From positions 1 through 53,330 of IMG/VR virus record IMGVR_UViG_3300022685_000036: DNA of 53,330 nt. The stretch is one strand, 5' to 3'. The notes below the pieces were generated by a model. The model was not told the DNA's origin, ran no database searches, and saw nothing but the letters and a program-made list of their open reading frames with translations. Of this stretch, positions 1 through 53,330 are shown piece after piece. The position numbers were made by a program, and so were the translations under genes. Numbering within the stretch: the first letter of the stretch is position 1; each line of letters starts with the position of its first letter. Origin of the DNA: a virus (Duplodnaviria; Caudoviricetes).

Positions 1-417
1 TCCGTCCGAAGTAAAAGTAGCACCAGCCCCCGCCGCAATGTCAGTAACTACGTTGCCGTCAACCGTTGGACCACTACCACCTGTCGGGGGAGTTGCACAA
101 GTTAGAGTTCCGTTAGCTGCAATATCGGTTACAAATTCACCTCCAGGACACGGAATTGGGTTTGCCGCCAACTGTCCCGCCGTGATGTTGTCAGCTACAC
201 GAGCGTCCGGAAATTCGCCAGAACTAATCTGAGAAGCATCTAACAGTAGCTCGTCGTCGCCACCGAGTGCATGACGTAAGGCGTGGCTCAGTGGTGAATA
301 TCTAAGATCAGCATCAGGCACGAACTGTTGCGTATCAGAGTCTACTAAACCTGTGATGGCAGCAGCAATAGACCCGGAGAGTGAAGCCGCTGAAACAAAA
401 ACGATTAATCTTTTCAT
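1..417 (-). CDS. Partial late-operon protein with signal-peptide-like N-terminus (runs off left edge)
   Basis: Manual translation from ATG at 417 (TAATG overlap with upstream stop): MKRLIVFVSAASLSGSIAAAITGLVDSDTQQFVPDADLRYSPLSHALRHALGGDDELLLDASQISSGEFPDARV...CPGGEFVTDIAANGTLTCATPP; open to base 1; absent from ORF track. Confidence 0.75.
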   Translation of the reverse strand, partial: MKRLIVFVSAASLSGSIAAAITGLVDSDTQQFVPDADLRYSPLSHALRHALGGDDELLLDASQISSGEFPDARVADNITAGQLAANPIPCPGGEFVTDIAANGTLTCATPPTGGSGPTVDGNVVTDIAAGAGATFTSDG

Positions 418-926
418 TACAGCGCTGCTCCGGCCGTTACGAGGTATCTCCACACATTGGTAGAAACACAAATTGCTATCTGCCCTGTTGTGGCATCAAA
501 AGCGATCTGACCTTGTTCGCCTGGAGAAGTCGACGTTGCCGGAAAAGCGACTATCTCCGCAGGGCGGGGCCGGGCATTAGTCACCGTCCAGACTGTGCCC
601 CCGCCACTAACGGTGATGTCCCCATAAACACCGTCTGCAATAGTCGCTGTGCCAGAGCTTACGTTAAGCGTAACGGTGCCGTCGCCGTTGTCACTAAAAG
701 TGATATTCGTTCCGGCGATTACATCCGTATACGCAACTCCACCAAATGTCGCCCCGCTACCACTAGCCCCCACAGAAATCCAACCGAGGCCAGAATCGTA
801 AACTTTTAATACTGGTGGATCAACACTGGTATCAACCCACAAGTTTTCGCTAAGCGGTGAATCGGGAGCTACATCGCTAACTACTGGTGTTTGGTAGTTA
901 ACGCCTCTGACAAAAAGAATCGTCAC
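417..926 (-). CDS. Putative virion fibre/decoration protein
   Basis: G/T/S/V-rich beta-type sequence (LWVDTSVDPPVLKVYD, AGTNITFSDNGDGTVTL, PATSTSPGEQGQIAFD...ICVSTNVWR) typical of fibre segments; coupled to neighbours. Confidence 0.6.
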   Translation of the reverse strand: MTILFVRGVNYQTPVVSDVAPDSPLSENLWVDTSVDPPVLKVYDSGLGWISVGASGSGATFGGVAYTDVIAGTNITFSDNGDGTVTLNVSSGTATIADGVYGDITVSGGGTVWTVTNARPRPAEIVAFPATSTSPGEQGQIAFDATTGQIAICVSTNVWRYLVTAGAAL

Positions 927-1687
927 AATTCTTCTCCCGCATAAACATAAGCATATACTTTCTCACCTTGGGCTATTCTAGGAGTTCTATTCCCATTGAG
1001 TAAATGCTTTAGCTCGCTAAATTCGCCAGGGATCAAACTACCGTCACAAGGTAAAAAACCTTCCGGGGCCTCTTTACTTACATTATATAAAACTGTGCCA
1101 ATCGGATATTTAAGCTTAGATGGTTTTAATTTTTCAATGAGACCAGCAAGGTACACATCAAACTCTGTGCCATCATCCATGCGAAACCGTAATATGTCGT
1201 TTTCTATAACAGCAGCAATAGGGCTAGCCCCATGGCGGCCGTCTTTGCCATCTTTTCCTGCGGGGCCTTGCTTCCCTTCTTTGCCTCGCTGAGCAAGCAT
1301 CTTTACACGTCCGTCAGGGAGGACGCCGAACAGGCTCCCGCCGTCAATGTAAAGGTCACCACACTCCAGTTTTGAAGTGTCCTCTGGCTTCAACCCAATA
1401 AACTCTAACCCCCAAGGACCTACTCGCTTCCATGCTGAAGATTTGCGCGGCTCATCAGCAGTGTCGCGCGTGGCCACATATATTTTCCCCCAAGCAGTAA
1501 CGACACAATCCCCTTCGCGGTGCACCTGTCCTTTAGAATAGATCTTAAGATCAAAGCCGAGCCCGTCGCGGCCATCTTTGCCCGGCGGCGCCTCGATCTC
1601 GGCTACCGCCTGCTCAATCTTGCGCGTAGCGAACTTCGCGATTTCTTCGGCGAGCAGACCGCCGGGCGTGAGGAGGTCGTTAGGCAT
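923..1687 (-). CDS. Collagen-repeat protein with C-terminal phage tail-collar-like domain
   Basis: G-X-Y runs (GKEGKQGPAGKDGKDGRHG); C-terminal YPIGTVLY...APEGFLPCDGSLI resembles the tail collar domain. Confidence 0.7.
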   Translation of the reverse strand: MPNDLLTPGGLLAEEIAKFATRKIEQAVAEIEAPPGKDGRDGLGFDLKIYSKGQVHREGDCVVTAWGKIYVATRDTADEPRKSSAWKRVGPWGLEFIGLKPEDTSKLECGDLYIDGGSLFGVLPDGRVKMLAQRGKEGKQGPAGKDGKDGRHGASPIAAVIENDILRFRMDDGTEFDVYLAGLIEKLKPSKLKYPIGTVLYNVSKEAPEGFLPCDGSLIPGEFSELKHLLNGNRTPRIAQGEKVYAYVYAGEEL

Positions 1688-2537
1688 AGCGGGCGAACAC
1701 GGCTTTGATTTCGGACATCTCGCGCTGCCGGAACTCCGCCATCAAGGCTTCGATCAGGGCGGCGACATCGGGCATAGGACCGGCGGGTCCGCGCTCGCCG
1801 CGGACGGTATCAAGGAACTGCTTATCCCGCTTCAGCTCGGCGGCGACTTCGTCACTGGAGACCGACTGACCGGAGTCTCCCTTTTCGCCTCGGACGATCC
1901 CGAGAAACTGCTGGTCCTGCTTCAGCTCGGCAGCGACTTCATCACGTGAGACCGATTTGCCGGGCTCACCCTTCTCGCCGCGAAGGCCCTTCAGAAATTC
2001 CTTGTCCTGCTTCAGCTCAGCGACCACTTCATCGCGGGTGACTGACCGACCCGGCTCACCGCGAAGCTCCGCGCCGTGGCGCTCGAACAAACTGTCAGCA
2101 ACTACGTTGGGGTCCGCATCCTTTCCCGGAGCGCCGGTGCCGCCGGCAGGACCCTGCGCGCCTACCGGCCCTTGCTCGCCCCGGAGACGATCAGCGTGCC
2201 GCAAGACGAGGCCGTTCACCACATCCTCAACATCGGGCGAGGCGCCGTCCTTGCCGTCCTTGCCAGGAGGACCGGGGGTGCGCTCCAACTGCAGAAGCCG
2301 CCCGCGTAGCTCGGCTATCTCTTCGCCCCGGTCTGCCGGTACGGCACTGCGCAGAGCCTCGTAGCGACGGTTCAAGTCGCCGATGCGGGTCAGCAGATCG
2401 TCGCGGGTCTTCTCAAACTCCTCGCGTGGAAGCCCTAGCTGACTGCGGAGCTCCTTCAAGCCGGTGGAGATCTCGACCACCTGCTCATCGATGTAGGCGC
2501 CGACGGAGTCGAGAATAAGTTTAGTCTGTGCGTCCAT
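1680..2537 (-). CDS. Coiled-coil/collagen-repeat virion protein following portal
   Basis: N-terminal coiled coil, G-X-Y segments, three ~30-aa repeats (RGEKGEPGKSVSRDEVAAELKQDxxFL). Confidence 0.7.
   Translation of the reverse strand: MDAQTKLILDSVGAYIDEQVVEISTGLKELRSQLGLPREEFEKTRDDLLTRIGDLNRRYEALRSAVPADRGEEIAELRGRLLQLERTPGPPGKDGKDGASPDVEDVVNGLVLRHADRLRGEQGPVGAQGPAGGTGAPGKDADPNVVADSLFERHGAELRGEPGRSVTRDEVVAELKQDKEFLKGLRGEKGEPGKSVSRDEVAAELKQDQQFLGIVRGEKGDSGQSVSSDEVAAELKRDKQFLDTVRGERGPAGPMPDVAALIEALMAEFRQREMSEIKAVFARYA
1790..2070 (-). repeat. Three imperfect ~90-bp intragenic tandem repeats
   Basis: Recurrent cttcagctc(g/a)gc..cgac..cttc(a/g)tc and ccttctcgcc-like blocks at ~90-nt spacing. Confidence 0.75.
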
Positions 2538-3919
2538 CAGGCCGCCTTTCGGTTTCTGAGATAGCTCATAATCTCGATCTGCTTCTCAATGCCTACAGCA
2601 ACGGCTGCCTCGCCAGGCGGTGCAGGTTCAGGTGCTTCGGGCGCAGGAGGTGCTTCCGGCATCTTCCCGACCTGCGAGAGCGGCACAACCTGCTGTTGCA
2701 CCCTCGGCTCCTCACCGAACTCGACCGCAGGCAGACGCTCGCGCCGCCGCGCCTCGTTAGGGGACATGAGACCTGTGGTGACCGCGTTGCCGAGGGACTT
2801 GATCCGCCCTTCGAAATCCGTCCTGAGCAGGGCTTCGGTGTCGAAGTCCATGAACTCATCGGATGGAAGGCGAAACAGCCGACCGAACGCCTGCTCGATG
2901 TGCGTCATTAGGAAGCCGAGCCCGGTCGAGAGCCACTGGTTGATGAGCTGCTCGACGTTGTTGTAGGTCGCCTTCGTGTAATCACCGATCAGGGCCAGCG
3001 GGACGCGGTAGACACGGGCGATGTCCTCGATGGACATCCGGTATGCCTCGATCAGCTGTGCGTCCTGGCTGGTGATGGTCATCTGGTTCCACTTCAATCC
3101 CCAAGAGAGCACAGGCACCTCGCCCGCCGCCAGTCCACGGCTCTTCTCATACCAAGCTTTGCGCAGCGCATCCATCTGCTCCTTGGTCAGCTTCTCGTCC
3201 GTCGTCAGCACGCCGGATGGACGGCTCATGTTCGAAAAAAACGCTGCCTGATTGCTGCCGATCGCGGTGTTGACCTGAATGGCCATCGTAGCGAACTCGA
3301 TCGGGCTAATGCCGATCAGTGGATGCCTCGGCGTATGCAGCCGCAGGTGCAACACGTCGCGCGCGGGGATCAAGGCTTGCAGCTCACCGATGATTGGATT
3401 GGTGCCTACGCCGTAGAAGATCGCGCCCTCGGGCGTGATGTATGGCTGCGTGCTGTTCGCCGGCACGATGTGGATCGACTCAATCCGCTCCGACCCATCG
3501 CGGAAGACCAGAGCATAGGCGTTGCCGTAGCTCAGCAGCTCGAACAGCAGGTTCAGGAAGAAGTCCGACGGCGTCTGATACCCGTTCGGGTTGCGCAAGA
3601 TGCGCGATAGCGGAGACGTCGTGATGGTCTCCAGCCCACCGTTCTCCAACCGCCTGTGATGGTGGGCGGGCATGGTAGCGATGGCCTGCGCCGGGACGTT
3701 CTTGCAGGCGTAGACCGCGCCACAGGTGCGCTGAAGCCACGGGGAAAGGTTGCGCTGCCATCCATCTTCCCAGGGCGTCAGTTCGTAGGCGCCCCCCAAC
3801 TCGCCGATTCCCCAAAAGGGACCGCGCCAACTGCCCTCGCCGTTGTCACAGCCGAACGACTTCCGCGCAACGATCGGGTGACCGCGTGAATCAACAAGCT
3901 GGATGGCTTGATCAGTCAT
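2537..3919 (-). CDS. HK97-family portal protein
   Basis: LRNPNGYQT, LLSYGNAY, DVLHLR...GISPI, SIEDIARVYRVP, YNNVEQ, GLMSPNEARRRERLP motifs. Confidence 0.95.
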   Translation of the reverse strand: MTDQAIQLVDSRGHPIVARKSFGCDNGEGSWRGPFWGIGELGGAYELTPWEDGWQRNLSPWLQRTCGAVYACKNVPAQAIATMPAHHHRRLENGGLETITTSPLSRILRNPNGYQTPSDFFLNLLFELLSYGNAYALVFRDGSERIESIHIVPANSTQPYITPEGAIFYGVGTNPIIGELQALIPARDVLHLRLHTPRHPLIGISPIEFATMAIQVNTAIGSNQAAFFSNMSRPSGVLTTDEKLTKEQMDALRKAWYEKSRGLAAGEVPVLSWGLKWNQMTITSQDAQLIEAYRMSIEDIARVYRVPLALIGDYTKATYNNVEQLINQWLSTGLGFLMTHIEQAFGRLFRLPSDEFMDFDTEALLRTDFEGRIKSLGNAVTTGLMSPNEARRRERLPAVEFGEEPRVQQQVVPLSQVGKMPEAPPAPEAPEPAPPGEAAVAVGIEKQIEIMSYLRNRKAA

Positions 3920-4173
3920 CGGCTTTTGGGCGTCCGGCGTCTACTGGTGCGGGGCTTCGCCTCCATGGTGCGGGTCTCGTAGACCTGCTCCTTGACTGGC
4001 GCCGACTCGGGATCGGGCTCGGGATCGGGCACCGCAACGGTGCCGTAGTAGACGCCTGGCTGGTGCGCCGAAGGTCGGTAGGCCTTGCCGGCGGCTTCCA
4101 GCTTCTTCGCCTCCTCCAGCGAGATACGCTGGAAGTGCGACATGCCGTGGGGCTTGTAAAGGGCTTCTGGCAT
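3916..4173 (-). CDS. Small head-associated hypothetical protein
   Basis: Between capsid and portal, overlaps portal start; basic C-terminus YETRTMEAKPRTSRRR. Confidence 0.65.
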   Translation of the reverse strand: MPEALYKPHGMSHFQRISLEEAKKLEAAGKAYRPSAHQPGVYYGTVAVPDPEPDPESAPVKEQVYETRTMEAKPRTSRRRTPKSR

Positions 4174-4241
4174 GAAGGTTGTGCTCTTGTGTCAGATTCT
4201 GTTGAGGGACGATCCTTCGCCCTCTCTTTTTCAGCCTACGA

Positions 4242-5750
4242 TCACCAAGCGATCGAGGTACGTTGCGCCACAGTGGACGGACGCAGCAAGGCCCAGGACG
4301 TGGGCGCGATCATCCGGACAGCTTCACTGTACGTCTGGAACATGGACCGCGCCACGTAGCCGGCACCTGCGCCCGCCGCAATAGCCGCCGAGGGCACTAC
4401 GTTGATGCCTGTTGGGACCTGCCCGGCGGTACCAACTGCTCCTGTAGATCCATCATCGGCCATTGTCGGCGCGGTAGTGTCGGCGTTGGCCATGACCAAA
4501 GTAGCGACCTGGCTGATGTCAAACATCGGCGCATCCAGTGCCATTGCGACGCTGGAGGCATCGACCATCATGGCGACCGTCGCCGGCACGTTGCCCGAGC
4601 TGATGACTGGCACCGTCAGCAGGTTGCCGCTGTTGAGGTCGTCGCGGAAGGTGAACATGCCCAACGCATCTGTCAAGAACGTTAACCCCATGCGGGTCTG
4701 ATTGTTCAGCAGCAGCACCGGGACAGCCGCCTCGTTGGCCGCCAGCAGAGCGCCCATCATATCCTTGATATCCGCCACCACCGACGGGATGCCGCCCGTG
4801 GTGTCACCCGCGCCAGTATTGGCGCCCGCAAGACCGTTGAGCAGCCCCGCGGGACGCACGCCAGCGACCGCAGCCGCGTTGCTCAGCAGCGCGTTGTCGA
4901 GCACCTTCACATAGGCCCGCTGCATGGCGCGACGGAAGATCGACTCGATGTCGGTCACCGACCGCTCGCGCAGCTCCATGGTCGTGACCAGGATATCGGC
5001 CAGCTTGTAGCGGTTGATCGTCTGCGAGCCGATGGAGATCGAGCCCACCGGAATAGCACCGCCTTCCTGCACCCAAGCTGGTTCAGTCGGAGTAGAGCCA
5101 GTCGGGTTTAGGCGCGGAATGGTAACGGTCTGCGCACGACCGAAGTTCATCAGCATACCGCCGGAGCGCGCGGCCCACAACGCCAGTGCAGCGGCAACGG
5201 ACTGGCTCTCGATATCCTCCAGGAGACCACGGATGTCCTCCTGGACCAGCTCAGCGGCATAGCCGGTGTCGGTGGTCGTGGCGATCGGGGCCTCGGTCTT
5301 GGTGATCAGTGGCATCACAGACTTCAGCCGCAGGTCGTCGCCGTACAGCTCGTCCATCACCTGCTGCTCGGGGATGCGCTTGGCGTGCGACAACGCAGTC
5401 ACGACGGCGTGGCGGACGAACACGTCCAGGCCCTTGGACTGCTTGCGCTCGGGCTTGATAACGGCGGGAACGCCCTGGGGCTCCGCCGGACGGGCGCTCA
5501 GGCCCTGACGCTTCTCGATCTCGCGGTACTCGCCGAGGCGCTTCTCGAGCTTCTCGACGTCGGCGGTCAGGGTGTCCACGGACTTGCCGACCTCGTCGAT
5601 CTCGGCCAGGAGGACTTCCTCCTTCTCGGCGTCTTCGACCTTGGCGACCTCCTCGGTCAGCTCGGCCAGCTTCTCTTGCTGAGTCTTCAGCTCTTTCTGC
5701 TTTGGACCGAGGTCCGCAGCCAGGTTCAGGATCTTGTCGGAAATGTTCAT
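4242..5750 (-). CDS. HK97-fold major capsid protein with N-terminal delta (scaffold) domain
   Basis: N-terminal coiled coil; AWVQEGGAIP, YKLADIL, LDNALL...RPAGLLNG, SMFQT..A.R motifs. Confidence 0.93.
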   Translation of the reverse strand: MNISDKILNLAADLGPKQKELKTQQEKLAELTEEVAKVEDAEKEEVLLAEIDEVGKSVDTLTADVEKLEKRLGEYREIEKRQGLSARPAEPQGVPAVIKPERKQSKGLDVFVRHAVVTALSHAKRIPEQQVMDELYGDDLRLKSVMPLITKTEAPIATTTDTGYAAELVQEDIRGLLEDIESQSVAAALALWAARSGGMLMNFGRAQTVTIPRLNPTGSTPTEPAWVQEGGAIPVGSISIGSQTINRYKLADILVTTMELRERSVTDIESIFRRAMQRAYVKVLDNALLSNAAAVAGVRPAGLLNGLAGANTGAGDTTGGIPSVVADIKDMMGALLAANEAAVPVLLLNNQTRMGLTFLTDALGMFTFRDDLNSGNLLTVPVISSGNVPATVAMMVDASSVAMALDAPMFDISQVATLVMANADTTAPTMADDGSTGAVGTAGQVPTGINVVPSAAIAAGAGAGYVARSMFQTYSEAVRMIAPTSWALLRPSTVAQRTSIAW

Positions 5751-6313
5751 TTGCGCATACTCAATGCTGCCTTGGCGCGCTCGATGCGGGCAAGGGCTTG
5801 TTCGACTTTCTGGTTGCGCTCAGACAGAGCATTGATGACCTGAGACCTCTTGACCGGGTCTTGGTCGAAAGACTTGATGGTGGCCAGGGTGCAATCGGCA
5901 TTGGCCGGAATGGTTACCGCTGACAGCTCCAGCCATTCCCACTCCTTGAAGTGGATGCCGCCGGTGTCCTTGATGAAGGTGTATTCGAGAGCGCGGAAGC
6001 CGATGGACAAGCCGCGCACCAGCCCGGCTTTGATCTGCTTCCAGGTCGTCTCGATGTAATCCAGGTCGGTGTCCTTGGCGATCTCGCCCTCGACCTCGAT
6101 ACCGTTGTCGGTGATTGTCGCGCGCTTGATGAAGCCGACGGGCAGGTGGTGCTCGTGCTGGCTCAGCAAGGGCAGCGGCAGCTTGTACTTCGCGCCCTTG
6201 GGCTCGACAACGTCCTGCATCCGGTCCGGGTTCGGCGTCGAAGCGATGCCGGAGAACTGGCGCTTCTCGTCGTTAAAATCTTTGGCTTCGAGGATGGCGT
6301 AGGCTTTGTTCAT
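5747..6313 (-). CDS. HK97-family prohead protease
   Basis: FSGIAST..PDRMQDVV, LLSQH...PVG, GLSIGF, WLELSAVTIPAN motifs. Confidence 0.95.
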   Translation of the reverse strand: MNKAYAILEAKDFNDEKRQFSGIASTPNPDRMQDVVEPKGAKYKLPLPLLSQHEHHLPVGFIKRATITDNGIEVEGEIAKDTDLDYIETTWKQIKAGLVRGLSIGFRALEYTFIKDTGGIHFKEWEWLELSAVTIPANADCTLATIKSFDQDPVKRSQVINALSERNQKVEQALARIERAKAALSMRK

Positions 6314-6509
6314 TGCGATTCGTTCTCCATGAGTTAACGGAAACTAAGTCAGCGGCTTTACCAAGCGCCTCTTCGCGGCTTTCACCGGTCGCCGTTCCCA
6401 CTTTTAACACCGTTTGTACAGTCGCGGTCCATGTACCGTCGCCGTTGTCTTGCACGTTTGCACGCGCCCAAACACGCGTCTGCGTGACTTCAACAAGATC
6501 GCGACTCAT
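6273..6509 (-). CDS. Small protein, HicB-like N-terminal fold suspected
   Basis: ATG at 6509; DGTWTATV...ATGESREEAL resembles HicB-type segment; lower GC than flanks. Confidence 0.4.
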   Translation of the reverse strand: MSRDLVEVTQTRVWARANVQDNGDGTWTATVQTVLKVGTATGESREEALGKAADLVSVNSWRTNRNEQSLRHPRSQRF

Positions 6510-6647
6510 TGCTCTGTACCTATCAGCGAAGGGACACAATCTTATCACCGCCACGCCGCTTCTTTGCCTGTGCCTCTTTGGCAGAGCTGGCAACCACAGG
6601 TGTACGCCGACCACTGAAAAAGTACAGTTTCTTAGCCATACGATTTC

Positions 6648-8249
6648 TTAGCCAATGATCGCCCCCACATCAAACGCCACCCGCGAGCTTTCGCCTTCGC
6701 TGACCGGATAGACAGCCATAACGGCGGCAACGAGCGGGTCAATGCGTTGGGTAGATTTCTGTTTCTGGAGCTTGATGTTTCCCGGCCCATCCTGGATCAC
6801 GCGGGCGTTGGAAGCCGCCATGTTGAGCAGCGGATGGCCGCCGTGCCGCAGCCGCCCATTCAGCAGCAGAGCCTCGAAGGCTTCCAAACGCGGTGACATT
6901 GCGCGGAACGTCTGCCCGACACCGTTCCACTCCGCCGACGAGCCAAAGCCGATTTTATCTGCCTCGCGCCGCAGGTCGTCAATCCGCCAAGGGTCAAACT
7001 CAATCGTCGCCGGCTCAAAGCCCAAAGCCATCGTGCGGCGCATCAGCCACTCGACAACCCATTCGTAATTGACGGTGGCGCCGGGGACCAGAATCAAGTC
7101 CCCAGCCGCCGCCCACGCATCATAAGGAGCCCGATCGCGCGCCGCGCGCGCGAGCAGCCCCTCCTCGGGCGCGAAGACGAAGGGCAGCAGGTGCACAGCG
7201 TCTTCGTCGTCGCGCGCCGCCGCTACAGCCGCCGTAAGGTCGTGACGGGCCGAGAGGTCGATCCCTAGGGAAACCCCTGGGTGGCCATCGAAGAGCGCCT
7301 CCCGGGGCGGCGAGGAGGCTTCCCGCCACACCGTCGGGCTCAGCCAGAGCGTGTCCGCGCTCACGCGCTGGTTAAGCAACAGATTGCGTGCCGCACCTTC
7401 CATCGCCGCGATGCGCCCGGCGCGGCGCAACTGATCGGCGAGATCGACGCGGCTGCGGAAACTGTTCAGAGCGGGGTTCGCCGCCTCCCACGCCCGCTCG
7501 TCGTCCAGCGCACAGCCTTCTGGAGCGGCATAAAGATGGACAACGTTGGAAGGGTCTCCGCTGCGGGCAGCGTCGTCGATCATCACCGACAGAAAATCGG
7601 CATCGGTGCGCGCCTGCGTCGAAATGATGATGGTCAACGCATCGTCGTAAGCGCCCTGGCCGCTGAGCAGTGCGTCAACAAACGGATTGGTTGGCCCCTG
7701 AACCTGTCCCCACTCGTCGCCGATCACCACGCGGTCTGACCGCCCAACGGCGCGCGATCCGTCTGCCGCCAGAGCACGGTAACGCGCTTTTGTGGCGCGG
7801 CACACGAGCTGCTTGCTGCTCGGCGTGACGCTGATCAGCGTGGACAGCGTCTCGCTCTGTTCGATCATCTTCACCATCAGGTTGAAGACGAGTGCCGCCT
7901 GGTCCCGCGACATCGCGCCGGAGCTGATCTCCGAGTTCTTCATCGCCACCGGACCAGCCAAAAAGGCGAGCGTCAAAATGGCGATCAGCGCGGTTTTGCC
8001 ATTCTTGCGCGCTATGCTGAGCACCGCGCGGCGCGTGGGATAGTCGAGTACCGAGCGCAGGAACAGCTCCTGAAACGGAGCGATGCGGATCGGCTGCCGC
8101 ACCAGCTTCCCTTCCGGCACCTTGAGGTGGCGCTCTGCCCAGTGCATCACCTGCTCTGCGCGGGTGAGTGCCGCAGCTTCTTCTGGCGTACGAGGGTACG
8201 GGAGCGACCGCCAATCCCTGAGCTTGGGGTTGGGGCCGCTGATGATCAT
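6648..8249 (-). CDS. terL: Terminase large subunit
   Basis: Walker A ARKNGKT, Walker B VIGDEWG, IIISTQ, nuclease GIDLSARHDLTA, RIDPLVAAVMA. Confidence 0.95.
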   Translation of the reverse strand: MIISGPNPKLRDWRSLPYPRTPEEAAALTRAEQVMHWAERHLKVPEGKLVRQPIRIAPFQELFLRSVLDYPTRRAVLSIARKNGKTALIAILTLAFLAGPVAMKNSEISSGAMSRDQAALVFNLMVKMIEQSETLSTLISVTPSSKQLVCRATKARYRALAADGSRAVGRSDRVVIGDEWGQVQGPTNPFVDALLSGQGAYDDALTIIISTQARTDADFLSVMIDDAARSGDPSNVVHLYAAPEGCALDDERAWEAANPALNSFRSRVDLADQLRRAGRIAAMEGAARNLLLNQRVSADTLWLSPTVWREASSPPREALFDGHPGVSLGIDLSARHDLTAAVAAARDDEDAVHLLPFVFAPEEGLLARAARDRAPYDAWAAAGDLILVPGATVNYEWVVEWLMRRTMALGFEPATIEFDPWRIDDLRREADKIGFGSSAEWNGVGQTFRAMSPRLEAFEALLLNGRLRHGGHPLLNMAASNARVIQDGPGNIKLQKQKSTQRIDPLVAAVMAVYPVSEGESSRVAFDVGAIIG

Positions 8250-8686
8250 TGCAGCGCCGCCATCAGCGGGTCGTCGCCATCAACCGACTCGCGCACCGCA
8301 CGTTCGCGCTCTGCCGCCATCAGGGAGTTGTAGTACTCGTTGACGCCGAGCAGTTTCGCCTTCGCCATCATCGCGACGTGGTGCCGCTCGGCGTCAATCA
8401 AATGTCTGTGGGCAGGATGAATGACGACATTGCCATTCGGCAGCTCTATGAACTCCGGGCATTCCGCCGCAACCCTTGTCCACCGGTCAACACGTGCTTG
8501 TGACCGTGCGCAAAGGGCTGCTGTCAGCCGCACACCCAGTATGTTCCTGTGCTCAGCAGAAAGGGCGGAAAGAAACCCGTAATAGTGGGTCTCTTCCTCT
8601 TTAGAAAGCGGCTGATGTGGCGGCAAGATTGGTTGCTTAGATTTCTCTAAGACCATTGCCGTATATGAACGGTCGATGCCTTTCAT
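8246..8686 (-). CDS. terS: Terminase small subunit (P27-family-like)
   Basis: Overlaps terL start; LPNGNVVIHPA...AKLLG motif. Confidence 0.7.
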   Translation of the reverse strand: MKGIDRSYTAMVLEKSKQPILPPHQPLSKEEETHYYGFLSALSAEHRNILGVRLTAALCARSQARVDRWTRVAAECPEFIELPNGNVVIHPAHRHLIDAERHHVAMMAKAKLLGVNEYYNSLMAAERERAVRESVDGDDPLMAALQ

Positions 8687-8721
8687 TATGTCGCGAATGG
8701 CAGGCAGTATGAGTTCCCATG

Positions 8722-8750
8722 ATTATCGCCTTTTCGCGCGAAAAAGTCAA
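8722..8750 (-). promoter_or_regulatory. Sigma70-type promoter for packaging/late operon with palindromic spacer
   Basis: Minus strand TTGACT-N17-GATAAT; spacer contains perfect palindrome TTTTCGCGCGAAAA (8731-8744). Confidence 0.75.
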
Positions 8751-8779
8751 GCTCAGAAGTCGAATGAAGAACTCAATAA

Positions 8780-9320
8780 TTGGGACGGCAAATATTCAGA
8801 CGTTGTTTAAAAATCAGCTTCCGGCCCGGTCAGGGGCGACAGACATCAAAGTTTCTGTTGATCCCCCCTCGGCGGGTGCCGCCCAGTCTTTCTGTTGCAG
8901 CCGCGCACCGAAACAGGGCGTTCAACTCTATTGAATGGGGGCCGAACCAGCCTGGTTTCGCCAGTTTCTGTTCGCTCGAAAGTGAAATTCCTTTACGAAT
9001 CATGCTCTTACCGCAGCCGGGCCAGGGTCGGCCGCCGGGCCAGGGCTGGTCGCACGTAAGCCCTTGAATCTCGCCTCTTTTTCCGCGCCGGCGCGCCGGT
9101 CCAGGCTCTCGAAAACTCTTAAAGGGGGAAACGGAAAAGGGGAAATACATAATAACCCTCTAAATCACAAAGGATTATTTAAGATCTTTTTCCTTATCCC
9201 TTGGACCTACCTAGACCTTAAGAAGAAAAGAGGAAAGAATCAATGACTTGCAAGAGGCCAGGGAGCAGGACCTCTCCTTGGCCTACCCCGGCTCTCACGA
9301 TCACCTGCACGGCAACGCCG
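8780..9320. other. Non-coding region: probable packaging (cos-type) site and/or replication origin
   Basis: No credible ORF; minus-strand GGGGGGATCAA...AAACTTT...TGACCG...ATTTTT pattern upstream of terS; GCCGGGCCAGGG direct repeat x2; AT/purine-rich block ~9115-9250. Confidence 0.5.
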
Positions 9321-9321
9321 A

Positions 9322-10746
9322 TCATTCAATAAGCTCGTCGAGCTTCATCCAGTAAGTAGGCCTGGCGGTGCCGTCGCCACCAATGGCGGCTCGGTTCAAC
9401 TCCTCGTTGATGTTGTCTCTCAAGATCTCGTGTTCGTCGTCTGTTAATTTGCGCCGGAGCCTGATGTTCATTTTCTTGGAAACATCTTTTCCGGATATCG
9501 GATCAACGAACGTCAATCGCATTCGTATTGAATGGCTGTAGCCCTTCTGGTCAAACCAACGCTGTAGCTGCGCTTCAATTGACTTGTAGCTGCTGCTTAA
9601 ACAACCTTTGAAATGGCTGTATATGATCCACTGGCGGCTCGGCCAATGTTCAAGCAACGAGTCAGCCTCTCGCGTCAGGGTGTTCCGTGTCGCGGAGATC
9701 GCCGTCTCCTTCGCTTCATTCATCGGCGGCGCAGCGCCTGGACTGAAGTCATCCAGGTCAACGTTGTCGAGCATCATCCGGAACGTGTCGGAAAACTGTA
9801 TTCGCTTCATCGCCCGCTGAAGCATATCATAGTAAGCCGCAGGCATCTTCTCAACAGGGTTATTAATCACGAACAGCCGCCTGTCATTCTCCGGCATCGG
9901 TAAGCCGTCGATATGATTCGACGCCATCAGCCAATGACAAGAGTTGAACTCGTCATACTCAGCCCCGTATTTAATGTTGATGCCGCGAATCTCCTCCGTG
10001 ATCGCCTCACGCACCTGCGCGGCGAGCAAATACGGTGACGCGCCGTCAACCGCCAACTCATCCACGCAGGCCAGCCGCCGGCCAGACAACCGTCCGTTGA
10101 ACCCGCCGCCAATAACCTTGCCCAGTTTGACGTTGCGCGCAACCTCGCCAGGCCACACGCGGTCAAGCATGTTGAACAGCGTGTTGCGGCCAGTTCCAAA
10201 TGTCGGTGTCGTCATCAGCACGCCCCACTGCACAGGCTGATCGGGGTGGCGGTGAATCCACGCCAGCCAACGCCAGAACAGCTCCGCCTCCGACGGCTCC
10301 GGGATGAGATAACGGATGTGCTCGTCGATGACGAACGCCAGCTCCTCGTCCCAGGTTTTGGGCGGCGGCGGCGCGGTCCACAAGTTGACGGCTGTCCTTC
10401 CGTCCGGTGCCTCGCAGATCTGCGGTCGCCCGATAGCGTGCGTAATGGTCTCCACGGAGCGCCGCATCGGCGACTCCTTCCACAACTCAATGTTGAGAAC
10501 GCGGCGGCGATTGTGCGTTTGCCAGGAAGCCGCGTAGAACGCAGCAGCGTCGTTCCACGTCATCAGGCGCGGTTTGCGGTCCTTGTACAGCCGCACAACA
10601 TGGCGGCCATCCTGGACGTAGACCAGACATTCAAGCATCTCCTCAAACTCCAGCAGTTCCGCCAAGAGCGGGTTGCTGCGGATTCGCTCCTCTTCGCGGT
10701 CTGCTTCTTCAATCAGACCATCGATGTGATCTTCCCAGTCGCTCAT
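9322..10746 (-). CDS. Primase-associated SF3-type helicase (DUF5906/NrS-1-like)
   Basis: VNLW, WLAW..RHP, Walker A variant GTGRNT, FNGRL, VDE, INIKYG, SNH.DGLP...DRR; ATGA overlap with primase. Confidence 0.8.
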   Translation of the reverse strand: MSDWEDHIDGLIEEADREEERIRSNPLLAELLEFEEMLECLVYVQDGRHVVRLYKDRKPRLMTWNDAAAFYAASWQTHNRRRVLNIELWKESPMRRSVETITHAIGRPQICEAPDGRTAVNLWTAPPPPKTWDEELAFVIDEHIRYLIPEPSEAELFWRWLAWIHRHPDQPVQWGVLMTTPTFGTGRNTLFNMLDRVWPGEVARNVKLGKVIGGGFNGRLSGRRLACVDELAVDGASPYLLAAQVREAITEEIRGINIKYGAEYDEFNSCHWLMASNHIDGLPMPENDRRLFVINNPVEKMPAAYYDMLQRAMKRIQFSDTFRMMLDNVDLDDFSPGAAPPMNEAKETAISATRNTLTREADSLLEHWPSRQWIIYSHFKGCLSSSYKSIEAQLQRWFDQKGYSHSIRMRLTFVDPISGKDVSKKMNIRLRRKLTDDEHEILRDNINEELNRAAIGGDGTARPTYWMKLDELIE

Positions 10747-11762
10747 ATCTTCGCCACCTTGTTCTTCGCGTTGATCTTCGCAACCCACTCGCGCCAGCCG
10801 CGAGTGTTGCGTTGGATGGTGTGAATCGCCTCCTCCTCAGCATACTCCACCACGTCCGCCCAGCCCTTCTCCCCGTCCGAGCCCTTGGCGTGGGAGCCGT
10901 GGTGACAGACAAAGCCGCCGCGCCACCCATTCTCTGCAGAAGGGGCGGCAATCGCAGCCCCGTCATCGCGCCTGCCGGTATGCTCTTCGACCCAAGGGCA
11001 CGTCACATCCATCCAACCGTCACTGCGCATCGGCCCTTTCACGTTCAGCGCGTCCACCACGCGCCGAAACTCCTCCAGGCGCCGCCGCCTCTCCGCCGGG
11101 GGCACTTCCTCCGGGCGCTCGCGCCGTTCCACGACCCGACCCGCACCGAACGCCCCCTCCAGCCGTTCTAGGCCGTAGCGGGCTCGCGAGGGGCCTTCTC
11201 CACCGACCACGAGATTCACCGGCCAGTTCTCGCGCCCCGCCTTCCCGTTCCTAAACCCCGGCAGCCGGAACACCCGCGTCAGCGATAGCATGCCGGGGTC
11301 TTTGCCTTTGAACAACCCCTTCACCACCGCGCGCAGCAGCCGCTCACACCGCGCCCGGTCACGCGCAGCGCGGTTGAGGAGGTACAACGCTTGGTAGGAG
11401 TGGCGGGAGGTTTGTATGAGCCAAGTTGGCGGCTCAGGCAGGTCGTCGATCGAGCACTTTTCGCCGACATCGTCTATCATCAGCACCGCCATCCCGCGCC
11501 ACAGCTCGTTGCGGCGACGAGGGCGGCCACGCGCGTCGCGGTCAAAAACAGACACGCACGCGTAGCCGTTCCAACCGGCAGCGGCCGCTTCGGTCAGCTC
11601 TGAGGGGATTGCGGCGCGCACCGCGATCGGTCGCCACGCGAAAGGCTCTACGTTCTGCGGATCGCCAGGAAAGGCGCAAACCAGCAGCTCTTCTTCGGCG
11701 TCAACGGCGAGCCGCATGCCGGCAAGTATTTCATCCACACGCGGCCACCCGCTGCTGCTCAT
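10743..11762 (-). CDS. RepB-like AEP primase with C-terminal Zn-binding motif
   Basis: LMIDDVG, PTWLIQTS..SYQ, TRVFRLPG..NGK; CPWVEEH...FVCHHGSH. Confidence 0.85.
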   Translation of the reverse strand: MSSSGWPRVDEILAGMRLAVDAEEELLVCAFPGDPQNVEPFAWRPIAVRAAIPSELTEAAAAGWNGYACVSVFDRDARGRPRRRNELWRGMAVLMIDDVGEKCSIDDLPEPPTWLIQTSRHSYQALYLLNRAARDRARCERLLRAVVKGLFKGKDPGMLSLTRVFRLPGFRNGKAGRENWPVNLVVGGEGPSRARYGLERLEGAFGAGRVVERRERPEEVPPAERRRRLEEFRRVVDALNVKGPMRSDGWMDVTCPWVEEHTGRRDDGAAIAAPSAENGWRGGFVCHHGSHAKGSDGEKGWADVVEYAEEEAIHTIQRNTRGWREWVAKINAKNKVAKI

Positions 11763-11955
11763 AGTCTTCGACAGCGCGGCGCAGATTGCGGAACCGCGCG
11801 TCAGACCATTTGTGACCCGGTTTCACCAGATAGCCGTTTTCGCGCAGAAACCACTGGTGCCCCCGCACCCAGCGGTACGCCGCCGGCTCCGAGGGAAAGA
11901 TATCCGTCAACGCAGGCCAGGCTTCGTTCCAGGTCTGCCATTTCATTTCACTCAT
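11731..11955 (-). CDS. Hypothetical small protein, possible DNA-binding
   Basis: ATGA-coupled to HNH gene; FPSE.A.RWVR pattern. Confidence 0.55.
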   Translation of the reverse strand: MSEMKWQTWNEAWPALTDIFPSEPAAYRWVRGHQWFLRENGYLVKPGHKWSDARFRNLRRAVEDYEQQRVAACG

Positions 11956-12245
11956 GACCATTCTCCGTCAACAGGAAAACCATCCACCCGCACCGCCACC
12001 CGCTCCTCCGGCGGGCGCCCACCGCCTTTCTCGGCGTGGCGGCGATTGTCGCACGTCGGGCACAACGTGCGCAGATTCGTCAGATCCAGCATCCGCGAGG
12101 GGTCAACCCGCACAGGCACAATGTGATCCACCCGCGCGGCTTTCCACCCGCTCACGTCCGCCCCGCACCACACGCACCGGTACCCGTCGCGGCGCAACGC
12201 CGCGCGCCGCAGCGCGGGCCAGCGCGGTCCGTAATCAGCGCTCAC
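11952..12245 (-). CDS. HNH endonuclease, HK97 gp74-like packaging cofactor
   Basis: W..LR...LRRDGYRCVWCG, VDHIVP, NLRTLCPTCDN, C-terminal VDGFP. Confidence 0.88.
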   Translation of the reverse strand: MSADYGPRWPALRRAALRRDGYRCVWCGADVSGWKAARVDHIVPVRVDPSRMLDLTNLRTLCPTCDNRRHAEKGGGRPPEERVAVRVDGFPVDGEWS

Positions 12246-12474
12246 AGATTCTGTACTCCATGCTGGAGCCTGGAACGAGAGTTTGAAAGAACCGCAGAGC
12301 TGCTTCTGCTGCTTCTGCTGCTTCTGCTGCTTCTGCTGCTTCTGCTGTCTCTTCCGTTCTTATGTCTTCCCACTCGGTCCAGCCATTTTCCCAGCTGTGA
12401 TGCACACCGTTGTAGCACCTTCGCATGGGGTCTGCATTGATGATGGTCGGCTTTCTGCTCTGCAACACGAACAT
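12235..12474 (-). CDS. Hypothetical protein with (AEA)n expansion
   Basis: INADPMRRCYNG; overlaps HNH start; contains 9-bp tandem repeat. Confidence 0.6.
   Translation of the reverse strand: MFVLQSRKPTIINADPMRRCYNGVHHSWENGWTEWEDIRTEETAEAAEAAEAAEAAEAALRFFQTLVPGSSMEYRICER
12299..12347. repeat. Perfect 9-bp tandem repeat (GCTGCTTCT)x5 plus partial copy
   Basis: Read directly from sequence. Confidence 0.95.
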
Positions 12475-12510
12475 TCTTCAATTGCCCGCCTTGCGGCGGG
12501 CACCTCCGCG

Positions 12511-13212
12511 TTAGACGTTGGACACCTGCTCGTAGAACGCCACGCAGTCGTTCCACAAGTCACCGCCCACCGGCAGCCAGCCCGCCGGCTCGAACTCCAC
12601 GCCCTTCCACGAGCCCTTGTCGTTTTTCTCGTTGACGGCGGTCAACGTGTACGCCCGCGCCCAGATCGGCCCGCCGTTGTGCTCGGTCAGAGCCTGATTC
12701 AGGCGCGTGGACTTGCGCAGCTGCGTCGACGCCAGCGCCAGCACAGCGCGGTCCTGCCCGTTGACGATCACGTAGTACTCGTCCGTAGGACGAGCAGCAA
12801 CGCCGTCCTCGTCCACCCAGCGGCCCTGCGCCTTCTGCACCGTGCCCATCTCCGCAGCGGACTTCAGCTCCTCGGCGGAGAGCGACGCCTTGATGCCGCC
12901 GCCGGTCTCGCGCGGGTTCCAGAAGATGTACCGCCGCGCGTACCAGCACACGACGATTGTCAGTGGCGGCGTGAACAGCTCGCCGGTCACCGAGTTCACA
13001 AAGTCGCCCGGCTTGGCGCCCTCCACGTACCGCTCCCCCGAGCCTTCGTCCACCTCGGGGGAGCCTTTCTGAAGCAGCTTCAGGAACGGCGTGGCGAAGG
13101 AATCGGCCTGCATCCCTTCGTACCCGGCGGCGGCGGCGGCATCGTCGAACTGTGGCGCTTCCGCAACGAGGCCGAGGTCATTTGGTTTGGTCAGTTGTTG
13201 CTTAGTTGGCAT
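12511..13212 (-). CDS. Putative ssDNA-binding / replication accessory protein
   Basis: Start at MPTKQQ (13212); PFLKLLQKGSPEV...GAKPGDFVNSVTGE...STQLRKS...NDKGSW pattern of phage SSB-like family. Confidence 0.6.
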   Translation of the reverse strand: MPTKQQLTKPNDLGLVAEAPQFDDAAAAAGYEGMQADSFATPFLKLLQKGSPEVDEGSGERYVEGAKPGDFVNSVTGELFTPPLTIVVCWYARRYIFWNPRETGGGIKASLSAEELKSAAEMGTVQKAQGRWVDEDGVAARPTDEYYVIVNGQDRAVLALASTQLRKSTRLNQALTEHNGGPIWARAYTLTAVNEKNDKGSWKGVEFEPAGWLPVGGDLWNDCVAFYEQVSNV

Positions 13213-13320
13213 TCTCTTCAGTCTCTCTTGGTCGTGGCCACCCCTGCGGCGACCACCCAAAGCGAATCCTGCGCCAAAAGCCGCGGCAGAGCTGACGTTT
13301 GTATCAATCGCCGACGCCGA

Positions 13321-13343
13321 AACGATTGGTACAACCAATCGTT
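13321..13343. promoter_or_regulatory. Inverted repeat at the divergence point of the two transcription arms
   Basis: AACGATTGGT-ACA-ACCAATCGTT, 6 nt upstream of the P1 -35 box. Confidence 0.6.
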
Positions 13344-13349
13344 CAGTTG

Positions 13350-13378
13350 TTGCCTTCTGAACAGAAATCAGCGATAAT
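13350..13378 (+). promoter_or_regulatory. Early promoter cassette P1
   Basis: TTGCCT-N17-GATAAT, then GAGGGG/CCCCTC hairpin and CTGGAG RBS. Confidence 0.85.
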
Positions 13379-13429
13379 AGCCTTGCGTTGAGGGGAAACG
13401 CCCCTCGCCGAATCCGCTGGAGACTGAAG

Positions 13430-13894
13430 ATGAAAAAATTCACCGACACCTACAACCGCATGGTCGGCGAGGCCGCCAGCTTGAACGAGACCAGCGATTG
13501 CGCCATCAAGGCGATCGCCATCACCACCGGCACACCTTACAAAGAGGTGCACGCCCGCGCAGCAGCCCTCGGCCGCAAGAACGGCGAAGGCACGCATTGG
13601 CACATCATCACCCGCATCATCCACGATCTCGGCCACGAGCTCAAGACCACTAAACCAGCCGACTTCATCAACCAGTACCCAGGCGTGCACAAGAATTTGA
13701 AGAGCGTCACCACGCATCATCCTGCGCGATTCAACAAGGTGTGGCGTGACGGCAAAATGTACATCTTCAATTGCCGCGGCGGCCACCACGTGGCGGCGGT
13801 GGTGAACGGCGAGCTGCACGACTGGACTGTCGGCACCGCGTCACGGTGCATCGGCATCTACGAGGTGGTCAAGAAAGGTGAAAATAATTGTTGA
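13430..13894 (+). CDS. Hypothetical protein, papain-like (C39-related) fold suspected
   Basis: RBS CTGGAG; DCAIKAIA...HVAAVVNGELHDW gives Cys-His-Asp spacing. Confidence 0.55.
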   Translation: MKKFTDTYNRMVGEAASLNETSDCAIKAIAITTGTPYKEVHARAAALGRKNGEGTHWHIITRIIHDLGHELKTTKPADFINQYPGVHKNLKSVTTHHPARFNKVWRDGKMYIFNCRGGHHVAAVVNGELHDWTVGTASRCIGIYEVVKKGENNC

Positions 13895-13919
13895 CTCCAA
13901 GAACAAAATCAGCGATAAT
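13891..13919 (+). promoter_or_regulatory. Early promoter cassette P2
   Basis: TTGACT-N17-GATAAT, then perfect hairpin GTTGAGGGGG-CGTT-CCCCCTCAAC. Confidence 0.85.
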
Positions 13920-13974
13920 AGTCCTAAGTTGAGGGGGCGTTCCCCCTCAACGACCAAAACTGGAGATTGACAAA

Positions 13975-14187
13975 ATGAAAGTTCGCATCGAGAAAGCCAC
14001 CAACAACGTCAACGCCACCTTCCACAACAACAGCCGCATCACCGCCGTCAAGGCGCACCGCCAGCCGAAGTGCAAAGGCAACGGCTGGAACATGTTGACT
14101 GAGAGTGGCGAGCACGTCGAGTGGTTCACGACCAAGAAGGCTGCCACCGAGAGGGCAAACGCCATCGGCGCAGACGTCATCAGCTAA
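13975..14187 (+). CDS. Hypothetical early protein
   Basis: RBS AACTGGAG after P2; phage-like codon usage. Confidence 0.7.
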   Translation: MKVRIEKATNNVNATFHNNSRITAVKAHRQPKCKGNGWNMLTESGEHVEWFTTKKAATERANAIGADVIS

Positions 14188-14197
14188 TAAGCCACGA

Positions 14198-14211
14198 CGC
14201 CAAGGACGGCG
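14198..14211 (+). promoter_or_regulatory. CsrA/RsmA-consensus RNA hairpin, copy 1
   Basis: CGCC-AAGGAC-GGCG just upstream of RBS. Confidence 0.6.
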
Positions 14212-14229
14212 CGCAAACTGGAGGCTGAC

Positions 14230-14418
14230 GTGATCAATAACATAAACGACTTTTTGCGCGAGGCGGCATATTCACTTGCGAACAGAGACATTGAGCGCAT
14301 CGACGAGCTTCGAGAGATAGTCCGAGGCTGGGCTCAAACGGAAGAAGAAGCGAAAGCTCAACTAGAGCTGCTCGAAGAAATCGCCCTGGCGATCGAAGTA
14401 ATTCCTGGCGGTGTTTAA
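14230..14418 (+). CDS. Hypothetical acidic protein
   Basis: RBS CTGGAGG; TAATG-coupled to dnaE C-terminal fragment. Confidence 0.65.
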   Translation: MINNINDFLREAAYSLANRDIERIDELREIVRGWAQTEEEAKAQLELLEEIALAIEVIPGGV

Positions 14419-17318
14419 TGACTGATCCACGCCTCGCCCACGCCCTGAAAGCCAGCTCCCGCGCGCGGGAGCTTTTTGCCGAGGCCGAGCGCCGCGGCAT
14501 CACGCTGCCGCCCCCGCGGTACCGCTTCGACAAGACGGTCCCCGACATCGACGTCGACATCAGCCCCTCGGGGCGCGACAGCCTCTTCGCCTACCTCAAG
14601 CACCGGTACGGCCACGTGGCACGCATCGGCAACCTCAGCACGATGCAGCCGCGTTCCGTGCTGGCCCGGTGCGGAAAGGCGCTCGGCATCCCCGAGCAGG
14701 CCACCCGCGCGGTGCGCAGCGTGTTGGTGGAGTACAGCTCGGGCGACTCGCGGTACGGCAGGGCGTTGGAAGACACCCTGCAGCACACCGACCCCGGCCA
14801 AGCGTTCATGCGCAAGCACCCGGAGATGGCGATGGTGTACGCGGCGGAGCAGTCCGCCAGCCACACCTCGGTTCACGCCGGAGGGGTGGTCGTCTCGCCG
14901 ACCCCGCTGACCAACTACGCCACCGTCCGCGACGGCGTGCTCCAGATGGAGAAGTACGGCGCGGAGAACCTGAACCTGCTGAAGATCGACATGCTAGGGC
15001 TGCGCACGCTGGCGGTGCTGGAAGAGCTGGCGCCGCCCGAGTCCTACTACCAGCTGCCGCTCACGGATCAGCGGGCATTTGACGTCATCAACGCTGGTCA
15101 CTTCTCCGGCATTTTCCAGTTCGAGGGCGACGCCCAGCGGCGCGTCTCCGCGCAGCTCCACATCACCGATTTCCGCACCATGGACCACATCACCGCCCTC
15201 TCCCGGCCCGGACCGCTGGGCGGCGGCGCGGCCAACCACTACATCAACCGCTCTCGCGGCTCGGAGCCGGTCACGTACCGCCACCCCAGCATGGCGGCGT
15301 ACCTCGGCGACACGCTAGGCGTGGTGCTGTACCAGGAGCAGGTCATGTCGATCTGCCGCGAGATCGGCGGTTTTAACTGGTCCGACATCACCGAGATCCG
15401 CCGCGCCATGAGCAAGCGCAAAGGCGAGGAGTGGTTTGCGCAGTGGGGCGCCAAGTTCGCCGCGGGCGCCGCGCGGCTCCACGGAATGACGCGCGAGGAC
15501 GCGGACGCCATCTGGGACGAGATCAACTCGTTCGGATCTTATGGAATGAACAAGTGCGTCACCGCTAACACTCGCATCAAGCTCTGTCACCCCAACCAGT
15601 GGCTTGGCAAGAACCCCACGATCGAGGAGCTGTACCTTCACTACGAGCGCCCAGGCCGCAAGGGTCGCCCAGCCAAGCTGCTCAGCTTCGACGGCGAGCG
15701 AGCCAAGCCCGCCGTGGTCAAGCGCATCCACAAAACAGGCGTGAAGCGGTGCATCGAGCTGGTCACAGCCGACGGGCGCAGCATCGAGCTGACGCCGGAC
15801 CATCGGCTGCTGATCAACGGCCAGTGGGCAACCGCCGGCACCGCACAGCTGGGCGACGAGCTGACGGCGGTCAGCCGCAAGCGGTGGATTAAGGACGGTC
15901 CAAACGCTGGGCGCGGCAAAGCGTGGCGCAAAGGTCGCGCTGGCGCTGGGATGTACGACGTTGGCCATGGCCGTTCCATGTTCGAAGCTGCATTCCGCCG
16001 CGAGCGCGCATCCGACCCCTGCGACGACTGTGGCAAGGCGAAGCAGCGCATGGAAGTTCACCACAACGACTTCAACCACGGCGCAGACCGCCCAGACGAT
16101 CTGGCTTGGCTTTGCTCCGGCTGCCACAAGCAACGCCACATGGACGCCGGCAACTGGCTAACCCCATACGCACGCGGTTGGACGCTCGACCACCCAGCCA
16201 TCATCACCGAGATCCGCGAAGCGGGCTACCAGGAGACGTACGACATCGAGATGGCCGAGGAGCCGCACAACTTCGTACTGGCCAACGGCATCGTCTCCCA
16301 CAACAGTCACACCGTCTCCTACGCCATCATCAGCTACTGGTGCGCGTACCAGAAAGCCACCCAACCCCTAGAGTTTGCCGCCGCGCTGCTCCGCCACGCC
16401 AAGCACGAGGAGCAGGCGGTGGAGCTGCTGCGGGAGCTGGACGAGGAGCAGCTGCCGGTGGTGATGTTCGACATCAAGCGTTCCCAACCCGATTGGTCCG
16501 TGCAGGACGGCCAGCTGGTGGGCGGCTGGCGGAACCTCAAAGGGGTCGGACCCAAACTCGCCGAAAAGTACGCGGCAAATCCCCCGGCCGAGCTCCCCGC
16601 CAGACACGTGCTGCGGTTCCCCTCGATTCACGCCACGCACGAGCGGTGGGGCGCGTTGTACGACCTGTCCGCCGCGCAACGCAGCGCCGAGCTGAGGTGG
16701 GTGCAGCGCGGCACGCCGCTCAAAGCCGCCGCCGCCGCCGCCGCCGCCGCGCCGGTGCTGCAGCCCGTGCGCGAGCTGGCCGATTTGGCGGACGACGAGA
16801 TCGCCACCGTTGTCTGCCTGATCCGCCGCCGGGACCGCCGCGACGAGAACGAAGAGGTGCGGCGCAAGCGGCGCGGCGGAGACTTTCTGCCCGGCCAGAC
16901 GAAGTTCCTTGACGTGTTCGTGACCGACGACAGCACCAAGCGCCCGGTGATCGTGCGGTTCAAGAGCCGGGTGTGGGACAAATACGGTCGGCGAATTGCC
17001 GACCATGCAGTTGACGATGAAGACTGGTTGTTGGTGCACGGCCGATGGCTTAAGCAGTTCAATATGCTGCTGGCGGCACGTGCGGTTTGCCTCACCAAAC
17101 CTGGACTCATCGGCAATGTCCCTAACTCTTCCCGAGCAGCGCCTTTGGGCGCGGCTCCAGAAGCAGATCCACGGCATGTACACGCGGGTGGAGAACATCG
17201 CAGAGTCGGGAACCCCGGACGTGTGGACGGCGCGAGCGGGGTGGATCGAACTCAAGGTACCGCGCCGCGCCGCGCGGGCGGCAACCCCAATCCTTGGGCC
17301 AGGAACCCTTCGCGTTGA
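14418..17318 (+). CDS. dnaE: DNA polymerase III alpha, C-terminal fragment (palm catalytic Asp, thumb, fingers, HhH, OB), intein-containing
   Basis: PDIDVD, SVHAGGVVVS, LLKIDMLGL, GIFQFE, ALSRPGP, TLGVVLYQEQVM, RRAMSK, YGMNK|SH..SY, NLKGVG; lacks PHP and GS motif. Confidence 0.92.
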   Translation: MTDPRLAHALKASSRARELFAEAERRGITLPPPRYRFDKTVPDIDVDISPSGRDSLFAYLKHRYGHVARIGNLSTMQPRSVLARCGKALGIPEQATRAVRSVLVEYSSGDSRYGRALEDTLQHTDPGQAFMRKHPEMAMVYAAEQSASHTSVHAGGVVVSPTPLTNYATVRDGVLQMEKYGAENLNLLKIDMLGLRTLAVLEELAPPESYYQLPLTDQRAFDVINAGHFSGIFQFEGDAQRRVSAQLHITDFRTMDHITALSRPGPLGGGAANHYINRSRGSEPVTYRHPSMAAYLGDTLGVVLYQEQVMSICREIGGFNWSDITEIRRAMSKRKGEEWFAQWGAKFAAGAARLHGMTREDADAIWDEINSFGSYGMNKCVTANTRIKLCHPNQWLGKNPTIEELYLHYERPGRKGRPAKLLSFDGERAKPAVVKRIHKTGVKRCIELVTADGRSIELTPDHRLLINGQWATAGTAQLGDELTAVSRKRWIKDGPNAGRGKAWRKGRAGAGMYDVGHGRSMFEAAFRRERASDPCDDCGKAKQRMEVHHNDFNHGADRPDDLAWLCSGCHKQRHMDAGNWLTPYARGWTLDHPAIITEIREAGYQETYDIEMAEEPHNFVLANGIVSHNSHTVSYAIISYWCAYQKATQPLEFAAALLRHAKHEEQAVELLRELDEEQLPVVMFDIKRSQPDWSVQDGQLVGGWRNLKGVGPKLAEKYAANPPAELPARHVLRFPSIHATHERWGALYDLSAAQRSAELRWVQRGTPLKAAAAAAAAAPVLQPVRELADLADDEIATVVCLIRRRDRRDENEEVRRKRRGGDFLPGQTKFLDVFVTDDSTKRPVIVRFKSRVWDKYGRRIADHAVDDEDWLLVHGRWLKQFNMLLAARAVCLTKPGLIGNVPNSSRAAPLGAAPEADPRHVHAGGEHRRVGNPGRVDGASGVDRTQGTAPRRAGGNPNPWARNPSR
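15555..16304 (+). mobile_element. Cis intein (250 aa) with HNH homing endonuclease
   Basis: Starts CVTANT, block B TPDHRL, ends YDIEM..PHNFVLANGIVSHN followed by Ser; internal CDDC...EVHHND...DDLAWLCSGCHKQRH. Confidence 0.93.
16725..16748 (+). repeat. (GCC)8 trinucleotide run encoding poly-Ala linker in DnaE
   Basis: Read directly; translates within LKAAAAAAAAAPVL. Confidence 0.9.
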
Positions 17319-17517
17319 CCAGCGGAAGTGGTTTCGCGCGGCGGCGCACGCCGGTGCCGAGGCTTGGGTGGTGGCGGAGCTGGACGGCAAGTCGCTCTAC
17401 GCCGCCATCCCGGCGGCAGACGTTCCCGCCGCTCACACGCTTCCCGGCACCGAGGCGCGCGCGCGGTGGGGCCACCCGACGCTCAAGTCGCTGTGGGCGG
17501 CAATCGCAAAAAGTTGA
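17116..17517 (+). CDS. VRR-NUC / Holliday-junction-resolvase-like PD-(D/E)xK nuclease
   Basis: EQRLW...RVEN...GTPDV...WIELK...LRVDQRKW. Confidence 0.8.
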   Translation: MSLTLPEQRLWARLQKQIHGMYTRVENIAESGTPDVWTARAGWIELKVPRRAARAATPILGPGTLRVDQRKWFRAAAHAGAEAWVVAELDGKSLYAAIPAADVPAAHTLPGTEARARWGHPTLKSLWAAIAKS

Positions 17518-17526
17518 AGAAAGTTG

Positions 17527-17555
17527 TTGCTTTCTGAACAGAAATCAGCGATAAT
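17527..17555 (+). promoter_or_regulatory. Early promoter cassette P3
   Basis: TTGCTT-N17-GATAAT; spacer identical to P1. Confidence 0.85.
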
Positions 17556-17614
17556 AGTCCTACGTTGAGGGGAACGGCCCCGAAGCCAAAACTGGACTAA
17601 CAGGATACACGAAA

Positions 17615-17851
17615 ATGAAAGGCACCATCCGCAACATGAACACCGTCGCACGGGAGCTCTCCGCCGGTCGCGCCGCCGCCAAAAAGGCTGCTAAGAGCTT
17701 TGCAGTTCGCTCTTTGACCAAAGCCGGTACAGTCTCAAAGGTCGCTGATAGCCCCATGAACTTGACCGACACCTTGGAGCAAGCCGAGGCGCGTAAGGCC
17801 ATGATGGAGAAAATGAACCCCGGCCGCTCTTTCGTGATCGTCAAGATCTGA
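17615..17851 (+). CDS. Hypothetical basic early protein
   Basis: Follows P3; ORF with RBS. Confidence 0.7.
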   Translation: MKGTIRNMNTVARELSAGRAAAKKAAKSFAVRSLTKAGTVSKVADSPMNLTDTLEQAEARKAMMEKMNPGRSFVIVKI

Positions 17852-17861
17852 CTCGTACCCT

Positions 17862-17875
17862 CGCCAAGGACGGCG
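17862..17875 (+). promoter_or_regulatory. CsrA/RsmA-consensus RNA hairpin, copy 2
   Basis: CGCC-AAGGAC-GGCG. Confidence 0.55.
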
Positions 17876-17885
17876 CAAAAACTTG

Positions 17886-17914
17886 TTGACTTCTGCGAAG
17901 CACTAGGCGATAAT
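17886..17914 (+). promoter_or_regulatory. Early promoter P4 (divergent spacer)
   Basis: TTGACT-N17-GATAAT. Confidence 0.8.
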
Positions 17915-17938
17915 CACCGTGTCAACTGGAGACTGACA

Positions 17939-18376
17939 ATGCAACCCCAGCTCAATTTCGAATCAATGTCCGGACCCGAGCTTGTCGAGTGGTACAACAA
18001 GCACGCCCACAAGCCTGTCACCAAGTTCGCTTCCCGCGCCAAAGGCATCGATCGATGCTGGAAGCTGCTGGACGCGATGCGGTTCGACGCTCCGGACGAA
18101 CAGCAAGAGACAGCAACCATGAACGAAGAAACCCAAATCAACACTCCTGACCCGGATCGCAGCGCAGCGATGGCCACCAGCTGGCAGGACCCCGAGGTCC
18201 GCGCCAAGCGTGCCGCTCGCCACGCCATCACCGTCAACGGCGAAACGTACAAGTCCATGTACAAGGCATTCGAGGTGCTGGGCCTGGATCTGAAGGACCA
18301 CGCCAAGGTGCGGATGCAGTGCGTTCAGAACGGCACCGTCGAGTACGAAGGCCACACCTTCAAGCTCGCCAGCTAA
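17939..18376 (+). CDS. Hypothetical protein
   Basis: RBS AACTGGAG; SWQDPEVRAKR...VNGETYKS. Confidence 0.75.
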   Translation: MQPQLNFESMSGPELVEWYNKHAHKPVTKFASRAKGIDRCWKLLDAMRFDAPDEQQETATMNEETQINTPDPDRSAAMATSWQDPEVRAKRAARHAITVNGETYKSMYKAFEVLGLDLKDHAKVRMQCVQNGTVEYEGHTFKLAS

Positions 18377-18388
18377 CCGAGCACTCTC

Positions 18389-18470
18389 TTGGTTCATGGG
18401 CACTGCGCCAAGGTAAGGAAAGTCAGCGACCTTTCCTAGAGTTGTCGCTAGCAGGCCCACCATCAACCAA
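18389..18470 (+). ncRNA. Candidate structured leader RNA with H-type pseudoknot
   Basis: Nested complementary segments plus loop-downstream pairing (see findings). Confidence 0.45.
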
Positions 18471-18488
18471 ACTGGAGATTGAAGCGTT

Positions 18489-19265
18489 ATGAGAGCCTAC
18501 ACCGAAGACGACCTCCGCAGCGCTGCGCCGGCGGTTTTCGCAGAGGCCCCCGCCACCAACGTCAGCGGCAAGTACCAGTTCGTGAGCACCATCGACTTGG
18601 TGCGCGAGTTCTGGGACCGCGACTACGTCGTGGTCGACGCCGCGCAGGCCAGCGTCCGCAAGAACAGCTCCCGCGACTCGCTTCACGCCCTCCACATGCT
18701 GCGGCTCCAGCCGGCCAACGCGCCGCAGGAGCTTGACGGCCTGTTCCAGCAAATCCTGCTCAGCAACAGCCATCGCGGCCACAACGCGCTGAATTTCGGT
18801 GTCGGCATCTACCGCTTGGTCTGCACGAACGGAATGGTGGTCGGCAAGGCCGAGTCGCACTATCGGGCGCGGCACACGGGCAACGTCCATCAGACGATCG
18901 ACGAAGCGCTGCCGCACATCTTCCGTTCCCAGGAGCGGGCGCTGGAGCGCGTGGAGCGTTGGGCCGATATCGAGCTGACGCCTGCCCGCATCGAGCGCTT
19001 CGCCGACGAAGCCGCCGCGCTCCGCTCCGGGCGCTCGCCGCACGGCTACGACCTCGCCGACGTGCTGCGCGTGCGCCGCGCCGAGGACGAGGGCAACTCG
19101 CTGTGGCGCGTGTTCAACCGCGTGCAGGAGAACCTGACGCAGGGCGGCGTTCAGACAACCACCGCCAACGGCCAAACGCGCACCACCCGTCCTCTGCGCG
19201 GCATCGGACTCAACATGCGGTTCAACGCTGATCTCTGGGATCTGGCCGACGCGGTCGTAGCTTAA
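18489..19265 (+). CDS. DUF932-family protein
   Basis: APAVFAE.P...S.KY.F..T, LLSNSH.G, GIYRLVCTNGMVVG, NSLWRVFNRVQENL. Confidence 0.85.
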   Translation: MRAYTEDDLRSAAPAVFAEAPATNVSGKYQFVSTIDLVREFWDRDYVVVDAAQASVRKNSSRDSLHALHMLRLQPANAPQELDGLFQQILLSNSHRGHNALNFGVGIYRLVCTNGMVVGKAESHYRARHTGNVHQTIDEALPHIFRSQERALERVERWADIELTPARIERFADEAAALRSGRSPHGYDLADVLRVRRAEDEGNSLWRVFNRVQENLTQGGVQTTTANGQTRTTRPLRGIGLNMRFNADLWDLADAVVA

Positions 19266-19283
19266 CCCCACAACTAAACCCCG

Positions 19284-19297
19284 CGCCAAGGACGGCG
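19284..19297 (+). promoter_or_regulatory. CsrA/RsmA-consensus RNA hairpin, copy 3
   Basis: CGCC-AAGGAC-GGCG directly before the AACTGGAG RBS of the FAD oxidoreductase. Confidence 0.6.
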
Positions 19298-19317
19298 CCC
19301 AACTGGAGAATGCAGCA

Positions 19318-20217
19318 ATGCCAATTGCCCGCATAATCGGCGCAGGCTACTCCGGCCTGATCGCGGGGTTTGCGTTCCCGCAAATCCCGATCATCGAATC
19401 CGCCCCCGAACCAATCGAGCGCCACAAGGCTGTGCTGCGGTTCCGCACCGACCGCATCTCCGCGCTGACCGGCGTCGAGTTTCGGCGCGTGAACGTGCGC
19501 AAGGCAATCTGGTCCCACGGGCGCGAAACCGCGCCAACGGTCGCGCTGGCCAACCAGTACAGCATCAAGGTGCTGGGCCGCGTGGAGAACGACCGTTCGA
19601 TCTGGAATCTGGAACCGGTGGAGCGTTTCATCGCTCCGACCGACTTCTACTTCCAGCTCGTGGATCGGATGGCGGGTCGTATCAATTGGAATTTGAGTTG
19701 GGATTTCACAACGGCGTACGGGCCTGTGATCTCCACTGTGCCGCTGCCAACTCTGATCAAGATCAAGGGTCTTCACACAGGTCTGCACTTCGCCTCCGAG
19801 CCTATCGTCGTCGAGCGGTGTCATGTTCCGAAGTGCGACGTGTTTCAAACCATCTACTTCCCCGACCCCGAACTAGAGGTTTTTCGCGCGTCGATCACCG
19901 GCTCGATGCTGATTATGGAGTTTCGCGGTGAGCCCGCCATGGACGACTACCGCGCGGTGGCGGCGGCATTCGGGGTGGACCCAGAGATGCCGGGAACGCG
20001 CCACAATCAGCGGTACGGCAAGATTGCGCGCATAGCGGACGACGCCGCCCGCCGCGCGCTGTTGCATCGGCTGACCGCCGACCACGGCATCTACTCCCTC
20101 GGGCGGTTCGCCACGTGGCGCAACATACTGCTGGACGACCTGCCGCACGACTGCGCGGTGATCCGCCGCATTGAATCTGGCGGCGCGTACGCCGCCCAAC
20201 TGGAGGCTGCACGATGA
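19318..20217 (+). CDS. FAD/NAD(P)-binding oxidoreductase-like protein
   Basis: N-terminal Rossmann IIGAGYSGLIA; VISTVPL; C-terminal IYSLGRFATWR. Confidence 0.8.
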   Translation: MPIARIIGAGYSGLIAGFAFPQIPIIESAPEPIERHKAVLRFRTDRISALTGVEFRRVNVRKAIWSHGRETAPTVALANQYSIKVLGRVENDRSIWNLEPVERFIAPTDFYFQLVDRMAGRINWNLSWDFTTAYGPVISTVPLPTLIKIKGLHTGLHFASEPIVVERCHVPKCDVFQTIYFPDPELEVFRASITGSMLIMEFRGEPAMDDYRAVAAAFGVDPEMPGTRHNQRYGKIARIADDAARRALLHRLTADHGIYSLGRFATWRNILLDDLPHDCAVIRRIESGGAYAAQLEAAR

Positions 20218-20975
20218 AAGTGACGCTGAAACGCTACACCCCCGACGCGCTCGACCTGCTGCTCGCGACCAAGGAGACCCGCCTGGGCGGCACGGATGAC
20301 CCTGCCCGCTGGTCCGAGGAGCGAAAGGCTGAGCATCTGCAGTACATGCTCGGCACCATCAAGTCCAGCTGGGAGTTCGTGGATTACGTCTTCCACATCA
20401 GCGGCGTCTCCCGTGCCTTCACTCATCAGCTGGTCCGCACCCGCCAGGGCAGCTACGCTCAGGAGAGCCAGCGCACGGTGGACGCGCGCGACAACGGCGT
20501 GGTCCTTCCGGAATTCGAAACGGCGGCTGGAGAGCTTGCATTCACGGCGATCACGGACAGGATCTTCCGAGCTTACGCGGAGATGATCGACGCGGGCGAA
20601 AAGCCGCAGAACGCTCGGGCCATCCTCCCGACCGCAACCGCCACGTCGATCTGGGCGAAGTTCAACCTCCGCACCCTCAGCGACATGGCTCGTGTGCGGC
20701 TCTGCACCCGCACCCAGGGCGAGTACCAGCGGGTGTTCCGAGAGATGTGCGACGAAGTTGTTGCGGTCCACCCCTGGGCCGAGCCGTTTCTGGCGGTCGA
20801 GTGCGTGGCGAGCGGCACCTGCGCGTTCCCCAATTATGGGCCGGACCACTGCCCGATCTACCACCCCTCGCTCGACCGCACCGAGGTGAAGCGCCAACAG
20901 CGTGAGCGGTTCTTCACCGCGCCCATCCATGAAGCCGCTCCGCAGCGAGGCAAAGACAGCCGGAGTATTGGATAA
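20214..20975 (+). CDS. thyX: Flavin-dependent thymidylate synthase homologue (variant motif)
   Basis: S.WEF..Y.F.I.GVSRAFTHQLVRTR..SYAQESQR, ARAILP, NLR.L..R.C...Q.E; Cys-rich C-terminal tail. Confidence 0.85.
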   Translation: MKVTLKRYTPDALDLLLATKETRLGGTDDPARWSEERKAEHLQYMLGTIKSSWEFVDYVFHISGVSRAFTHQLVRTRQGSYAQESQRTVDARDNGVVLPEFETAAGELAFTAITDRIFRAYAEMIDAGEKPQNARAILPTATATSIWAKFNLRTLSDMARVRLCTRTQGEYQRVFREMCDEVVAVHPWAEPFLAVECVASGTCAFPNYGPDHCPIYHPSLDRTEVKRQQRERFFTAPIHEAAPQRGKDSRSIG

Positions 20976-21328
20976 TGAAGATGAACGTGCCGTTGCACAA
21001 AATATTCCGTTACAACAAGAGCCTCGCGGCCAAGCTCCGCGAAGGCTACCCCGTGATGATCCAGCCGGACGAGACGGGGGACATCGTTGTTCGCGCTGCA
21101 GATCCGGACACAGGCGTTTATGATTCCATCGGCCAGATCCCGGCGGACAGCGCAGACGCCGACCCGAAGTTCGCCCACTACCCGGCGCTGCAGATGGTGC
21201 AACAAATCGCCGAGCGGCATAACCAGTGGCCGATCGAGTCCAAGCTCACCAAGCATTTCGTGCTTCACAAGAAGGAATACGCCGAGCCGTGGCTTGCGAT
21301 GCAGGTGGAAATTGATACTGGAGAATGA
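20975..21328 (+). CDS. Hypothetical protein in nucleotide cluster
   Basis: TAATG-coupled to thyX. Confidence 0.7.
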   Translation: MKMNVPLHKIFRYNKSLAAKLREGYPVMIQPDETGDIVVRAADPDTGVYDSIGQIPADSADADPKFAHYPALQMVQQIAERHNQWPIESKLTKHFVLHKKEYAEPWLAMQVEIDTGE

Positions 21329-21331
21329 ACG

Positions 21332-21739
21332 ATGATTCTGATTGACATTGACGGCTGCATCAGCGACGACCGTTGGCGGTTGCCGCTTATTGATCACACC
21401 GCCCAAGACCCCTGGCACGACTACCACGTCGCCGCCGAGCACGACGAGCCCGCCAATCTGCACGTGATCACCGAGCCCGCCATCGCGCTCACAGCGATGC
21501 CGGCGCGATACGCGGAGATCCGGCGGCGGTGGCTGCGGCAGCACGCCCCAGCTGTTGTGCGGGTTGTGATGCGACCGGACGGCGACCATTCGTCGTCGCC
21601 GATCCTGAAGCGCAACATGCTCCGCTTCGTGCGCGGCCAGTTCCCCAGCGAGCGCATCCGCGCGGCCTACGACGACCGCGCCGACGTGGTGAGCATGTAC
21701 CGCCGCGCCGGGATCAACGCGGAGGTGTTGGCGGTATGA
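21332..21739 (+). CDS. HAD-family phosphatase (PNKP phosphatase-domain-like)
   Basis: DIDGCISD, MRP.GDH....LK, AYDDR..V..MYR..GI. Confidence 0.85.
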   Translation: MILIDIDGCISDDRWRLPLIDHTAQDPWHDYHVAAEHDEPANLHVITEPAIALTAMPARYAEIRRRWLRQHAPAVVRVVMRPDGDHSSSPILKRNMLRFVRGQFPSERIRAAYDDRADVVSMYRRAGINAEVLAV

Positions 21740-22023
21740 GCAGCGATCCCCTTCAGAACCTGGAGCGCGCCGCCGCCACTTTCCGGGAGCGCAACGCGCA
21801 GTACGGCGATTCCTGGCGGCGATTCGGAACGGTTGCGGCGGCGCTGTTTCCCGACGGCGTCACCATCCGCACCGAGGCCGACTGGGCGCGGTGGGGCGTG
21901 CTGTTCCACGTGATCGACAAGCTCAGCCGCTACGCCGGAGCGCCGCACCGCGATTCGGCTCACGACCTGATCAACTACGCTGCGATGTTGGAGGCACTGA
22001 CCAACGATGTGGGCAGCGGTTGA
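21736..22023 (+). CDS. Nmad1/DUF6378-like all-helical nucleotide pyrophosphatase-type protein
   Basis: ATG 21736; ERNAQYGDS...KLSRY...HRDSAHDLINYAAML. Confidence 0.7.
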   Translation: MSSDPLQNLERAAATFRERNAQYGDSWRRFGTVAAALFPDGVTIRTEADWARWGVLFHVIDKLSRYAGAPHRDSAHDLINYAAMLEALTNDVGSG

Positions 22024-22501
22024 CTTCGAAACCACCGGCCTGTTGCTCCACCCGCAGGCGCAAGCGCCACAGCCGCGCGCTGTGGAGTTTGCCGCCGTGC
22101 GGGAGGACGGCGAGGAGCGGGTGTGGCTGTTCGATCCTGGCGTGCCGCTGCCGCCCGAGATCATCAAGATCACCGGCATCACTCCCGGCATTCTCGACGG
22201 CGCGCCGCCGTTTCAGGAGCTGTGGCCGGAGATCGACATCTTCATGCCCGAGGAGGTCTGGGCGCACAACGCTGCGTTCGACAGCGGCATCCTCCACGCT
22301 GAGCTGGCGCGGTTCGGCGGCAACGACGCGCACCGCTGGCGGTGCACGGTCGAGGAGTACGCCCCGGAGTGGGGTTACCGCCCGCGGCTGATCCATCTGT
22401 ACGAGTGGATGTTCGGAGAGCCGCTCGCCCAGGAGCACCGCGCGTTGAGCGACACGCGGGCGCTGGCAAAAATCGTTCGCACGATGAAAGAAAGTTGTTG
22501 A
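22007..22501 (+). CDS. dnaQ: DEDDh 3'-5' exonuclease (Pol III epsilon-like)
   Basis: DFETTG, ITGIT, AHNAAFD, HRALSD. Confidence 0.9.
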   Translation: MWAAVDFETTGLLLHPQAQAPQPRAVEFAAVREDGEERVWLFDPGVPLPPEIIKITGITPGILDGAPPFQELWPEIDIFMPEEVWAHNAAFDSGILHAELARFGGNDAHRWRCTVEEYAPEWGYRPRLIHLYEWMFGEPLAQEHRALSDTRALAKIVRTMKESC

Positions 22502-22526
22502 CTTCTGAACAGAAACGCGCGATAAT
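22498..22526 (+). promoter_or_regulatory. Early promoter cassette P5
   Basis: TTGACT-N17-GATAAT; -35 box overlaps the dnaQ stop codon. Confidence 0.85.
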
Positions 22527-22578
22527 AGTCCTACGTTGAGGGAACGACCCTCGGCGACCTGAACTGGAGACTGACGAA

Positions 22579-22713
22579 ATGAAAAACATTGAAACGGCGT
22601 ATGTAGAAATCGCAACTCGAGAGCTCATGAAACCGATTTGCATGTATTACTGGTACGAGGGGCATCGGCGCGGATTCTGGATGAACATCAAGAGTCACCG
22701 GACGCGCTGGTAA
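22579..22713 (+). CDS. 44-aa early protein (below ORF-track cutoff)
   Basis: RBS AACTGGAGACTGACGAA-ATG; MKNIETAYVEIATRELMKPICMYYWYEGHRRGFWMNIKSHRTRW. Confidence 0.6.
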   Translation: MKNIETAYVEIATRELMKPICMYYWYEGHRRGFWMNIKSHRTRW

Positions 22714-22719
22714 ACAACC

Positions 22720-22735
22720 ACCCGCTTCGGCGGGT
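22720..22735 (+). terminator. UUCG-capped hairpin, possible terminator or stabiliser
   Basis: ACCCGC-TTCG-GCGGGT; weak U-tract. Confidence 0.45.
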
Positions 22736-22765
22736 TCATCGCCGCCTACAACGAGTTCATTGTTG

Positions 22766-22794
22766 TTGACTCACGAACAGAAATCAGCGATAAT
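22766..22794 (+). promoter_or_regulatory. Early promoter cassette P6
   Basis: TTGACT-N17-GATAAT. Confidence 0.85.
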
Positions 22795-22850
22795 AGTCCT
22801 ACGTTGAGGGAACATCCCTTGGCGATCGAAACTGGAGAGGCAACTGACCG

Positions 22851-23027
22851 ATGACCAAGAACAACTTCACCTACCGCGAGACTTCTGAGAAGATCATCAG
22901 CGATCTGCGCACCCTTCCGGATGTGGTCCGCAGCTCCTGCGGCAAATACACCTCGTCGCCGCTCTACTGGATCATCCTGAGCAACGCTCTGGTCGGCACC
23001 AAGGTCGAGTTCTACAACGTAAAGTAG
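22851..23027 (+). CDS. 58-aa early protein
   Basis: RBS CTGGAGAGG; MTKNNFTYRETSEKIISDLR...VEFYNVK. Confidence 0.6.
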   Translation: MTKNNFTYRETSEKIISDLRTLPDVVRSSCGKYTSSPLYWIILSNALVGTKVEFYNVK

Positions 23028-23071
23028 CAACACCGCAGCCGGGAGTCGCCCTCCCGGCAGGAGACTGAAGA

Positions 23072-23491
23072 ATGCAGACATTCCTCCCCTTCCCCAGCTA
23101 CATCCGCAGCGCCCAGGCGCTGGACTCCCGCCGGCTCGGCAACCAGTGCTACCGCGAGACGCTGACGCTGTTGCGCGGCGGCTGGCCGAACCATCCCGCC
23201 TCCCGTATGTGGCGCGGCTACGAGCACGAGCTTGCGGCCTATGGGCTCACGCTCGCGTTCGAGATGCGCCGCCGGGGCGGCTGGCGCCCCGAGGTCACGG
23301 ACCGCTGGATCAACTTCTACTCCGCCGCCATGCGTGAGCTGCCGTGGTCGCCGCGGCCGCCTTGGCTCGGCGACCCGGAGTTCCACCGCGCGCACCAGAG
23401 CAACCTGATCCGCAAAGACCCGGAGCACTACGGGCGGCTGTTTCCCGGCGTGCCGGACGACCTGCCTTACATCTGGCCGGAGACCGCATGA
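23072..23491 (+). CDS. Pyrimidine-dimer DNA glycosylase-like protein (MSMEG_6728 family)
   Basis: MQTFLP....SA..LD..RLG.Q..E, GW.NHPA..MW.GY, PPWLG...FH..HQSNL.RKDP.HY...LPY.WP. Confidence 0.85.
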   Translation: MQTFLPFPSYIRSAQALDSRRLGNQCYRETLTLLRGGWPNHPASRMWRGYEHELAAYGLTLAFEMRRRGGWRPEVTDRWINFYSAAMRELPWSPRPPWLGDPEFHRAHQSNLIRKDPEHYGRLFPGVPDDLPYIWPETA

Positions 23492-24525
23492 TCCCACAAC
23501 TCAGAGTCCGCACCGAGTACACGTTCAAGCATGTGTACGGCAAGCTGCCGCAGGTCGCTGCGGCGATCTCCGCCGCGCCGGCGGCGGCTATCGTGGACGC
23601 CGAGTCCACCTGGGGCCACGAGCGTTGGGCGTCAGCGCTGAAGCCGCACGGCGTGCGCCCGATGTACGGCGTGGCTGTCGAGGTGCCGTTTGCCGACGGC
23701 CGCAAGCCGCACGGCTGGGTGCTGGCGCGCGACGACATCGGCGAGCTGTACCGGTTCGCCTCCGACGCCGACCCGGATTGGCGCGCGGCGGAGGGGCGTC
23801 TGCTGCGGTTCGCCGGGGCGGCGCTCACCGACCCTGAGGAGTTTGATTACGTTGACGTCAACCCGGCTTCCGCTCGTGCAGCGCTGCGCGCGGTGAAGCT
23901 GGCGCGGCGCACCGGCCGGCCGCTCGTGGTCACGAACCTCAACCGCTGGCCAGCCCCCGAGCACGAGAACGTGGCGCTGGCGCTGTGGGACAACCGCGCT
24001 GTGCGGTACGCTGGACACATCCTCAGCGACGACGAGCTGCGGCGGGCGCTGGTGCCGGAGGTGATGGATGCGGCGACGTTCGACCGCGCCTCGCAGGCCA
24101 CCGCCGACGCCGCCGCGCTGAGCACCGCGCAGCTGCTCCCCGCACCGCAGCTGGAAGTGCCCGGCGACCTGGACGCCGAAATCGAGGCTGGTCGTCAGCT
24201 GCGCATCCGTCAAGGGATGCCGTGGAACGAAGAGTACGCTGCGCGGCTGGCGTCGGAGCGAGAGACGATCGCCGACAAAGGATTCGAGAGCTACTTCATC
24301 GTTGTCGGCGACCTGATGCGCGAGGCCAAGCGGCGAGGCATCATGACCGGAGCGGCACGCGGCAGCGCCGCCGGGAGCCTGGTCAGCTACGTGCTGCAGA
24401 TCACCGAGGTCGACCCCATCAAGCACAATCTGCTGTTCGAGCGGTTTATGGACATAAACCGTGGCGGCTGGTTCTTCACAGACGAGTATCTGGACGAGGT
24501 GGAGGAGCTGCTCAAAAAAAGTTGA
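23488..24525 (+). CDS. dnaE: DNA polymerase III alpha, N-terminal fragment (degenerate PHP domain plus first palm segment)
   Basis: QLRVRTEYT (PHP motif I variant), YGVAV, RL..E...I..KGF.SYF..V.D, ARGSAAGSLVSY.L.ITEVDPI.H.LLFERFMDINR. Confidence 0.92.
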   Translation: MIPQLRVRTEYTFKHVYGKLPQVAAAISAAPAAAIVDAESTWGHERWASALKPHGVRPMYGVAVEVPFADGRKPHGWVLARDDIGELYRFASDADPDWRAAEGRLLRFAGAALTDPEEFDYVDVNPASARAALRAVKLARRTGRPLVVTNLNRWPAPEHENVALALWDNRAVRYAGHILSDDELRRALVPEVMDAATFDRASQATADAAALSTAQLLPAPQLEVPGDLDAEIEAGRQLRIRQGMPWNEEYAARLASERETIADKGFESYFIVVGDLMREAKRRGIMTGAARGSAAGSLVSYVLQITEVDPIKHNLLFERFMDINRGGWFFTDEYLDEVEELLKKS

Positions 24526-24533
24526 AAAAGTTG

Positions 24534-24562
24534 TTGCCTTCGTGAACAAAAAGAGGGATAAT
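24534..24562 (+). promoter_or_regulatory. Early promoter cassette P7
   Basis: TTGCCT-N17-GATAAT, 8 nt after the dnaE-N stop. Confidence 0.85.
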
Positions 24563-24624
24563 AGTCCTACGTTGAGGGAACGGCCCTCGGCGACCCGAAC
24601 AACCCAACCACGAGAACAGCGACA

Positions 24625-24810
24625 ATGACCACCCGCATCTTCACCAGCCGTTTCGACCCCATGATCGTGGTCGTAATTCGTATTGATGGTTCTGCCGCAA
24701 CGATGGAGCATGTCTGGACGGCCTCCGAGAAAAGCAAGATGTTCAAGATCACTGCGGAGCAGGCCGAGGAGAACATCGTTGGCTTCGAGAACGACTCTGA
24801 CTGGGCCTAA
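24625..24810 (+). CDS. Hypothetical early protein
   Basis: Follows P7. Confidence 0.65.
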   Translation: MTTRIFTSRFDPMIVVVIRIDGSAATMEHVWTASEKSKMFKITAEQAEENIVGFENDSDWA

Positions 24811-24825
24811 TAGAACGGCCCTCAA

Positions 24826-24838
24826 CGCCAAGGACGGC
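24826..24838 (+). promoter_or_regulatory. CsrA/RsmA-consensus RNA hairpin, copy 4
   Basis: GCC-AAGGAC-GGC before AACTGGAG. Confidence 0.55.
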
Positions 24839-24860
24839 ACGCCAACTGGAGACTGACGAA

Positions 24861-25013
24861 ATGAAAACCTTCCGCGTCATCAGCATCCGCTCCGACAGCA
24901 AGATTGTTAAGCAGACCATCCGCGCAAAGACAGCCAAGTCTGCCGCTGCTAAGGCTGCCGGCGTTCTCATGTCTATTGCTCAAATCAACGAGGTTGGCGC
25001 CGTCGTCGGCTAA
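24861..25013 (+). CDS. 50-aa basic early protein
   Basis: RBS AACTGGAGACTGACGAA-ATG; MKTFRVISIRSDSKIVKQTIRAK. Confidence 0.65.
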   Translation: MKTFRVISIRSDSKIVKQTIRAKTAKSAAAKAAGVLMSIAQINEVGAVVG

Positions 25014-25032
25014 ACCTAAAGCAGGCAAAACC

Positions 25033-25263
25033 ATGAAATACGCGGCCAAGTTCATCAACTTTTTGCGGGCAGGCGAGACAGAGGAGGAGTTGATTGACGT
25101 GTTCATGACCTTCATAGCCGGCAAATGCCCCTTGCGAGTACCCGCTCAAATGCTGGCTCGGAGCACGGCAGGCGGTCCTCAGACGCATCCAGCCGTCTGC
25201 ATCCTGTTCGTGGATGATTCTATGATCCTGCAGATCGACAGCGATCCGCCGATCTGCACCTGA
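25033..25263 (+). CDS. Hypothetical protein
   Basis: ATG 25033 MKYAAKF; fits operon. Confidence 0.55.
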   Translation: MKYAAKFINFLRAGETEEELIDVFMTFIAGKCPLRVPAQMLARSTAGGPQTHPAVCILFVDDSMILQIDSDPPICT

Positions 25264-25264
25264 C

Positions 25265-25278
25265 CGCCAAGGATGGCG
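25265..25278 (+). promoter_or_regulatory. CsrA/RsmA-consensus RNA hairpin, copy 5
   Basis: CGCC-AAGGAT-GGCG before AACTGGAG. Confidence 0.6.
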
Positions 25279-25299
25279 CCCCAACTGGAGACTGACGAA

Positions 25300-25677
25300 A
25301 TGACCAAGACCATCATCTTTGTTGCAACCCTCGCCGCCAGCTTCAACGCCAGCGCCGACACCAGCGCCGACACCTGGCAGACATGCTCGGAGAACGTCGA
25401 GTCCTACCTCTGGACGAACGGCCTGTGCGGCGCCAGCTCGTGCATGGACGACGCTGGGCGCAGTCTGGAGGAAGCGATCGTTCACGAGTGCGGCTATCCA
25501 GAGTGGACCGCCGCTGAACGCGAGAAGCTCGTCAAGGAGGCAGGCCAGATGTGCGGCCTCGCCGAGGGAGGCGGGCTGGCATGCCCGCGCTACATCAGCT
25601 GCAGCCTCGCGCTGTTCAAGAAGTCCGACCCTATCTATCGGCAGATCTTGGACGCCGTGTTCAGCGCCAACCGATAA
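25300..25677 (+). CDS. Secreted Cys-rich protein
   Basis: Signal peptide MTKTIIFVATLAASFNASA; several Cys in mature part. Confidence 0.7.
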   Translation: MTKTIIFVATLAASFNASADTSADTWQTCSENVESYLWTNGLCGASSCMDDAGRSLEEAIVHECGYPEWTAAEREKLVKEAGQMCGLAEGGGLACPRYISCSLALFKKSDPIYRQILDAVFSANR

Positions 25678-25716
25678 CCCGGCATCGCCAATGACGGCAC
25701 ACTTGGAGCCACCCCA

Positions 25717-25905
25717 ATGCCAGCACGTGAAATGATCGGCACCCCGCCGCCTGGGGCGACTCACTACCTTCCCCGTAGCGGGCTGTTTTACAAGATGGTG
25801 AAGCGCCCGAGCGGCCCTGTGATGTTCCGATACATCGACGGGGAATGGACGCGAGTAATGAAGTTCAACCCGCGCTCAATCCTGCCCATTGAGAAAGCAG
25901 GATAG
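25717..25905 (+). CDS. Hypothetical protein
   Basis: PPGATHY...FYK motif common in small phage proteins. Confidence 0.6.
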   Translation: MPAREMIGTPPPGATHYLPRSGLFYKMVKRPSGPVMFRYIDGEWTRVMKFNPRSILPIEKAG

Positions 25906-25955
25906 CCGCACCCGTTCATCTTGACACCGCCACCCACTCACAAAAGGCACGACCA

Positions 25956-26342
25956 ATGAGCATGTTCGTTATCAGGATCACGACAAACCACACAGACAAG
26001 GACCTCTGCCTCGCCAAGAAGGTCGAGGATATGCCCGAGATGATCAGCATCGGACAGGAGGTATGCGACAGCAACTTCGACACAAATTGGTTCATGGCCT
26101 TTGTCTTCTCCAATGCACCGATGATGGTGGCTGTGCTGGAAGAGGACTCGTTCCCTAAGGACCACGTGTTCACCCTGTTCGTCGGCACCCTGGCCGCCGC
26201 CATGCGAGATCTTTCGCCCGAGGAACGAGATCTCATGATCGAAAAGATCGACGCAGGTGAGGCTATGGAGCTTCACTGCAACCTCGATGGTGAGGAAAAT
26301 GAGATCGTCTGGCGCCTTTACGCCAGCAAGAAACAACGATAA
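25956..26342 (+). CDS. Hypothetical protein, tandem paralog A
   Basis: 128 aa; FVIR..T..TD.D.CL.K and ELHC.LD..EN...WRLY shared with next gene. Confidence 0.75.
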   Translation: MSMFVIRITTNHTDKDLCLAKKVEDMPEMISIGQEVCDSNFDTNWFMAFVFSNAPMMVAVLEEDSFPKDHVFTLFVGTLAAAMRDLSPEERDLMIEKIDAGEAMELHCNLDGEENEIVWRLYASKKQR

Positions 26343-26362
26343 CCCCATAGTGAGAAAAGACA

Positions 26363-26749
26363 ATGACTGATTTCGTGATCAGACTCTCCACGGACGAAAC
26401 GGACCTGGATGTCTGCTTGAGCAAGCCGACTAAAGAAGTTGCGAAAATCCTTCGAGGGATGGAACCCAAATCCGTCATTGACGACGATACAGACCACGTT
26501 CTGCGCGTCGTCTATGAGTCCGCGAAGGCCGCTATCGATGAAATCTCTGCCGACAGGTTCAGCACAAAGGCGGGAAACCTTCTGTTCATTGTCATTCTGG
26601 TGAGCGCAATGCGGGTCATAAAGGACGAAAGCAGGGACATCATGATGGACGCCATCGAAAAGGAAGAAGCAGTCGAACTGCACTGCCTGCTTGACAGCAA
26701 GGAAAACCAGGTTACCTGGCGTCTCTACGGCGCGGAGTCGTTACACTGA
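26363..26749 (+). CDS. Hypothetical protein, tandem paralog B
   Basis: 128 aa; same motifs as preceding gene. Confidence 0.75.
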   Translation: MTDFVIRLSTDETDLDVCLSKPTKEVAKILRGMEPKSVIDDDTDHVLRVVYESAKAAIDEISADRFSTKAGNLLFIVILVSAMRVIKDESRDIMMDAIEKEEAVELHCLLDSKENQVTWRLYGAESLH

Positions 26750-26937
26750 TGGATGAACTTTTCCTGCTGCTCGGCTTCCTGCTGGCGGTTGTCGTCGCAG
26801 GCTTCTTCACGGCCATGATCTTGCCGGGGACATACTGGGAAACGGACGAAGACTCGGACGACCCGAAGACGGGCCGCTCGATGAGCGACGGGGATCGCTT
26901 ATTGCATGAGCGGGTCAGAAGTCGCCGTAAACGCTGA
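26749..26937 (+). CDS. Single-TM membrane protein
   Basis: Hydrophobic N-terminal helix, charged tail. Confidence 0.6.
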   Translation: MDELFLLLGFLLAVVVAGFFTAMILPGTYWETDEDSDDPKTGRSMSDGDRLLHERVRSRRKR

Positions 26938-27092
26938 GTTTTTAATGGTTAAAGGTTTACATGAAAACATTCCGCATCATCAGCATCCGCTCCGCCAGCA
27001 CAGCCATGACCAAGACAGAGGTATATGACCGCTAATGCTTGACGCCTTGCTCGGCCTGTTCCTGAACGCGTTGACTAAACGAGAGAAAAGCC

Positions 27093-27350
27093 ATGACCAA
27101 CCCGCTAATTGATGCTGAGCATCACCACAACAGGATGTATCTTGACAACCGCGATCCAGAAACCAGAGAAGTGATTTGCAGCCTCATGGACCTGACTTAC
27201 GAATTGATTGAGGCGATGAAAGCCCTTTCTAAGTCGTGCGGAGGTATCAGGCCGGCAAAAAGCTCGATTTCGACAGAAGAGCTTGCTTGGCAATCTTTTG
27301 ATGAATCGGTCGCTAAAGCCGAGAAATTTCTTGTTGACTCGTGTCTGTAA
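27093..27350 (+). CDS. Hypothetical protein
   Basis: ORF with RBS GAGAG. Confidence 0.6.
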   Translation: MTNPLIDAEHHHNRMYLDNRDPETREVICSLMDLTYELIEAMKALSKSCGGIRPAKSSISTEELAWQSFDESVAKAEKFLVDSCL

Positions 27351-27362
27351 CCGAGCGATAAT
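27334..27362 (+). promoter_or_regulatory. Promoter P8 (divergent spacer) before helicase
   Basis: TTGACT-N17-GATAAT then GAGGG/CCCTC hairpin. Confidence 0.8.
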
Positions 27363-27409
27363 TCCCGGACATGAGGGAGATCCCCTCAACCACCGATTGG
27401 AGTCTGACG

Positions 27410-28816
27410 ATGCCACTTCCCGCCCTCTACCGCCATCAGGCCGAAGCGCTCGCCGCCTACGGCGACCGCGTCGCGTTTGCCTACCTCTGGGAACAGGGGA
27501 CCGGCAAGACAGTGATCGCGTTGGCTGAAGCCGCAGCAGCCCTCGATTCCGGCCACACTACCAACGTTCTCGTTGTTGCGCCAAAAGGCGTCCACACCAA
27601 CTGGGTAAACCGCGAGATCCCCAAGCACACGCCGCATATCGACGCTGTGGCCTGGTCCTCCCACGCGCGGGATCGCCGCGCGGCGGCGGACGCGACGCTG
27701 TTCGCGATCAACTACGAAGCTCTCGCCACCAAAGCGGGGTTCGCCGCTGCGCAGAACTTTGTGCGGTCCGGGCCGACGTTGCTGATCGCGGATGAATCTT
27801 CATACATTAAATCGCCATCCGCCATCCGCACACGCAACACGCTAGCGCTGGCGCGGCTATGCCCGGTGCGGCGCATTCTCAACGGCACCCCAATCGAGAA
27901 CGCGCCTATTGACCTGTTCTCACAGTTCGAGCTGCTGCAGCCCGGTGCGCTCGGATTTCGGAAGCACTCTGATTTCATCGCCAACTACGCGAAGTTGCTT
28001 CCGGCGGATCATCCAATCGTGGTTGCGGCTGTAGCAAGATCGCGCTGCAACTTCGCGCCGCAGATCATCGAGCGCGACGCCCGTGGAAGACCAATCTGGC
28101 GAAACCTCGACCATCTCCGAGACCGCGTCCGGAATTGGTCATCGCGGTTGCGGAAAGAGGATTGCTTGGATTTGCCGCCGAAAGTGTACGAGCGTTCTTA
28201 TTTCTCGCTACCGGCGGAGGCTCGTCGCCATTACAACGCGCTGAAATCGGAACACGCCACAGAGATCGAAGAAGCGCTTGTGACCGTCACCCCGCTCACC
28301 GCGCTAACGAAGCTGCAGCAGGTCACATCCGGATTCATCAACGTTGATGGCGAGCCGCGCTATCTTCTGGAGAACAACCCTCGAATCGCAGCCGTCCAGA
28401 GCATTGTCGATTCGTTGCCGGCCGACCGTTCCGTTATCCTCTGGGCGCGGTTCCGCGAGGAGATCGAAGCGCTGTGCGCCGCGCTCCCAGGCGCCGTGCG
28501 GTACGACGGGTCAACCCCTGCGGCTGACCGCGAGCGAGCTGTAGACGCCTTCCAGAGCGGCGCTGCGCGGTTCTTCGTCGGCAACCCGTCGGCGGGTGGG
28601 CGAGGGCTGACGCTGACGCGGGCGAGCGTGGTGATTTACGTCTCGAACTCGTTCAGCTACGGGCACCGCGCACAGTCCGAGGACAGGGCGCACCGCATAG
28701 GGCAAGACAGATCGGTCACCTACATCGATCTGATTGCTGAAGACACAATCGACGAGAAAATCGTCGACGTACTGACAGATAAGCAAAATGTTGCAAGAGA
28801 CATCATCGATGGATAA
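27410..28816 (+). CDS. SNF2-family (SF2) helicase
   Basis: EQGTGKT, INYE, ADESS, LNGTP, DCLDLP, GRGLTL, QSEDRAHRIGQ. Confidence 0.93.
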   Translation: MPLPALYRHQAEALAAYGDRVAFAYLWEQGTGKTVIALAEAAAALDSGHTTNVLVVAPKGVHTNWVNREIPKHTPHIDAVAWSSHARDRRAAADATLFAINYEALATKAGFAAAQNFVRSGPTLLIADESSYIKSPSAIRTRNTLALARLCPVRRILNGTPIENAPIDLFSQFELLQPGALGFRKHSDFIANYAKLLPADHPIVVAAVARSRCNFAPQIIERDARGRPIWRNLDHLRDRVRNWSSRLRKEDCLDLPPKVYERSYFSLPAEARRHYNALKSEHATEIEEALVTVTPLTALTKLQQVTSGFINVDGEPRYLLENNPRIAAVQSIVDSLPADRSVILWARFREEIEALCAALPGAVRYDGSTPAADRERAVDAFQSGAARFFVGNPSAGGRGLTLTRASVVIYVSNSFSYGHRAQSEDRAHRIGQDRSVTYIDLIAEDTIDEKIVDVLTDKQNVARDIIDG

Positions 28817-29744
28817 TTTCCACGCTGAACGGCGGGAAGGCTTGGGCGGCAGCGACATCGGCGTGCTGCTCGGCTTTTCAATCAAGACGCCTTACGAACT
28901 GTGGCTGGAGAAAACGGGACAGGAAGAGCAGTTTGAAGGCAACTTGGCCACCCGCATGGGCACTCGGCTCGAAGAGGCCGTTGCGCAGGAATACGCTTCT
29001 GCCACAGGCCACAAGGTTCAGCGCTATCATCAAATGCTGCGCCATCCGGAAGCGCCCCTGATTGGCCACCCAGACCGACTCGTCGTTCCGGAAGGACAAC
29101 AGTCGGCTGTATGGTTCGGTCGGATTCGCGCTAGGAAAGGTCTGGAATGCAAAACCGTCAATCCCCATGCTTTCGCGGCCTGGAACGACGAGCTACCGGA
29201 CGCCTATCGAGCGCAAGCGCAAACGTACATGACGCTGACGGGCTGCCACCAATGGGACGTGGCCGCGCTGGTTGGTGGGAATTTGCGGTTTGAAATCTTT
29301 CCCGTCGAGCACGACCCGGATCTCGAAGAGCGCATCTTGGCGCTGGTCAGCGACTGGTGGGACCGCCACGTGATCGGCGGCGAGCCGCCCACCCCCACCA
29401 CCGAGCGGGAGGCGCGGCTCCGGTACGCGAAGGCGAGCAAAGGCAAAACGATCGTCGTTGAGGATGACGTCGCTTCTGCAATCGAAGAGCTGAAAACCAT
29501 TCGTGCAGAAATAGCCGAACTCGAAAGGCGAAAGCAAGCGCTACGCAACACGCTGATTCCGGAACTCGGCGACGCGACAGAGATCGTCGACAGTGACGGT
29601 GTGTTGTTGGCGACTTACCGGCAGAACCGCGATTCGCGAAAGGTGAATTGGGAAGCAATTTCCAAAATGCTTCCAGCTTCCGTCATAAAAGAGAACACCG
29701 AGTCGGTCCTCGGCGCCAGAGTGCTGCGGCTGATAGGAGACTAA
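28809..29744 (+). CDS. YqaJ/lambda-exonuclease-family recombination nuclease
   Basis: R..GLGGSD, TPYELWLEKTG, G..LE, HPD, LECKT, Y..Q.Q.YM. Confidence 0.9.
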   Translation: MDNFHAERREGLGGSDIGVLLGFSIKTPYELWLEKTGQEEQFEGNLATRMGTRLEEAVAQEYASATGHKVQRYHQMLRHPEAPLIGHPDRLVVPEGQQSAVWFGRIRARKGLECKTVNPHAFAAWNDELPDAYRAQAQTYMTLTGCHQWDVAALVGGNLRFEIFPVEHDPDLEERILALVSDWWDRHVIGGEPPTPTTEREARLRYAKASKGKTIVVEDDVASAIEELKTIRAEIAELERRKQALRNTLIPELGDATEIVDSDGVLLATYRQNRDSRKVNWEAISKMLPASVIKENTESVLGARVLRLIGD

Positions 29745-29746
29745 CA

Positions 29747-29905
29747 ATGAAAGCTCCTGACGTCAAAGGAGGTCGCGTTCAGTTTACGGTGCGGTTACCG
29801 CCACAGCTGTACATCGAACTCTCGAAGCTCGCCAAAAAAGAAACACGCACAATGACCAGTTTGGTCGAAATCTCAATAAAGAGGTACCTTGATGAAAATC
29901 GCTGA
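29747..29905 (+). CDS. Arc-like ribbon-helix-helix regulator
   Basis: QFTVRLPPQLYIELSKLAKKETRTMTSLV. Confidence 0.75.
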   Translation: MKAPDVKGGRVQFTVRLPPQLYIELSKLAKKETRTMTSLVEISIKRYLDENR

Positions 29906-30431
29906 ATACAGCTCGGAAGCTGGCGGCACCGTAAAGCAGCTCAAAGAGACATCCATCCGTATGCTGGAGGCTGTCGTCCGCGGAGACTCGGATGGTTTTC
30001 GAGAAGAAGCCGAGTCGGTTCACACCCTAATTGAGCACATTCTCGGAATTGAGCATCGCCTATCCGGAAAAGCGAGCATGGCGATGAGTATCGACGATAT
30101 GTTCAACAAGTCTTTCACCGAACTGTCTTCCCGTATTCACAGCGACAACTACAAGAAAGGCTTCTGGCCAGACGAAATCGAGAGCCGCAACCCTGGTGAA
30201 GCGATCGCGCTGATGCACTCCGAGCTGAGCGAAGCGCTGGAGGCGTACCGCCACGGTCTACCGATGAGCGAGAAGATCCCCAACTTCAGTAACGCCGAAG
30301 AAGAGTTCGCGGACCTCATCATCCGTGTGATGGACTTCACAGGCGCGCATCGCATGCGCATCGCAGAAGCCGTCCTCGCGAAACTTGACTACAACCGTAG
30401 CCGCCCACAGAAGCACGGGAAGGAGTTCTGA
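29892..30431 (+). CDS. MazG-like nucleotide pyrophosphohydrolase
   Basis: IALMHSELSEALEA...EEEFADLIIRVMD...K..YN..RP.KHGK. Confidence 0.85.
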   Translation: MKIAEYSSEAGGTVKQLKETSIRMLEAVVRGDSDGFREEAESVHTLIEHILGIEHRLSGKASMAMSIDDMFNKSFTELSSRIHSDNYKKGFWPDEIESRNPGEAIALMHSELSEALEAYRHGLPMSEKIPNFSNAEEEFADLIIRVMDFTGAHRMRIAEAVLAKLDYNRSRPQKHGKEF

Positions 30432-30563
30432 CGAATGAGCGATTCGCTATTACTCGAATTAGGCGACACCTGCCCGTCCAGAAGTGGTGTGACTGCCGTG
30501 AGAGAGCGGCGCCTTTCAACGTCCTGGGGCATGTGGATGGAGCGTAAGCAATGAGTCACAGCA

Positions 30564-30776
30564 ATGGCTAACCATTACAACCATATTTTAGTTAGGTTTG
30601 AAGAGCCTGGGGTTGCTCCGTCAATTAAACGATACGAGCTACCTGAAGAGCCTTATGCGCAAGCTTTACTGCTAAAGGCTTTAAGCATGTCTCCTATCGT
30701 TAAAGATTTGGGTACAGTAATACAGGGTCATTGGAGTCCTATCAACACGGAAAAACAAAATGAAATAGACCACTAA
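30564..30776 (+). CDS. Hypothetical protein (AT-rich)
   Basis: ORF visibly lower in GC than flanks. Confidence 0.5.
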   Translation: MANHYNHILVRFEEPGVAPSIKRYELPEEPYAQALLLKALSMSPIVKDLGTVIQGHWSPINTEKQNEIDH

Positions 30777-30830
30777 ACCGGGAGAAGTCCGACACGCCCA
30801 AGCGCGGGCGCAGCCGCTGGAGATGAACCA

Positions 30831-31157
30831 ATGGAAACCAAGACTTGCACAAAATGTAACGATGTCAAGCCGCTGGAGATGTTCAGCAAACGCGCCAGCA
30901 GTCCGGATGGCTTTAATTCGTGGTGCAAGCAGTGCTATTCGGATTATAGGAAAAAACACGCCGCCCGGCAAAAGCCGAATCTGCCACCGCACCATATTAA
31001 AAAGTGTGGCAAATGCGGAAAGGCCAAGCCAGCGGCTGCTTTCTACAAGGATGTCTACAGCCTGGATGGACACACACACTGGTGCAAGCAATGCATCTTG
31101 GTTCGTCAGAGGGACTACGTCGCCCGGCTGAGAGAGCAAGCGCAGTCCCGGAGATAA
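30831..31157 (+). CDS. Double zinc-finger protein (HNH/EndoVII-associated type finger, no nuclease domain)
   Basis: Two K.C.KC...K....F......DG...WCKQC repeats. Confidence 0.75.
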   Translation: METKTCTKCNDVKPLEMFSKRASSPDGFNSWCKQCYSDYRKKHAARQKPNLPPHHIKKCGKCGKAKPAAAFYKDVYSLDGHTHWCKQCILVRQRDYVARLREQAQSRR

Positions 31158-31161
31158 GCTC

Positions 31162-31644
31162 GTGAAGACCATGACCGACAACGACTGGAGTGCCTTAGAG
31201 GCATCCATCAGGCACTGGCGGGACAACGAAGCCCGCCAGAAAGAAGATAAGGATCTTTCTGTTGGCATGGATGCCTGCGCGCTGTGCCAACTCCAAAAGC
31301 GGCGCGTGTGGAACGTCATTTCGAAAGCGTTCACCGACGAAGACGCAGGCGGGGTGGCGCCGACCGTCTGCTGCACGACCGCAGACGCGGAAGATGAGTA
31401 CGCGGAAGACTGGCCCATGGGGAGGACCATCAGCCCATGCGTCATCGCGGAATTCACAGGGCGTCCAAGTTGCGAAGGCACGCCCTATTACGATGCCGCG
31501 GCGGAAGAAATCCCCGCGTCGGTGATGACGCAGTGGCTGGAACAGCTTTATGCGCACATGCGCAACCCGGAAGTCAACGCGGCACCGGCGGTCAAGGACT
31601 CCTGGACCAACGAAGAGCCAAGCAGCGGGGTTTTCCGTGTCTGA
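31162..31644 (+). CDS. Hypothetical Cys-containing protein
   Basis: ALEASI.HW, CALC, CVI...C.GTPY. Confidence 0.65.
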   Translation: MKTMTDNDWSALEASIRHWRDNEARQKEDKDLSVGMDACALCQLQKRRVWNVISKAFTDEDAGGVAPTVCCTTADAEDEYAEDWPMGRTISPCVIAEFTGRPSCEGTPYYDAAAEEIPASVMTQWLEQLYAHMRNPEVNAAPAVKDSWTNEEPSSGVFRV

Positions 31645-31822
31645 GACCCCCTCCAAAGAGCAGATCGAGCGCGCCAGAAGCCTGGTCGCGCTGGCGCATT
31701 ACGTCGTCAATCATCTGATCGGGATCGGTATGCGGCTTGACTATGGTGGTCCTGCGATTTGCCTCCCCCAGCCCCAACTCTCCAAACAAAACGGATCTTT
31801 CTTCCAAGAGGAAAAGCAATGA
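31637..31822 (+). CDS. Hypothetical protein
   Basis: GTG start overlapping upstream gene; coupled to next gene. Confidence 0.5.
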   Translation: MSETPSKEQIERARSLVALAHYVVNHLIGIGMRLDYGGPAICLPQPQLSKQNGSFFQEEKQ

Positions 31823-32334
31823 ACTTCAACACTGTCACCGCCGCCGCGCTGGCCATCTCCCTGTCCGGCTGCGCGATCACCAAGCCGCCGGGGCGGACTG
31901 TCGAGGGCCGCCCCAGCAACCCCCTCGCCTACACCGCGGACGTGGCGCAGTCAGCAGATGCTGCCACCGCCGTTGCCGCGACTGTGCTGCCTGGATTTAT
32001 GGAGTTGAACCCCCTCGGGCTCATGCTGGTGCCGGTCAAGTTCCGCATGGCAGCCATGGCCGAGAACAACACGTCCGAGGACTGCGAGTCGGCCCAGAAG
32101 GCTATCGCCATCGGCGGCCTCGGTCCAGCGGCGTGGGGCGCCGTGCTCTTCGCCGGCGGCACCGTGGCCACCGCGGGCGCGGCGTTGGTGGCCGCGCCCG
32201 CGGCCCTGTGGGCGTCTGGCCTGCTCGACAAGAGCGCCGAGGCACGTTGTGCGGACGCCCGCCCGCTCACCAAGAAGGAGCGCACTGCGCTGACTGAGAA
32301 GATGGACGCTGACCGTGCGATGTGGGGGTTTTGA
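31819..32334 (+). CDS. Lipoprotein with hydrophobic Gly/Ala-rich segments
   Basis: Lipobox LSGC after MNFNTVTAAALAIS. Confidence 0.7.
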   Translation: MNFNTVTAAALAISLSGCAITKPPGRTVEGRPSNPLAYTADVAQSADAATAVAATVLPGFMELNPLGLMLVPVKFRMAAMAENNTSEDCESAQKAIAIGGLGPAAWGAVLFAGGTVATAGAALVAAPAALWASGLLDKSAEARCADARPLTKKERTALTEKMDADRAMWGF

Positions 32335-32376
32335 TGAAAGACTACAAACCTGCCAACCCAACCACAGGAGAATAAA

Positions 32377-32895
32377 ATGACCATCATCAACCTGACCCAA
32401 CACGCAGCCACGCCCGCCCAAAAGGCGGCGGGTGTCGTCGATGTCCACAACCGCGACGCGCTGACTCGCCTGCTGACCGTACAGGTTAGTGGGGAGTATG
32501 GGTTCTCGAGCCTGTCCAAGGAGGGACAGAAAGTGGTTCTGGACATGCGCGTCGGGCAGATCCTGTCCGAGTTCGTCTTCCCCGCCGTCACGGCAGAGCA
32601 GCGTCAGTACCTGGCCAGCATCTACGCAGCCGGTCAGAACGACTACCACGTCGACCCCGACGCGTGGGCGGCGGGACTGTCCCTCACCGAGCTGAGCCAG
32701 CTCGGAAAGCCGACCGTCAAGGCCATGATCGGCGGCTTCGCGCCGCTGGTCGCCAACCTGACCGAGCGCCTGAAGGGAATTGGCGTTCGGCCCGTGGTCG
32801 CCTTGAGCGACCGCGTGTCCAAGGAGGAAGCGCTTAGCGACGGCAGCGTCCGCAAAACACAAGCGTTCGTCCACTGCGGGTTCTACGAGTTGTAG
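32377..32895 (+). CDS. Csx20-like protein, candidate cyclic-oligoadenylate ring nuclease
   Basis: RBS AGGAG; IINLTQH.AT..Q and P..A.S.R.S.E....DGSV.K...F.H.GF motifs. Confidence 0.55.
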   Translation: MTIINLTQHAATPAQKAAGVVDVHNRDALTRLLTVQVSGEYGFSSLSKEGQKVVLDMRVGQILSEFVFPAVTAEQRQYLASIYAAGQNDYHVDPDAWAAGLSLTELSQLGKPTVKAMIGGFAPLVANLTERLKGIGVRPVVALSDRVSKEEALSDGSVRKTQAFVHCGFYEL

Positions 32896-32949
32896 GCCCG
32901 CATCAACAAACAGGCTGCGCGAGCGCGCAACCCCGACCGGAGCAACGAC

Positions 32950-33198
32950 ATGAGCGATCAACACTACGTCCTGCGGGGCGCCATCAGTGGTACACCGTTC
33001 GCATCTCAGGATGAGATGCCGGATGACTTCGGCCACCCCGTCGAGTGGGACGGCGAAGAGTGCTTCTGGGCACTCGAAACCGTAACTCCGCCGCGGCGCC
33101 ACTGCCCCGAGTGCGGCTCCGCGCCGTATGCGGCGCCGAACCCCCCAAAGGGCACCGATGTTCGGTGCCCCGAATGCGACACGAGGTGGATCGTATGA
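32950..33198 (+). CDS. Zinc-ribbon protein
   Basis: CPECG...CPECD. Confidence 0.65.
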   Translation: MSDQHYVLRGAISGTPFASQDEMPDDFGHPVEWDGEECFWALETVTPPRRHCPECGSAPYAAPNPPKGTDVRCPECDTRWIV

Positions 33199-33419
33199 AG
33201 ACCGACCCCAACCAGCGCCACCGCATGGCACTCAAGACCCTTCGCTGAGCAGCATTCCCGCTGCCTGTGTGGCGCACCGAGCCCGGCATGGATGGCCCGT
33301 CAGGCGATGTGTGGTTTGACAACTCCGGCCGCCTTCGCGCGACCGGCGGAGCCAACCAGCCTGCTACAAAATCAGATGAACGGCCGTACTACGGCCCCGT
33401 GGAGGACCACTCCGGATGA
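33195..33419 (+). pseudogene. ORF with a single internal TGA, N-terminally paralogous to the next gene
   Basis: MKTDPNQRHRMALKTLR*AAFP aligns to MNTDPRARQFRAIKTVERALFP; frame stays open to an ATGA overlap at 33416-33419. Confidence 0.6.
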
Positions 33420-33817
33420 ACACCGACCCAAGAGCCCGGCAATTCCGGGCGATCAAGACCGTTGAGCGCGCCCTGTTCCCCGAAAAGTGGGGCACGGGGA
33501 AGATCTTTCCTCTTGTGGACCTGACCCCGCAGGAGGGGCTCACCGTCTGGCGCGCGCCGGAGTCGCAGCCGCTGACCGAAAATGGCGGCACTATGTACAC
33601 GTACCCGGCTCTGATCTATGCGGAGCCGGAAGTCATCCACCTGGAGCGCGATAGCGGTCTAGAGTGGATGGCGAGCGCGTGGGGCGGCAAGCCCCGAACG
33701 TGCTTGTGGACGAAGTACATGCGCTTCGATCTCGACAGCGCCATGTACCGCTTGGCGCTGGCGTATCCGGGAGTGCGGATCGAAGTCCTCCCGGATGTTG
33801 ATCCGGACGAAGACTGA
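33416..33817 (+). CDS. Hypothetical protein
   Basis: RBS GGAGG. Confidence 0.7.
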   Translation: MNTDPRARQFRAIKTVERALFPEKWGTGKIFPLVDLTPQEGLTVWRAPESQPLTENGGTMYTYPALIYAEPEVIHLERDSGLEWMASAWGGKPRTCLWTKYMRFDLDSAMYRLALAYPGVRIEVLPDVDPDED

Positions 33818-33857
33818 CCACCCCGCCCGGCTTGGCCGGGCACAATAGGAGAACCCT

Positions 33858-34178
33858 ATGCCACAAGCTCCTTCGTACATACAAGCTAGGACCTGCTCGG
33901 ACGGCGATGGCTTATGCTGGCCCATCCCGCCCGAAGCAGGATTCTATGTCTTGTCAGCCCCTGGGGGGCACCGCTGCGCCCTGTACAAGAAGAACAAACC
34001 GACCCCGGTTCAGCACGGGATTGGGCAGCAGTACGATGGGCGCGCCACCCACGTGCCGAAACTGCTGGAAAACGCCCAGCTTGAGTTCGTTGCAGAGGTT
34101 GGCCCCACAGGGGGTTTCTTTTCAGAGCATGCGGCAGTTGATGCGGCGCTGCTACCACTGCGCGCCGCAGATGCGTGA
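33858..34178 (+). CDS. Hypothetical protein
   Basis: RBS AGGAG. Confidence 0.65.
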   Translation: MPQAPSYIQARTCSDGDGLCWPIPPEAGFYVLSAPGGHRCALYKKNKPTPVQHGIGQQYDGRATHVPKLLENAQLEFVAEVGPTGGFFSEHAAVDAALLPLRAADA

Positions 34179-34492
34179 CTGGGGTCGGATCGCCGTCCCG
34201 GCATGACACCCTTTCTCATTTTCGTCCGCGGTCAGTATCTAGGCGTCATCAACGCCGAACTGGACGGGGTTAGGCGGCGAGTGCCCGTCCGGCGACTATC
34301 GACAAAACCCCGCCAGTGCGCGGCGCTGACCTCCTCTTGTCGTGACCGACTCCAGGCAGCGCGCGTGCACCGTTCGCCCCACGATACGGGGCACAACCCA
34401 ACCCAATCTGAGAGACCATTGGCCATGACCATGAACTACAACGTCGTTTCAGCCGCCGCCGTGCCGGTCATCTCTCTGTCCGGCTGCGCGGT

Positions 34493-34906
34493 GTGGCGGT
34501 TGTGATAAACACAATCCTCATCCACCAACTCCCGCGCGCGGAAGATGGCACGCAGCAGTTCGCCGTGTGGGATGCCCGTAGTAGGTGGGACGGCTGGAAG
34601 CTAGGGTACTGCGTGGAGCCTGGACACTACGCGGTACACGCCGGAATCGTGCCGTTCGAGATTACCTCAGCAGGAACCTTCGACGACTGCACCCACTACC
34701 GACTAGAGAACCCCGACCATCAAAACGTGTACGTCACGTGCCAGACCGTCGAGCCCGACGGCACGCCGACGCCAGAGCAGGACGGCGGACCGGTCCCCGT
34801 GAGCACGGTATCGACGATGTATCTAATGATGGGCCTGCTCATCCTTGTCGCCGTAAGACTGCGGCGTAAAACTAACCTTGTAGAAAGCAAATGGCAAATC
34901 AAATGA
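34493..34906 (+). CDS. Protein with IPTL/PEP-CTERM-like C-terminal sorting signal
   Basis: Pro-rich linker then PVPVSTVSTMYLMMGLLILVAVRLRRK (motif, TM helix, Arg cluster). Confidence 0.55.
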   Translation: MAVVINTILIHQLPRAEDGTQQFAVWDARSRWDGWKLGYCVEPGHYAVHAGIVPFEITSAGTFDDCTHYRLENPDHQNVYVTCQTVEPDGTPTPEQDGGPVPVSTVSTMYLMMGLLILVAVRLRRKTNLVESKWQIK

Positions 34907-35187
34907 CAGACCTAGTGCCCTTGAATTACCAACCATATTTTGAAGATAAGGTTAAAGACTTGACTAAAAAAGAAAAAGCCGTTTTTATAAGAATCATAAG
35001 AGAAAGCAAACGAGACCAGATTGAAAGACTATTGAGAGCCATAAAAAACAAAGATAATGAAATGGCGAATGGTATGACCTACAGAATGAAACCAGAAGAC
35101 ACGTACAGGGCCAGAAAAATGGTCATCATTCTTAGCGAAAGTTTGAAAAACGAAGAAGACCTGGTAAGGGTTATGTACCCCTATTAA
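34891..35187 (+). CDS. Hypothetical basic protein (AT-rich)
   Basis: Markedly A-rich ORF. Confidence 0.6.
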   Translation: MANQMTDLVPLNYQPYFEDKVKDLTKKEKAVFIRIIRESKRDQIERLLRAIKNKDNEMANGMTYRMKPEDTYRARKMVIILSESLKNEEDLVRVMYPY

Positions 35188-35235
35188 AAAGAGAAACCTA
35201 CAGGCATTGAGAAGCCCTAACCCTTGGAGAGACAG

Positions 35236-35703
35236 ATGAAAGAATTGCAAGATCCTGGCCTGTGTGTAGAGCAGAGGTATTTCAACGCAAAGACGGTTTT
35301 GGGGCGCATGCTGGACATGGGTCGCATGCTCGACTGCCCCGCCACGTCAGCAAAGCGTGAGGCCGTGAAGGCGGTTCTGCGGGAAACCGGCGTTGACCTG
35401 CGCCCCATGTTGGCGTTTGCAGTGGCGGTCGGTGGCGAGCAGTGGCTGAGCCTGTCGGCGTTGCGCGCAGAGCTTGACGTGACATCGGAGGACCACATGA
35501 ACGAAATTCTGAAGTCGTTAGGGCTTCAGGACTGCATCGGTGGCGAGTGGGTGCCCGCGGATTCCGGCGCTGGGCTCTTCTGGCGCATGGTGCCCCGGCG
35601 CAAGGGTGCGCCCGTGAGCCACGGTGTTCAGTGGAACCTGACCGAAGTCCGTGCGCTTCTCGACGAAGCTGACAGCGAGGAGGACGACGACGATGCCGTT
35701 TAA
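35236..35703 (+). CDS. Antirepressor KilAC/ANT-like DNA-binding protein
   Basis: MNEILKSLGLQ..IGGEWVP..SG...VQW resembles KilA-C-type winged helix. Confidence 0.5.
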   Translation: MKELQDPGLCVEQRYFNAKTVLGRMLDMGRMLDCPATSAKREAVKAVLRETGVDLRPMLAFAVAVGGEQWLSLSALRAELDVTSEDHMNEILKSLGLQDCIGGEWVPADSGAGLFWRMVPRRKGAPVSHGVQWNLTEVRALLDEADSEEDDDDAV

Positions 35704-36076
35704 GGAGGGCCATCCGGGCAGACCAAGCGCCTTCACGACGCGCCTTCAGGACGGCGCAGTGTTCGAAGAGATTGGGGTTGTCGTGCTGGCCTTGCTCCCC
35801 GAGGAGGGCAAGCCGCGTTCAGACTGGAGTGTTCAGATTGAGCGCCGATGTTGCGGCAAGATCGAGACCATCAGGGTCAAGGCCCTACGCTCGCGCCTGA
35901 CGAGCGTTGTCCACCGCCCAAGCATGTTCCCGCACATGTGCCGCAGCTGCGCAGACGCGGCAAAGAAGGATGGCACTATGCGTTCGGCGCAGTCCGCGAA
36001 AAGCGCCTGGCGCCCGACCAGCGCGGCCTGGGGCGCCAGGTGGAGTTATTATGCTGACGGAGGTAATAAGCCATGA
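35693..36076 (+). CDS. Hypothetical Zn-binding protein
   Basis: CCGK...CRSC. Confidence 0.55.
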   Translation: MPFKEGHPGRPSAFTTRLQDGAVFEEIGVVVLALLPEEGKPRSDWSVQIERRCCGKIETIRVKALRSRLTSVVHRPSMFPHMCRSCADAAKKDGTMRSAQSAKSAWRPTSAAWGARWSYYADGGNKP

Positions 36077-36282
36077 GCAGCTTTTTATGTGAGCATTGCG
36101 GCGCGATGGCCATGGACACCAGCCGCGGCTGTGAGCACCACGAGCCAAATGTGCCGACACATGCGCTGACGACAGACGAGATGCGCTGGTTGATAGACGC
36201 GCGCAATCGTGTGGCACTGATCTATAGGCCACACCTAGACAGCCTGGAGTTTCAACTCAGGAATCGCGAGGTCCTACGATGA
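36073..36282 (+). CDS. Hypothetical protein
   Basis: RBS GGAGG; CEHCG. Confidence 0.6.
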   Translation: MSSFLCEHCGAMAMDTSRGCEHHEPNVPTHALTTDEMRWLIDARNRVALIYRPHLDSLEFQLRNREVLR

Positions 36283-36479
36283 AAATGACGTTCGAAAGCT
36301 TCTCAGTAAACGGAGAATTGTTGCCCAGCCAAGAATGGGAAGTGTACACCTTGCGGGTCGATAGAGACCACAACGAATATGCGCTAAACATCTGGGTACT
36401 GGAAGATAACGGCAAAAGCACCCTCTTGATGTTGACGCAGGATCAGCTTGACAGGGCCATTGATAACGGCTGGAAATAG
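36279..36479 (+). CDS. Hypothetical protein, last gene of plus arm
   Basis: ATGA-coupled; converges with tail operon. Confidence 0.6.
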   Translation: MKMTFESFSVNGELLPSQEWEVYTLRVDRDHNEYALNIWVLEDNGKSTLLMLTQDQLDRAIDNGWK

Positions 36480-36498
36480 CTGAGCCCGCGCTGCACCA

Positions 36499-36951
36499 TC
36501 ACACAGTAAAGATCCGAGTCTCCAGCTCATCTCCCGATACCGCCCAAAGTGCTAGGGTCAAGGAAGACCCTGTCACTGTGTAGTCTACTCCGTTTGTCAG
36601 TATCGACCCATTCAACGCTACTTCAACCAGCATTGAACTAGCGGGCGTCGTCGTGAGCGCAAACGCTGTTTGACCGGCAGTGGCGGTGAAGTGCTCTGTT
36701 GCAATGGCCCCGACGCTGGTATTGTTCAAGCGAGACAAAGCTTCTGCCAGCGTGATAGAAGATGCTTGGGGATAGTTTAAAGTACACATCTGCCCTGCGG
36801 GGCCGGTTATAACACATCGCAAAAAACCAGCAACCCCAGCAAGAACGGAAATTGTTTTATATACACCTGTGCCGAGTTCCGAAAGCTGTTGCTTTGCTTT
36901 GTCAGCAGCGTCACAAACACACTGGATACATGACTGAACCGTATTGACCAC
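36499..36951 (-). CDS. Tail-associated protein with small beta domain
   Basis: FTATAGQTAF...VALNG..L..GVDYTVTGSSLT. Confidence 0.7.
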   Translation of the reverse strand: MVNTVQSCIQCVCDAADKAKQQLSELGTGVYKTISVLAGVAGFLRCVITGPAGQMCTLNYPQASSITLAEALSRLNNTSVGAIATEHFTATAGQTAFALTTTPASSMLVEVALNGSILTNGVDYTVTGSSLTLALWAVSGDELETRIFTV

Positions 36952-36952
36952 G

Positions 36953-37378
36953 TTAACCTCCGTAAGACTTTACCAAAACCAGATCGCCAGGCGATAGCCC
37001 AATACTGAATGTAAGGGTAGACCCAGTGACATTATAATCAATGCCACTTGTCATCATAGAGCTGTTCACAGTAACCCTGACTGGCTTCAAAGGAGTCTCG
37101 GGAAGAATAAGTACAGTTTTCCCAGGCTGGTCTTTGTTGTACCACGACCAAAGGTTAAACCCCTCGTCCAACCCCCCAACTACCCTGGACATGAGGTTTT
37201 GAAAACTTGCTCCCTCCTGCCCACTAGGAAAAGTTACGTAGCCACCTAAGGGCGAAACCCATTTAAATATAGGTTCGATATTTCTAAACCAATATTCAGT
37301 AAAGGCGTTTAGGACGGTCTCAGTTGCTGAGCTAATCGCCTCACAGAAAGTGTTACAACATTCAGCCATTAGGGTCAC
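36953..37378 (-). CDS. Tail-associated protein, C-terminal domain paralogous to previous gene
   Basis: VTVNS....GIDYNVTGSTLTF..L..GD.V. Confidence 0.7.
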   Translation of the reverse strand: MTLMAECCNTFCEAISSATETVLNAFTEYWFRNIEPIFKWVSPLGGYVTFPSGQEGASFQNLMSRVVGGLDEGFNLWSWYNKDQPGKTVLILPETPLKPVRVTVNSSMMTSGIDYNVTGSTLTFSIGLSPGDLVLVKSYGG

Positions 37379-37922
37379 TCCACGCCGCAGCGTCGCCTGC
37401 GGTTTGATGTAATTGGATCCAGTTTACTGGGTCTGCTAAATTCACCTCAAAGACCAAACATTCGGTTAGTTTTTCTTGATACAAGCAAAGCCAACAATCC
37501 ATGTCTATCTTGTACTGCTCGGCCTGTACGGCTACCTCCCAAACATTCTCGGTTAATAGATTAACCTGCCAATCAGAAATATACCTAATCGGGTGTTCGG
37601 AAGGATGCCATACCGGGCATTGACCAGTGACCATGGGCAAAAAGTGCCACCCGTAACCATGCTTGTTTGCGAACGCTTCCCATGCATGCAATTGATCTGT
37701 TGTTAGAGTCCAAGTCAAGTCATAGGTGGTCGGTCTGTCGCTAAACAAGCGGCGCTGCCTTGCATACCCAGTGGCAACTGACGTTCGGATTATTCCGGCA
37801 TTCACTGAGTAACTGAAAGCCGAAATGCTTGGGCATGGCAAATTATAATCAACTGTGCTAATTAAGCCGCCTGCACAGGGTTCACCGCTAACGACATCTA
37901 GTGTCTCTATACAAGTAGTCAT
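37362..37922 (-). CDS. Minor tail protein (distal-tail/gpM-like)
   Basis: LPCP..S.FS....IIRT...TGYARQRRLF..RP...LTW. Confidence 0.7.
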   Translation of the reverse strand: MTTCIETLDVVSGEPCAGGLISTVDYNLPCPSISAFSYSVNAGIIRTSVATGYARQRRLFSDRPTTYDLTWTLTTDQLHAWEAFANKHGYGWHFLPMVTGQCPVWHPSEHPIRYISDWQVNLLTENVWEVAVQAEQYKIDMDCWLCLYQEKLTECLVFEVNLADPVNWIQLHQTAGDAAAWSDPNG

Positions 37923-40363
37923 GCGTAAGCCCTCTCATCGTACTCAAAGGCAATGACGGATGTCTTTGTTCCACCAGTGTGACGTACTTCAGACACTACA
38001 CAAAGAACTGGACTCTTGTTCAAAGGCACTATGTTTATTACGTCTCCTGGGTTCAAAATAAGTGCATCTAGCTCAGAATTGAATTTCCAAGTAAACCTAC
38101 TAAATTGGCTCTTATTCCAGATCTTTCTAGCCCTGGCCACTGCTGTATCGTTACAGGTACAACCTATCAGCTTAACTGAACGTGGGCGCACACTGGTACT
38201 TGGGTACAAAGCGTAAGCCGGTTCATAAGTTATCTCGTCACGGTATTCTATTTCCACTCCGTCTTCATCGGTTCTGTTTCCCAAAGCATAAGTAACACTA
38301 AGCGAATTTTCTTCAATAAGTCCGCCGCTAGTTTGACCTTCTACAAAAGACATGACGGGGACAAGATTAGGATTGTCGTCAATCAAAACTAGCTCAGAGC
38401 CGCGAGGGAAAATGCGATAGTCTGCGGCATTTGCTACCGTTTGCAGGGCCTCCCATACATTGGATTGAAAATCAAACACAGCGTTAAAAGACCCGGAAAG
38501 GGTCCCCTCAATTAGGCTTGAGTTTTGGTTTGCCCCGTATTTCACATTTGACCATATATCAATAAAAGCATCCTGGGCAGAGGTAGTGTCAGCCCCGTTG
38601 AGTTTGCGAGTGCAAGATACTGAAATCCTATTCAAAGCGTTACTGCTAACGCCGTTAGTCGCTTTGATCTTCATTGCTAGTAGGGTAACGTCTCCATACC
38701 CCTTCCCCCCATATTGAGCGTAGACGAACCCTTTCAACCCAGTCCAAAGCACCCTGTCAACAACTCTTGAGTCATTCTCAGATGCGGCGCTTGTTCTGGC
38801 AAATCTTACCAAGTAGTAGTCACCGGAAGGGACAATAAGCCCATTCGTTCGCCTTTGCGGGGTAGTTGTCGCTAGAGTCTCGTTCCAGGTGGTTGAGATA
38901 GTGGGGGCGCCAGTAGGGTTCCCGTCTTGGTCTATTTGTGTTGCCTCCAGCAAAAAGTCTACGCTGTTTGACTCTAGCTCCCCCGACTCCTTATTTACTT
39001 TATAGAGCCCGCCGGGGAACACGTAGTCAATTTCAATAGTGCCTATTTCCTGCCCAGGTCCGCCCACTATGAACTGTTGTAAAGTAGAGACGTCATAGTA
39101 AATAAACGACACGGGGTCGCCGACAGAAGAAGCGGCTTTTTCTATATCGATGTCGGTATAAATGACCCAGTCTGGCGAAGAGAAAGTATTTGCGCCTGTT
39201 TGGGTTATATTTGTCAGGGTCAAGACGTAGTTAATTGCTATCGCCCCAATCTCTCCAGAGATAACGTAATCAGAAGCCCCGCCAAAAGAGACAGTTAACG
39301 CGTCACCTGTTTGTGTGTTATCAACCAATTTCTTAAAGTTGTCGAAATTAAGCACGTTAATCTCTAAGTCGCCGTTTACTATTCGAGCGTCCCCTCTCAA
39401 TGCGCTAAAGAGCAAGAAAGGTTGATCAAGGGTGGCTGGCGAAATTGTAATCTGTGAACCGTTTACAGTCTCAATAGTGTGGGGAACACCGAAAATGTAT
39501 ATCGTAGTACCGATAGGGGGAATATCGGCTGTGGTAACGTCAATTGCATCGGCAGCTAAAATCGTACCAGAACTAGACAATTCTGTTGGTGTTTCCAATT
39601 CAATGTCAGAAACTTCAATAGAAGTGATGACATTTTCTGGAAAGCCCCCAATAGTATCCACAAAATCGGAGTCTATAAAGCCGATTGTCTGTGTATGGTC
39701 AGTAGGGCTATACGATTTGTAGCTCACTGAGCCAGGAGCCAACCGGTTGACACTTGTGTTAGAAATATAAATATCAGAAATACCGTACTCTCCTTGACCG
39801 AGACAGAACAGCAAAAACACCCATTGGTTATTTTCGTGATATTTTGACCATGCTTGTGTTGCATAATCAGGAACTATTCTATTTTTCCCGTAAGCTACGG
39901 GGATTGAGTCACCAAGTCTAACTTGATTTTGCGGGACAGCTAGGTTATACACAGACTCTGCTTTCGGCAGAGACACTTGAGATGGTGAAGACGCGACATC
40001 TAGTTTTGGAGCGCTAGGGGCTAGGGCGTAACTGACCGCTGTAGATACGACCGCCACAGCAAGCGCAGCAAGCACCGGGCTCGCAGCCACAGCACTAACA
40101 ACAGCACCAACAGCGGCTGCCACGGGTGCGCCTGGAGCCACAAGCAGCACCACTTCGTCGCCCGGGGCAAGCACCAGGCCATAATCTTCAACAGGAAGAG
40201 GGGCCTTGTTTAGAAATGTTTGATGGCTGCCCGGGAAACCCTCAGGATAAAACTTGTTCAAAAAGCCGCTCTGTCCATCATTCGAACAGTAGGGGCCTAC
40301 CCATTCTCTGATTTGGTAGTCAGATGGGTTCAGCGGATTGTCAACAATGATTATCCTAGCCAT
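37919..40363 (-). CDS. Tail tip / central fibre protein (gpJ-like)
   Basis: N.VRLG..IPV.YG...PD, LGQGEY, FPGGL, FNAVFD, DGVEIEY.D, L.PGD.I. Confidence 0.85.
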   Translation of the reverse strand: MARIIIVDNPLNPSDYQIREWVGPYCSNDGQSGFLNKFYPEGFPGSHQTFLNKAPLPVEDYGLVLAPGDEVVLLVAPGAPVAAAVGAVVSAVAASPVLAALAVAVVSTAVSYALAPSAPKLDVASSPSQVSLPKAESVYNLAVPQNQVRLGDSIPVAYGKNRIVPDYATQAWSKYHENNQWVFLLFCLGQGEYGISDIYISNTSVNRLAPGSVSYKSYSPTDHTQTIGFIDSDFVDTIGGFPENVITSIEVSDIELETPTELSSSGTILAADAIDVTTADIPPIGTTIYIFGVPHTIETVNGSQITISPATLDQPFLLFSALRGDARIVNGDLEINVLNFDNFKKLVDNTQTGDALTVSFGGASDYVISGEIGAIAINYVLTLTNITQTGANTFSSPDWVIYTDIDIEKAASSVGDPVSFIYYDVSTLQQFIVGGPGQEIGTIEIDYVFPGGLYKVNKESGELESNSVDFLLEATQIDQDGNPTGAPTISTTWNETLATTTPQRRTNGLIVPSGDYYLVRFARTSAASENDSRVVDRVLWTGLKGFVYAQYGGKGYGDVTLLAMKIKATNGVSSNALNRISVSCTRKLNGADTTSAQDAFIDIWSNVKYGANQNSSLIEGTLSGSFNAVFDFQSNVWEALQTVANAADYRIFPRGSELVLIDDNPNLVPVMSFVEGQTSGGLIEENSLSVTYALGNRTDEDGVEIEYRDEITYEPAYALYPSTSVRPRSVKLIGCTCNDTAVARARKIWNKSQFSRFTWKFNSELDALILNPGDVINIVPLNKSPVLCVVSEVRHTGGTKTSVIAFEYDERAYA

Positions 40364-40737
40364 CTTAAAACCTTTTGCTTTTTATAGCCAAGCCGGTAGA
40401 GTACTCTGGGGTCTATCCTTATTACTCCGGCTTGCCCCTTGGTTATGTGCAGGACACTGCTTTCATCAACAAAAGGACAAACGTGAGCCCATTGTCTTGA
40501 AGTCCCGCATATTAATACATCGCCCTTTTTTGGGTGGGAGACTTCTTGCCATTTTGGAGACGCCCTGCTGTTTTCTATGTATTCATTTATTACTTCGAAA
40601 TCCATTTTTCCAAAGCTTAGCACGTAATCACAATTGATACCTAACCGAGACATAACTTCCAGAGTCAGCCCCCAACAGTCGTAAGCATTTGGCCCACGGC
40701 CCTGCCACTGAAACGGTTTTCCGATCAAATCATTCAT
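40351..40737 (-). CDS. NlpC/P60-like tail assembly protein
   Basis: IGKPF..GRGP..YDCWGL, GD, H. Confidence 0.85.
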   Translation of the reverse strand: MNDLIGKPFQWQGRGPNAYDCWGLTLEVMSRLGINCDYVLSFGKMDFEVINEYIENSRASPKWQEVSHPKKGDVLICGTSRQWAHVCPFVDESSVLHITKGQAGVIRIDPRVLYRLGYKKQKVLRWLG

Positions 40738-41225
40738 CTTCTAGTCAGACCCGGGTAAAGGTCCGGTCTATAAAGTTCTCTAGGAAATCTTGCGTTGAAT
40801 ATGTCCACCCTAGTGGCAGTCCCAGACATGACGAACGTGTCTAATGTCAAATCCGTTAGACTAAGATCCCAAGGAGGATCGTACTGCGGGTCTAGCACCC
40901 CTTTGATGTATTGGGTAACGCGACACCGGATTGGCTCTTCAGGTCTATTACGAACATTCTGAAGAGCATTCCACATCTCTTCACCTATATTGCAAACCCG
41001 AATGCTTAAATCCTGCTGTCCCTCTGCATCCACAACAGGGAGCACAACTTCAAACGGTATGGGTTGGAAAACCCGATTAACCCCTTCAAACAAACCAGTT
41101 TGTGCTTGATGGTCATTCGTCAAAAAATATGAACCAGCAGCGCTATGAGAAAGAATAAGAGCGTCCCACCAGTCTACGTCAACTTCACTAGTGTAGCGCT
41201 GCTGCATTTCTGGTGACAAAGCCAT
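40734..41225 (-). CDS. DUF1833-like minor tail protein
   Basis: L.HS...F.P.PFE..LP, N.RFP...Y....YPGL. Confidence 0.8.
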   Translation of the reverse strand: MALSPEMQQRYTSEVDVDWWDALILSHSAAGSYFLTNDHQAQTGLFEGVNRVFQPIPFEVVLPVVDAEGQQDLSIRVCNIGEEMWNALQNVRNRPEEPIRCRVTQYIKGVLDPQYDPPWDLSLTDLTLDTFVMSGTATRVDIFNARFPRELYRPDLYPGLTRR

Positions 41226-43651
41226 TATCTACCCCTTCGTAACTTATAAGCTTGGTCCAACGCGCGGGCTGTAGAATTGCCGCCACGTTGTATCCGATCA
41301 TCCATTTGCCCAATAGCAATTTCGATTATTTCGCGGTCACCAAGTTGTCGTGTCCGACGGCTAACGTCTTCACCAGAGTAGTTATTTATCACCACTTCAG
41401 TTCCGCCGCCTTGGACCCCAAGCTTGCCATCGGCGCCACGCTTCAGTGGTAGCACGGCCTCGGGACCTGCCTCACCCAGTACGCCGCCTTGTGCATACCG
41501 CTTCAGCGGCCCCTCGCTAGGCATGGTGAAGTAGGTAGGCTGCGCATAAACGCCCTGCGGTAGCGGCAGGCTGGAGAAAGCAGCGCCCTTGGCAAAACCA
41601 AACAGCCCGCCAAGCACACCGCCCAAAAGACCACCGCCACCGCCACTACCAAACAGCGCAAACCGTAGCGCAAGCTTGGCGATATCAGCCGCTAGACCGC
41701 GGAGGGCGTCCTTTAGCTTAAAGGTCCCTTCCACGGCCCGATCAATCCAGGAACCAAAGCTAACCGTAAGGTTTTGCCCGACGCTCTGTGCAAGCGTGTT
41801 TGTCGCTTCTACAGCTTGTAGAGCGCCCTCACTTGCAGCAAAGTAAGCGGCTTGCGCTTGCTGTGCTGCACGAACAAACGTCTCTTGATCTAGCCCACTA
41901 TCGAGCAAGCCGCGCAACCTTTCAAGCGTTGCGGCATACTGCTCTGCCGGGGTACGGGTGCTTTGATACACCTGTTGGATTTCGTTTAAGACTTGCCCTT
42001 GCCTTTGAATAGCTTGCGCGGCATCGTCGCTAACAAAGGCTAGATTACCAGTCGCAGCAGACAGGCGCTCGTAGTCTGGTATGATATTTTTTACATAACC
42101 TTGTGTTTCTGCAAACGGGGGCACACCGCCAAACTTTTGAACGTTTCCGATCCCTGCATTATAAGCGGCAAGGGCAAGTTCTACATCCCCACCAAGTTGT
42201 TTTAGCCGTTTGGCAATGTAGAACGCGCCACCTTCAATGTTGGCTGAAGCGTCGTTCACCAATCGCTCAAAGCTAATGCCGGTTTGTCGTGCAATATCCC
42301 GTGCGGTGCCGGGCATTAACTGCATGACACCGATTGCACCTTTTGTCGACCGAGCAACCTTGTTAAAACCAGACTCCTGTTTGGCCAGCGCTACAAGGAG
42401 GTTTCGATCAACCCCGAATTTCTGTGCGGCAGCAGTAAACGCTTCCGCCTGACTGCGGAACCTGGCGGCCTGTGCGCTAGTCAGCTTGAGGGACTGAACT
42501 ACTGTGTCAGCCCATTGCTCTACTTCAGATGCCTGCCCAGATAAGCTACCACCTCCGGTCACGTCCGGTATTTCCGGTAACGAAACAGGCGCCACATCTG
42601 ACACAGCCGGGGCAGAAGCCGCGAGTTGATTGCGGCGCAGAATTAGGGATTCTAATTCGTCTCGGTATTTAGCGAGAGCTTTTCGTGCCTCTTCTAAAGC
42701 ATTGTCAGAGCCAAAAGTACGTTGGAAAAATCCAACGAACCCGCCGCCGCTGTCGGACGAAAGGTTTGTTATTTCCGTTGTTACTTGTTGAATTTTCCGT
42801 TGAACTTCACTTATGTCAACGTCTAATTGGTAGGTAGTGGTTCCACGCCCAAGGTCATCCAAACCACGGAAACGTGCCACAAGAGTGTCTATAAACTGGA
42901 CTACGTTAACTACGGCATTGCGCCAAACAGTTTGCAAACGTTGTGCTGTTTCTGTAAATCTTGTCTCTAGTTCGGCAGCAGCGGTAATTGCCTCCTGCCG
43001 AATAACACGACCTTGCCTAGCAAGCTCTTCTGTAGTTTCCGCGATTGTCCCATTCAAATTGCCAAGCGTTTGCCCTAGCTTCACCCCTTCAGTGTCGAAT
43101 GCTGCCATTGCAACCCGGTTGCGTTCGGCAGGGTCCTCAATGCCGGACAAAACACGACGAAATTCTTCCAGCAGGGTATTGACGCTTTTTTGATTCCCTT
43201 CAACATCATTAAGCGTTACGCCGTATTGCTCGAATACCTTAGCTAGCACCCCGGAATCTTGACGGGCTTCTGCAATCCGGCGGCTAAATCTTTGCAGGGC
43301 TGTGTCAGTGGCGCTAAAAGAGAGCCCGACTTTTTCAGCTTCAAACCTAAGGGCCTGAATTGCTTCAACACTGACACCAACTCGGTCAGCAGTGTTATTA
43401 AGCTCGTCGGCAAATTGCGTAACGCTGCGAAGTGACTGAACGCTAAATGCGCCTGCGAACCCAAAGGCAAACCCTTTTGCAAGGTTGCCAAGTAAGCGCA
43501 TGGATTTACCGACACGATCAATGCTAGTTTCCACATTGCGCATTGACTTAGCAGTTTTCGCGCTGCTGCGATCAATGTTCTGTAGCGCCCGCTGCCAGCC
43601 AGTTGTGTCAGCGGTGTACTTGCGGACAATTTCTAGTGTTTGCCTAGCCAT
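41225..43651 (-). CDS. Tape measure protein with embedded lytic transglycosylase (SLT) domain
   Basis: QESGF...GA.G.MQLMP.TA, LAAYNAG, PPFAETQGYV; C-terminal GEAGPEAVLPL.RG.DGKLGV. Confidence 0.92.
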   Translation of the reverse strand: MARQTLEIVRKYTADTTGWQRALQNIDRSSAKTAKSMRNVETSIDRVGKSMRLLGNLAKGFAFGFAGAFSVQSLRSVTQFADELNNTADRVGVSVEAIQALRFEAEKVGLSFSATDTALQRFSRRIAEARQDSGVLAKVFEQYGVTLNDVEGNQKSVNTLLEEFRRVLSGIEDPAERNRVAMAAFDTEGVKLGQTLGNLNGTIAETTEELARQGRVIRQEAITAAAELETRFTETAQRLQTVWRNAVVNVVQFIDTLVARFRGLDDLGRGTTTYQLDVDISEVQRKIQQVTTEITNLSSDSGGGFVGFFQRTFGSDNALEEARKALAKYRDELESLILRRNQLAASAPAVSDVAPVSLPEIPDVTGGGSLSGQASEVEQWADTVVQSLKLTSAQAARFRSQAEAFTAAAQKFGVDRNLLVALAKQESGFNKVARSTKGAIGVMQLMPGTARDIARQTGISFERLVNDASANIEGGAFYIAKRLKQLGGDVELALAAYNAGIGNVQKFGGVPPFAETQGYVKNIIPDYERLSAATGNLAFVSDDAAQAIQRQGQVLNEIQQVYQSTRTPAEQYAATLERLRGLLDSGLDQETFVRAAQQAQAAYFAASEGALQAVEATNTLAQSVGQNLTVSFGSWIDRAVEGTFKLKDALRGLAADIAKLALRFALFGSGGGGGLLGGVLGGLFGFAKGAAFSSLPLPQGVYAQPTYFTMPSEGPLKRYAQGGVLGEAGPEAVLPLKRGADGKLGVQGGGTEVVINNYSGEDVSRRTRQLGDREIIEIAIGQMDDRIQRGGNSTARALDQAYKLRRGR

Positions 43652-44385
43652 TACCTATTCCATCGCCGGCGCCGGCCCTGTGGACGTTTGCGGAATTGCA
43701 AACCAGTACGGCCGCGCATACTATTTAACTGCCCTATCCAGATTACAGGCGAAGGGTACGAAAAACCTTTTGTACCGAGTTCAGAAACTTCGTTAAGATA
43801 ATCCATTCTTACGTCATAATTTTTACTCCTGGCTCGAGTTTGCACTTTACTAAATGTGCGTCTAAAAACATTTCTAGACCGCATATTTTCAAGCGCACTA
43901 GCATACGCGGCGATGTTTGTTACTCCAGCAACAGTCCATTGCCCTTCGTCTCCTTTAGGTAGGCCACGACTTACTGTACGGCCCACCACGTACCGGAAAG
44001 AGGCCCGGTAGTTACCTGTACTGGCAAACGGGGAAGAAGCCGTCACGAGCGCTTGATACAGCCACCGCAGCTCTTCTGTTAGGTCTGGACGAGCGAACTG
44101 TCCTGCTGGCGTCAGCACAGCAACACTAGCCCAAGGCATTTTTTCTAATAACCTAGCTTTGCTGCCTTCATAGTCTTTAATGTTATTCAGCCCAACGCGC
44201 CCGTCAACGATTTCCGGTATCTGCCCCCTCACCTCGTCTAAGGTTGTTACCCTAACCACGTCTTCTAGGCGCTCAGAATCCATAAACGCTTTCACACTCT
44301 TAAACTCATCAACACCTAAGACGGCCAAGGCTGACCGGTTCCCGGCGGAAAAAAGGTCTTTGTCTTTTATGAAGGTTTTTGCCAT
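43651..44385 (-). CDS. Putative neck/tail-completion protein
   Basis: SP..TG.YR.S and N.A.YA..LE resemble HK97 gp10-like motifs. Confidence 0.5.
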   Translation of the reverse strand: MAKTFIKDKDLFSAGNRSALAVLGVDEFKSVKAFMDSERLEDVVRVTTLDEVRGQIPEIVDGRVGLNNIKDYEGSKARLLEKMPWASVAVLTPAGQFARPDLTEELRWLYQALVTASSPFASTGNYRASFRYVVGRTVSRGLPKGDEGQWTVAGVTNIAAYASALENMRSRNVFRRTFSKVQTRARSKNYDVRMDYLNEVSELGTKGFSYPSPVIWIGQLNSMRGRTGLQFRKRPQGRRRRWNR

Positions 44386-44857
44386 TATCCAAACCCAAAA
44401 GCTTTCGCCAGAGCATTTTCGTCCATTTCTTCGGGGTCTTGCTCTCCACGCTCTAACATAGCCTTCTTTTCAAAGAACGTCTGCCACTTTACGAACTCTG
44501 GCAAGGTCATCTTTTCGCACATCTCTCCAACCGTCATCTTCAACTCCCACGCGAGAAAGTATAAGAACTCTTCGGTGGGAGCTAGTCTTTTCCCTCCTCT
44601 TCCTGCGGCATGAGTTTATTCATGGCAGAAAGCAATGGAAGCACCGCCGACATGCCAAAATCGCCTAACTGTTCTGACGTAACCCGTTGGTTGTCCACAT
44701 AGAGCATTTTAGACAAATACTCTAGCGAAACTTCCAACCCCTCTTCTTTGGCGCCGATAGTTTTTTGCGCTGATACAAAATCCCGCATGGTCATTTCACG
44801 AAGCTCCACAGTGTTGCCAAGCGGAGAATTTGGAATGTGAATAACTTTGAGGTTCAT
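44385..44857 (-). CDS. Tail assembly chaperone G (44582-44857) and -1 frameshift product GT
   Basis: Slippery G GGA AAA at 44594-44588; -1 frame reads RLAPTEEFLYFLAWELKMTVGEM...EFVKWQTFF to TAA at 44385. Confidence 0.85.
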
Positions 44858-44912
44858 TTTCTGCTCGTTTAATGTGGCTGTAACAGCGACGCGCTATTAC
44901 AGCCATGCTAAG

Positions 44913-45269
44913 TCAATACTGGCTTTCGCCAGCGCCGATGTCCTCGAACACAGTGACGGTAGACATGTCACCATCAACGTCCAGCGTAATGTCGATGGAC
45001 GACTCCACCATGGAGCCGGAGCCGGTCATTTCGTCGGCGATGATTTCCACGACCTCGTCGACCGATTCCGTCGGAACTGTGATGGTCGTCACCACCATCA
45101 TGTCGGTGTCGGTGCCGACCACGGACAGGTCCATGTCCAGGTGCGGGGTGCCCTCCAGGCTCTCTTCGATCTGGTCGTAGAGGTCTTCGCTGATGATGCC
45201 TTCGGCGGCGTGGTGCGCGGCGACAGGGGCGGCGAGGACCGCCAGCAGAGGCAAAACAAAGTATTTCAT
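44913..45269 (-). CDS. Secreted acidic protein (moron-like), His-His mature N-terminus
   Basis: Signal peptide MKYFVLPLLAVLAAPVAA then HHAAEG; GC-rich inside lower-GC tail module. Confidence 0.7.
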   Translation of the reverse strand: MKYFVLPLLAVLAAPVAAHHAAEGIISEDLYDQIEESLEGTPHLDMDLSVVGTDTDMMVVTTITVPTESVDEVVEIIADEMTGSGSMVESSIDITLDVDGDMSTVTVFEDIGAGESQY

Positions 45270-45311
45270 ACACATCTCCGTCAAGTACGCACGTACCTGT
45301 GCAAAATACGC

Positions 45312-46307
45312 TCACGCGATAACCGCAGTGAGCGTCACAATGTTGCCGCCACCGGACTCGGTAACGGTAACGACCCCGTCTACAGCACTGGCCACAAGGG
45401 TATCGGTGGTGCCGGCGTCCTGCTTTCCGTCAAGCTCAGCAGCAACCGCGGTGGCCACCTGCGCGATAGTAGCCCCCTGCGCAACTGAGACTGGCGTCAA
45501 CCCAGTAATAGCACCAGCCGCCGTAGAAGCGGTGAGGGTTACCGTATATTCAGCATCAGATGGTCCACCAGTAAAGGTAATGGTGGCGCTCGCAGTACCG
45601 GTGCCAGCAATTGCAGCATTGATCGGCAGGTAATCAACGCAAGACTTGCAGTACACGCGGAAAGGTCCTGACTTAATCGCCCCTCCACTTGTAAACGTGA
45701 TAGACGCGTTAAGCTCGTATGACTCGCTATAAGAGCCGATGTCTACAGTTTGGAAAACCCAACTAGGCGGCTCTGACGGCAACTTGAAAACCATCAACCG
45801 GTCTTTTCCGTCTTCAAGTGCCTTCAGCATTTCACCGAAACCTTCCTCACAACCATCAAGAATCCCTGCGGTCGTATAAGTCGCAGGCTGTGGCTGCCCG
45901 GATGCGGAAGCTGTCCCGCAGAAAGTAGACTGGTCAATAGTCTCAGCCTGAGGTTGATCGTAGCTATAGCTTGTCAAACACCACTGCACAAGGTTGGCAT
46001 TCTGCCCGGTCATTTTGTAAACCCGGGCGACCCCTTCAGTCGCAGGGGCAGCCTCGCCACTAGCATCGGAACAGTCCAACTCGAAAGTTGTGCCGGTCAC
46101 TCCACTAATCGGCCAATACTTATCATCGAGAGATGCAAAACCAGTCCCCGTAATTAAGACAATATCGCCATCAGCGTAGTTGCCAATTGTTGTCGGGGTG
46201 ACAACGGCGGGGGCTGCATTGGTCACGTTAGTGATAATGTCAGCCGGGGCGGGTTTAGAAGCTTGGGAGAGGTAGATCCCCAAGTTACGGGTTGTGAGTT
46301 TGGGCAT
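45312..46307 (-). CDS. Major tail tube protein with C-terminal extension
   Basis: ITNVTNAAPAVV insertion, position after terminator, Thr/Ala-rich C-terminal domain. Confidence 0.8.
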   Translation of the reverse strand: MPKLTTRNLGIYLSQASKPAPADIITNVTNAAPAVVTPTTIGNYADGDIVLITGTGFASLDDKYWPISGVTGTTFELDCSDASGEAAPATEGVARVYKMTGQNANLVQWCLTSYSYDQPQAETIDQSTFCGTASASGQPQPATYTTAGILDGCEEGFGEMLKALEDGKDRLMVFKLPSEPPSWVFQTVDIGSYSESYELNASITFTSGGAIKSGPFRVYCKSCVDYLPINAAIAGTGTASATITFTGGPSDAEYTVTLTASTAAGAITGLTPVSVAQGATIAQVATAVAAELDGKQDAGTTDTLVASAVDGVVTVTESGGGNIVTLTAVIA

Positions 46308-46311
46308 TAAT

Positions 46312-46671
46312 CTAGCCTCCAAAAGTAAACGATGATGTGATGCGGTATACCCGCATAGCGGCGTCATAGTCTTCGAACACGGAATCCGGCGCCGCTTTGA
46401 ATGCCCGGAATACCGCAGTCATTTGCCGGTTTAGCTCACGCGCCCCAGCATAGTCGTGGTGGAGACAGTCAACGATGTAACTGTCGGTGAGCGACGCATC
46501 AGCGTCACAGAAGTTCTCCAGGTCCGCGCCGCTGAACTGCTCACGGCTGAAGATAACATAAGGCGTGCGCACCGGTTGCAAGTCGTCTGCCTGCGGTGCG
46601 TGTAGCCGGTAGACAGGCACGGGTGCCACTTGGGCGGCCATTGCTTGGTAGAGCGCGGCTTCGCCGTTCAT
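46312..46671 (-). CDS. Tail terminator (DUF3168-like)
   Basis: ALYQ...VY...AP...PYVIF; position. Confidence 0.75.
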   Translation of the reverse strand: MNGEAALYQAMAAQVAPVPVYRLHAPQADDLQPVRTPYVIFSREQFSGADLENFCDADASLTDSYIVDCLHHDYAGARELNRQMTAVFRAFKAAPDSVFEDYDAAMRVYRITSSFTFGG

Positions 46672-47003
46672 GGATGGCTGCTCCCGGCTTTTGCTGCCAC
46701 GGTAAGGAAGTTGCGGTAGTGCGAATCAAGCACCGCCGTCACATCGAAAATCGCCCCCGTGTCCGCGTCGATGAAGCGATGTGTGCCGTCTATATGCGCA
46801 CCAGGGATCTCGCGGATGGTGATCTTCCACGTCTCCTCGCCCAAGTCACGACTAGCACCGAAATACTCACGCCCACGCAACGACTCAATGCTAGCGTTGA
46901 CCTCGGCGATTTCGGTCCAAGTCTTAGTCGGTGCGCCAAGCGAGTCCGTACCGTCGGTGACAGTTTCGATGCGGACCCGGTGGCGTAGGCGTCCCGCCTT
47001 CAC
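46668..47003 (-). CDS. Head closure (stopper) protein
   Basis: AGRLRHRV.I...D..G...TW..A.I..L.GREYF...I.IR. Confidence 0.9.
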   Translation of the reverse strand: MKAGRLRHRVRIETVTDGTDSLGAPTKTWTEIAEVNASIESLRGREYFGASRDLGEETWKITIREIPGAHIDGTHRFIDADTGAIFDVTAVLDSHYRNFLTVAAKAGSSHP

Positions 47004-49147
47004 GGCGAAACACTCCAGTCCGCAGACGGGTAAACACTGTTGTTCGGCATAGAGATCCTAACTTCAGCATGGTATATTTGCACTGTATCCGCACCGGCCA
47101 CAATATCTAAATCCAAAGGCAACGTAGTCGTTGTATAATCGTAATCGATACCTAGATAACTCTTATTGACCGTTGTTGGCGTGTCTGCGCTATTTGCTTT
47201 CCAATAAATGCCGTTGTAAAAGAACCTGCGTATATATAGACTTATCAGTCTTCCTGTGATGCAGAATGCCCCATTATCAGCTGGATCCAGCGTCATGGTA
47301 AAAGCAGTTGTTCCAGCAAACGTAAGGGTTAACGTCGTGGCTGTCGTACGAGTGCCGTCTATAGAGCCCCGTATGTCAATGTCCAAAGAGAAACCATCAG
47401 GGTAGAATTGTGGATTTTGCTTCAACTCATAACTGAACGCTTTTACCGTTCCAGTAAGCAGAGTATGTCTAAGAACATAAATTGGTAATGGTTGAGACGT
47501 ATTGTCTAAAACAGTAATGCCGCTAAGCACAACACCAGGGTTGTTTGGGTCGGTTGCCGCTATACTGTCAACGACGGCATTCTCAATCCTGACCGAACCG
47601 CTTTTGCTGTTGCCAGGGTCGTTTAGCAACAGACGCCCTTGCGGTATACTGACATTTGACAACAAGTAGGTTCCCGCCTGTTCAGAGGGAGTTAAAATAG
47701 CGGTTTTAGTGCCAGCAGATGGATTTTTCACCAGTATGCTAACATTGTTAACGTTTACGTGACCGATGCCCGTCGGCACGGAGCGAAGCGCAATGCCGTA
47801 AGTAAAAGAGCCTTCTTCCAGCAAAATGTTGATGTTTGTAATATCAAAACTCGCGTCGGGCATTACATCCTCTGTTCGAATGTCCATAAGGTCAGCTGTG
47901 CAGCTTTTCAAATTGGCTTTAACATTCGAAACACTAACACGATTACAACGATAGAGCCGAATAAAATCCTCATTAAAATGGTGGCCGCTAGCGTTGAAGA
48001 TAACGTCACGAATAGAGATATCGCGCGAACGCTCGCCAATGTTCACAGGAGGCTGTATACTCGGCGTCGCCCCGGCAAGGGCTACCACGTTCTGCTGTAA
48101 CCCCCAAAGCTGCGTTTGATAGGAACCCATTTTAAGTTCCACAAGTCGCGTATTAGTGAGATTAGCGTCAACAGTGACATTATTGATTATGTTGTAAAAC
48201 TTAGATTTAGTGCTGAGGTTGAACGCCAGCATGTGAGACCCAGTCAACCACAGGTCATGAATGGAACCGTTGTACAAACCACTCAAACGCAACGCTTGGT
48301 ATTGCGGATCGCTGCACGTCGCCCTAAGGTTGCTAAGGGTAACACCTTCCAGCGCGGCCTTTAGGTTCAACGGGTGCCCGCTATCACCGATCATATCTTT
48401 CGGATTTGCAATTTGCGCCGACGCAACATCGTCAACAAATCCAGACTCAAAAGTAAGCACACCCCCGTCAATGTCGACAATGCGATTTAGCTCTACAAAC
48501 TCAAACATCCCTGGGGAATCAAACCCAGTCGACGAAACCATAGCGATATCCCCGACCGAGTAGTTTGCCGCATCAGCCGCATTCGTCAATGTAACACTGC
48601 TACTCCCTCCAGCAATACTGTTAAGAGGGTGAAAAGTATAATGACCAGCGTTAATGGCTGCAGGATGAAAATGCTCCCCGTAACCAAAGACTGCCCCACC
48701 CGTAATTTCCACATGGCTCTCGGAGCCCTCACCAACAACAGAGACGTGAGGGGCAAACCAGATAACGTCGGTACCTACAAAGTGCCCTTTCGGCACTAGC
48801 ACCGTGCCGCCGCCCTCTGCATAACATGCAAAAATGGCTTCTTGAATAGCGGCTGCGGTTGTGCCGCCAAACCAGCAAGCATTTACGAATCCTGAAAAGA
48901 CCCGCTCACGCCGCCCAGGACCAACATGCCCGGTCGGCAACACCACCGTCCCAAGGTTGTCGTCGTCTAAGCTTGCAGCGTCCCAACGCCATAAGCCGCC
49001 GCCACCATCGGCGGCCGACAGAGCACCGAGCGTTTCAAACATCAGCTCAGGTGAGTTGACAAACGGATGCGCCCGAAGATCCGCAACAGTGTTGACCGTG
49101 ATAATTCCATGACGGGAGATATCAGCAAGTTGGCGAGCGTAGGACAT
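47000..49147 (-). CDS. Tailspike-like beta-helix (pectate-lyase-like) depolymerase
   Basis: TVADLR...DGGGG.WRWD, VN..WFG...AIQ.AI...GGGTV.VP.G; Asn/Ile-rich repeats. Confidence 0.8.
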   Translation of the reverse strand: MSYARQLADISRHGIITVNTVADLRAHPFVNSPELMFETLGALSAADGGGGLWRWDAASLDDDNLGTVVLPTGHVGPGRRERVFSGFVNACWFGGTTAAAIQEAIFACYAEGGGTVLVPKGHFVGTDVIWFAPHVSVVGEGSESHVEITGGAVFGYGEHFHPAAINAGHYTFHPLNSIAGGSSSVTLTNAADAANYSVGDIAMVSSTGFDSPGMFEFVELNRIVDIDGGVLTFESGFVDDVASAQIANPKDMIGDSGHPLNLKAALEGVTLSNLRATCSDPQYQALRLSGLYNGSIHDLWLTGSHMLAFNLSTKSKFYNIINNVTVDANLTNTRLVELKMGSYQTQLWGLQQNVVALAGATPSIQPPVNIGERSRDISIRDVIFNASGHHFNEDFIRLYRCNRVSVSNVKANLKSCTADLMDIRTEDVMPDASFDITNINILLEEGSFTYGIALRSVPTGIGHVNVNNVSILVKNPSAGTKTAILTPSEQAGTYLLSNVSIPQGRLLLNDPGNSKSGSVRIENAVVDSIAATDPNNPGVVLSGITVLDNTSQPLPIYVLRHTLLTGTVKAFSYELKQNPQFYPDGFSLDIDIRGSIDGTRTTATTLTLTFAGTTAFTMTLDPADNGAFCITGRLISLYIRRFFYNGIYWKANSADTPTTVNKSYLGIDYDYTTTTLPLDLDIVAGADTVQIYHAEVRISMPNNSVYPSADWSVSP

Positions 49148-49157
49148 GGGGTAAACC

Positions 49158-49673
49158 TCAGCAGGAAGGGCGCCACAGACCAGCCATCAATCGATTAGCC
49201 ATGTCTGGAAGTTCATTAAAGGAACCGGCCTGCACTGCCTCACGTTGCTCATAAAGTGTGCCAGTCAGCATCAAGATTGCGTTCATAACGGCCGGGGGAA
49301 GTTGTTTTATATCTGCATAGCCAGCGACTATTGTGAACCTATTACCTATTTTGGAACCTTCAATGTAGCCAATAGGGTCGTTCCATATAATCTCTACTTC
49401 TTGTAAGTCACTATCTAGCAACTGACGTACAGGGATTTTCGGGATACGAATATACCGAGTCGTATAGCAACTCGTAGGCTGCCATTGCCACTGGCTCGAG
49501 TTAATTGTTAAGTCTGTTACCGATTCTATCTCTGCGATAGCACGAGCAATGGCGCCTTTGATGTATTGGTCATCTCTGTCAAACTCGACACGCAAGTGTT
49601 CTTTTGCCGCAGGCAATATTTGCGAAGGCAAAATATCAAAGTCAGAACTTATTAACTTGAGCATTTTACCCAC
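49158..49673 (-). CDS. Head-tail adaptor (HK97 gp6-like)
   Basis: AKEHLRV...DD..I...I..A, P.AV..AIL...G.LYE.RE. Confidence 0.88.
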   Translation of the reverse strand: MGKMLKLISSDFDILPSQILPAAKEHLRVEFDRDDQYIKGAIARAIAEIESVTDLTINSSQWQWQPTSCYTTRYIRIPKIPVRQLLDSDLQEVEIIWNDPIGYIEGSKIGNRFTIVAGYADIKQLPPAVMNAILMLTGTLYEQREAVQAGSFNELPDMANRLMAGLWRPSC

Positions 49674-49674
49674 C

Positions 49675-50196
49675 TTACCTTAGCGTATGTATCACCGTCT
49701 CTTTCATGAGATGCCAGGCACCGGCCCCAATGCTGCCAACAGCCGCAGCGGCGGCGGCGACCAGCACTACGAAGCGCAAAAACATGCCGCCACGCCTGTG
49801 AACCCACGCCCTGGCCTGCTCCGCCTTGGCGAGGGCGACCAGGGTCTGCGTCGCGTCCGTTAGCGGACCAGACTCCGCCAAATGCTTGTCGAGAGACGCT
49901 TGCGCAGCCGCTGCAAGTACGTGGTCGTGCTTCTGCGTTTCCTCTATGCCCCTAACTCGCCCGTTTGTGTCCGCCGCTCGTTGAAGGGCGGCTTGCGAGT
50001 CTGCAATCGCATTGTCCACTTTAACCGACAGCACCTTGACCGACACTTCTAAGGTTCTGAGTCGGTCATCAACGCGCGCCAGCGCGCTCATGATGCGGTC
50101 AACAGTTTCTTCGCTCGCTGGCTTCGGCGCCATAAATCTTCTCAGGGTTGGCCTGGCAGCCACCCCTGGCTGAAAAATGATGTTCGTCCCGATCAT
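49675..50196 (-). CDS. Coiled-coil protein with C-terminal TM (lysis-associated; start uncertain)
   Basis: Next to endolysin; FVVLVAAAAAAVGSIGAGAW TM segment. Confidence 0.55.
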   Translation of the reverse strand: MIGTNIIFQPGVAARPTLRRFMAPKPASEETVDRIMSALARVDDRLRTLEVSVKVLSVKVDNAIADSQAALQRAADTNGRVRGIEETQKHDHVLAAAAQASLDKHLAESGPLTDATQTLVALAKAEQARAWVHRRGGMFLRFVVLVAAAAAAVGSIGAGAWHLMKETVIHTLR

Positions 50197-50202
50197 CGTA
50201 TT

Positions 50203-50964
50203 CTACGCGAACTTGGAGCGCTTTGCCGCGCCCGCGAGCCGAGTGTGGTAGTTGTTCTGGGCGTACCCGGGGCCGTTGTACCCCCGAGCGAACTCGCGCC
50301 AATCGCCGCGGCGGAGCGCGGGCAACAAGTCCTTTTTGTCGATGTAGTTCATCATGTGCATGAACTGCGCCGGCTCGCCGCTGAATGCCTCGACCACCAT
50401 GTCCTCGACGGTCTCGCAGCCGGCCAGCTCGTAGTTGAAGCCCATGACTTGCCCCAGCCCCCAGCTCGCCGACTTCAGTGCGTTGTGCGCGTCGTACTGG
50501 AACGCGTCGCGGAGTCGGCCCCATTCGGCGCTGCCGCCCTTGTAGTATTTCTTCGGGTGAGACAGGTCGGGGCGGACCCGGCTGACCAAGACGGGCGTCA
50601 GCCTGTAGAACCAGTGGCCCTCGAACAGAATCTTCGGGCGCGCGGGCATCGGCTCGTTCAGCAGGAACCCGGAGCCCGCGGCCTCCACCTGCCGCACGGC
50701 GTCAACGTGCGCTGCCGGCACGTCGAATGCGAGCGCCGTCGTCTTGATGTCGAAGTCGCTCAACGCGCGCTGGATAGGCGGATCGTCGGCGTCGAACTGC
50801 ACGGGGAACCAGCGCCCGTCCGGGCCGATACCCTCTCCGTAAGTGAACGGCTCCGTCTCGATGAAGTCGTCGCCCTCGTCGAAAGGGTCGTCCTCGGTCG
50901 GCGCGTCGCACGGCAGCGAGTCAGCGGCGAAGTAGCGAACACCGTCAATAATTACGTCAAGCAT
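50203..50964 (-). CDS. Endolysin, N-acetylmuramidase (DUF3380) family
   Basis: VE..GSGF, PKILFEGHWF, SASWGLGQVMGFN, FARGYNG.GY..N.Y; RBS GGAGAGG before ATG 50964. Confidence 0.92.
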   Translation of the reverse strand: MLDVIIDGVRYFAADSLPCDAPTEDDPFDEGDDFIETEPFTYGEGIGPDGRWFPVQFDADDPPIQRALSDFDIKTTALAFDVPAAHVDAVRQVEAAGSGFLLNEPMPARPKILFEGHWFYRLTPVLVSRVRPDLSHPKKYYKGGSAEWGRLRDAFQYDAHNALKSASWGLGQVMGFNYELAGCETVEDMVVEAFSGEPAQFMHMMNYIDKKDLLPALRRGDWREFARGYNGPGYAQNNYHTRLAGAAKRSKFA

Positions 50965-51049
50965 GAGCCTCTCCATTTTTGGGTGCCCCGGGTCATGGCC
51001 ACAACACACCGACCAAAGTGAGTTTGAAAGACCACGCCCGGGGCATTGA

Positions 51050-51241
51050 CTATTGCTTGGCCTTGCTCGGCACCAGAATGCCGGCGAGGACCTCGATGAC
51101 CCGGTATGCCTTGGCGACGATGGCGTCGTCTTTCGGGGTTGGGGTCAGGTTGACTACGGCCACAGCCAGCCCGTGAAGGGCGGCGAGTATGCCAAGAATC
51201 TCGCCGGAATGCGCGGCAAGGAAGGTCATGAAGTCAAGCAC
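51050..51241 (-). CDS. Putative holin
   Basis: TM helix then LTPTPKDD...K.Y..IE.LAG; upstream of endolysin. Confidence 0.7.
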   Translation of the reverse strand: MLDFMTFLAAHSGEILGILAALHGLAVAVVNLTPTPKDDAIVAKAYRVIEVLAGILVPSKAKQ

Positions 51242-51256
51242 AGTACACCTCTTAGG

Positions 51257-51400
51257 CTACAAGACTTGCTCGTCTGCAAGCTGCATAATTTCCTCCCCGA
51301 CGGTATGTACCTGCGCCCAATCCAGTGGTGCGGGCATGTCGAGAAGCTGCTGCACAAGGGCGGCAAGCTCGCGTTCAGCTTCGGTGTGAGTTTCGGCCAT
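51257..51400 (-). CDS. 47-aa hypothetical protein
   Basis: TAATG-coupled ATG at 51400. Confidence 0.5.
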   Translation of the reverse strand: MAETHTEAERELAALVQQLLDMPAPLDWAQVHTVGEEIMQLADEQVL

Positions 51401-51996
51401 TAGTTGCACACCCCGAACTCTAGCCAGTAGAGCCAGACGAACGTACTCCCGAATGAGCCGTCCTGATAGAGCTGGACCGTGCAATTGGTGCAGTCCATCG
51501 GTTCGAACTGGGTTGTGACAGGCCCAGCCGACGGCAGCCTGCCCAGGGTCGTGCCATTCACCTGCACGACAATTCCTCGGTTTGCCTCGTTGGGCATGAG
51601 CACTGTGACGCAGTTAGCGTTCCGAAGGTCCATGCCATTGAATTTAAGGTAGGCACCTGCACCACTCAGCGCCTGTCGCGTCGGGCACTGGGCCACGCTC
51701 AGGCCGGACGATGCGTCATAATCACATGCTGCTACCTGAACACCAACATCCAGCCCCAGGTCGGTCGGGGGCGGAGGGTCAACAGGGTCCGGCGGGGGCT
51801 CTACGGGATCAGGAGGCGGCTCTACGGGGTCCGGGGGCGGGTCCACGGGGTCAGGCGGCGGTGCCGGGTCGATTTGCCAGTTCGTGTCGTAGGCCAGACA
51901 CTCAGCGGGGATGCCACGATTCACCAGGTCGTCGGTCGAGATTGCAGCCGCGGGCAGCGCCGCGGCAAGCAAAAGAACAGCGAGAAGATGTTTCAT
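51400..51996 (-). CDS. Secreted protein with (PPPDPV[D/E]) linker and CBM6-like C-terminal domain
   Basis: Signal peptide MKHLLAVLLLAAALPAAA; 21-nt repeats ~51765-51870; GAYLKFNGMDL...V.VNG..LG.L. Confidence 0.7.
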   Translation of the reverse strand: MKHLLAVLLLAAALPAAAISTDDLVNRGIPAECLAYDTNWQIDPAPPPDPVDPPPDPVEPPPDPVEPPPDPVDPPPPTDLGLDVGVQVAACDYDASSGLSVAQCPTRQALSGAGAYLKFNGMDLRNANCVTVLMPNEANRGIVVQVNGTTLGRLPSAGPVTTQFEPMDCTNCTVQLYQDGSFGSTFVWLYWLEFGVCN

Positions 51997-51998
51997 AT

Positions 51999-52658
51999 CT
52001 AGAACTCCACCACGCAGTCAGTTTGAAATACAGTCGGCAGGGGCGCCAGTTCGGCCTCAATTGCATCGACCGAAAGCTGGCTGAAACCGTTGTAGAGAGT
52101 GCCTGTATAAACAGCAGCGAACATTATCTTCCCGGAAGCCGGGTCATGATCGGCTCCCATGTTGTGGCCCAGTTCGTGCGGTACGGTTGGTGGCCCGTAC
52201 ATTGTCGTGTCTCGCATGCTAGACACACTGTAGCTGTACTTGGGGTTGCAGACTGTCCCTAAGTATGCAATGCCCCGGACACTACTATCGTAGAGCCTGT
52301 TTGTGAACAGCGTTGACATGCCCGGGGCGAGGTCTGGATTGGAAAGGTACCCTGCGGTATACCACAGGTAGTCCCGGAACGCGGAAAGGTGCGACGACCC
52401 CGAAGAATCCGCGGCGTTCACCTGCGCGTACCGCACGTCACGGACCGCCACGAAGATTCGGAAGGCGTCCCAGTACGGCAGGACGATGCGGGACCAGTAG
52501 ACCTTGAGCGCCAGCGCCTCGGGGTCCTCCCCGCGCGCTTCGGCGTAGGACTTGAAAGTGTCCTCGTACCAAATATCCAACGACACCATGCGCGGGGGTG
52601 TCTGGGCGACGGCTCCGACGGACGCCAGCAGCAAGATGCAAACGAGAATGAGTCTCAT
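51999..52658 (-). CDS. Secreted zinc metallopeptidase, reprolysin (M12B)-like metzincin
   Basis: Signal peptide; GIAYLGTVC, HELGHNMGADHD, Met-turn KIMF, FSQLS. Confidence 0.88.
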   Translation of the reverse strand: MRLILVCILLLASVGAVAQTPPRMVSLDIWYEDTFKSYAEARGEDPEALALKVYWSRIVLPYWDAFRIFVAVRDVRYAQVNAADSSGSSHLSAFRDYLWYTAGYLSNPDLAPGMSTLFTNRLYDSSVRGIAYLGTVCNPKYSYSVSSMRDTTMYGPPTVPHELGHNMGADHDPASGKIMFAAVYTGTLYNGFSQLSVDAIEAELAPLPTVFQTDCVVEF

Positions 52659-53062
52659 GGGCACACCTCGTAAATGGTCGTCCCGGACGGGGCCTCAACG
52701 GACACAGGTCGAATGATGTCTGGGGTGCACTGAGCAGCTTCATCCTCGATGATGGCCGTCAGCTCAGTGGGGGCCGGGACCGGTGGCAGCGGCGGGACGA
52801 TGCCGGCAGCCACGTACCGGGCATGGCGGTCCATCACCTGCTGGCACGTCAGGTTAAATACGATGGTCGAGCCATCGCTGAAATTCGCGACGATGACGAC
52901 ATCGACGGGCACCTCGATACCCAGGAGGAACTGGCAGGTCAGCGCCGCTTCGGCAATCTGCTCCGGGACAGTTTCCGCGCTGGAGGGTGGCGTGGGGGTG
53001 ATCTGTGCGCTGGCGACGAACGACGCCGCGGCAGCAATCAGGGTGGCGATGACTCGGTTCAT
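52655..53062 (-). CDS. Secreted hypothetical protein
   Basis: Signal peptide MNRVIATLIAAAASFVASA; Pro-rich segment. Confidence 0.7.
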   Translation of the reverse strand: MNRVIATLIAAAASFVASAQITPTPPSSAETVPEQIAEAALTCQFLLGIEVPVDVVIVANFSDGSTIVFNLTCQQVMDRHARYVAAGIVPPLPPVPAPTELTAIIEDEAAQCTPDIIRPVSVEAPSGTTIYEVCP

Positions 53063-53071
53063 GTTCAGCCT

Positions 53072-53330
53072 TTACGTGAAGTTGAAGTGTCGGCAAAAGG
53101 CTTCCATACCATCGAGAATGTCTTCTCCCTGCGGGACGATTTCGCCTGAAAGTGCAACGAACCCGGATTCTGCCGTACACTCGAATAGTAGCGGAGGTAC
53201 TCCAAGCTCCCAGTAGATGTGGTTGCGCAGTACACCGCCAGCGTCGGATGAGAACGACGCCGCGTCATCGTAGACCCAGTTGCCCCATCCGTTGCTGTCC
53301 ATAGCGGCTTTGACCGCGGTGCGCATGGCA
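53072..53330 (-). CDS. Partial protein (C-terminus), possibly M14 carboxypeptidase-like
   Basis: Frame open to right edge; GGVLRNHIYWELGVPPLLFE resembles the M14 catalytic-Glu segment. Confidence 0.45.
   Translation of the reverse strand, partial: AMRTAVKAAMDSNGWGNWVYDDAASFSSDAGGVLRNHIYWELGVPPLLFECTAESGFVALSGEIVPQGEDILDGMEAFCRHFNFT

What the first reader, a model, noticed from the sequence alone, without database searches (positions are those of the whole stretch)
19318..22501. Candidate DNA base-hypermodification operon: FAD oxidoreductase + variant ThyX + HAD phosphatase + Nmad1-like + DnaQ
Seen: a tightly coupled run of genes nested between the two DnaE halves. The ThyX signature is RTRxxSxxxxSxR rather than canonical RHRxxSxxxxSxR, and the protein has a Cys-rich C-terminal tail (CVASGTCAF...HCPIY). 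Established: plain dTMP synthesis by ThyX needs no partner flavoprotein, and Nmad1-like and MazG-like pyrophosphatases recur in phage nucleotide-modification loci. From memory (unverified), Pbunavirus-type phages carry a similar DnaE/DnaQ/phosphatase/ThyX/FAD-protein set and have modified DNA. Inference: the two flavoproteins make a non-canonical pyrimidine nucleotide, the phosphatases bias the pool, and the phage DnaE incorporates it as an anti-restriction measure.
Basis: partly seen in the sequence, partly recalled or inferred. Interest (0 to 1): 0.82.

Follow-up and report, generated by a model that had tools for sequence, protein, structure and literature searches.

The report
Conserved phage ThyX–flavoprotein gene module
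A phage operon pairs an unusual thymidylate synthase with an unknown flavin enzyme, and phages carrying this pair tolerate restriction-type sites containing TG as if those sites were chemically protected, which makes these genes prime suspects for a recently discovered DNA modification.

Summary
Window 17939-22501 is one promoter-to-promoter unit. It encodes DUF932, a 299-aa FAD-fold protein (FLAV, no Pfam family), a divergent ThyX, a 117-aa orphan, a HAD phosphatase, DUF6378 and DnaQ. It lies between the two halves of a split DnaE.

FLAV and this ThyX clade are an obligate pair: both are present in 151 of 155 related viral loci, always in the same order. The 4 exceptions end at a contig edge. 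The pair also occurs in a Rhizobium jumbo phage that has no DnaE.

The ThyX keeps its dUMP-binding arginines. It lacks the canonical His of RHR and, by alignment to T. maritima ThyX, His53, Tyr91 and His178. It adds four invariant cysteines.

A 2025 preprint reports hypermodified thymidine at TG sites in Pbunavirus DNA, with no genes assigned, and Pbunaviruses carry this module. My own test: in 147 module-bearing loci, TG-containing 6-bp palindromes are barely avoided (O/E 0.87) while the others are (0.67). Two random viral control sets show no difference.

Best reading (about 0.5): the pair belongs to that thymidine-modification pathway. Rival (about 0.3): ordinary dTMP supply. The window alone is only weakly informative.

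The parts
17886..17914 (+). Promoter-like site (TTGACT-17-GATAAT) heading the transcription unit. It is one of 8 copies of a repeated promoter-plus-leader element.
17939..18376 (+). 145-aa protein, phrog_4730, unknown function. First gene of the unit. It has homologues in Banzai, MyoSmar, Kyle and PY059YO380.
18489..19265 (+). DUF932 protein (258 aa). A homologue lies upstream of FLAV in 47 of 112 related loci that have at least 3 kb upstream.
19318..20217 (+). FLAV: a 299-aa phage-specific FAD-fold protein (GxGxxG motif, Glu27). Its structural neighbours are UDP-galactopyranose mutase, protoporphyrinogen oxidase, renalase and amine oxidases. It belongs to no curated family.
20214..20975 (+). 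Divergent ThyX (253 aa). The motif is RTR instead of RHR, there are four invariant Cys (C164, C197, C203, C213), and about 45 C-terminal residues extend beyond solved ThyX structures.
20975..21328 (+). 117-aa orphan ORF with no family hit. A homologue was found in only one related locus (L002) and in 0 of 92 loci with enough downstream sequence.
21332..21739 (+). Small HAD phosphatase of the PNKP-phosphatase type, with an N-terminal DIDGC motif.
21736..22023 (+). DUF6378-like 95-aa protein. In Pbunaviruses it is fused to the HAD domain in one 338-354-aa protein (phrog_4889).
22007..22501 (+). DnaQ-type DEDDh 3'-5' exonuclease.
22498..22526 (+). Next promoter-like site. It marks the end of the unit.
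14418..17318 (+). DnaE C-terminal part (palm from Pfam position 99, fingers) carrying an intein with an HNH endonuclease. It lies upstream of the unit.
23488..24525 (+). DnaE N-terminal part (PHP domain and palm up to Pfam position 98). It lies downstream of the unit.

Best explanation
The locus is the nucleotide-chemistry arm of a widely shared phage replication cassette: DUF932, FLAV, ThyX, HAD, DUF6378, DnaQ and DnaE. Its core is an obligate pair of flavoenzymes. One is a ThyX clade with a remodelled active site. The other is a phage-only FAD protein with a UGM/amine-oxidase-type fold.

I think this pair, probably helped by the HAD and DUF6378 proteins, performs C5-uracil chemistry that goes beyond plain methylation. 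On that reading it is the conserved genetic core of the TG-context thymidine hypermodification recently found in Pbunavirus virion DNA, and the window's phage would carry a modification of the same kind as protection against restriction.

Shown: the genes, their fold and family assignments, the strict pairing, the active-site substitutions, and the TG-specific relaxation of palindrome avoidance in phages that carry the module.

Inferred:
- That these genes cause the modification.
- Which step each performs. My preferred split is that ThyX builds the C5 carbon unit or exocyclic methylene on dUMP through a flavin-N5 adduct, and FLAV supplies or processes the sugar-type substituent or acts on DNA.
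- How TG context is imposed.
For: 1. Pairing.
- Of 155 viral loci fetched with either protein, 151 hold both, with FLAV upstream of ThyX on the same strand in 151 of 151. The 4 misses end less than 1.6 kb from the missing side.
- In the isolate collection FLAV occurs in 362 records and ThyX-like sequence in 482. The counts match exactly in the shared genera: Pseudomonas 292/292, Escherichia 27/27, Serratia 9/9. The Gordonia, Bacillus, Streptomyces, Clostridium and Sulfolobus phages with canonical ThyX are not among the genera named in the FLAV hit list; 9 further genera there are not named.
- The pair, plus DUF6378, also sits together in Rhizobium jumbo phage RHph_TM2_3B, which has no DnaE. 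It also occurs in 40-kb Vibrio and Ralstonia phages.

2. Divergent ThyX.
- RTR occurs in 114 of the 120 closest homologues and in 74 of 80 loci.
- Aligned to T. maritima ThyX, His51, His53, His59, His79 and His178 become D, I, F, T and R. The Tyr91 position is V/T/A/F/S in 80 of 80 loci, never Y.
- The Ser88 position is Ala in at least 48 of the 120 homologues.
- A passage of PMC8316439 names Ser88 and Tyr91 as the likely general acids of methylene transfer.

3. FLAV.
- The model is confident (pLDDT 89.9).
- Its best solved neighbours are UDP-galactopyranose mutases (TM 0.63-0.68 by query), enzymes that work through a flavin-N5-sugar adduct.
- It is a discrete phage family of 1119 clusters at 50% identity.

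4. Literature.
- Pbunaviruses F8 and 14-1 carry thymidine derivatives of 362 and 390 u that replace about a quarter of T at TG sites. The authors describe them as sugar-type adducts and say known modification genes are absent (PMC12191111).

5. My palindrome test (observed/expected counts, O/E, of 6-bp palindromes, split into those that contain TG, and so CA, and those that do not).
- In 147 module loci (2.13 Mb), TG-containing palindromes have O/E 0.872 and the rest 0.667 (MWU p 4e-5). The first TG word ranks 36th of 64. The difference is positive in 135 of 147 loci.
- Control set 1: 68 random GC-rich viral contigs give 0.705 against 0.695, positive in 40 of 68.
- Control set 2: 66 contigs of mean GC 0.47 give 0.769 against 0.752, positive in 35 of 66.
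- The effect holds at Markov orders 1-4.
- It holds outside the module region in 5 of 5 further isolates, pooled 0.882 against 0.757, p 0.011. It is also seen across Banzai and PY059YO380.

6. Shared gene content. The only genes the window shares with all six complete module-bearing genomes compared are DnaE, DnaQ, FLAV and ThyX.
Against: - TG-context specificity with three quarters of T left canonical points to a step on DNA or a context-dependent step. ThyX is a mononucleotide enzyme, and no DNA-level transferase, kinase or glycosyltransferase was found in the window.
- F8 and 14-1 carry different adducts, yet their FLAV proteins are 97.3% identical and their ThyX proteins 93.8%. These two cannot by themselves set the adduct. 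HAD-DUF6378 is 80.8% identical.
- The dUMP-contacting arginines are kept (RRR in 78 of 80 loci), which fits an ordinary thymidylate synthase. The phage has no ThyA of its own, so it may simply need dTMP.
- The palindrome signal is a correlation across a group that I defined by these very genes. The loci are homologous and so not independent.
- The 4-bp palindromes CATG and TGCA are more depleted in module loci (0.79 and 0.77) than in controls (0.94 and 0.90), the opposite of simple protection.
- The control phage phiKMV shows a difference of 0.16 on its own.
- In the window the signal is confined to the replication arm (0.92 against 0.66). It is absent from the structural arms (0.73 against 0.75), and for the whole window it is not significant (p 0.2).
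- The Rhizobium jumbo phage shows no palindrome avoidance in either class, so it neither helps nor hurts.
- The extended data and supplements of both papers could not be seen.
Confidence: 0.5

Rival explanations
1. Ordinary thymidylate supply. The divergent ThyX makes dTMP for rapid phage replication. FLAV is an accessory, for example a flavin or NAD(P)H-linked reductase that keeps the ThyX flavin reduced, or it is an unrelated enzyme that travels with the cassette. HAD and DUF6378 clean up the nucleotide pool. On this reading the TG-site modification of relatives is made by other, faster-evolving genes.
For: - The Pfam ThyX domain is well above its cut-off, and the fold matches solved ThyX structures at TM 0.77-0.79 by target.
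- The dUMP-binding arginines, Gln75 and Glu58 are kept.
- No other thymidylate synthase is present in a genome rated 100% complete.
- The whole block is co-inherited with DnaE and DnaQ in 92 of 92 loci with enough sequence, so synteny alone may explain the pairing.
- FLAV and ThyX are nearly identical in two phages that carry different adducts.
Against: - Canonical ThyX needs no partner flavoprotein (established knowledge).
- FLAV is not reported among phages with canonical ThyX.
- The pair stays together without DnaE in a jumbo phage.
- The clade has lost Tyr91 and, in many members, Ser88. Mutation of these in T. maritima ThyX causes a large loss of activity (passage).
- The TG-specific relaxation tracks the module across genera, and no other enzyme is shared.
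Confidence: 0.3
2. Only FLAV belongs to the modification pathway, and it works on DNA. On this reading FLAV is a flavin-dependent enzyme that activates or processes thymine at TG sites after replication, as PaMx11 gp47 does on glycinyl-thymidine. ThyX is a plain thymidylate synthase whose oddities are lineage noise. This is a sub-case of the best explanation: its 0.15 is included in the 0.5 given there, not additional to it.
For: - TG specificity calls for a DNA-level enzyme (PMC12191111).
- There is precedent for an FAD enzyme acting on a modified base in DNA (PMC8989533 passages).
- The FLAV family is basic (median pI 8.56 over 120 members) and has nine invariant Arg/Lys residues.
Against: - The comparison with PaMx11 gp47 gives only a weak N-terminal FAD-motif match (hhalign probability 29%).
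- No DNA-binding domain or fusion was seen, and no longer forms were found, though that is weak evidence.
- This reading does not explain why FLAV is tied to the divergent ThyX clade in particular.
Confidence: 0.15
3. The module has some other role unrelated to thymidine: for example redox or NAD(P)H repair of the renalase type, counter-defence, or repair of DNA ends by the PNKP-type phosphatase.
For: - Renalase and generic FAD monooxygenases are also among the structural neighbours.
- The HAD domain is of the polynucleotide-kinase-phosphatase type.
Against: - FLAV is strictly adjacent to ThyX, with a median gap of 138 nt.
- Nothing in the calls points to a defence or repair context.
Confidence: 0.05

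Closest known systems
Canonical flavin-dependent thymidylate synthase ThyX (T. maritima, M. tuberculosis)
   Same: - Same Pfam domain and fold.
- The arginines of the ThyX motif and the equivalents of Arg147 and Arg174 are kept.
   Different: - RHR has become RTR.
- The equivalents of His53, His59, Tyr91 and His178 are replaced.
- Ser88 is often Ala.
- There are four invariant cysteines, one in the core and three in a roughly 45-residue C-terminal extension absent from solved structures.
- It scores just under the NCBIfam equivalog cut-off, 84.9 against 87.9.
- It is always paired with FLAV.
UDP-galactopyranose mutase (Glf/UGM) and the amine-oxidase / protoporphyrinogen-oxidase flavoproteins
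   Same: Two-domain FAD fold. UGMs are the best Foldseek hits in the PDB (E 4e-9, TM 0.63-0.68 by query). Atlas structural neighbours are Amino_oxidase-family proteins.
   Different: - FLAV is much shorter, 299 aa against 367-510.
- It has no Pfam hit.
- The profile comparison with E. coli Glf aligns only 19 columns of the Rossmann motif, at probability 2.6%.
- The family is found only in phages.
Thymidine hypermodification pathways of phages M6, ViI, PaMx11 and PhiW-14
   Same: They give partial, context-dependent replacement of T by a C5-methyl-substituted base that protects against nucleases. A thymidylate-synthase-family enzyme starts the pathway, and PaMx11 uses an FAD enzyme (PMC8989533 passages).
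   Different: Those pathways use a ThyA-type dUMP hydroxymethylase, a 5-hmdU DNA kinase and an aGPT-Pplase transferase. The window has no ThyA homologue, and none of the other enzymes was seen among the ORFs scanned. Here the starter would be a ThyX-type enzyme.
5-hydroxy-dCMP synthase of RB69 and DLP3 (ThyA homologue with a flavin)
   Same: It is a precedent for a thymidylate-synthase-superfamily enzyme that has switched chemistry and uses a flavin to start a glycosylated pyrimidine (PMC13326640 abstract and passages).
   Different: It has a different fold (ThyA, not ThyX) and a different base (cytosine), and no separate flavoprotein partner is described.
Pbunavirus replication module (F8 gp56-gp66, 14-1, PB1, Banzai gp58-gp69)
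   Same: Same gene order and the same families. FLAV is 40% identical and ThyX 46% identical to the Banzai proteins. These phages carry the reported TG-site thymidine modification.
   Different: - In the window HAD and DUF6378 are separate genes.
- DnaE is split and its halves are in reverse order.
- Five small ORFs between FLAV and ThyX are missing.
- The structural genes are unrelated; only the replication module is shared.

Membership tests
ThyX (PF02511 / TIGR02170) | Pfam Thy1 domain above the gathering score | tested here: met
   124.3 bits against a cut-off of 24.8, residues 7-188
ThyX (PF02511 / TIGR02170) | NCBIfam equivalog score for thyX | tested here: not met
   84.9 bits against a cut-off of 87.9
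ThyX (PF02511 / TIGR02170) | ThyX fold | tested here: met
   AF2 model pLDDT 93.4. Foldseek to T. maritima and M. tuberculosis ThyX gives E about 1e-11 and TM 0.77-0.79 by target over about 208 columns.
ThyX (PF02511 / TIGR02170) | Signature RHRxxSxxxxSxR with His at the second position | tested here: not met
   The window reads RTRQGSYAQESQR. The clade has RTR in 114 of 120 homologues and 74 of 80 loci. The three solved species shown have RHR.
ThyX (PF02511 / TIGR02170) | Nucleotide-binding arginines (T. maritima Arg78, Arg80, Arg90, Arg147, Arg174; roles recalled) | tested here: met
   All align to Arg. Window positions 135, 162 and 166, of which 135 and 162 are the Arg147 and Arg174 equivalents, read RRR in 78 of 80 loci.
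ThyX (PF02511 / TIGR02170) | Ser88 and Tyr91, proposed general acids of methylene transfer (PMC8316439 passage) | tested here: not met
   The Tyr91 position is V 31, T 30, A 16, F 2, S 1 of 80, with no Y. The Ser88 position is Ala in at least 48 of 120 homologues; the window has Ser.
ThyX (PF02511 / TIGR02170) | His53, which contacts folate (role recalled; a PDB entry title for an H53A mutant with folate was seen) | tested here: not met
   It aligns to the invariant Ile49.
ThyX (PF02511 / TIGR02170) | Makes dTMP from dUMP; complements thyA | not testable with these tools
   Needs an enzyme assay or genetic complementation.
UDP-galactopyranose mutase (GLF) | Fold similarity | tested here: met
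   UGMs are the top PDB hits, TM 0.63-0.68 by query but only 0.40-0.47 by target.
UDP-galactopyranose mutase (GLF) | Sequence or profile similarity beyond the FAD motif | tested here: not met
   No Pfam hit at E<=10. hhalign against E. coli Glf aligns 19 columns at probability 2.6%.
UDP-galactopyranose mutase (GLF) | UDP-sugar binding residues and mobile loops | not tested
   No coordinates or structural alignment were available to me.
Amine oxidase / PPO family (PF01593) | Family HMM match | tested here: not met
   No hit. There are only structural neighbours, TM 0.74-0.79 by query.
Known thymidine-hypermodification clusters (ThyA-type hydroxymethylase + 5-HMUDK + aGPT-Pplase) | ThyA-family dUMP hydroxymethylase | tested here: not met
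   PF00303 gives no match in six frames of the complete record.
Known thymidine-hypermodification clusters (ThyA-type hydroxymethylase + 5-HMUDK + aGPT-Pplase) | DNA kinase and transferase genes | tested here: inconclusive
   None was seen among the 35 + strand and one - strand ORFs scanned against Pfam and PHROGs. The structural arms were not scanned family by family.
HAD phosphatase, PNKP type | Family HMM and the DxDx(T/V) nucleophile motif | tested here: met
   PF25109 scores 39.7 bits against 27.6. DIDGC is at residues 5-9; Cys stands at the fifth position.
Nmad1 (DUF1599) | Family HMM match | tested here: not met
   The only hit is DUF6378, 26.3 bits against 27.1, with no DUF1599 hit at E<=10. 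The Atlas neighbours are DUF6378 clusters. That Nmad1 is DUF1599 is recalled; one search listing is consistent with it.
DnaQ / DEDDh exonuclease | RNase_T domain | tested here: met
   62.4 bits against 24, and phrog_192 at 5.5e-36.

The most novel reading that the evidence does not exclude
The divergent ThyX and the UGM-fold flavoprotein together carry out a reductive C5-alkylation of dUMP in which an aldose takes the place of the one-carbon unit.

Proposed steps:
- A reduced flavin N5 forms an iminium with C1 of the sugar, as in UGM.
- That carbon is passed to C5 of dUMP, as in ThyX.
- The result is a C-linked polyhydroxyalkyl- or C-glycosyl-deoxyuridine.

The arithmetic fits the published nucleoside masses:
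- dU + aldopentose + 2H - H2O = 362.3 u.
- dU + aldohexose - H2O = 390.3 u.
The same masses also fit O-linked 5-hmdU adducts, so the fit does not discriminate.

Further conjectures:
- The HAD phosphatase would free the aldose from a sugar phosphate. This is the protein that differs most between F8 and 14-1 (80.8% identity).
- The co-inherited DnaE and DnaQ would set the TG context through selective extension or proofreading.
Probability: 0.1. Interest if true: 0.95.

Novelty: new variant of a known kind. Interest (0 to 1): 0.72.

Why it matters
Pbunaviruses are among the phages most used for therapy against Pseudomonas aeruginosa. According to the 2025 preprint their DNA modification went unnoticed until then, and no genes have been assigned to it.

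This report gives three things:
- A short, testable list of candidate genes: FLAV, the divergent ThyX, and HAD-DUF6378.
- The observation that the FLAV-ThyX pair defines a very large phage group. FLAV alone has 1119 clusters at 50% identity. Hosts include Pseudomonas, Escherichia, Serratia, Pantoea, Xanthomonas, Ralstonia, Vibrio and Rhizobium.
- A sequence-only signature, TG-specific relaxation of palindrome avoidance, suggesting that the protection is a trait of the whole group.

If the link holds, it would be the first pyrimidine hypermodification pathway started by a ThyX-type rather than a ThyA-type enzyme. It would also assign a function to a large orphan flavoprotein family.

Tried and rejected
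- Complex prediction on ThyX plus FLAV, each given as an alignment, returned 'no answer'. It is counted neither for nor against binding.
- A sequence search of the PDB with the FLAV profile found nothing beyond the FAD motif: a capsid protein at E 0.056 and L-amino-acid oxidase at E 2.4.
- A search for longer, fused forms of FLAV (525-2000 aa) found none. The tool itself rates this as weak evidence.
- A profile comparison of FLAV with PaMx11 gp47 gave only a weak N-terminal match.
- I recalled a C-terminal UGM-like motif in FLAV. The comparison with E. coli Glf did not support it, so I dropped the idea.
- The BFVD fold search added only family members and generic FAD enzymes.
- phiKMV RNA polymerase was tried as a seed for a control set. 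It returned only 7 near-identical loci. I replaced it with two sets of random viral contigs drawn with arbitrary 14-base patterns.
- I considered a split intein at the DnaE break and rejected it. The extra tails are only about 20 and 40 residues, too short for a HINT fold; this is reasoning and was not tested.
- The look-up of sequencing runs could not be reached in four tries. So there is no read-level check of the DnaE rearrangement and no check for base-calling anomalies at TG.
- Literature searches for a published link between these genes and the Pbunavirus modification found none in the listings and passages I read.
- Two papers were not held: Iyer et al. 2013 and Ulmer et al. 2008.

Full report
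WHAT IS THERE

The window is a complete 53,330-bp virus record, rated 100% complete by CheckV. Structural genes lie on the minus strand at both ends. Replication genes lie on the plus strand between about 12 and 36 kb.

The region in the finding is as described. It holds:
- FLAV, 19318-20217.
- ThyX, 20214-20975.
- A 117-aa orphan, 20975-21328.
- A HAD phosphatase, 21332-21739.
- A DUF6378-like protein, 21736-22023.
- A DnaQ-type exonuclease, 22007-22501.

Neighbouring genes overlap by 1-17 nt or are 3 nt apart. Plus-strand promoter-like sites (TTGACT-17-GATAAT, part of an 8-copy repeat) lie at 17886, 22498, 22766 and 24534, with none in between. The unit therefore also includes a 145-aa protein (17939-18376) and a DUF932 protein (18489-19265).

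- The 95-aa protein matches only DUF6378, at 26.3 bits against a cut-off of 27.1. It matches no Nmad/DUF1599 family even at E<=10.
- FLAV matches no curated family at all. Its only hit is phrog_4828, of unknown function.

THE TWO FLAVOENZYMES

FLAV belongs to a large, sharply bounded family found only in phages:
- A search of the 90%-identity clusters gave 2470 proteins at E<=0.001 among 4387 candidates. The best 120 have no Pfam domain and no name other than 'hypothetical protein'.
- A profile search found 1119 representatives of 50%-identity clusters, 1014 of them at E<=1e-10.

A confident model (pLDDT 89.9) has a two-domain FAD fold. Its best solved neighbours are UDP-galactopyranose mutases, followed by protoporphyrinogen oxidase, renalase, halogenases and hydroxylases. 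Atlas structural neighbours are Amino_oxidase-family proteins.

At the sequence level only the FAD motif aligns with E. coli Glf or with PaMx11 gp47. I therefore file FLAV as an FAD-fold protein that resembles UGM and amine oxidases, not as a member of either family.

The ThyX is a true ThyX by domain and fold, but it belongs to a divergent clade:
- RTR replaces RHR in 114 of the 120 closest homologues. The rest are RSR 2, RNR 2, and 2 that my pattern did not match.
- Aligned to T. maritima ThyX, His51, His53, His59, His79 and His178 become D, I, F, T and R. The Tyr91 position is never Tyr in 80 loci.
- The Ser88 position is Ala in at least 48 of the 120 homologues.
- The arginines that hold dUMP are kept.
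- Four cysteines are invariant in this sub-clade: one in the core (C164) and three in a roughly 45-residue tail that lies beyond every solved ThyX.

Those 80 loci were picked through clade-specific peptide patterns, so the counts describe the clade, not all ThyX. The Ralstonia, Vibrio and Rhizobium versions keep RTR or RNR but lack the cysteines.

A passage of PMC8316439 names Ser88 and Tyr91 as the probable general acids of methylene transfer and says that their mutation causes a large loss of activity. The folate-contact role of His53 is recalled, not checked.

THE PAIRING

Of 155 viral loci fetched with either protein, 151 hold both, always with FLAV upstream on the same strand. The median gap is 138 nt. 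The four exceptions end at a contig edge within 1.6 kb. The 155 loci were not deduplicated, and a few come from the same contig.

Among 92 loci with at least 7 kb downstream of ThyX, the other genes occur as follows:
- HAD in 71.
- DUF6378 in 84.
- DnaQ in 86.
- An intact DnaE in 92.

In the isolate collection the genus counts for FLAV and for this ThyX match exactly: Pseudomonas 292, Escherichia 27, Serratia 9. Phages with canonical ThyX are not among the genera named for FLAV, but 9 further genera in that list are not named.

The pair also occurs beyond the Pbunavirus-like myoviruses:
- In 40-kb Vibrio and Ralstonia phages.
- Together with DUF6378, in a 206-kb Rhizobium phage that has no DnaE.

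The window shares only this replication module with Pbunavirus Banzai. With all six complete genomes compared, the only shared genes are DnaE, DnaQ, FLAV and ThyX.

WHAT THE LITERATURE ADDS

Yee et al., a bioRxiv preprint of 2025 (PMC12191111), was read as follows: abstract, introduction and discussion passages, section 8 in full, and figure legends. Its extended data were not visible. It reports:
- F8 DNA resists five enzymes whose sites contain TG and is cut by five whose sites do not.
- F8 and 14-1 contain new nucleosides of 362 and 390 u that replace about a quarter of T.
- Pbunaviruses lack known modification genes.

[quoted passage not shown] As I recall, the EcoP1_I site has no TG or CA. 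This is recalled and was not checked.

Five searches found no paper that ties FLAV or this ThyX to the modification.

Two precedents exist:
- An FAD enzyme that acts on modified thymidine in DNA (PaMx11 gp47, PMC8989533 passages).
- A thymidylate-synthase homologue that switched to flavin chemistry (PMC13326640 abstract and passages).

A SEQUENCE-ONLY TEST

If T in TG is protected, restriction-type sites containing TG (and so CA on the other strand) need not be avoided. I computed observed/expected counts (O/E) for the 64 six-base palindromes, using a maximal-order Markov expectation. I compared TG-containing palindromes with the rest.

Positive control, Banzai:
- TG-containing 0.96, the rest 0.71 (p 0.021). 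All ten most-avoided words lack TG.
- The effect is seen in its structural, replication and early regions alike.

Module-bearing loci (147 loci, 2.13 Mb):
- 0.872 against 0.667, MWU p 4e-5.
- The 35 most-avoided words all lack TG.
- The effect holds for loci of GC >= 0.58 and for loci of GC < 0.50.
- The difference is positive in 135 of 147 loci, and the bootstrap difference is 0.206 (0.178-0.236).
- Among ten dinucleotide classes, TG/CA stands out most as relaxed against the control. CC/GG words differ as strongly but in the other direction, being more avoided.

Controls:
- 68 random GC-rich viral contigs give 0.705 against 0.695 (p 0.43), positive in 40 of 68, with a bootstrap difference of 0.011.
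- 66 random contigs of mean GC 0.47 give 0.769 against 0.752 (p 0.50), positive in 35 of 66. One contig with a canonical ThyX was dropped.

Robustness:
- The contrast holds at Markov orders 1-4, though at order 1 the within-set p is only 0.073.
- Outside the module region it holds in 5 of 5 further isolates: WFC, MyoSmar, FoX6, Kyle and VA-RY-3. Pooled, the values are 0.882 against 0.757, p 0.011.
- It holds in PY059YO380, at 0.94 against 0.63.

RESULTS THAT CUT THE OTHER WAY
- The 4-bp palindromes CATG and TGCA are more depleted in module loci (0.79, 0.77) than in controls (0.94, 0.90).
- phiKMV alone shows a difference of 0.16.
- The Rhizobium jumbo phage avoids no palindromes at all, so it is uninformative.
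- In the window the whole-genome values are 0.85 against 0.71 (p 0.2). The signal sits in the replication arm (0.92 against 0.66) and is absent from the lower-GC structural arms (0.73 against 0.75).
- The loci are homologous, so they are not independent samples.
- F8 and 14-1 differ in adduct, yet FLAV is 97.3% identical and ThyX 93.8%. HAD-DUF6378 is 80.8% identical.
- The window has no ThyA and no GT2 glycosyltransferase.
- No kinase or transferase was seen among the ORFs scanned.

READING

The module is real, ancient and widely shared. The FLAV-ThyX pair is functionally linked beyond mere synteny. Phages that carry it behave, in their sequence statistics, as if TG sites were protected, which matches the one experimental report.

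I put about 0.5 on the pair belonging to the thymidine-modification pathway. I put about 0.3 on ordinary dTMP supply with an accessory flavoprotein. The remainder goes to other roles.

How TG context arises is unexplained under any pool-level model.

The published masses fit O-linked 5-hmdU adducts and C-linked products of an aldose-for-methylene ThyX reaction equally well. The second option is my boldest reading and is held at about 0.1.

Noticed in passing
window 14418-17318 and 23488-24525: DnaE is cut cleanly in two at Pfam DNA_pol3_alpha position 98/99, just before the PDIDVD catalytic motif. The C-part lies 6 kb upstream of the N-part. In 92 of 92 related loci the gene is intact, with a gap of at most 52 nt between the two matches. 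The N-part ends in an acidic tail of about 20 residues and the C-part starts with a basic leader of about 40 residues. These could pair as helices, which is a guess. An assembly artefact between the repeated promoter elements has not been excluded.
   Followed up: partly
window about 15615-16305 (residues about 400-629 of the DnaE C-part): An intein with an HNH homing endonuclease interrupts the DnaE C-part. Intein_splicing scores 39.8 bits against a cut-off of 35.8. HNH scores 21.0 bits, just under its 21.4 cut-off.
   Followed up: no
window 13343, 13884, 17520, 17879, 22491, 22759, 24527, 27327: There are eight copies of a promoter-like repeat (TTGTTGAC-N17-GATAAT). Six of them are followed by a conserved leader, AGTCCTACGTTGAGGG...CCCTC, that can form a hairpin, and then by a GGAG ribosome site.
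   Followed up: partly
window 23072-23491: A gene of the MSMEG_6728 family (Pyr_excise-like, T4 endonuclease V type; NF038085 scores 132 bits against a cut-off of 100) sits between DnaQ and the DnaE N-part. It is absent from 92 of 92 related loci.
   Followed up: partly
window 36000-50000 compared with 2000-36000: GC content drops from about 0.63 to 0.45-0.52 in the right-hand structural arm. That arm, together with the left one, lacks the TG-palindrome signal of the replication arm. This suggests a mosaic genome with a recently acquired structural module.
   Followed up: partly
147 module-bearing loci (L002-L156): The tetranucleotides CATG and TGCA are depleted (O/E 0.79 and 0.77) relative to control viral contigs (0.94 and 0.90), while 6-bp palindromes containing them are not further avoided. 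One possible cause, not tested, is a steric penalty for two modified T close together on opposite strands.
   Followed up: partly
L324 and L325 (phages F8 and 14-1, record positions 43000-52000): Between two Pbunaviruses reported to carry different thymidine adducts, the HAD-DUF6378 fusion is the most divergent large protein of the module. It is 80.8% identical (354 against 338 aa), compared with DnaQ 97.8%, FLAV 97.3% and ThyX 93.8%.
   Followed up: partly
window 29889-30431: A pyrophosphatase matching PHROG 'pyrophosphatase' families (phrog_3301, 8e-29) lies in the same replication arm. Pbunavirus Banzai has a MazG-like pyrophosphatase (gp052) too.
   Followed up: no
window 12290-12361: There are six overlapping copies of a 27-nt unit with a 9-nt period (GCTGCTTCT).
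   Followed up: no
L311-L321 (Rhizobium phage RHph_TM2_3B, whole genome): This 206-kb phage carries FLAV, an RNR-type ThyX and DUF6378 but no DnaE. It shows essentially no avoidance of any 6-bp palindrome class (0.97 in both). TTGCAA alone stands out at 0.56.
   Followed up: no
L161 4169-4756 (phage Banzai gp008): The depositors annotate a cupin related to cysteine dioxygenase, with its iron-binding histidines conserved. It is another enzyme candidate for Pbunavirus DNA chemistry. It has no homologue in the window.
   Followed up: partly

Follow-up and report, generated by a model that had tools for sequence, protein, structure and literature searches.

We describe a gene of a complete tailed-phage genome whose product appears to be a divergent, phage-borne member of the Csx20/MJ1673 family, predicted to be a small CARF-like ring nuclease. 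The protein resembles CRISPR-linked Csx20 beyond chance in profile comparisons, keeps a set of polar residues in common with it, is predicted to form a homodimer and is under purifying selection. The best-supported reading is that it is a candidate anti-defence enzyme functionally like AcrIII-1. We consider it reasonably likely that the predicted homodimer cleaves cyclic tetra-adenylate (cA4) and so helps the phage to counter type III CRISPR signaling.

The gene and its phage genome

The window, that is, the whole stretch of DNA analyzed here, comprises the 53,330 bases of an entire virus record with a completeness rating of 100% and represents a tailed phage. Genes on the minus strand encode the portal, major head protein, large terminase, primase and a tail protein, together with a tape-measure protein carrying a lytic domain. 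The plus strand encodes, in order, a DNA polymerase, an SNF2-type helicase, a YqaJ/RecE-like exonuclease, a MazG-like pyrophosphatase and a Stc1/Lar-like zinc protein. Small ORFs of no assigned function come next, and the Csx20-like gene is among them. The features discussed below are listed here; L002 and L003 are two other viral contigs, whose copies of the Csx20-like gene are identical to each other.

31762-36249, no strand assigned: mosaic accessory cassette of 4.5 kb that holds the Csx20-like gene (blastn against L002/L003)
32366-32370, plus strand: Shine-Dalgarno-like AGGAG with a 6-nt spacer to the ATG (read off the sequence)
32377-32895, plus strand: gene for the Csx20-like protein, 172 aa, stop codon within the coordinates (ORF list)
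32383-32421, plus strand: N-terminal strand and loop motif I-x-N-L-T-Q-H-x-x-T-x-x-Q, aa 3-15, with H9 and Q15
32488-32712, plus strand: long-form helical region, about aa 38-112, with helices at 48-86, 94-99 and 103-107 (alignments and AlphaFold2 models)
32725-32736, plus strand: MIGG strand and loop, aa 117-120, opposite the Csx20 Q-G-D-F-G motif in the alignment
32788-32889, plus strand: long C-terminal beta-hairpin, aa 138-171 (strands 138-152 and 158-171), with R146, K160, F164 and H166; the part to which the Csx20 profiles match
32950-33198, plus strand: downstream ORF of 82 aa with weak zinc-ribbon matches (Pfam Zn_ribbon_4, E 1.3e-3, under the cut-off)

The gene opens with an ATG at 32377, and the TGA of the upstream gene lies at 32332-32334. 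Homologs in the family alignment start at the same M-x-I-I-N-L-T-Q-H motif, which supports the chosen start codon. The motifs on which the first-pass annotation had based its Csx20-like assignment, N-terminal INLTQHAATPAQ, MIGG (aa 117-120) and C-terminal PVVALSDRVSKEEALSDGSVRKTQAFVHCGF, are all present in the 172-aa translation. Comparison with the 85%-identical homolog of L002/L003 gave a dS of 0.56 and a dN of 0.077. The corresponding dN/dS of 0.14 indicates purifying selection and hence a genuine gene. A chance reading frame in GC-rich DNA was considered and ruled out by the 296 homologs found, by the dN/dS ratio and by the confidently predicted fold. A scan for promoters and terminators near the gene returned nothing over shuffled expectation.

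The gene had been placed in a phage accessory region without cas genes, and the complete genome bears this out. Profile searches of the 53-kb genome found no Cas10 of either type, and neither a CRISPR-like array nor a tRNA was found in it. The Csx20-like gene lies neither inside nor beside a type III CRISPR-cas locus. A Pfam search of the 18 neighboring ORFs for an Aca-type regulator beside the gene found no HTH or RHH domain. Megablast of positions 30000-36000 against cultured phages gave no match.

In blastn comparisons, the accessory cassette is 94.7% identical over its 4.5 kb to L002 and L003, and outside the cassette the rest of the 11.6-kb L002 locus has no match to the window. The cassette is thus common to viral contigs that are otherwise unrelated, and tblastx of the window against all fetched loci likewise matched this common cassette only. 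Within it, positions 33300-35250 are 100% identical to L002/L003, and divergence is greatest, with 80-90% identity, in the Csx20-like gene and the small ORF that follows it. This 82-aa downstream ORF is 80-85% identical to its L002 counterpart, a divergence equal to that of the Csx20-like gene.

The gene comes after those for the SNF2 helicase, the RecE-like exonuclease and the MazG-like pyrophosphatase, an order that would also suit a role outside defense, either as a phosphoesterase or nucleotide binder in phage nucleic-acid metabolism or as a ligand sensor controlling phage gene expression. We regard such a role as quite improbable. The mosaic cassette, together with the variable neighborhood of the homologs described below, fits an accessory gene better than a core metabolic one.

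Relationship to CRISPR-linked Csx20

A search of NCBIfam with the window protein returned a single family at E<=10, NF040559 (CAS_Csx20), with an E-value of 5.1e-5 and 23.6 bits over aa 120-170. The curated cut-off of this model is 70 bits over the whole protein, and bona fide Csx20 proteins score 124-165 bits on it at full length; the window protein, at 23.6 bits, falls short of the equivalog level. All ten homologs tested against NF040559 matched it as well, with 24-36 bits. Among the PADLOC models only Csx20-type ones were matched (E 5.3e-5 and 2.3e-3), the positive controls being bona fide Csx20 proteins from two loci (L124 and L137), which scored 130-158 bits. Our local copy of Pfam returned no family at E<=10 for the window protein; PF27247 is newer than that copy, and this family is precomputed for the window protein. 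PHROGs yielded one chance-level match (E 0.27), to a family of no known function. With NCBIfam, PADLOC and the precomputed Pfam family PF27247, three of four profile libraries gave Csx20 as the sole family, which argues against a function in phage metabolism or gene regulation.

For profile-profile comparison we assembled a set of bona fide Csx20 proteins. Among 300 genomes of one phylum, Cyanobacteria by record title, none encodes a Csx20 over the cut-off, and the set was therefore drawn from the phylum of another genome (G309), in which 38 of the 301 genomes do. Five genomes of that phylum were checked for Cas10. In four of them it lies 1-7 kb from csx20, and the fifth is a fragmented MAG with Cas10 on another contig; the comparison set is genuinely CRISPR-linked. 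From 25 fetched proteins we aligned 16, scoring 138-165 bits on NF040559; near-duplicates, a truncated locus and an ORF with too long a start were omitted. The 50-sequence alignment of the window protein's family matched this Csx20 alignment in hhalign with a probability of 98.1 and an E-value of 9.5e-14 over 57 columns, corresponding to window aa 115-172. An alignment of 40 short-form relatives matched it end to end, over 120 columns, with a probability of 98.1 and an E-value of 7.6e-14.

The Csx20 motifs given in the first-pass annotation agree with the consensus of the 16 proteins, which reads S/N-H-x-L-T-x-x-Q near the N-terminus and PVYATTKR...E...DG..V.K...F.H.RF near the C-terminus. The homology it proposed is upheld by the NF040559 and PADLOC matches, the hhalign E-value of 9.5e-14 and the residues held in common. 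Of the two kinds of similarity that it named as a check, the profile similarity to Csx20 was found (hhalign, 98.1%), and a Foldseek similarity to solved CARF or ring-nuclease structures was not, since none was significant. Taken together, the profile comparisons make the family assignment sound at the level of the Csx20/MJ1673 superfamily, where homology to CRISPR-linked Csx20 is significant, and not at the level of the Csx20 equivalog, whose threshold the protein fails.

The annotation had further set the protein apart from AcrIII-1, and correctly so: DUF1874, the Crn2/AcrIII-1 family, is not matched by the window protein in Pfam at E<=10. Membership in Crn2/AcrIII-1 was accordingly rejected, and the analogy is functional only. 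The common ground is the proposed role, namely destruction of cA4 by a small phage enzyme that works as a dimer (PMC12830947, PMC12409355).

Long-form fold, predicted dimer and conserved residues

Relative to Csx20, the alignments place about 50 extra residues in the window protein, after the second strand region and ahead of the MIGG strand. This helical insertion accounts for its length of 172 aa against about 126 aa for Csx20. The N-terminal motif and MIGG are 112 aa apart in the window protein; of 227 family proteins measured, a set biased towards relatives of the window protein, 144 show a spacing of 50-69 aa and 50 one of 85 aa or more. AlphaFold2 (AF2), run with the 50-sequence alignment, predicted, with a pLDDT of 93.0 and a pTM of 0.84, a small alpha/beta core and the long C-terminal beta-hairpin. 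In this model a 39-residue helix (48-86) is followed by two short helices, and pLDDT drops to 75-77 at aa 81-110. Short-form relatives and Csx20 have a single helix where the window protein has this long helical region, and the AF2 model of a short-form protein, P0092, contains the same elements minus the insertion (pLDDT 97.0). The window protein thus resembles Csx20 (NF040559; PF27247) in homology, in small size and in the order of the secondary-structure elements of the short form, and it has a predicted dimer. It differs in being phage-borne, longer and in a separate clade, whereas Csx20 is cas-linked.

Neither the window model nor the short-form model had a PDB match at E<=1e-3 in Foldseek. 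The window model matched cA4-bound Cam1 (E 0.14) and the CARF-family ring nuclease Crn1, Sso2081 (E 0.29), both non-significantly. For the short-form model, Sso2081 (8htw_B) ranked eighth with a non-significant E of 0.072, a probability of 0.93 and a TM-score of 0.39; the superposition has an RMSD of 4.4 Å over 84 columns and is surrounded by generic Rossmann-like matches. Neither E-value for Crn1 is significant, and a sequence search of the PDB with the family profile gave chance-level matches only (E>1). Against BFVD, three uncharacterized phage proteins were the only matches at E<=1e-3. That Foldseek yields generic Rossmann-like matches only would also be compatible with a nucleotide binder outside defense.

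A complex predictor supported pairing of the window protein with itself. The homodimer reached an ipSAE of 0.63 (0.64, 0.63 and 0.60 in the individual runs), against 0.00 for the best of three controls, with at least 96% contact agreement between runs and a partner pLDDT of at least 81. In the calibration, this mark was attained for 20 of 30 proteins whose solved structure is a pair and for 1 of 23 whose solved structure is a single chain, a scale that is roughly valid here, our own alignment having been used. The predicted interface comprises aa 36-39, 43-44, 51, 119, 122-123, 126, 141, 143-145, 147, 165, 167-168, 170 and 172. This interface flanks R146 and H166 and also takes in the start of the insertion. 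A symmetric homodimer is thus the predicted assembly. Tandem-duplicated family members also exist, with four matched stretches per protein, and their architecture would be in keeping with a dimer as the functional unit.

When 19 sequences of the window clade and Csx20 were aligned together, H9, Q15, G120, R146 and F164 proved invariant across both groups, and G156 and H166 nearly so; the N-terminal His and Gln and the C-terminal Arg and His, the proposed set for cOA binding and catalysis, are kept. G120 aligns with Csx20 G75 and E150 with Csx20 E105. Within the clade, N5, T7, H9, Q15, R146, K160 and H166 are invariant among 50 sequences. Of nine other conserved Csx20 positions compared (D69, Q74, G75, F77, G78, Y96, T98, E105 and R125), six are replaced in the window clade, namely D69, Q74 and F77 of the Q-G-D-F-G motif, Y96, T98 and R125. 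The 16 Csx20 proteins show little or no variation at these positions, a constancy that may be overstated because all 16 come from one phylum. The loss of these residues means that substrate or chemistry may differ.

These replacements lend some support to two other readings. First, a nuclease of the same fold might act on another messenger, such as cA3 or another CBASS-type molecule, cA6, or several of them, and serve in anti-CBASS or broad anti-signaling. Besides the replaced residues near Q-G-D-F-G and at Y96, T98 and R125, the helical extra of about 50 aa adds to the predicted interface (aa 36-39, 43-44 and 51) and could reshape the pocket, and Csx20 itself is reported to degrade cA3 at a tenfold higher enzyme concentration (PMC12409355). 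We think this unlikely, the sole characterized relatives preferring cA4. Second, the protein might be a sponge, binding a cyclic nucleotide and cleaving it slowly or never, as proposed for Csx15. The loss of several positions that are invariant in Csx20 would be in keeping with this, and we still judge it very improbable. The two His, the Arg, the Lys and the Gln are invariant in 50 members, and all of them except K160 are kept in active Csx20 (H166 nearly so). Conserved His, Arg, Lys and Gln residues of this kind point to catalysis more than to mere binding.

A mostly viral clade and its proposed role

A word-indexed database search recovered 296 relatives among 590 candidates, and PF27247 is precomputed for 120 of 120 relatives among the matches listed. 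At E<=1e-3, an exhaustive HMMER search recovered 890 clusters (50% identity), of which 69 reach E<=1e-10 and 2 reach E<=1e-30. PF27247 is named 'MJ1673' in the ESM Atlas (Pfam 38.1), and in the nearest Atlas clusters 60-82% of the members with an assigned taxon are viral; the scores of 0.81-0.85 make these clusters leads only. The name PF27247 was not found in full-text literature. As a control, NF040559 passes its cut-off in Methanocaldococcus jannaschii, in a protein that is probably MJ1673. MJ_1673 is reported to be a small protein tied to type III-A loci of Methanococcales (PMC3973734).

A quick IQ-TREE phylogeny of 111 rows, limited to ORFs of 100-200 aa and freed of identical copies, split the 16 Csx20 proteins from 95 clade members by a long branch with 100% support. 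The 95 members consist of 62 viral and 32 cellular sequences and the window protein. Viral and cellular rows are interleaved, and the window protein pairs with L002 on a long branch. This places the window protein in a separate, mostly viral clade of the Csx20 superfamily, as judged from this quick tree. One family member, P0047, is fused to a C-terminal HTH domain, a fusion that would also suit a ligand sensor.

With one peptide pattern we found 116 viral-contig loci from 138 pattern matches, 80 of which were kept, and a pattern search of species-representative genomes gave 41 loci from 66 matches. Many of the cellular carriers are CPR and DPANN MAGs, and several are Pseudomonadota. Phage hallmarks lie near two of the four cellular loci inspected, a large terminase in one (L094) and a phrog_62 helicase in the other (L084). 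Neighbor clustering over 122 loci found no conserved partner gene. The commonest neighbor family occurs in 10 of the 122, and terminases, a TrmB/MarR-type regulator, AAA_24 and helicases were seen. Such a variable neighborhood is as expected of a free-floating accessory gene. The clade is present in 3 of 72,556 plasmid records. Among 50,697 records of cultured phages, the window protein matched one, Pasteurella phage Pm86 (aa 107-169, 42% identity), and the short-form P0092 matched two, Rhodothermus phage RM378 over the full length and again Pm86 (57%). The Pm86 match is an unannotated C-terminal ORF of 66 aa, followed by an RHH-like ORF of 71 aa.

Cas10 over the curated cut-off is encoded by 11 of the 36 cellular carrier genomes and not found in the other 25, many of these being incomplete MAGs. 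None of the 15 small-genome carriers (0.6-1.5 Mb, mostly CPR/DPANN by record title) has a Cas10 over the cut-off. In Pseudomonadota, again by record title, it is present in 6 of 11 carriers against 34 of 300 genomes in the phylum sample (odds ratio 9.4, one-sided Fisher p 9e-4), a comparison of 11 carriers uncorrected for kinship and completeness. The sample figure is the union of both Cas10 models over an evenly drawn sample with the center genome excluded. The carriers lacking Cas10 bear on two of the alternatives: the 15 small-genome carriers would suit a nuclease for another messenger, and the absence of Cas10 from many carriers would suit a role outside defense. The Cas10 enrichment in Pseudomonadota carriers speaks against another messenger and for the favored reading, cleavage of cA4. 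Cas10 and the clade homolog are on different contigs in all seven genomes for which both contig numbers are known. Thus, the clade homolog is not a cas-locus gene.

Csx20 was reportedly demonstrated as a ring nuclease only in 2025. The cA4 ring-nuclease activity that the first-pass annotation gave for Csx20 is in print. Csx16 and Csx20 are reported to degrade cA4, and Csx20 also cA3 at 10 uM enzyme; Csx20 is described there as the commonest ring nuclease, with 78 loci (PMC12409355). Conserved His, Arg and Asp/Glu residues had led to the prediction that both are ring nucleases (PMC8284326). In 28,114 phage genomes PMC12409355 counts AcrIII-1 in 36, Csx20 in 4 and Csx16 in 2. The four phages with Csx20 and the conserved residues are given in its supplement S1. 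Three of the more than 80 Acr families are reported to target type III systems (PMC11662646), and PMC13148439 and PMC12830947 provide background.

The closest published parallel comes from Pasteurella multocida, in which csx20 homologs in acr-aca14 operons are proposed as counter-defense genes (PMC13551039). Through Pm86, these homologs fall in the same divergent clade as the window protein, on a mobile element, and the Pm86 arrangement of a homolog followed by an RHH-like ORF looks like the csx20-aca14 operon as reported (PMC13551039). A homolog in a published anti-CRISPR-type operon argues against a role outside defense. The Pasteurella operon has a regulator, whereas no RHH or HTH domain was detected beside the window gene, and the window protein is a long form with an insertion. 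Among the titles and abstracts listed in literature searches we found no experimental test of a phage Csx20 homolog. Phage Csx20 homologs as candidate counter-defense genes are already in print (PMC12409355, PMC13551039). The concept being published for the Csx20 family, the window protein adds a divergent long-form member to it.

In the favored mechanism, the Csx20-like protein would pair as a symmetric homodimer, with H9, Q15, R146, K160 and H166 beside the two-fold interface forming a putative pocket for cA4. The cA4 would be converted to linear products by metal-free cleavage, as published for Csx20. The enzyme would be made during infection from within the plus-strand block of replication and accessory genes and would clear the cA4 synthesized by the Cas10 of a host type III CRISPR system. 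The cA4-activated effectors Csx1, Csm6 and Can1/2 would then stay off. The net effect would be that of an anti-CRISPR acting like AcrIII-1 with a different fold.

A wider reading, which we hold to be rather doubtful, is that the Csx20 fold has a large, mainly viral branch, whose long form would be a general destroyer of cyclic-oligonucleotide signals, even in hosts without type III systems such as CPR and DPANN. Under that reading the insertion at the dimer interface may change or broaden the substrate range, and cas-linked Csx20 would be a minority branch, as argued for Crn2/AcrIII-1. Screens built from HMMs of cas-linked Csx20 would largely miss the viral branch because its members score 22-41 bits.

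The interest of the finding lies in the size of this largely viral clade and in the insertion. If the clade is active as the favored reading predicts, phage counter-defense by cA4 degradation would be far commoner than the reported 4 in 28,114 genomes suggest. The clade would then provide a second viral ring-nuclease fold besides AcrIII-1, and a natural insertion variant for studies of specificity. The window protein is a well-defined candidate for such work, with named residues to mutate.

Relatives of the Csx20-like protein

Members of the divergent, mostly viral Csx20/MJ1673 branch (PF27247) that contains the window protein occur in several domain architectures. The set P0047, P0126 and P0131-P0149 includes tandem duplications, in which proteins of 261-668 aa contain four matched stretches each. 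P0047 has an HTH domain fused at its C-terminus, and in P0126 the family match lies inside a protein of 4564 aa.

The clade also extends to cultured phages. Rhodothermus phage RM378 (NC_004735.1, 325-714) encodes a full-length homologue with 38% identity, over 99% of length, to P0092, a relative without the helical insertion of about 50 aa; the homologue carries no annotation beyond 'hypothetical protein'. In Pasteurella phage Pm86 (MH238467, 309-699), an unannotated 66-aa ORF corresponds to the C-terminal half only of a Csx20-like protein, the N-terminal half of which appears absent or disrupted in this record. The ORF is followed directly by a 71-aa RHH-like ORF, an arrangement resembling the published csx20-aca14 operon (PMC13551039).

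One clade member shares a genome with a bona fide Csx20. In this Campylobacteraceae MAG, the bona fide Csx20 (138 bits) lies on contig C64, the clade member (34 bits) on contig C76 and a Cas10 on a third contig, C110.

A mosaic accessory cassette

The window shares a 4.5-kb accessory cassette (31762-36249) with two viral contigs, L002 and L003; outside the cassette, neither contig matches the window. Identity to these contigs is 100% across 33300-35250, but only 80-90% across 32400-33150, which holds the Csx20-like gene and the zinc-ribbon ORF, and approximately 76% across 35550-35700. This pattern looks like the product of a recent recombination event that has one boundary close to position 33300.

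Translation of the cassette revealed two lipoprotein-type signal peptides:

31819-31875, inside ORF 31759-32334: lipoprotein-type signal peptide ending L-S-G-C
34431-34489, inside ORF 34203-34505: lipoprotein-type signal peptide ending L-S-G-C

The two are paralogous (cross-match about 81%). ORF 34203-34505 reaches its stop codon soon after the lipobox, and its end overlaps the beginning of ORF 34493-34906. The two signal peptide-containing ORFs may encode lipoproteins of the phage that act, for instance, in superinfection exclusion.

Other genes and composition of the window

Across the tail-gene module (36000-50000), GC content drops from approximately 0.62-0.65 to 0.45-0.52, and this lower value suggests a different origin for the module. 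Within the 966-aa DNA polymerase ORF (14418-17318), aa 524-578 give an endonuclease-like match to phrog_2340, and this segment may represent an inserted HNH-type domain. Positions 29889-31157, just 5' of the Csx20-like gene in the same gene block, encode a MazG-like pyrophosphatase (phrog_3301) as well as a Stc1/Lar-like zinc protein (phrog_5558, with the annotation 'Lar-like restriction alleviation'); these may be further counter-defence genes.
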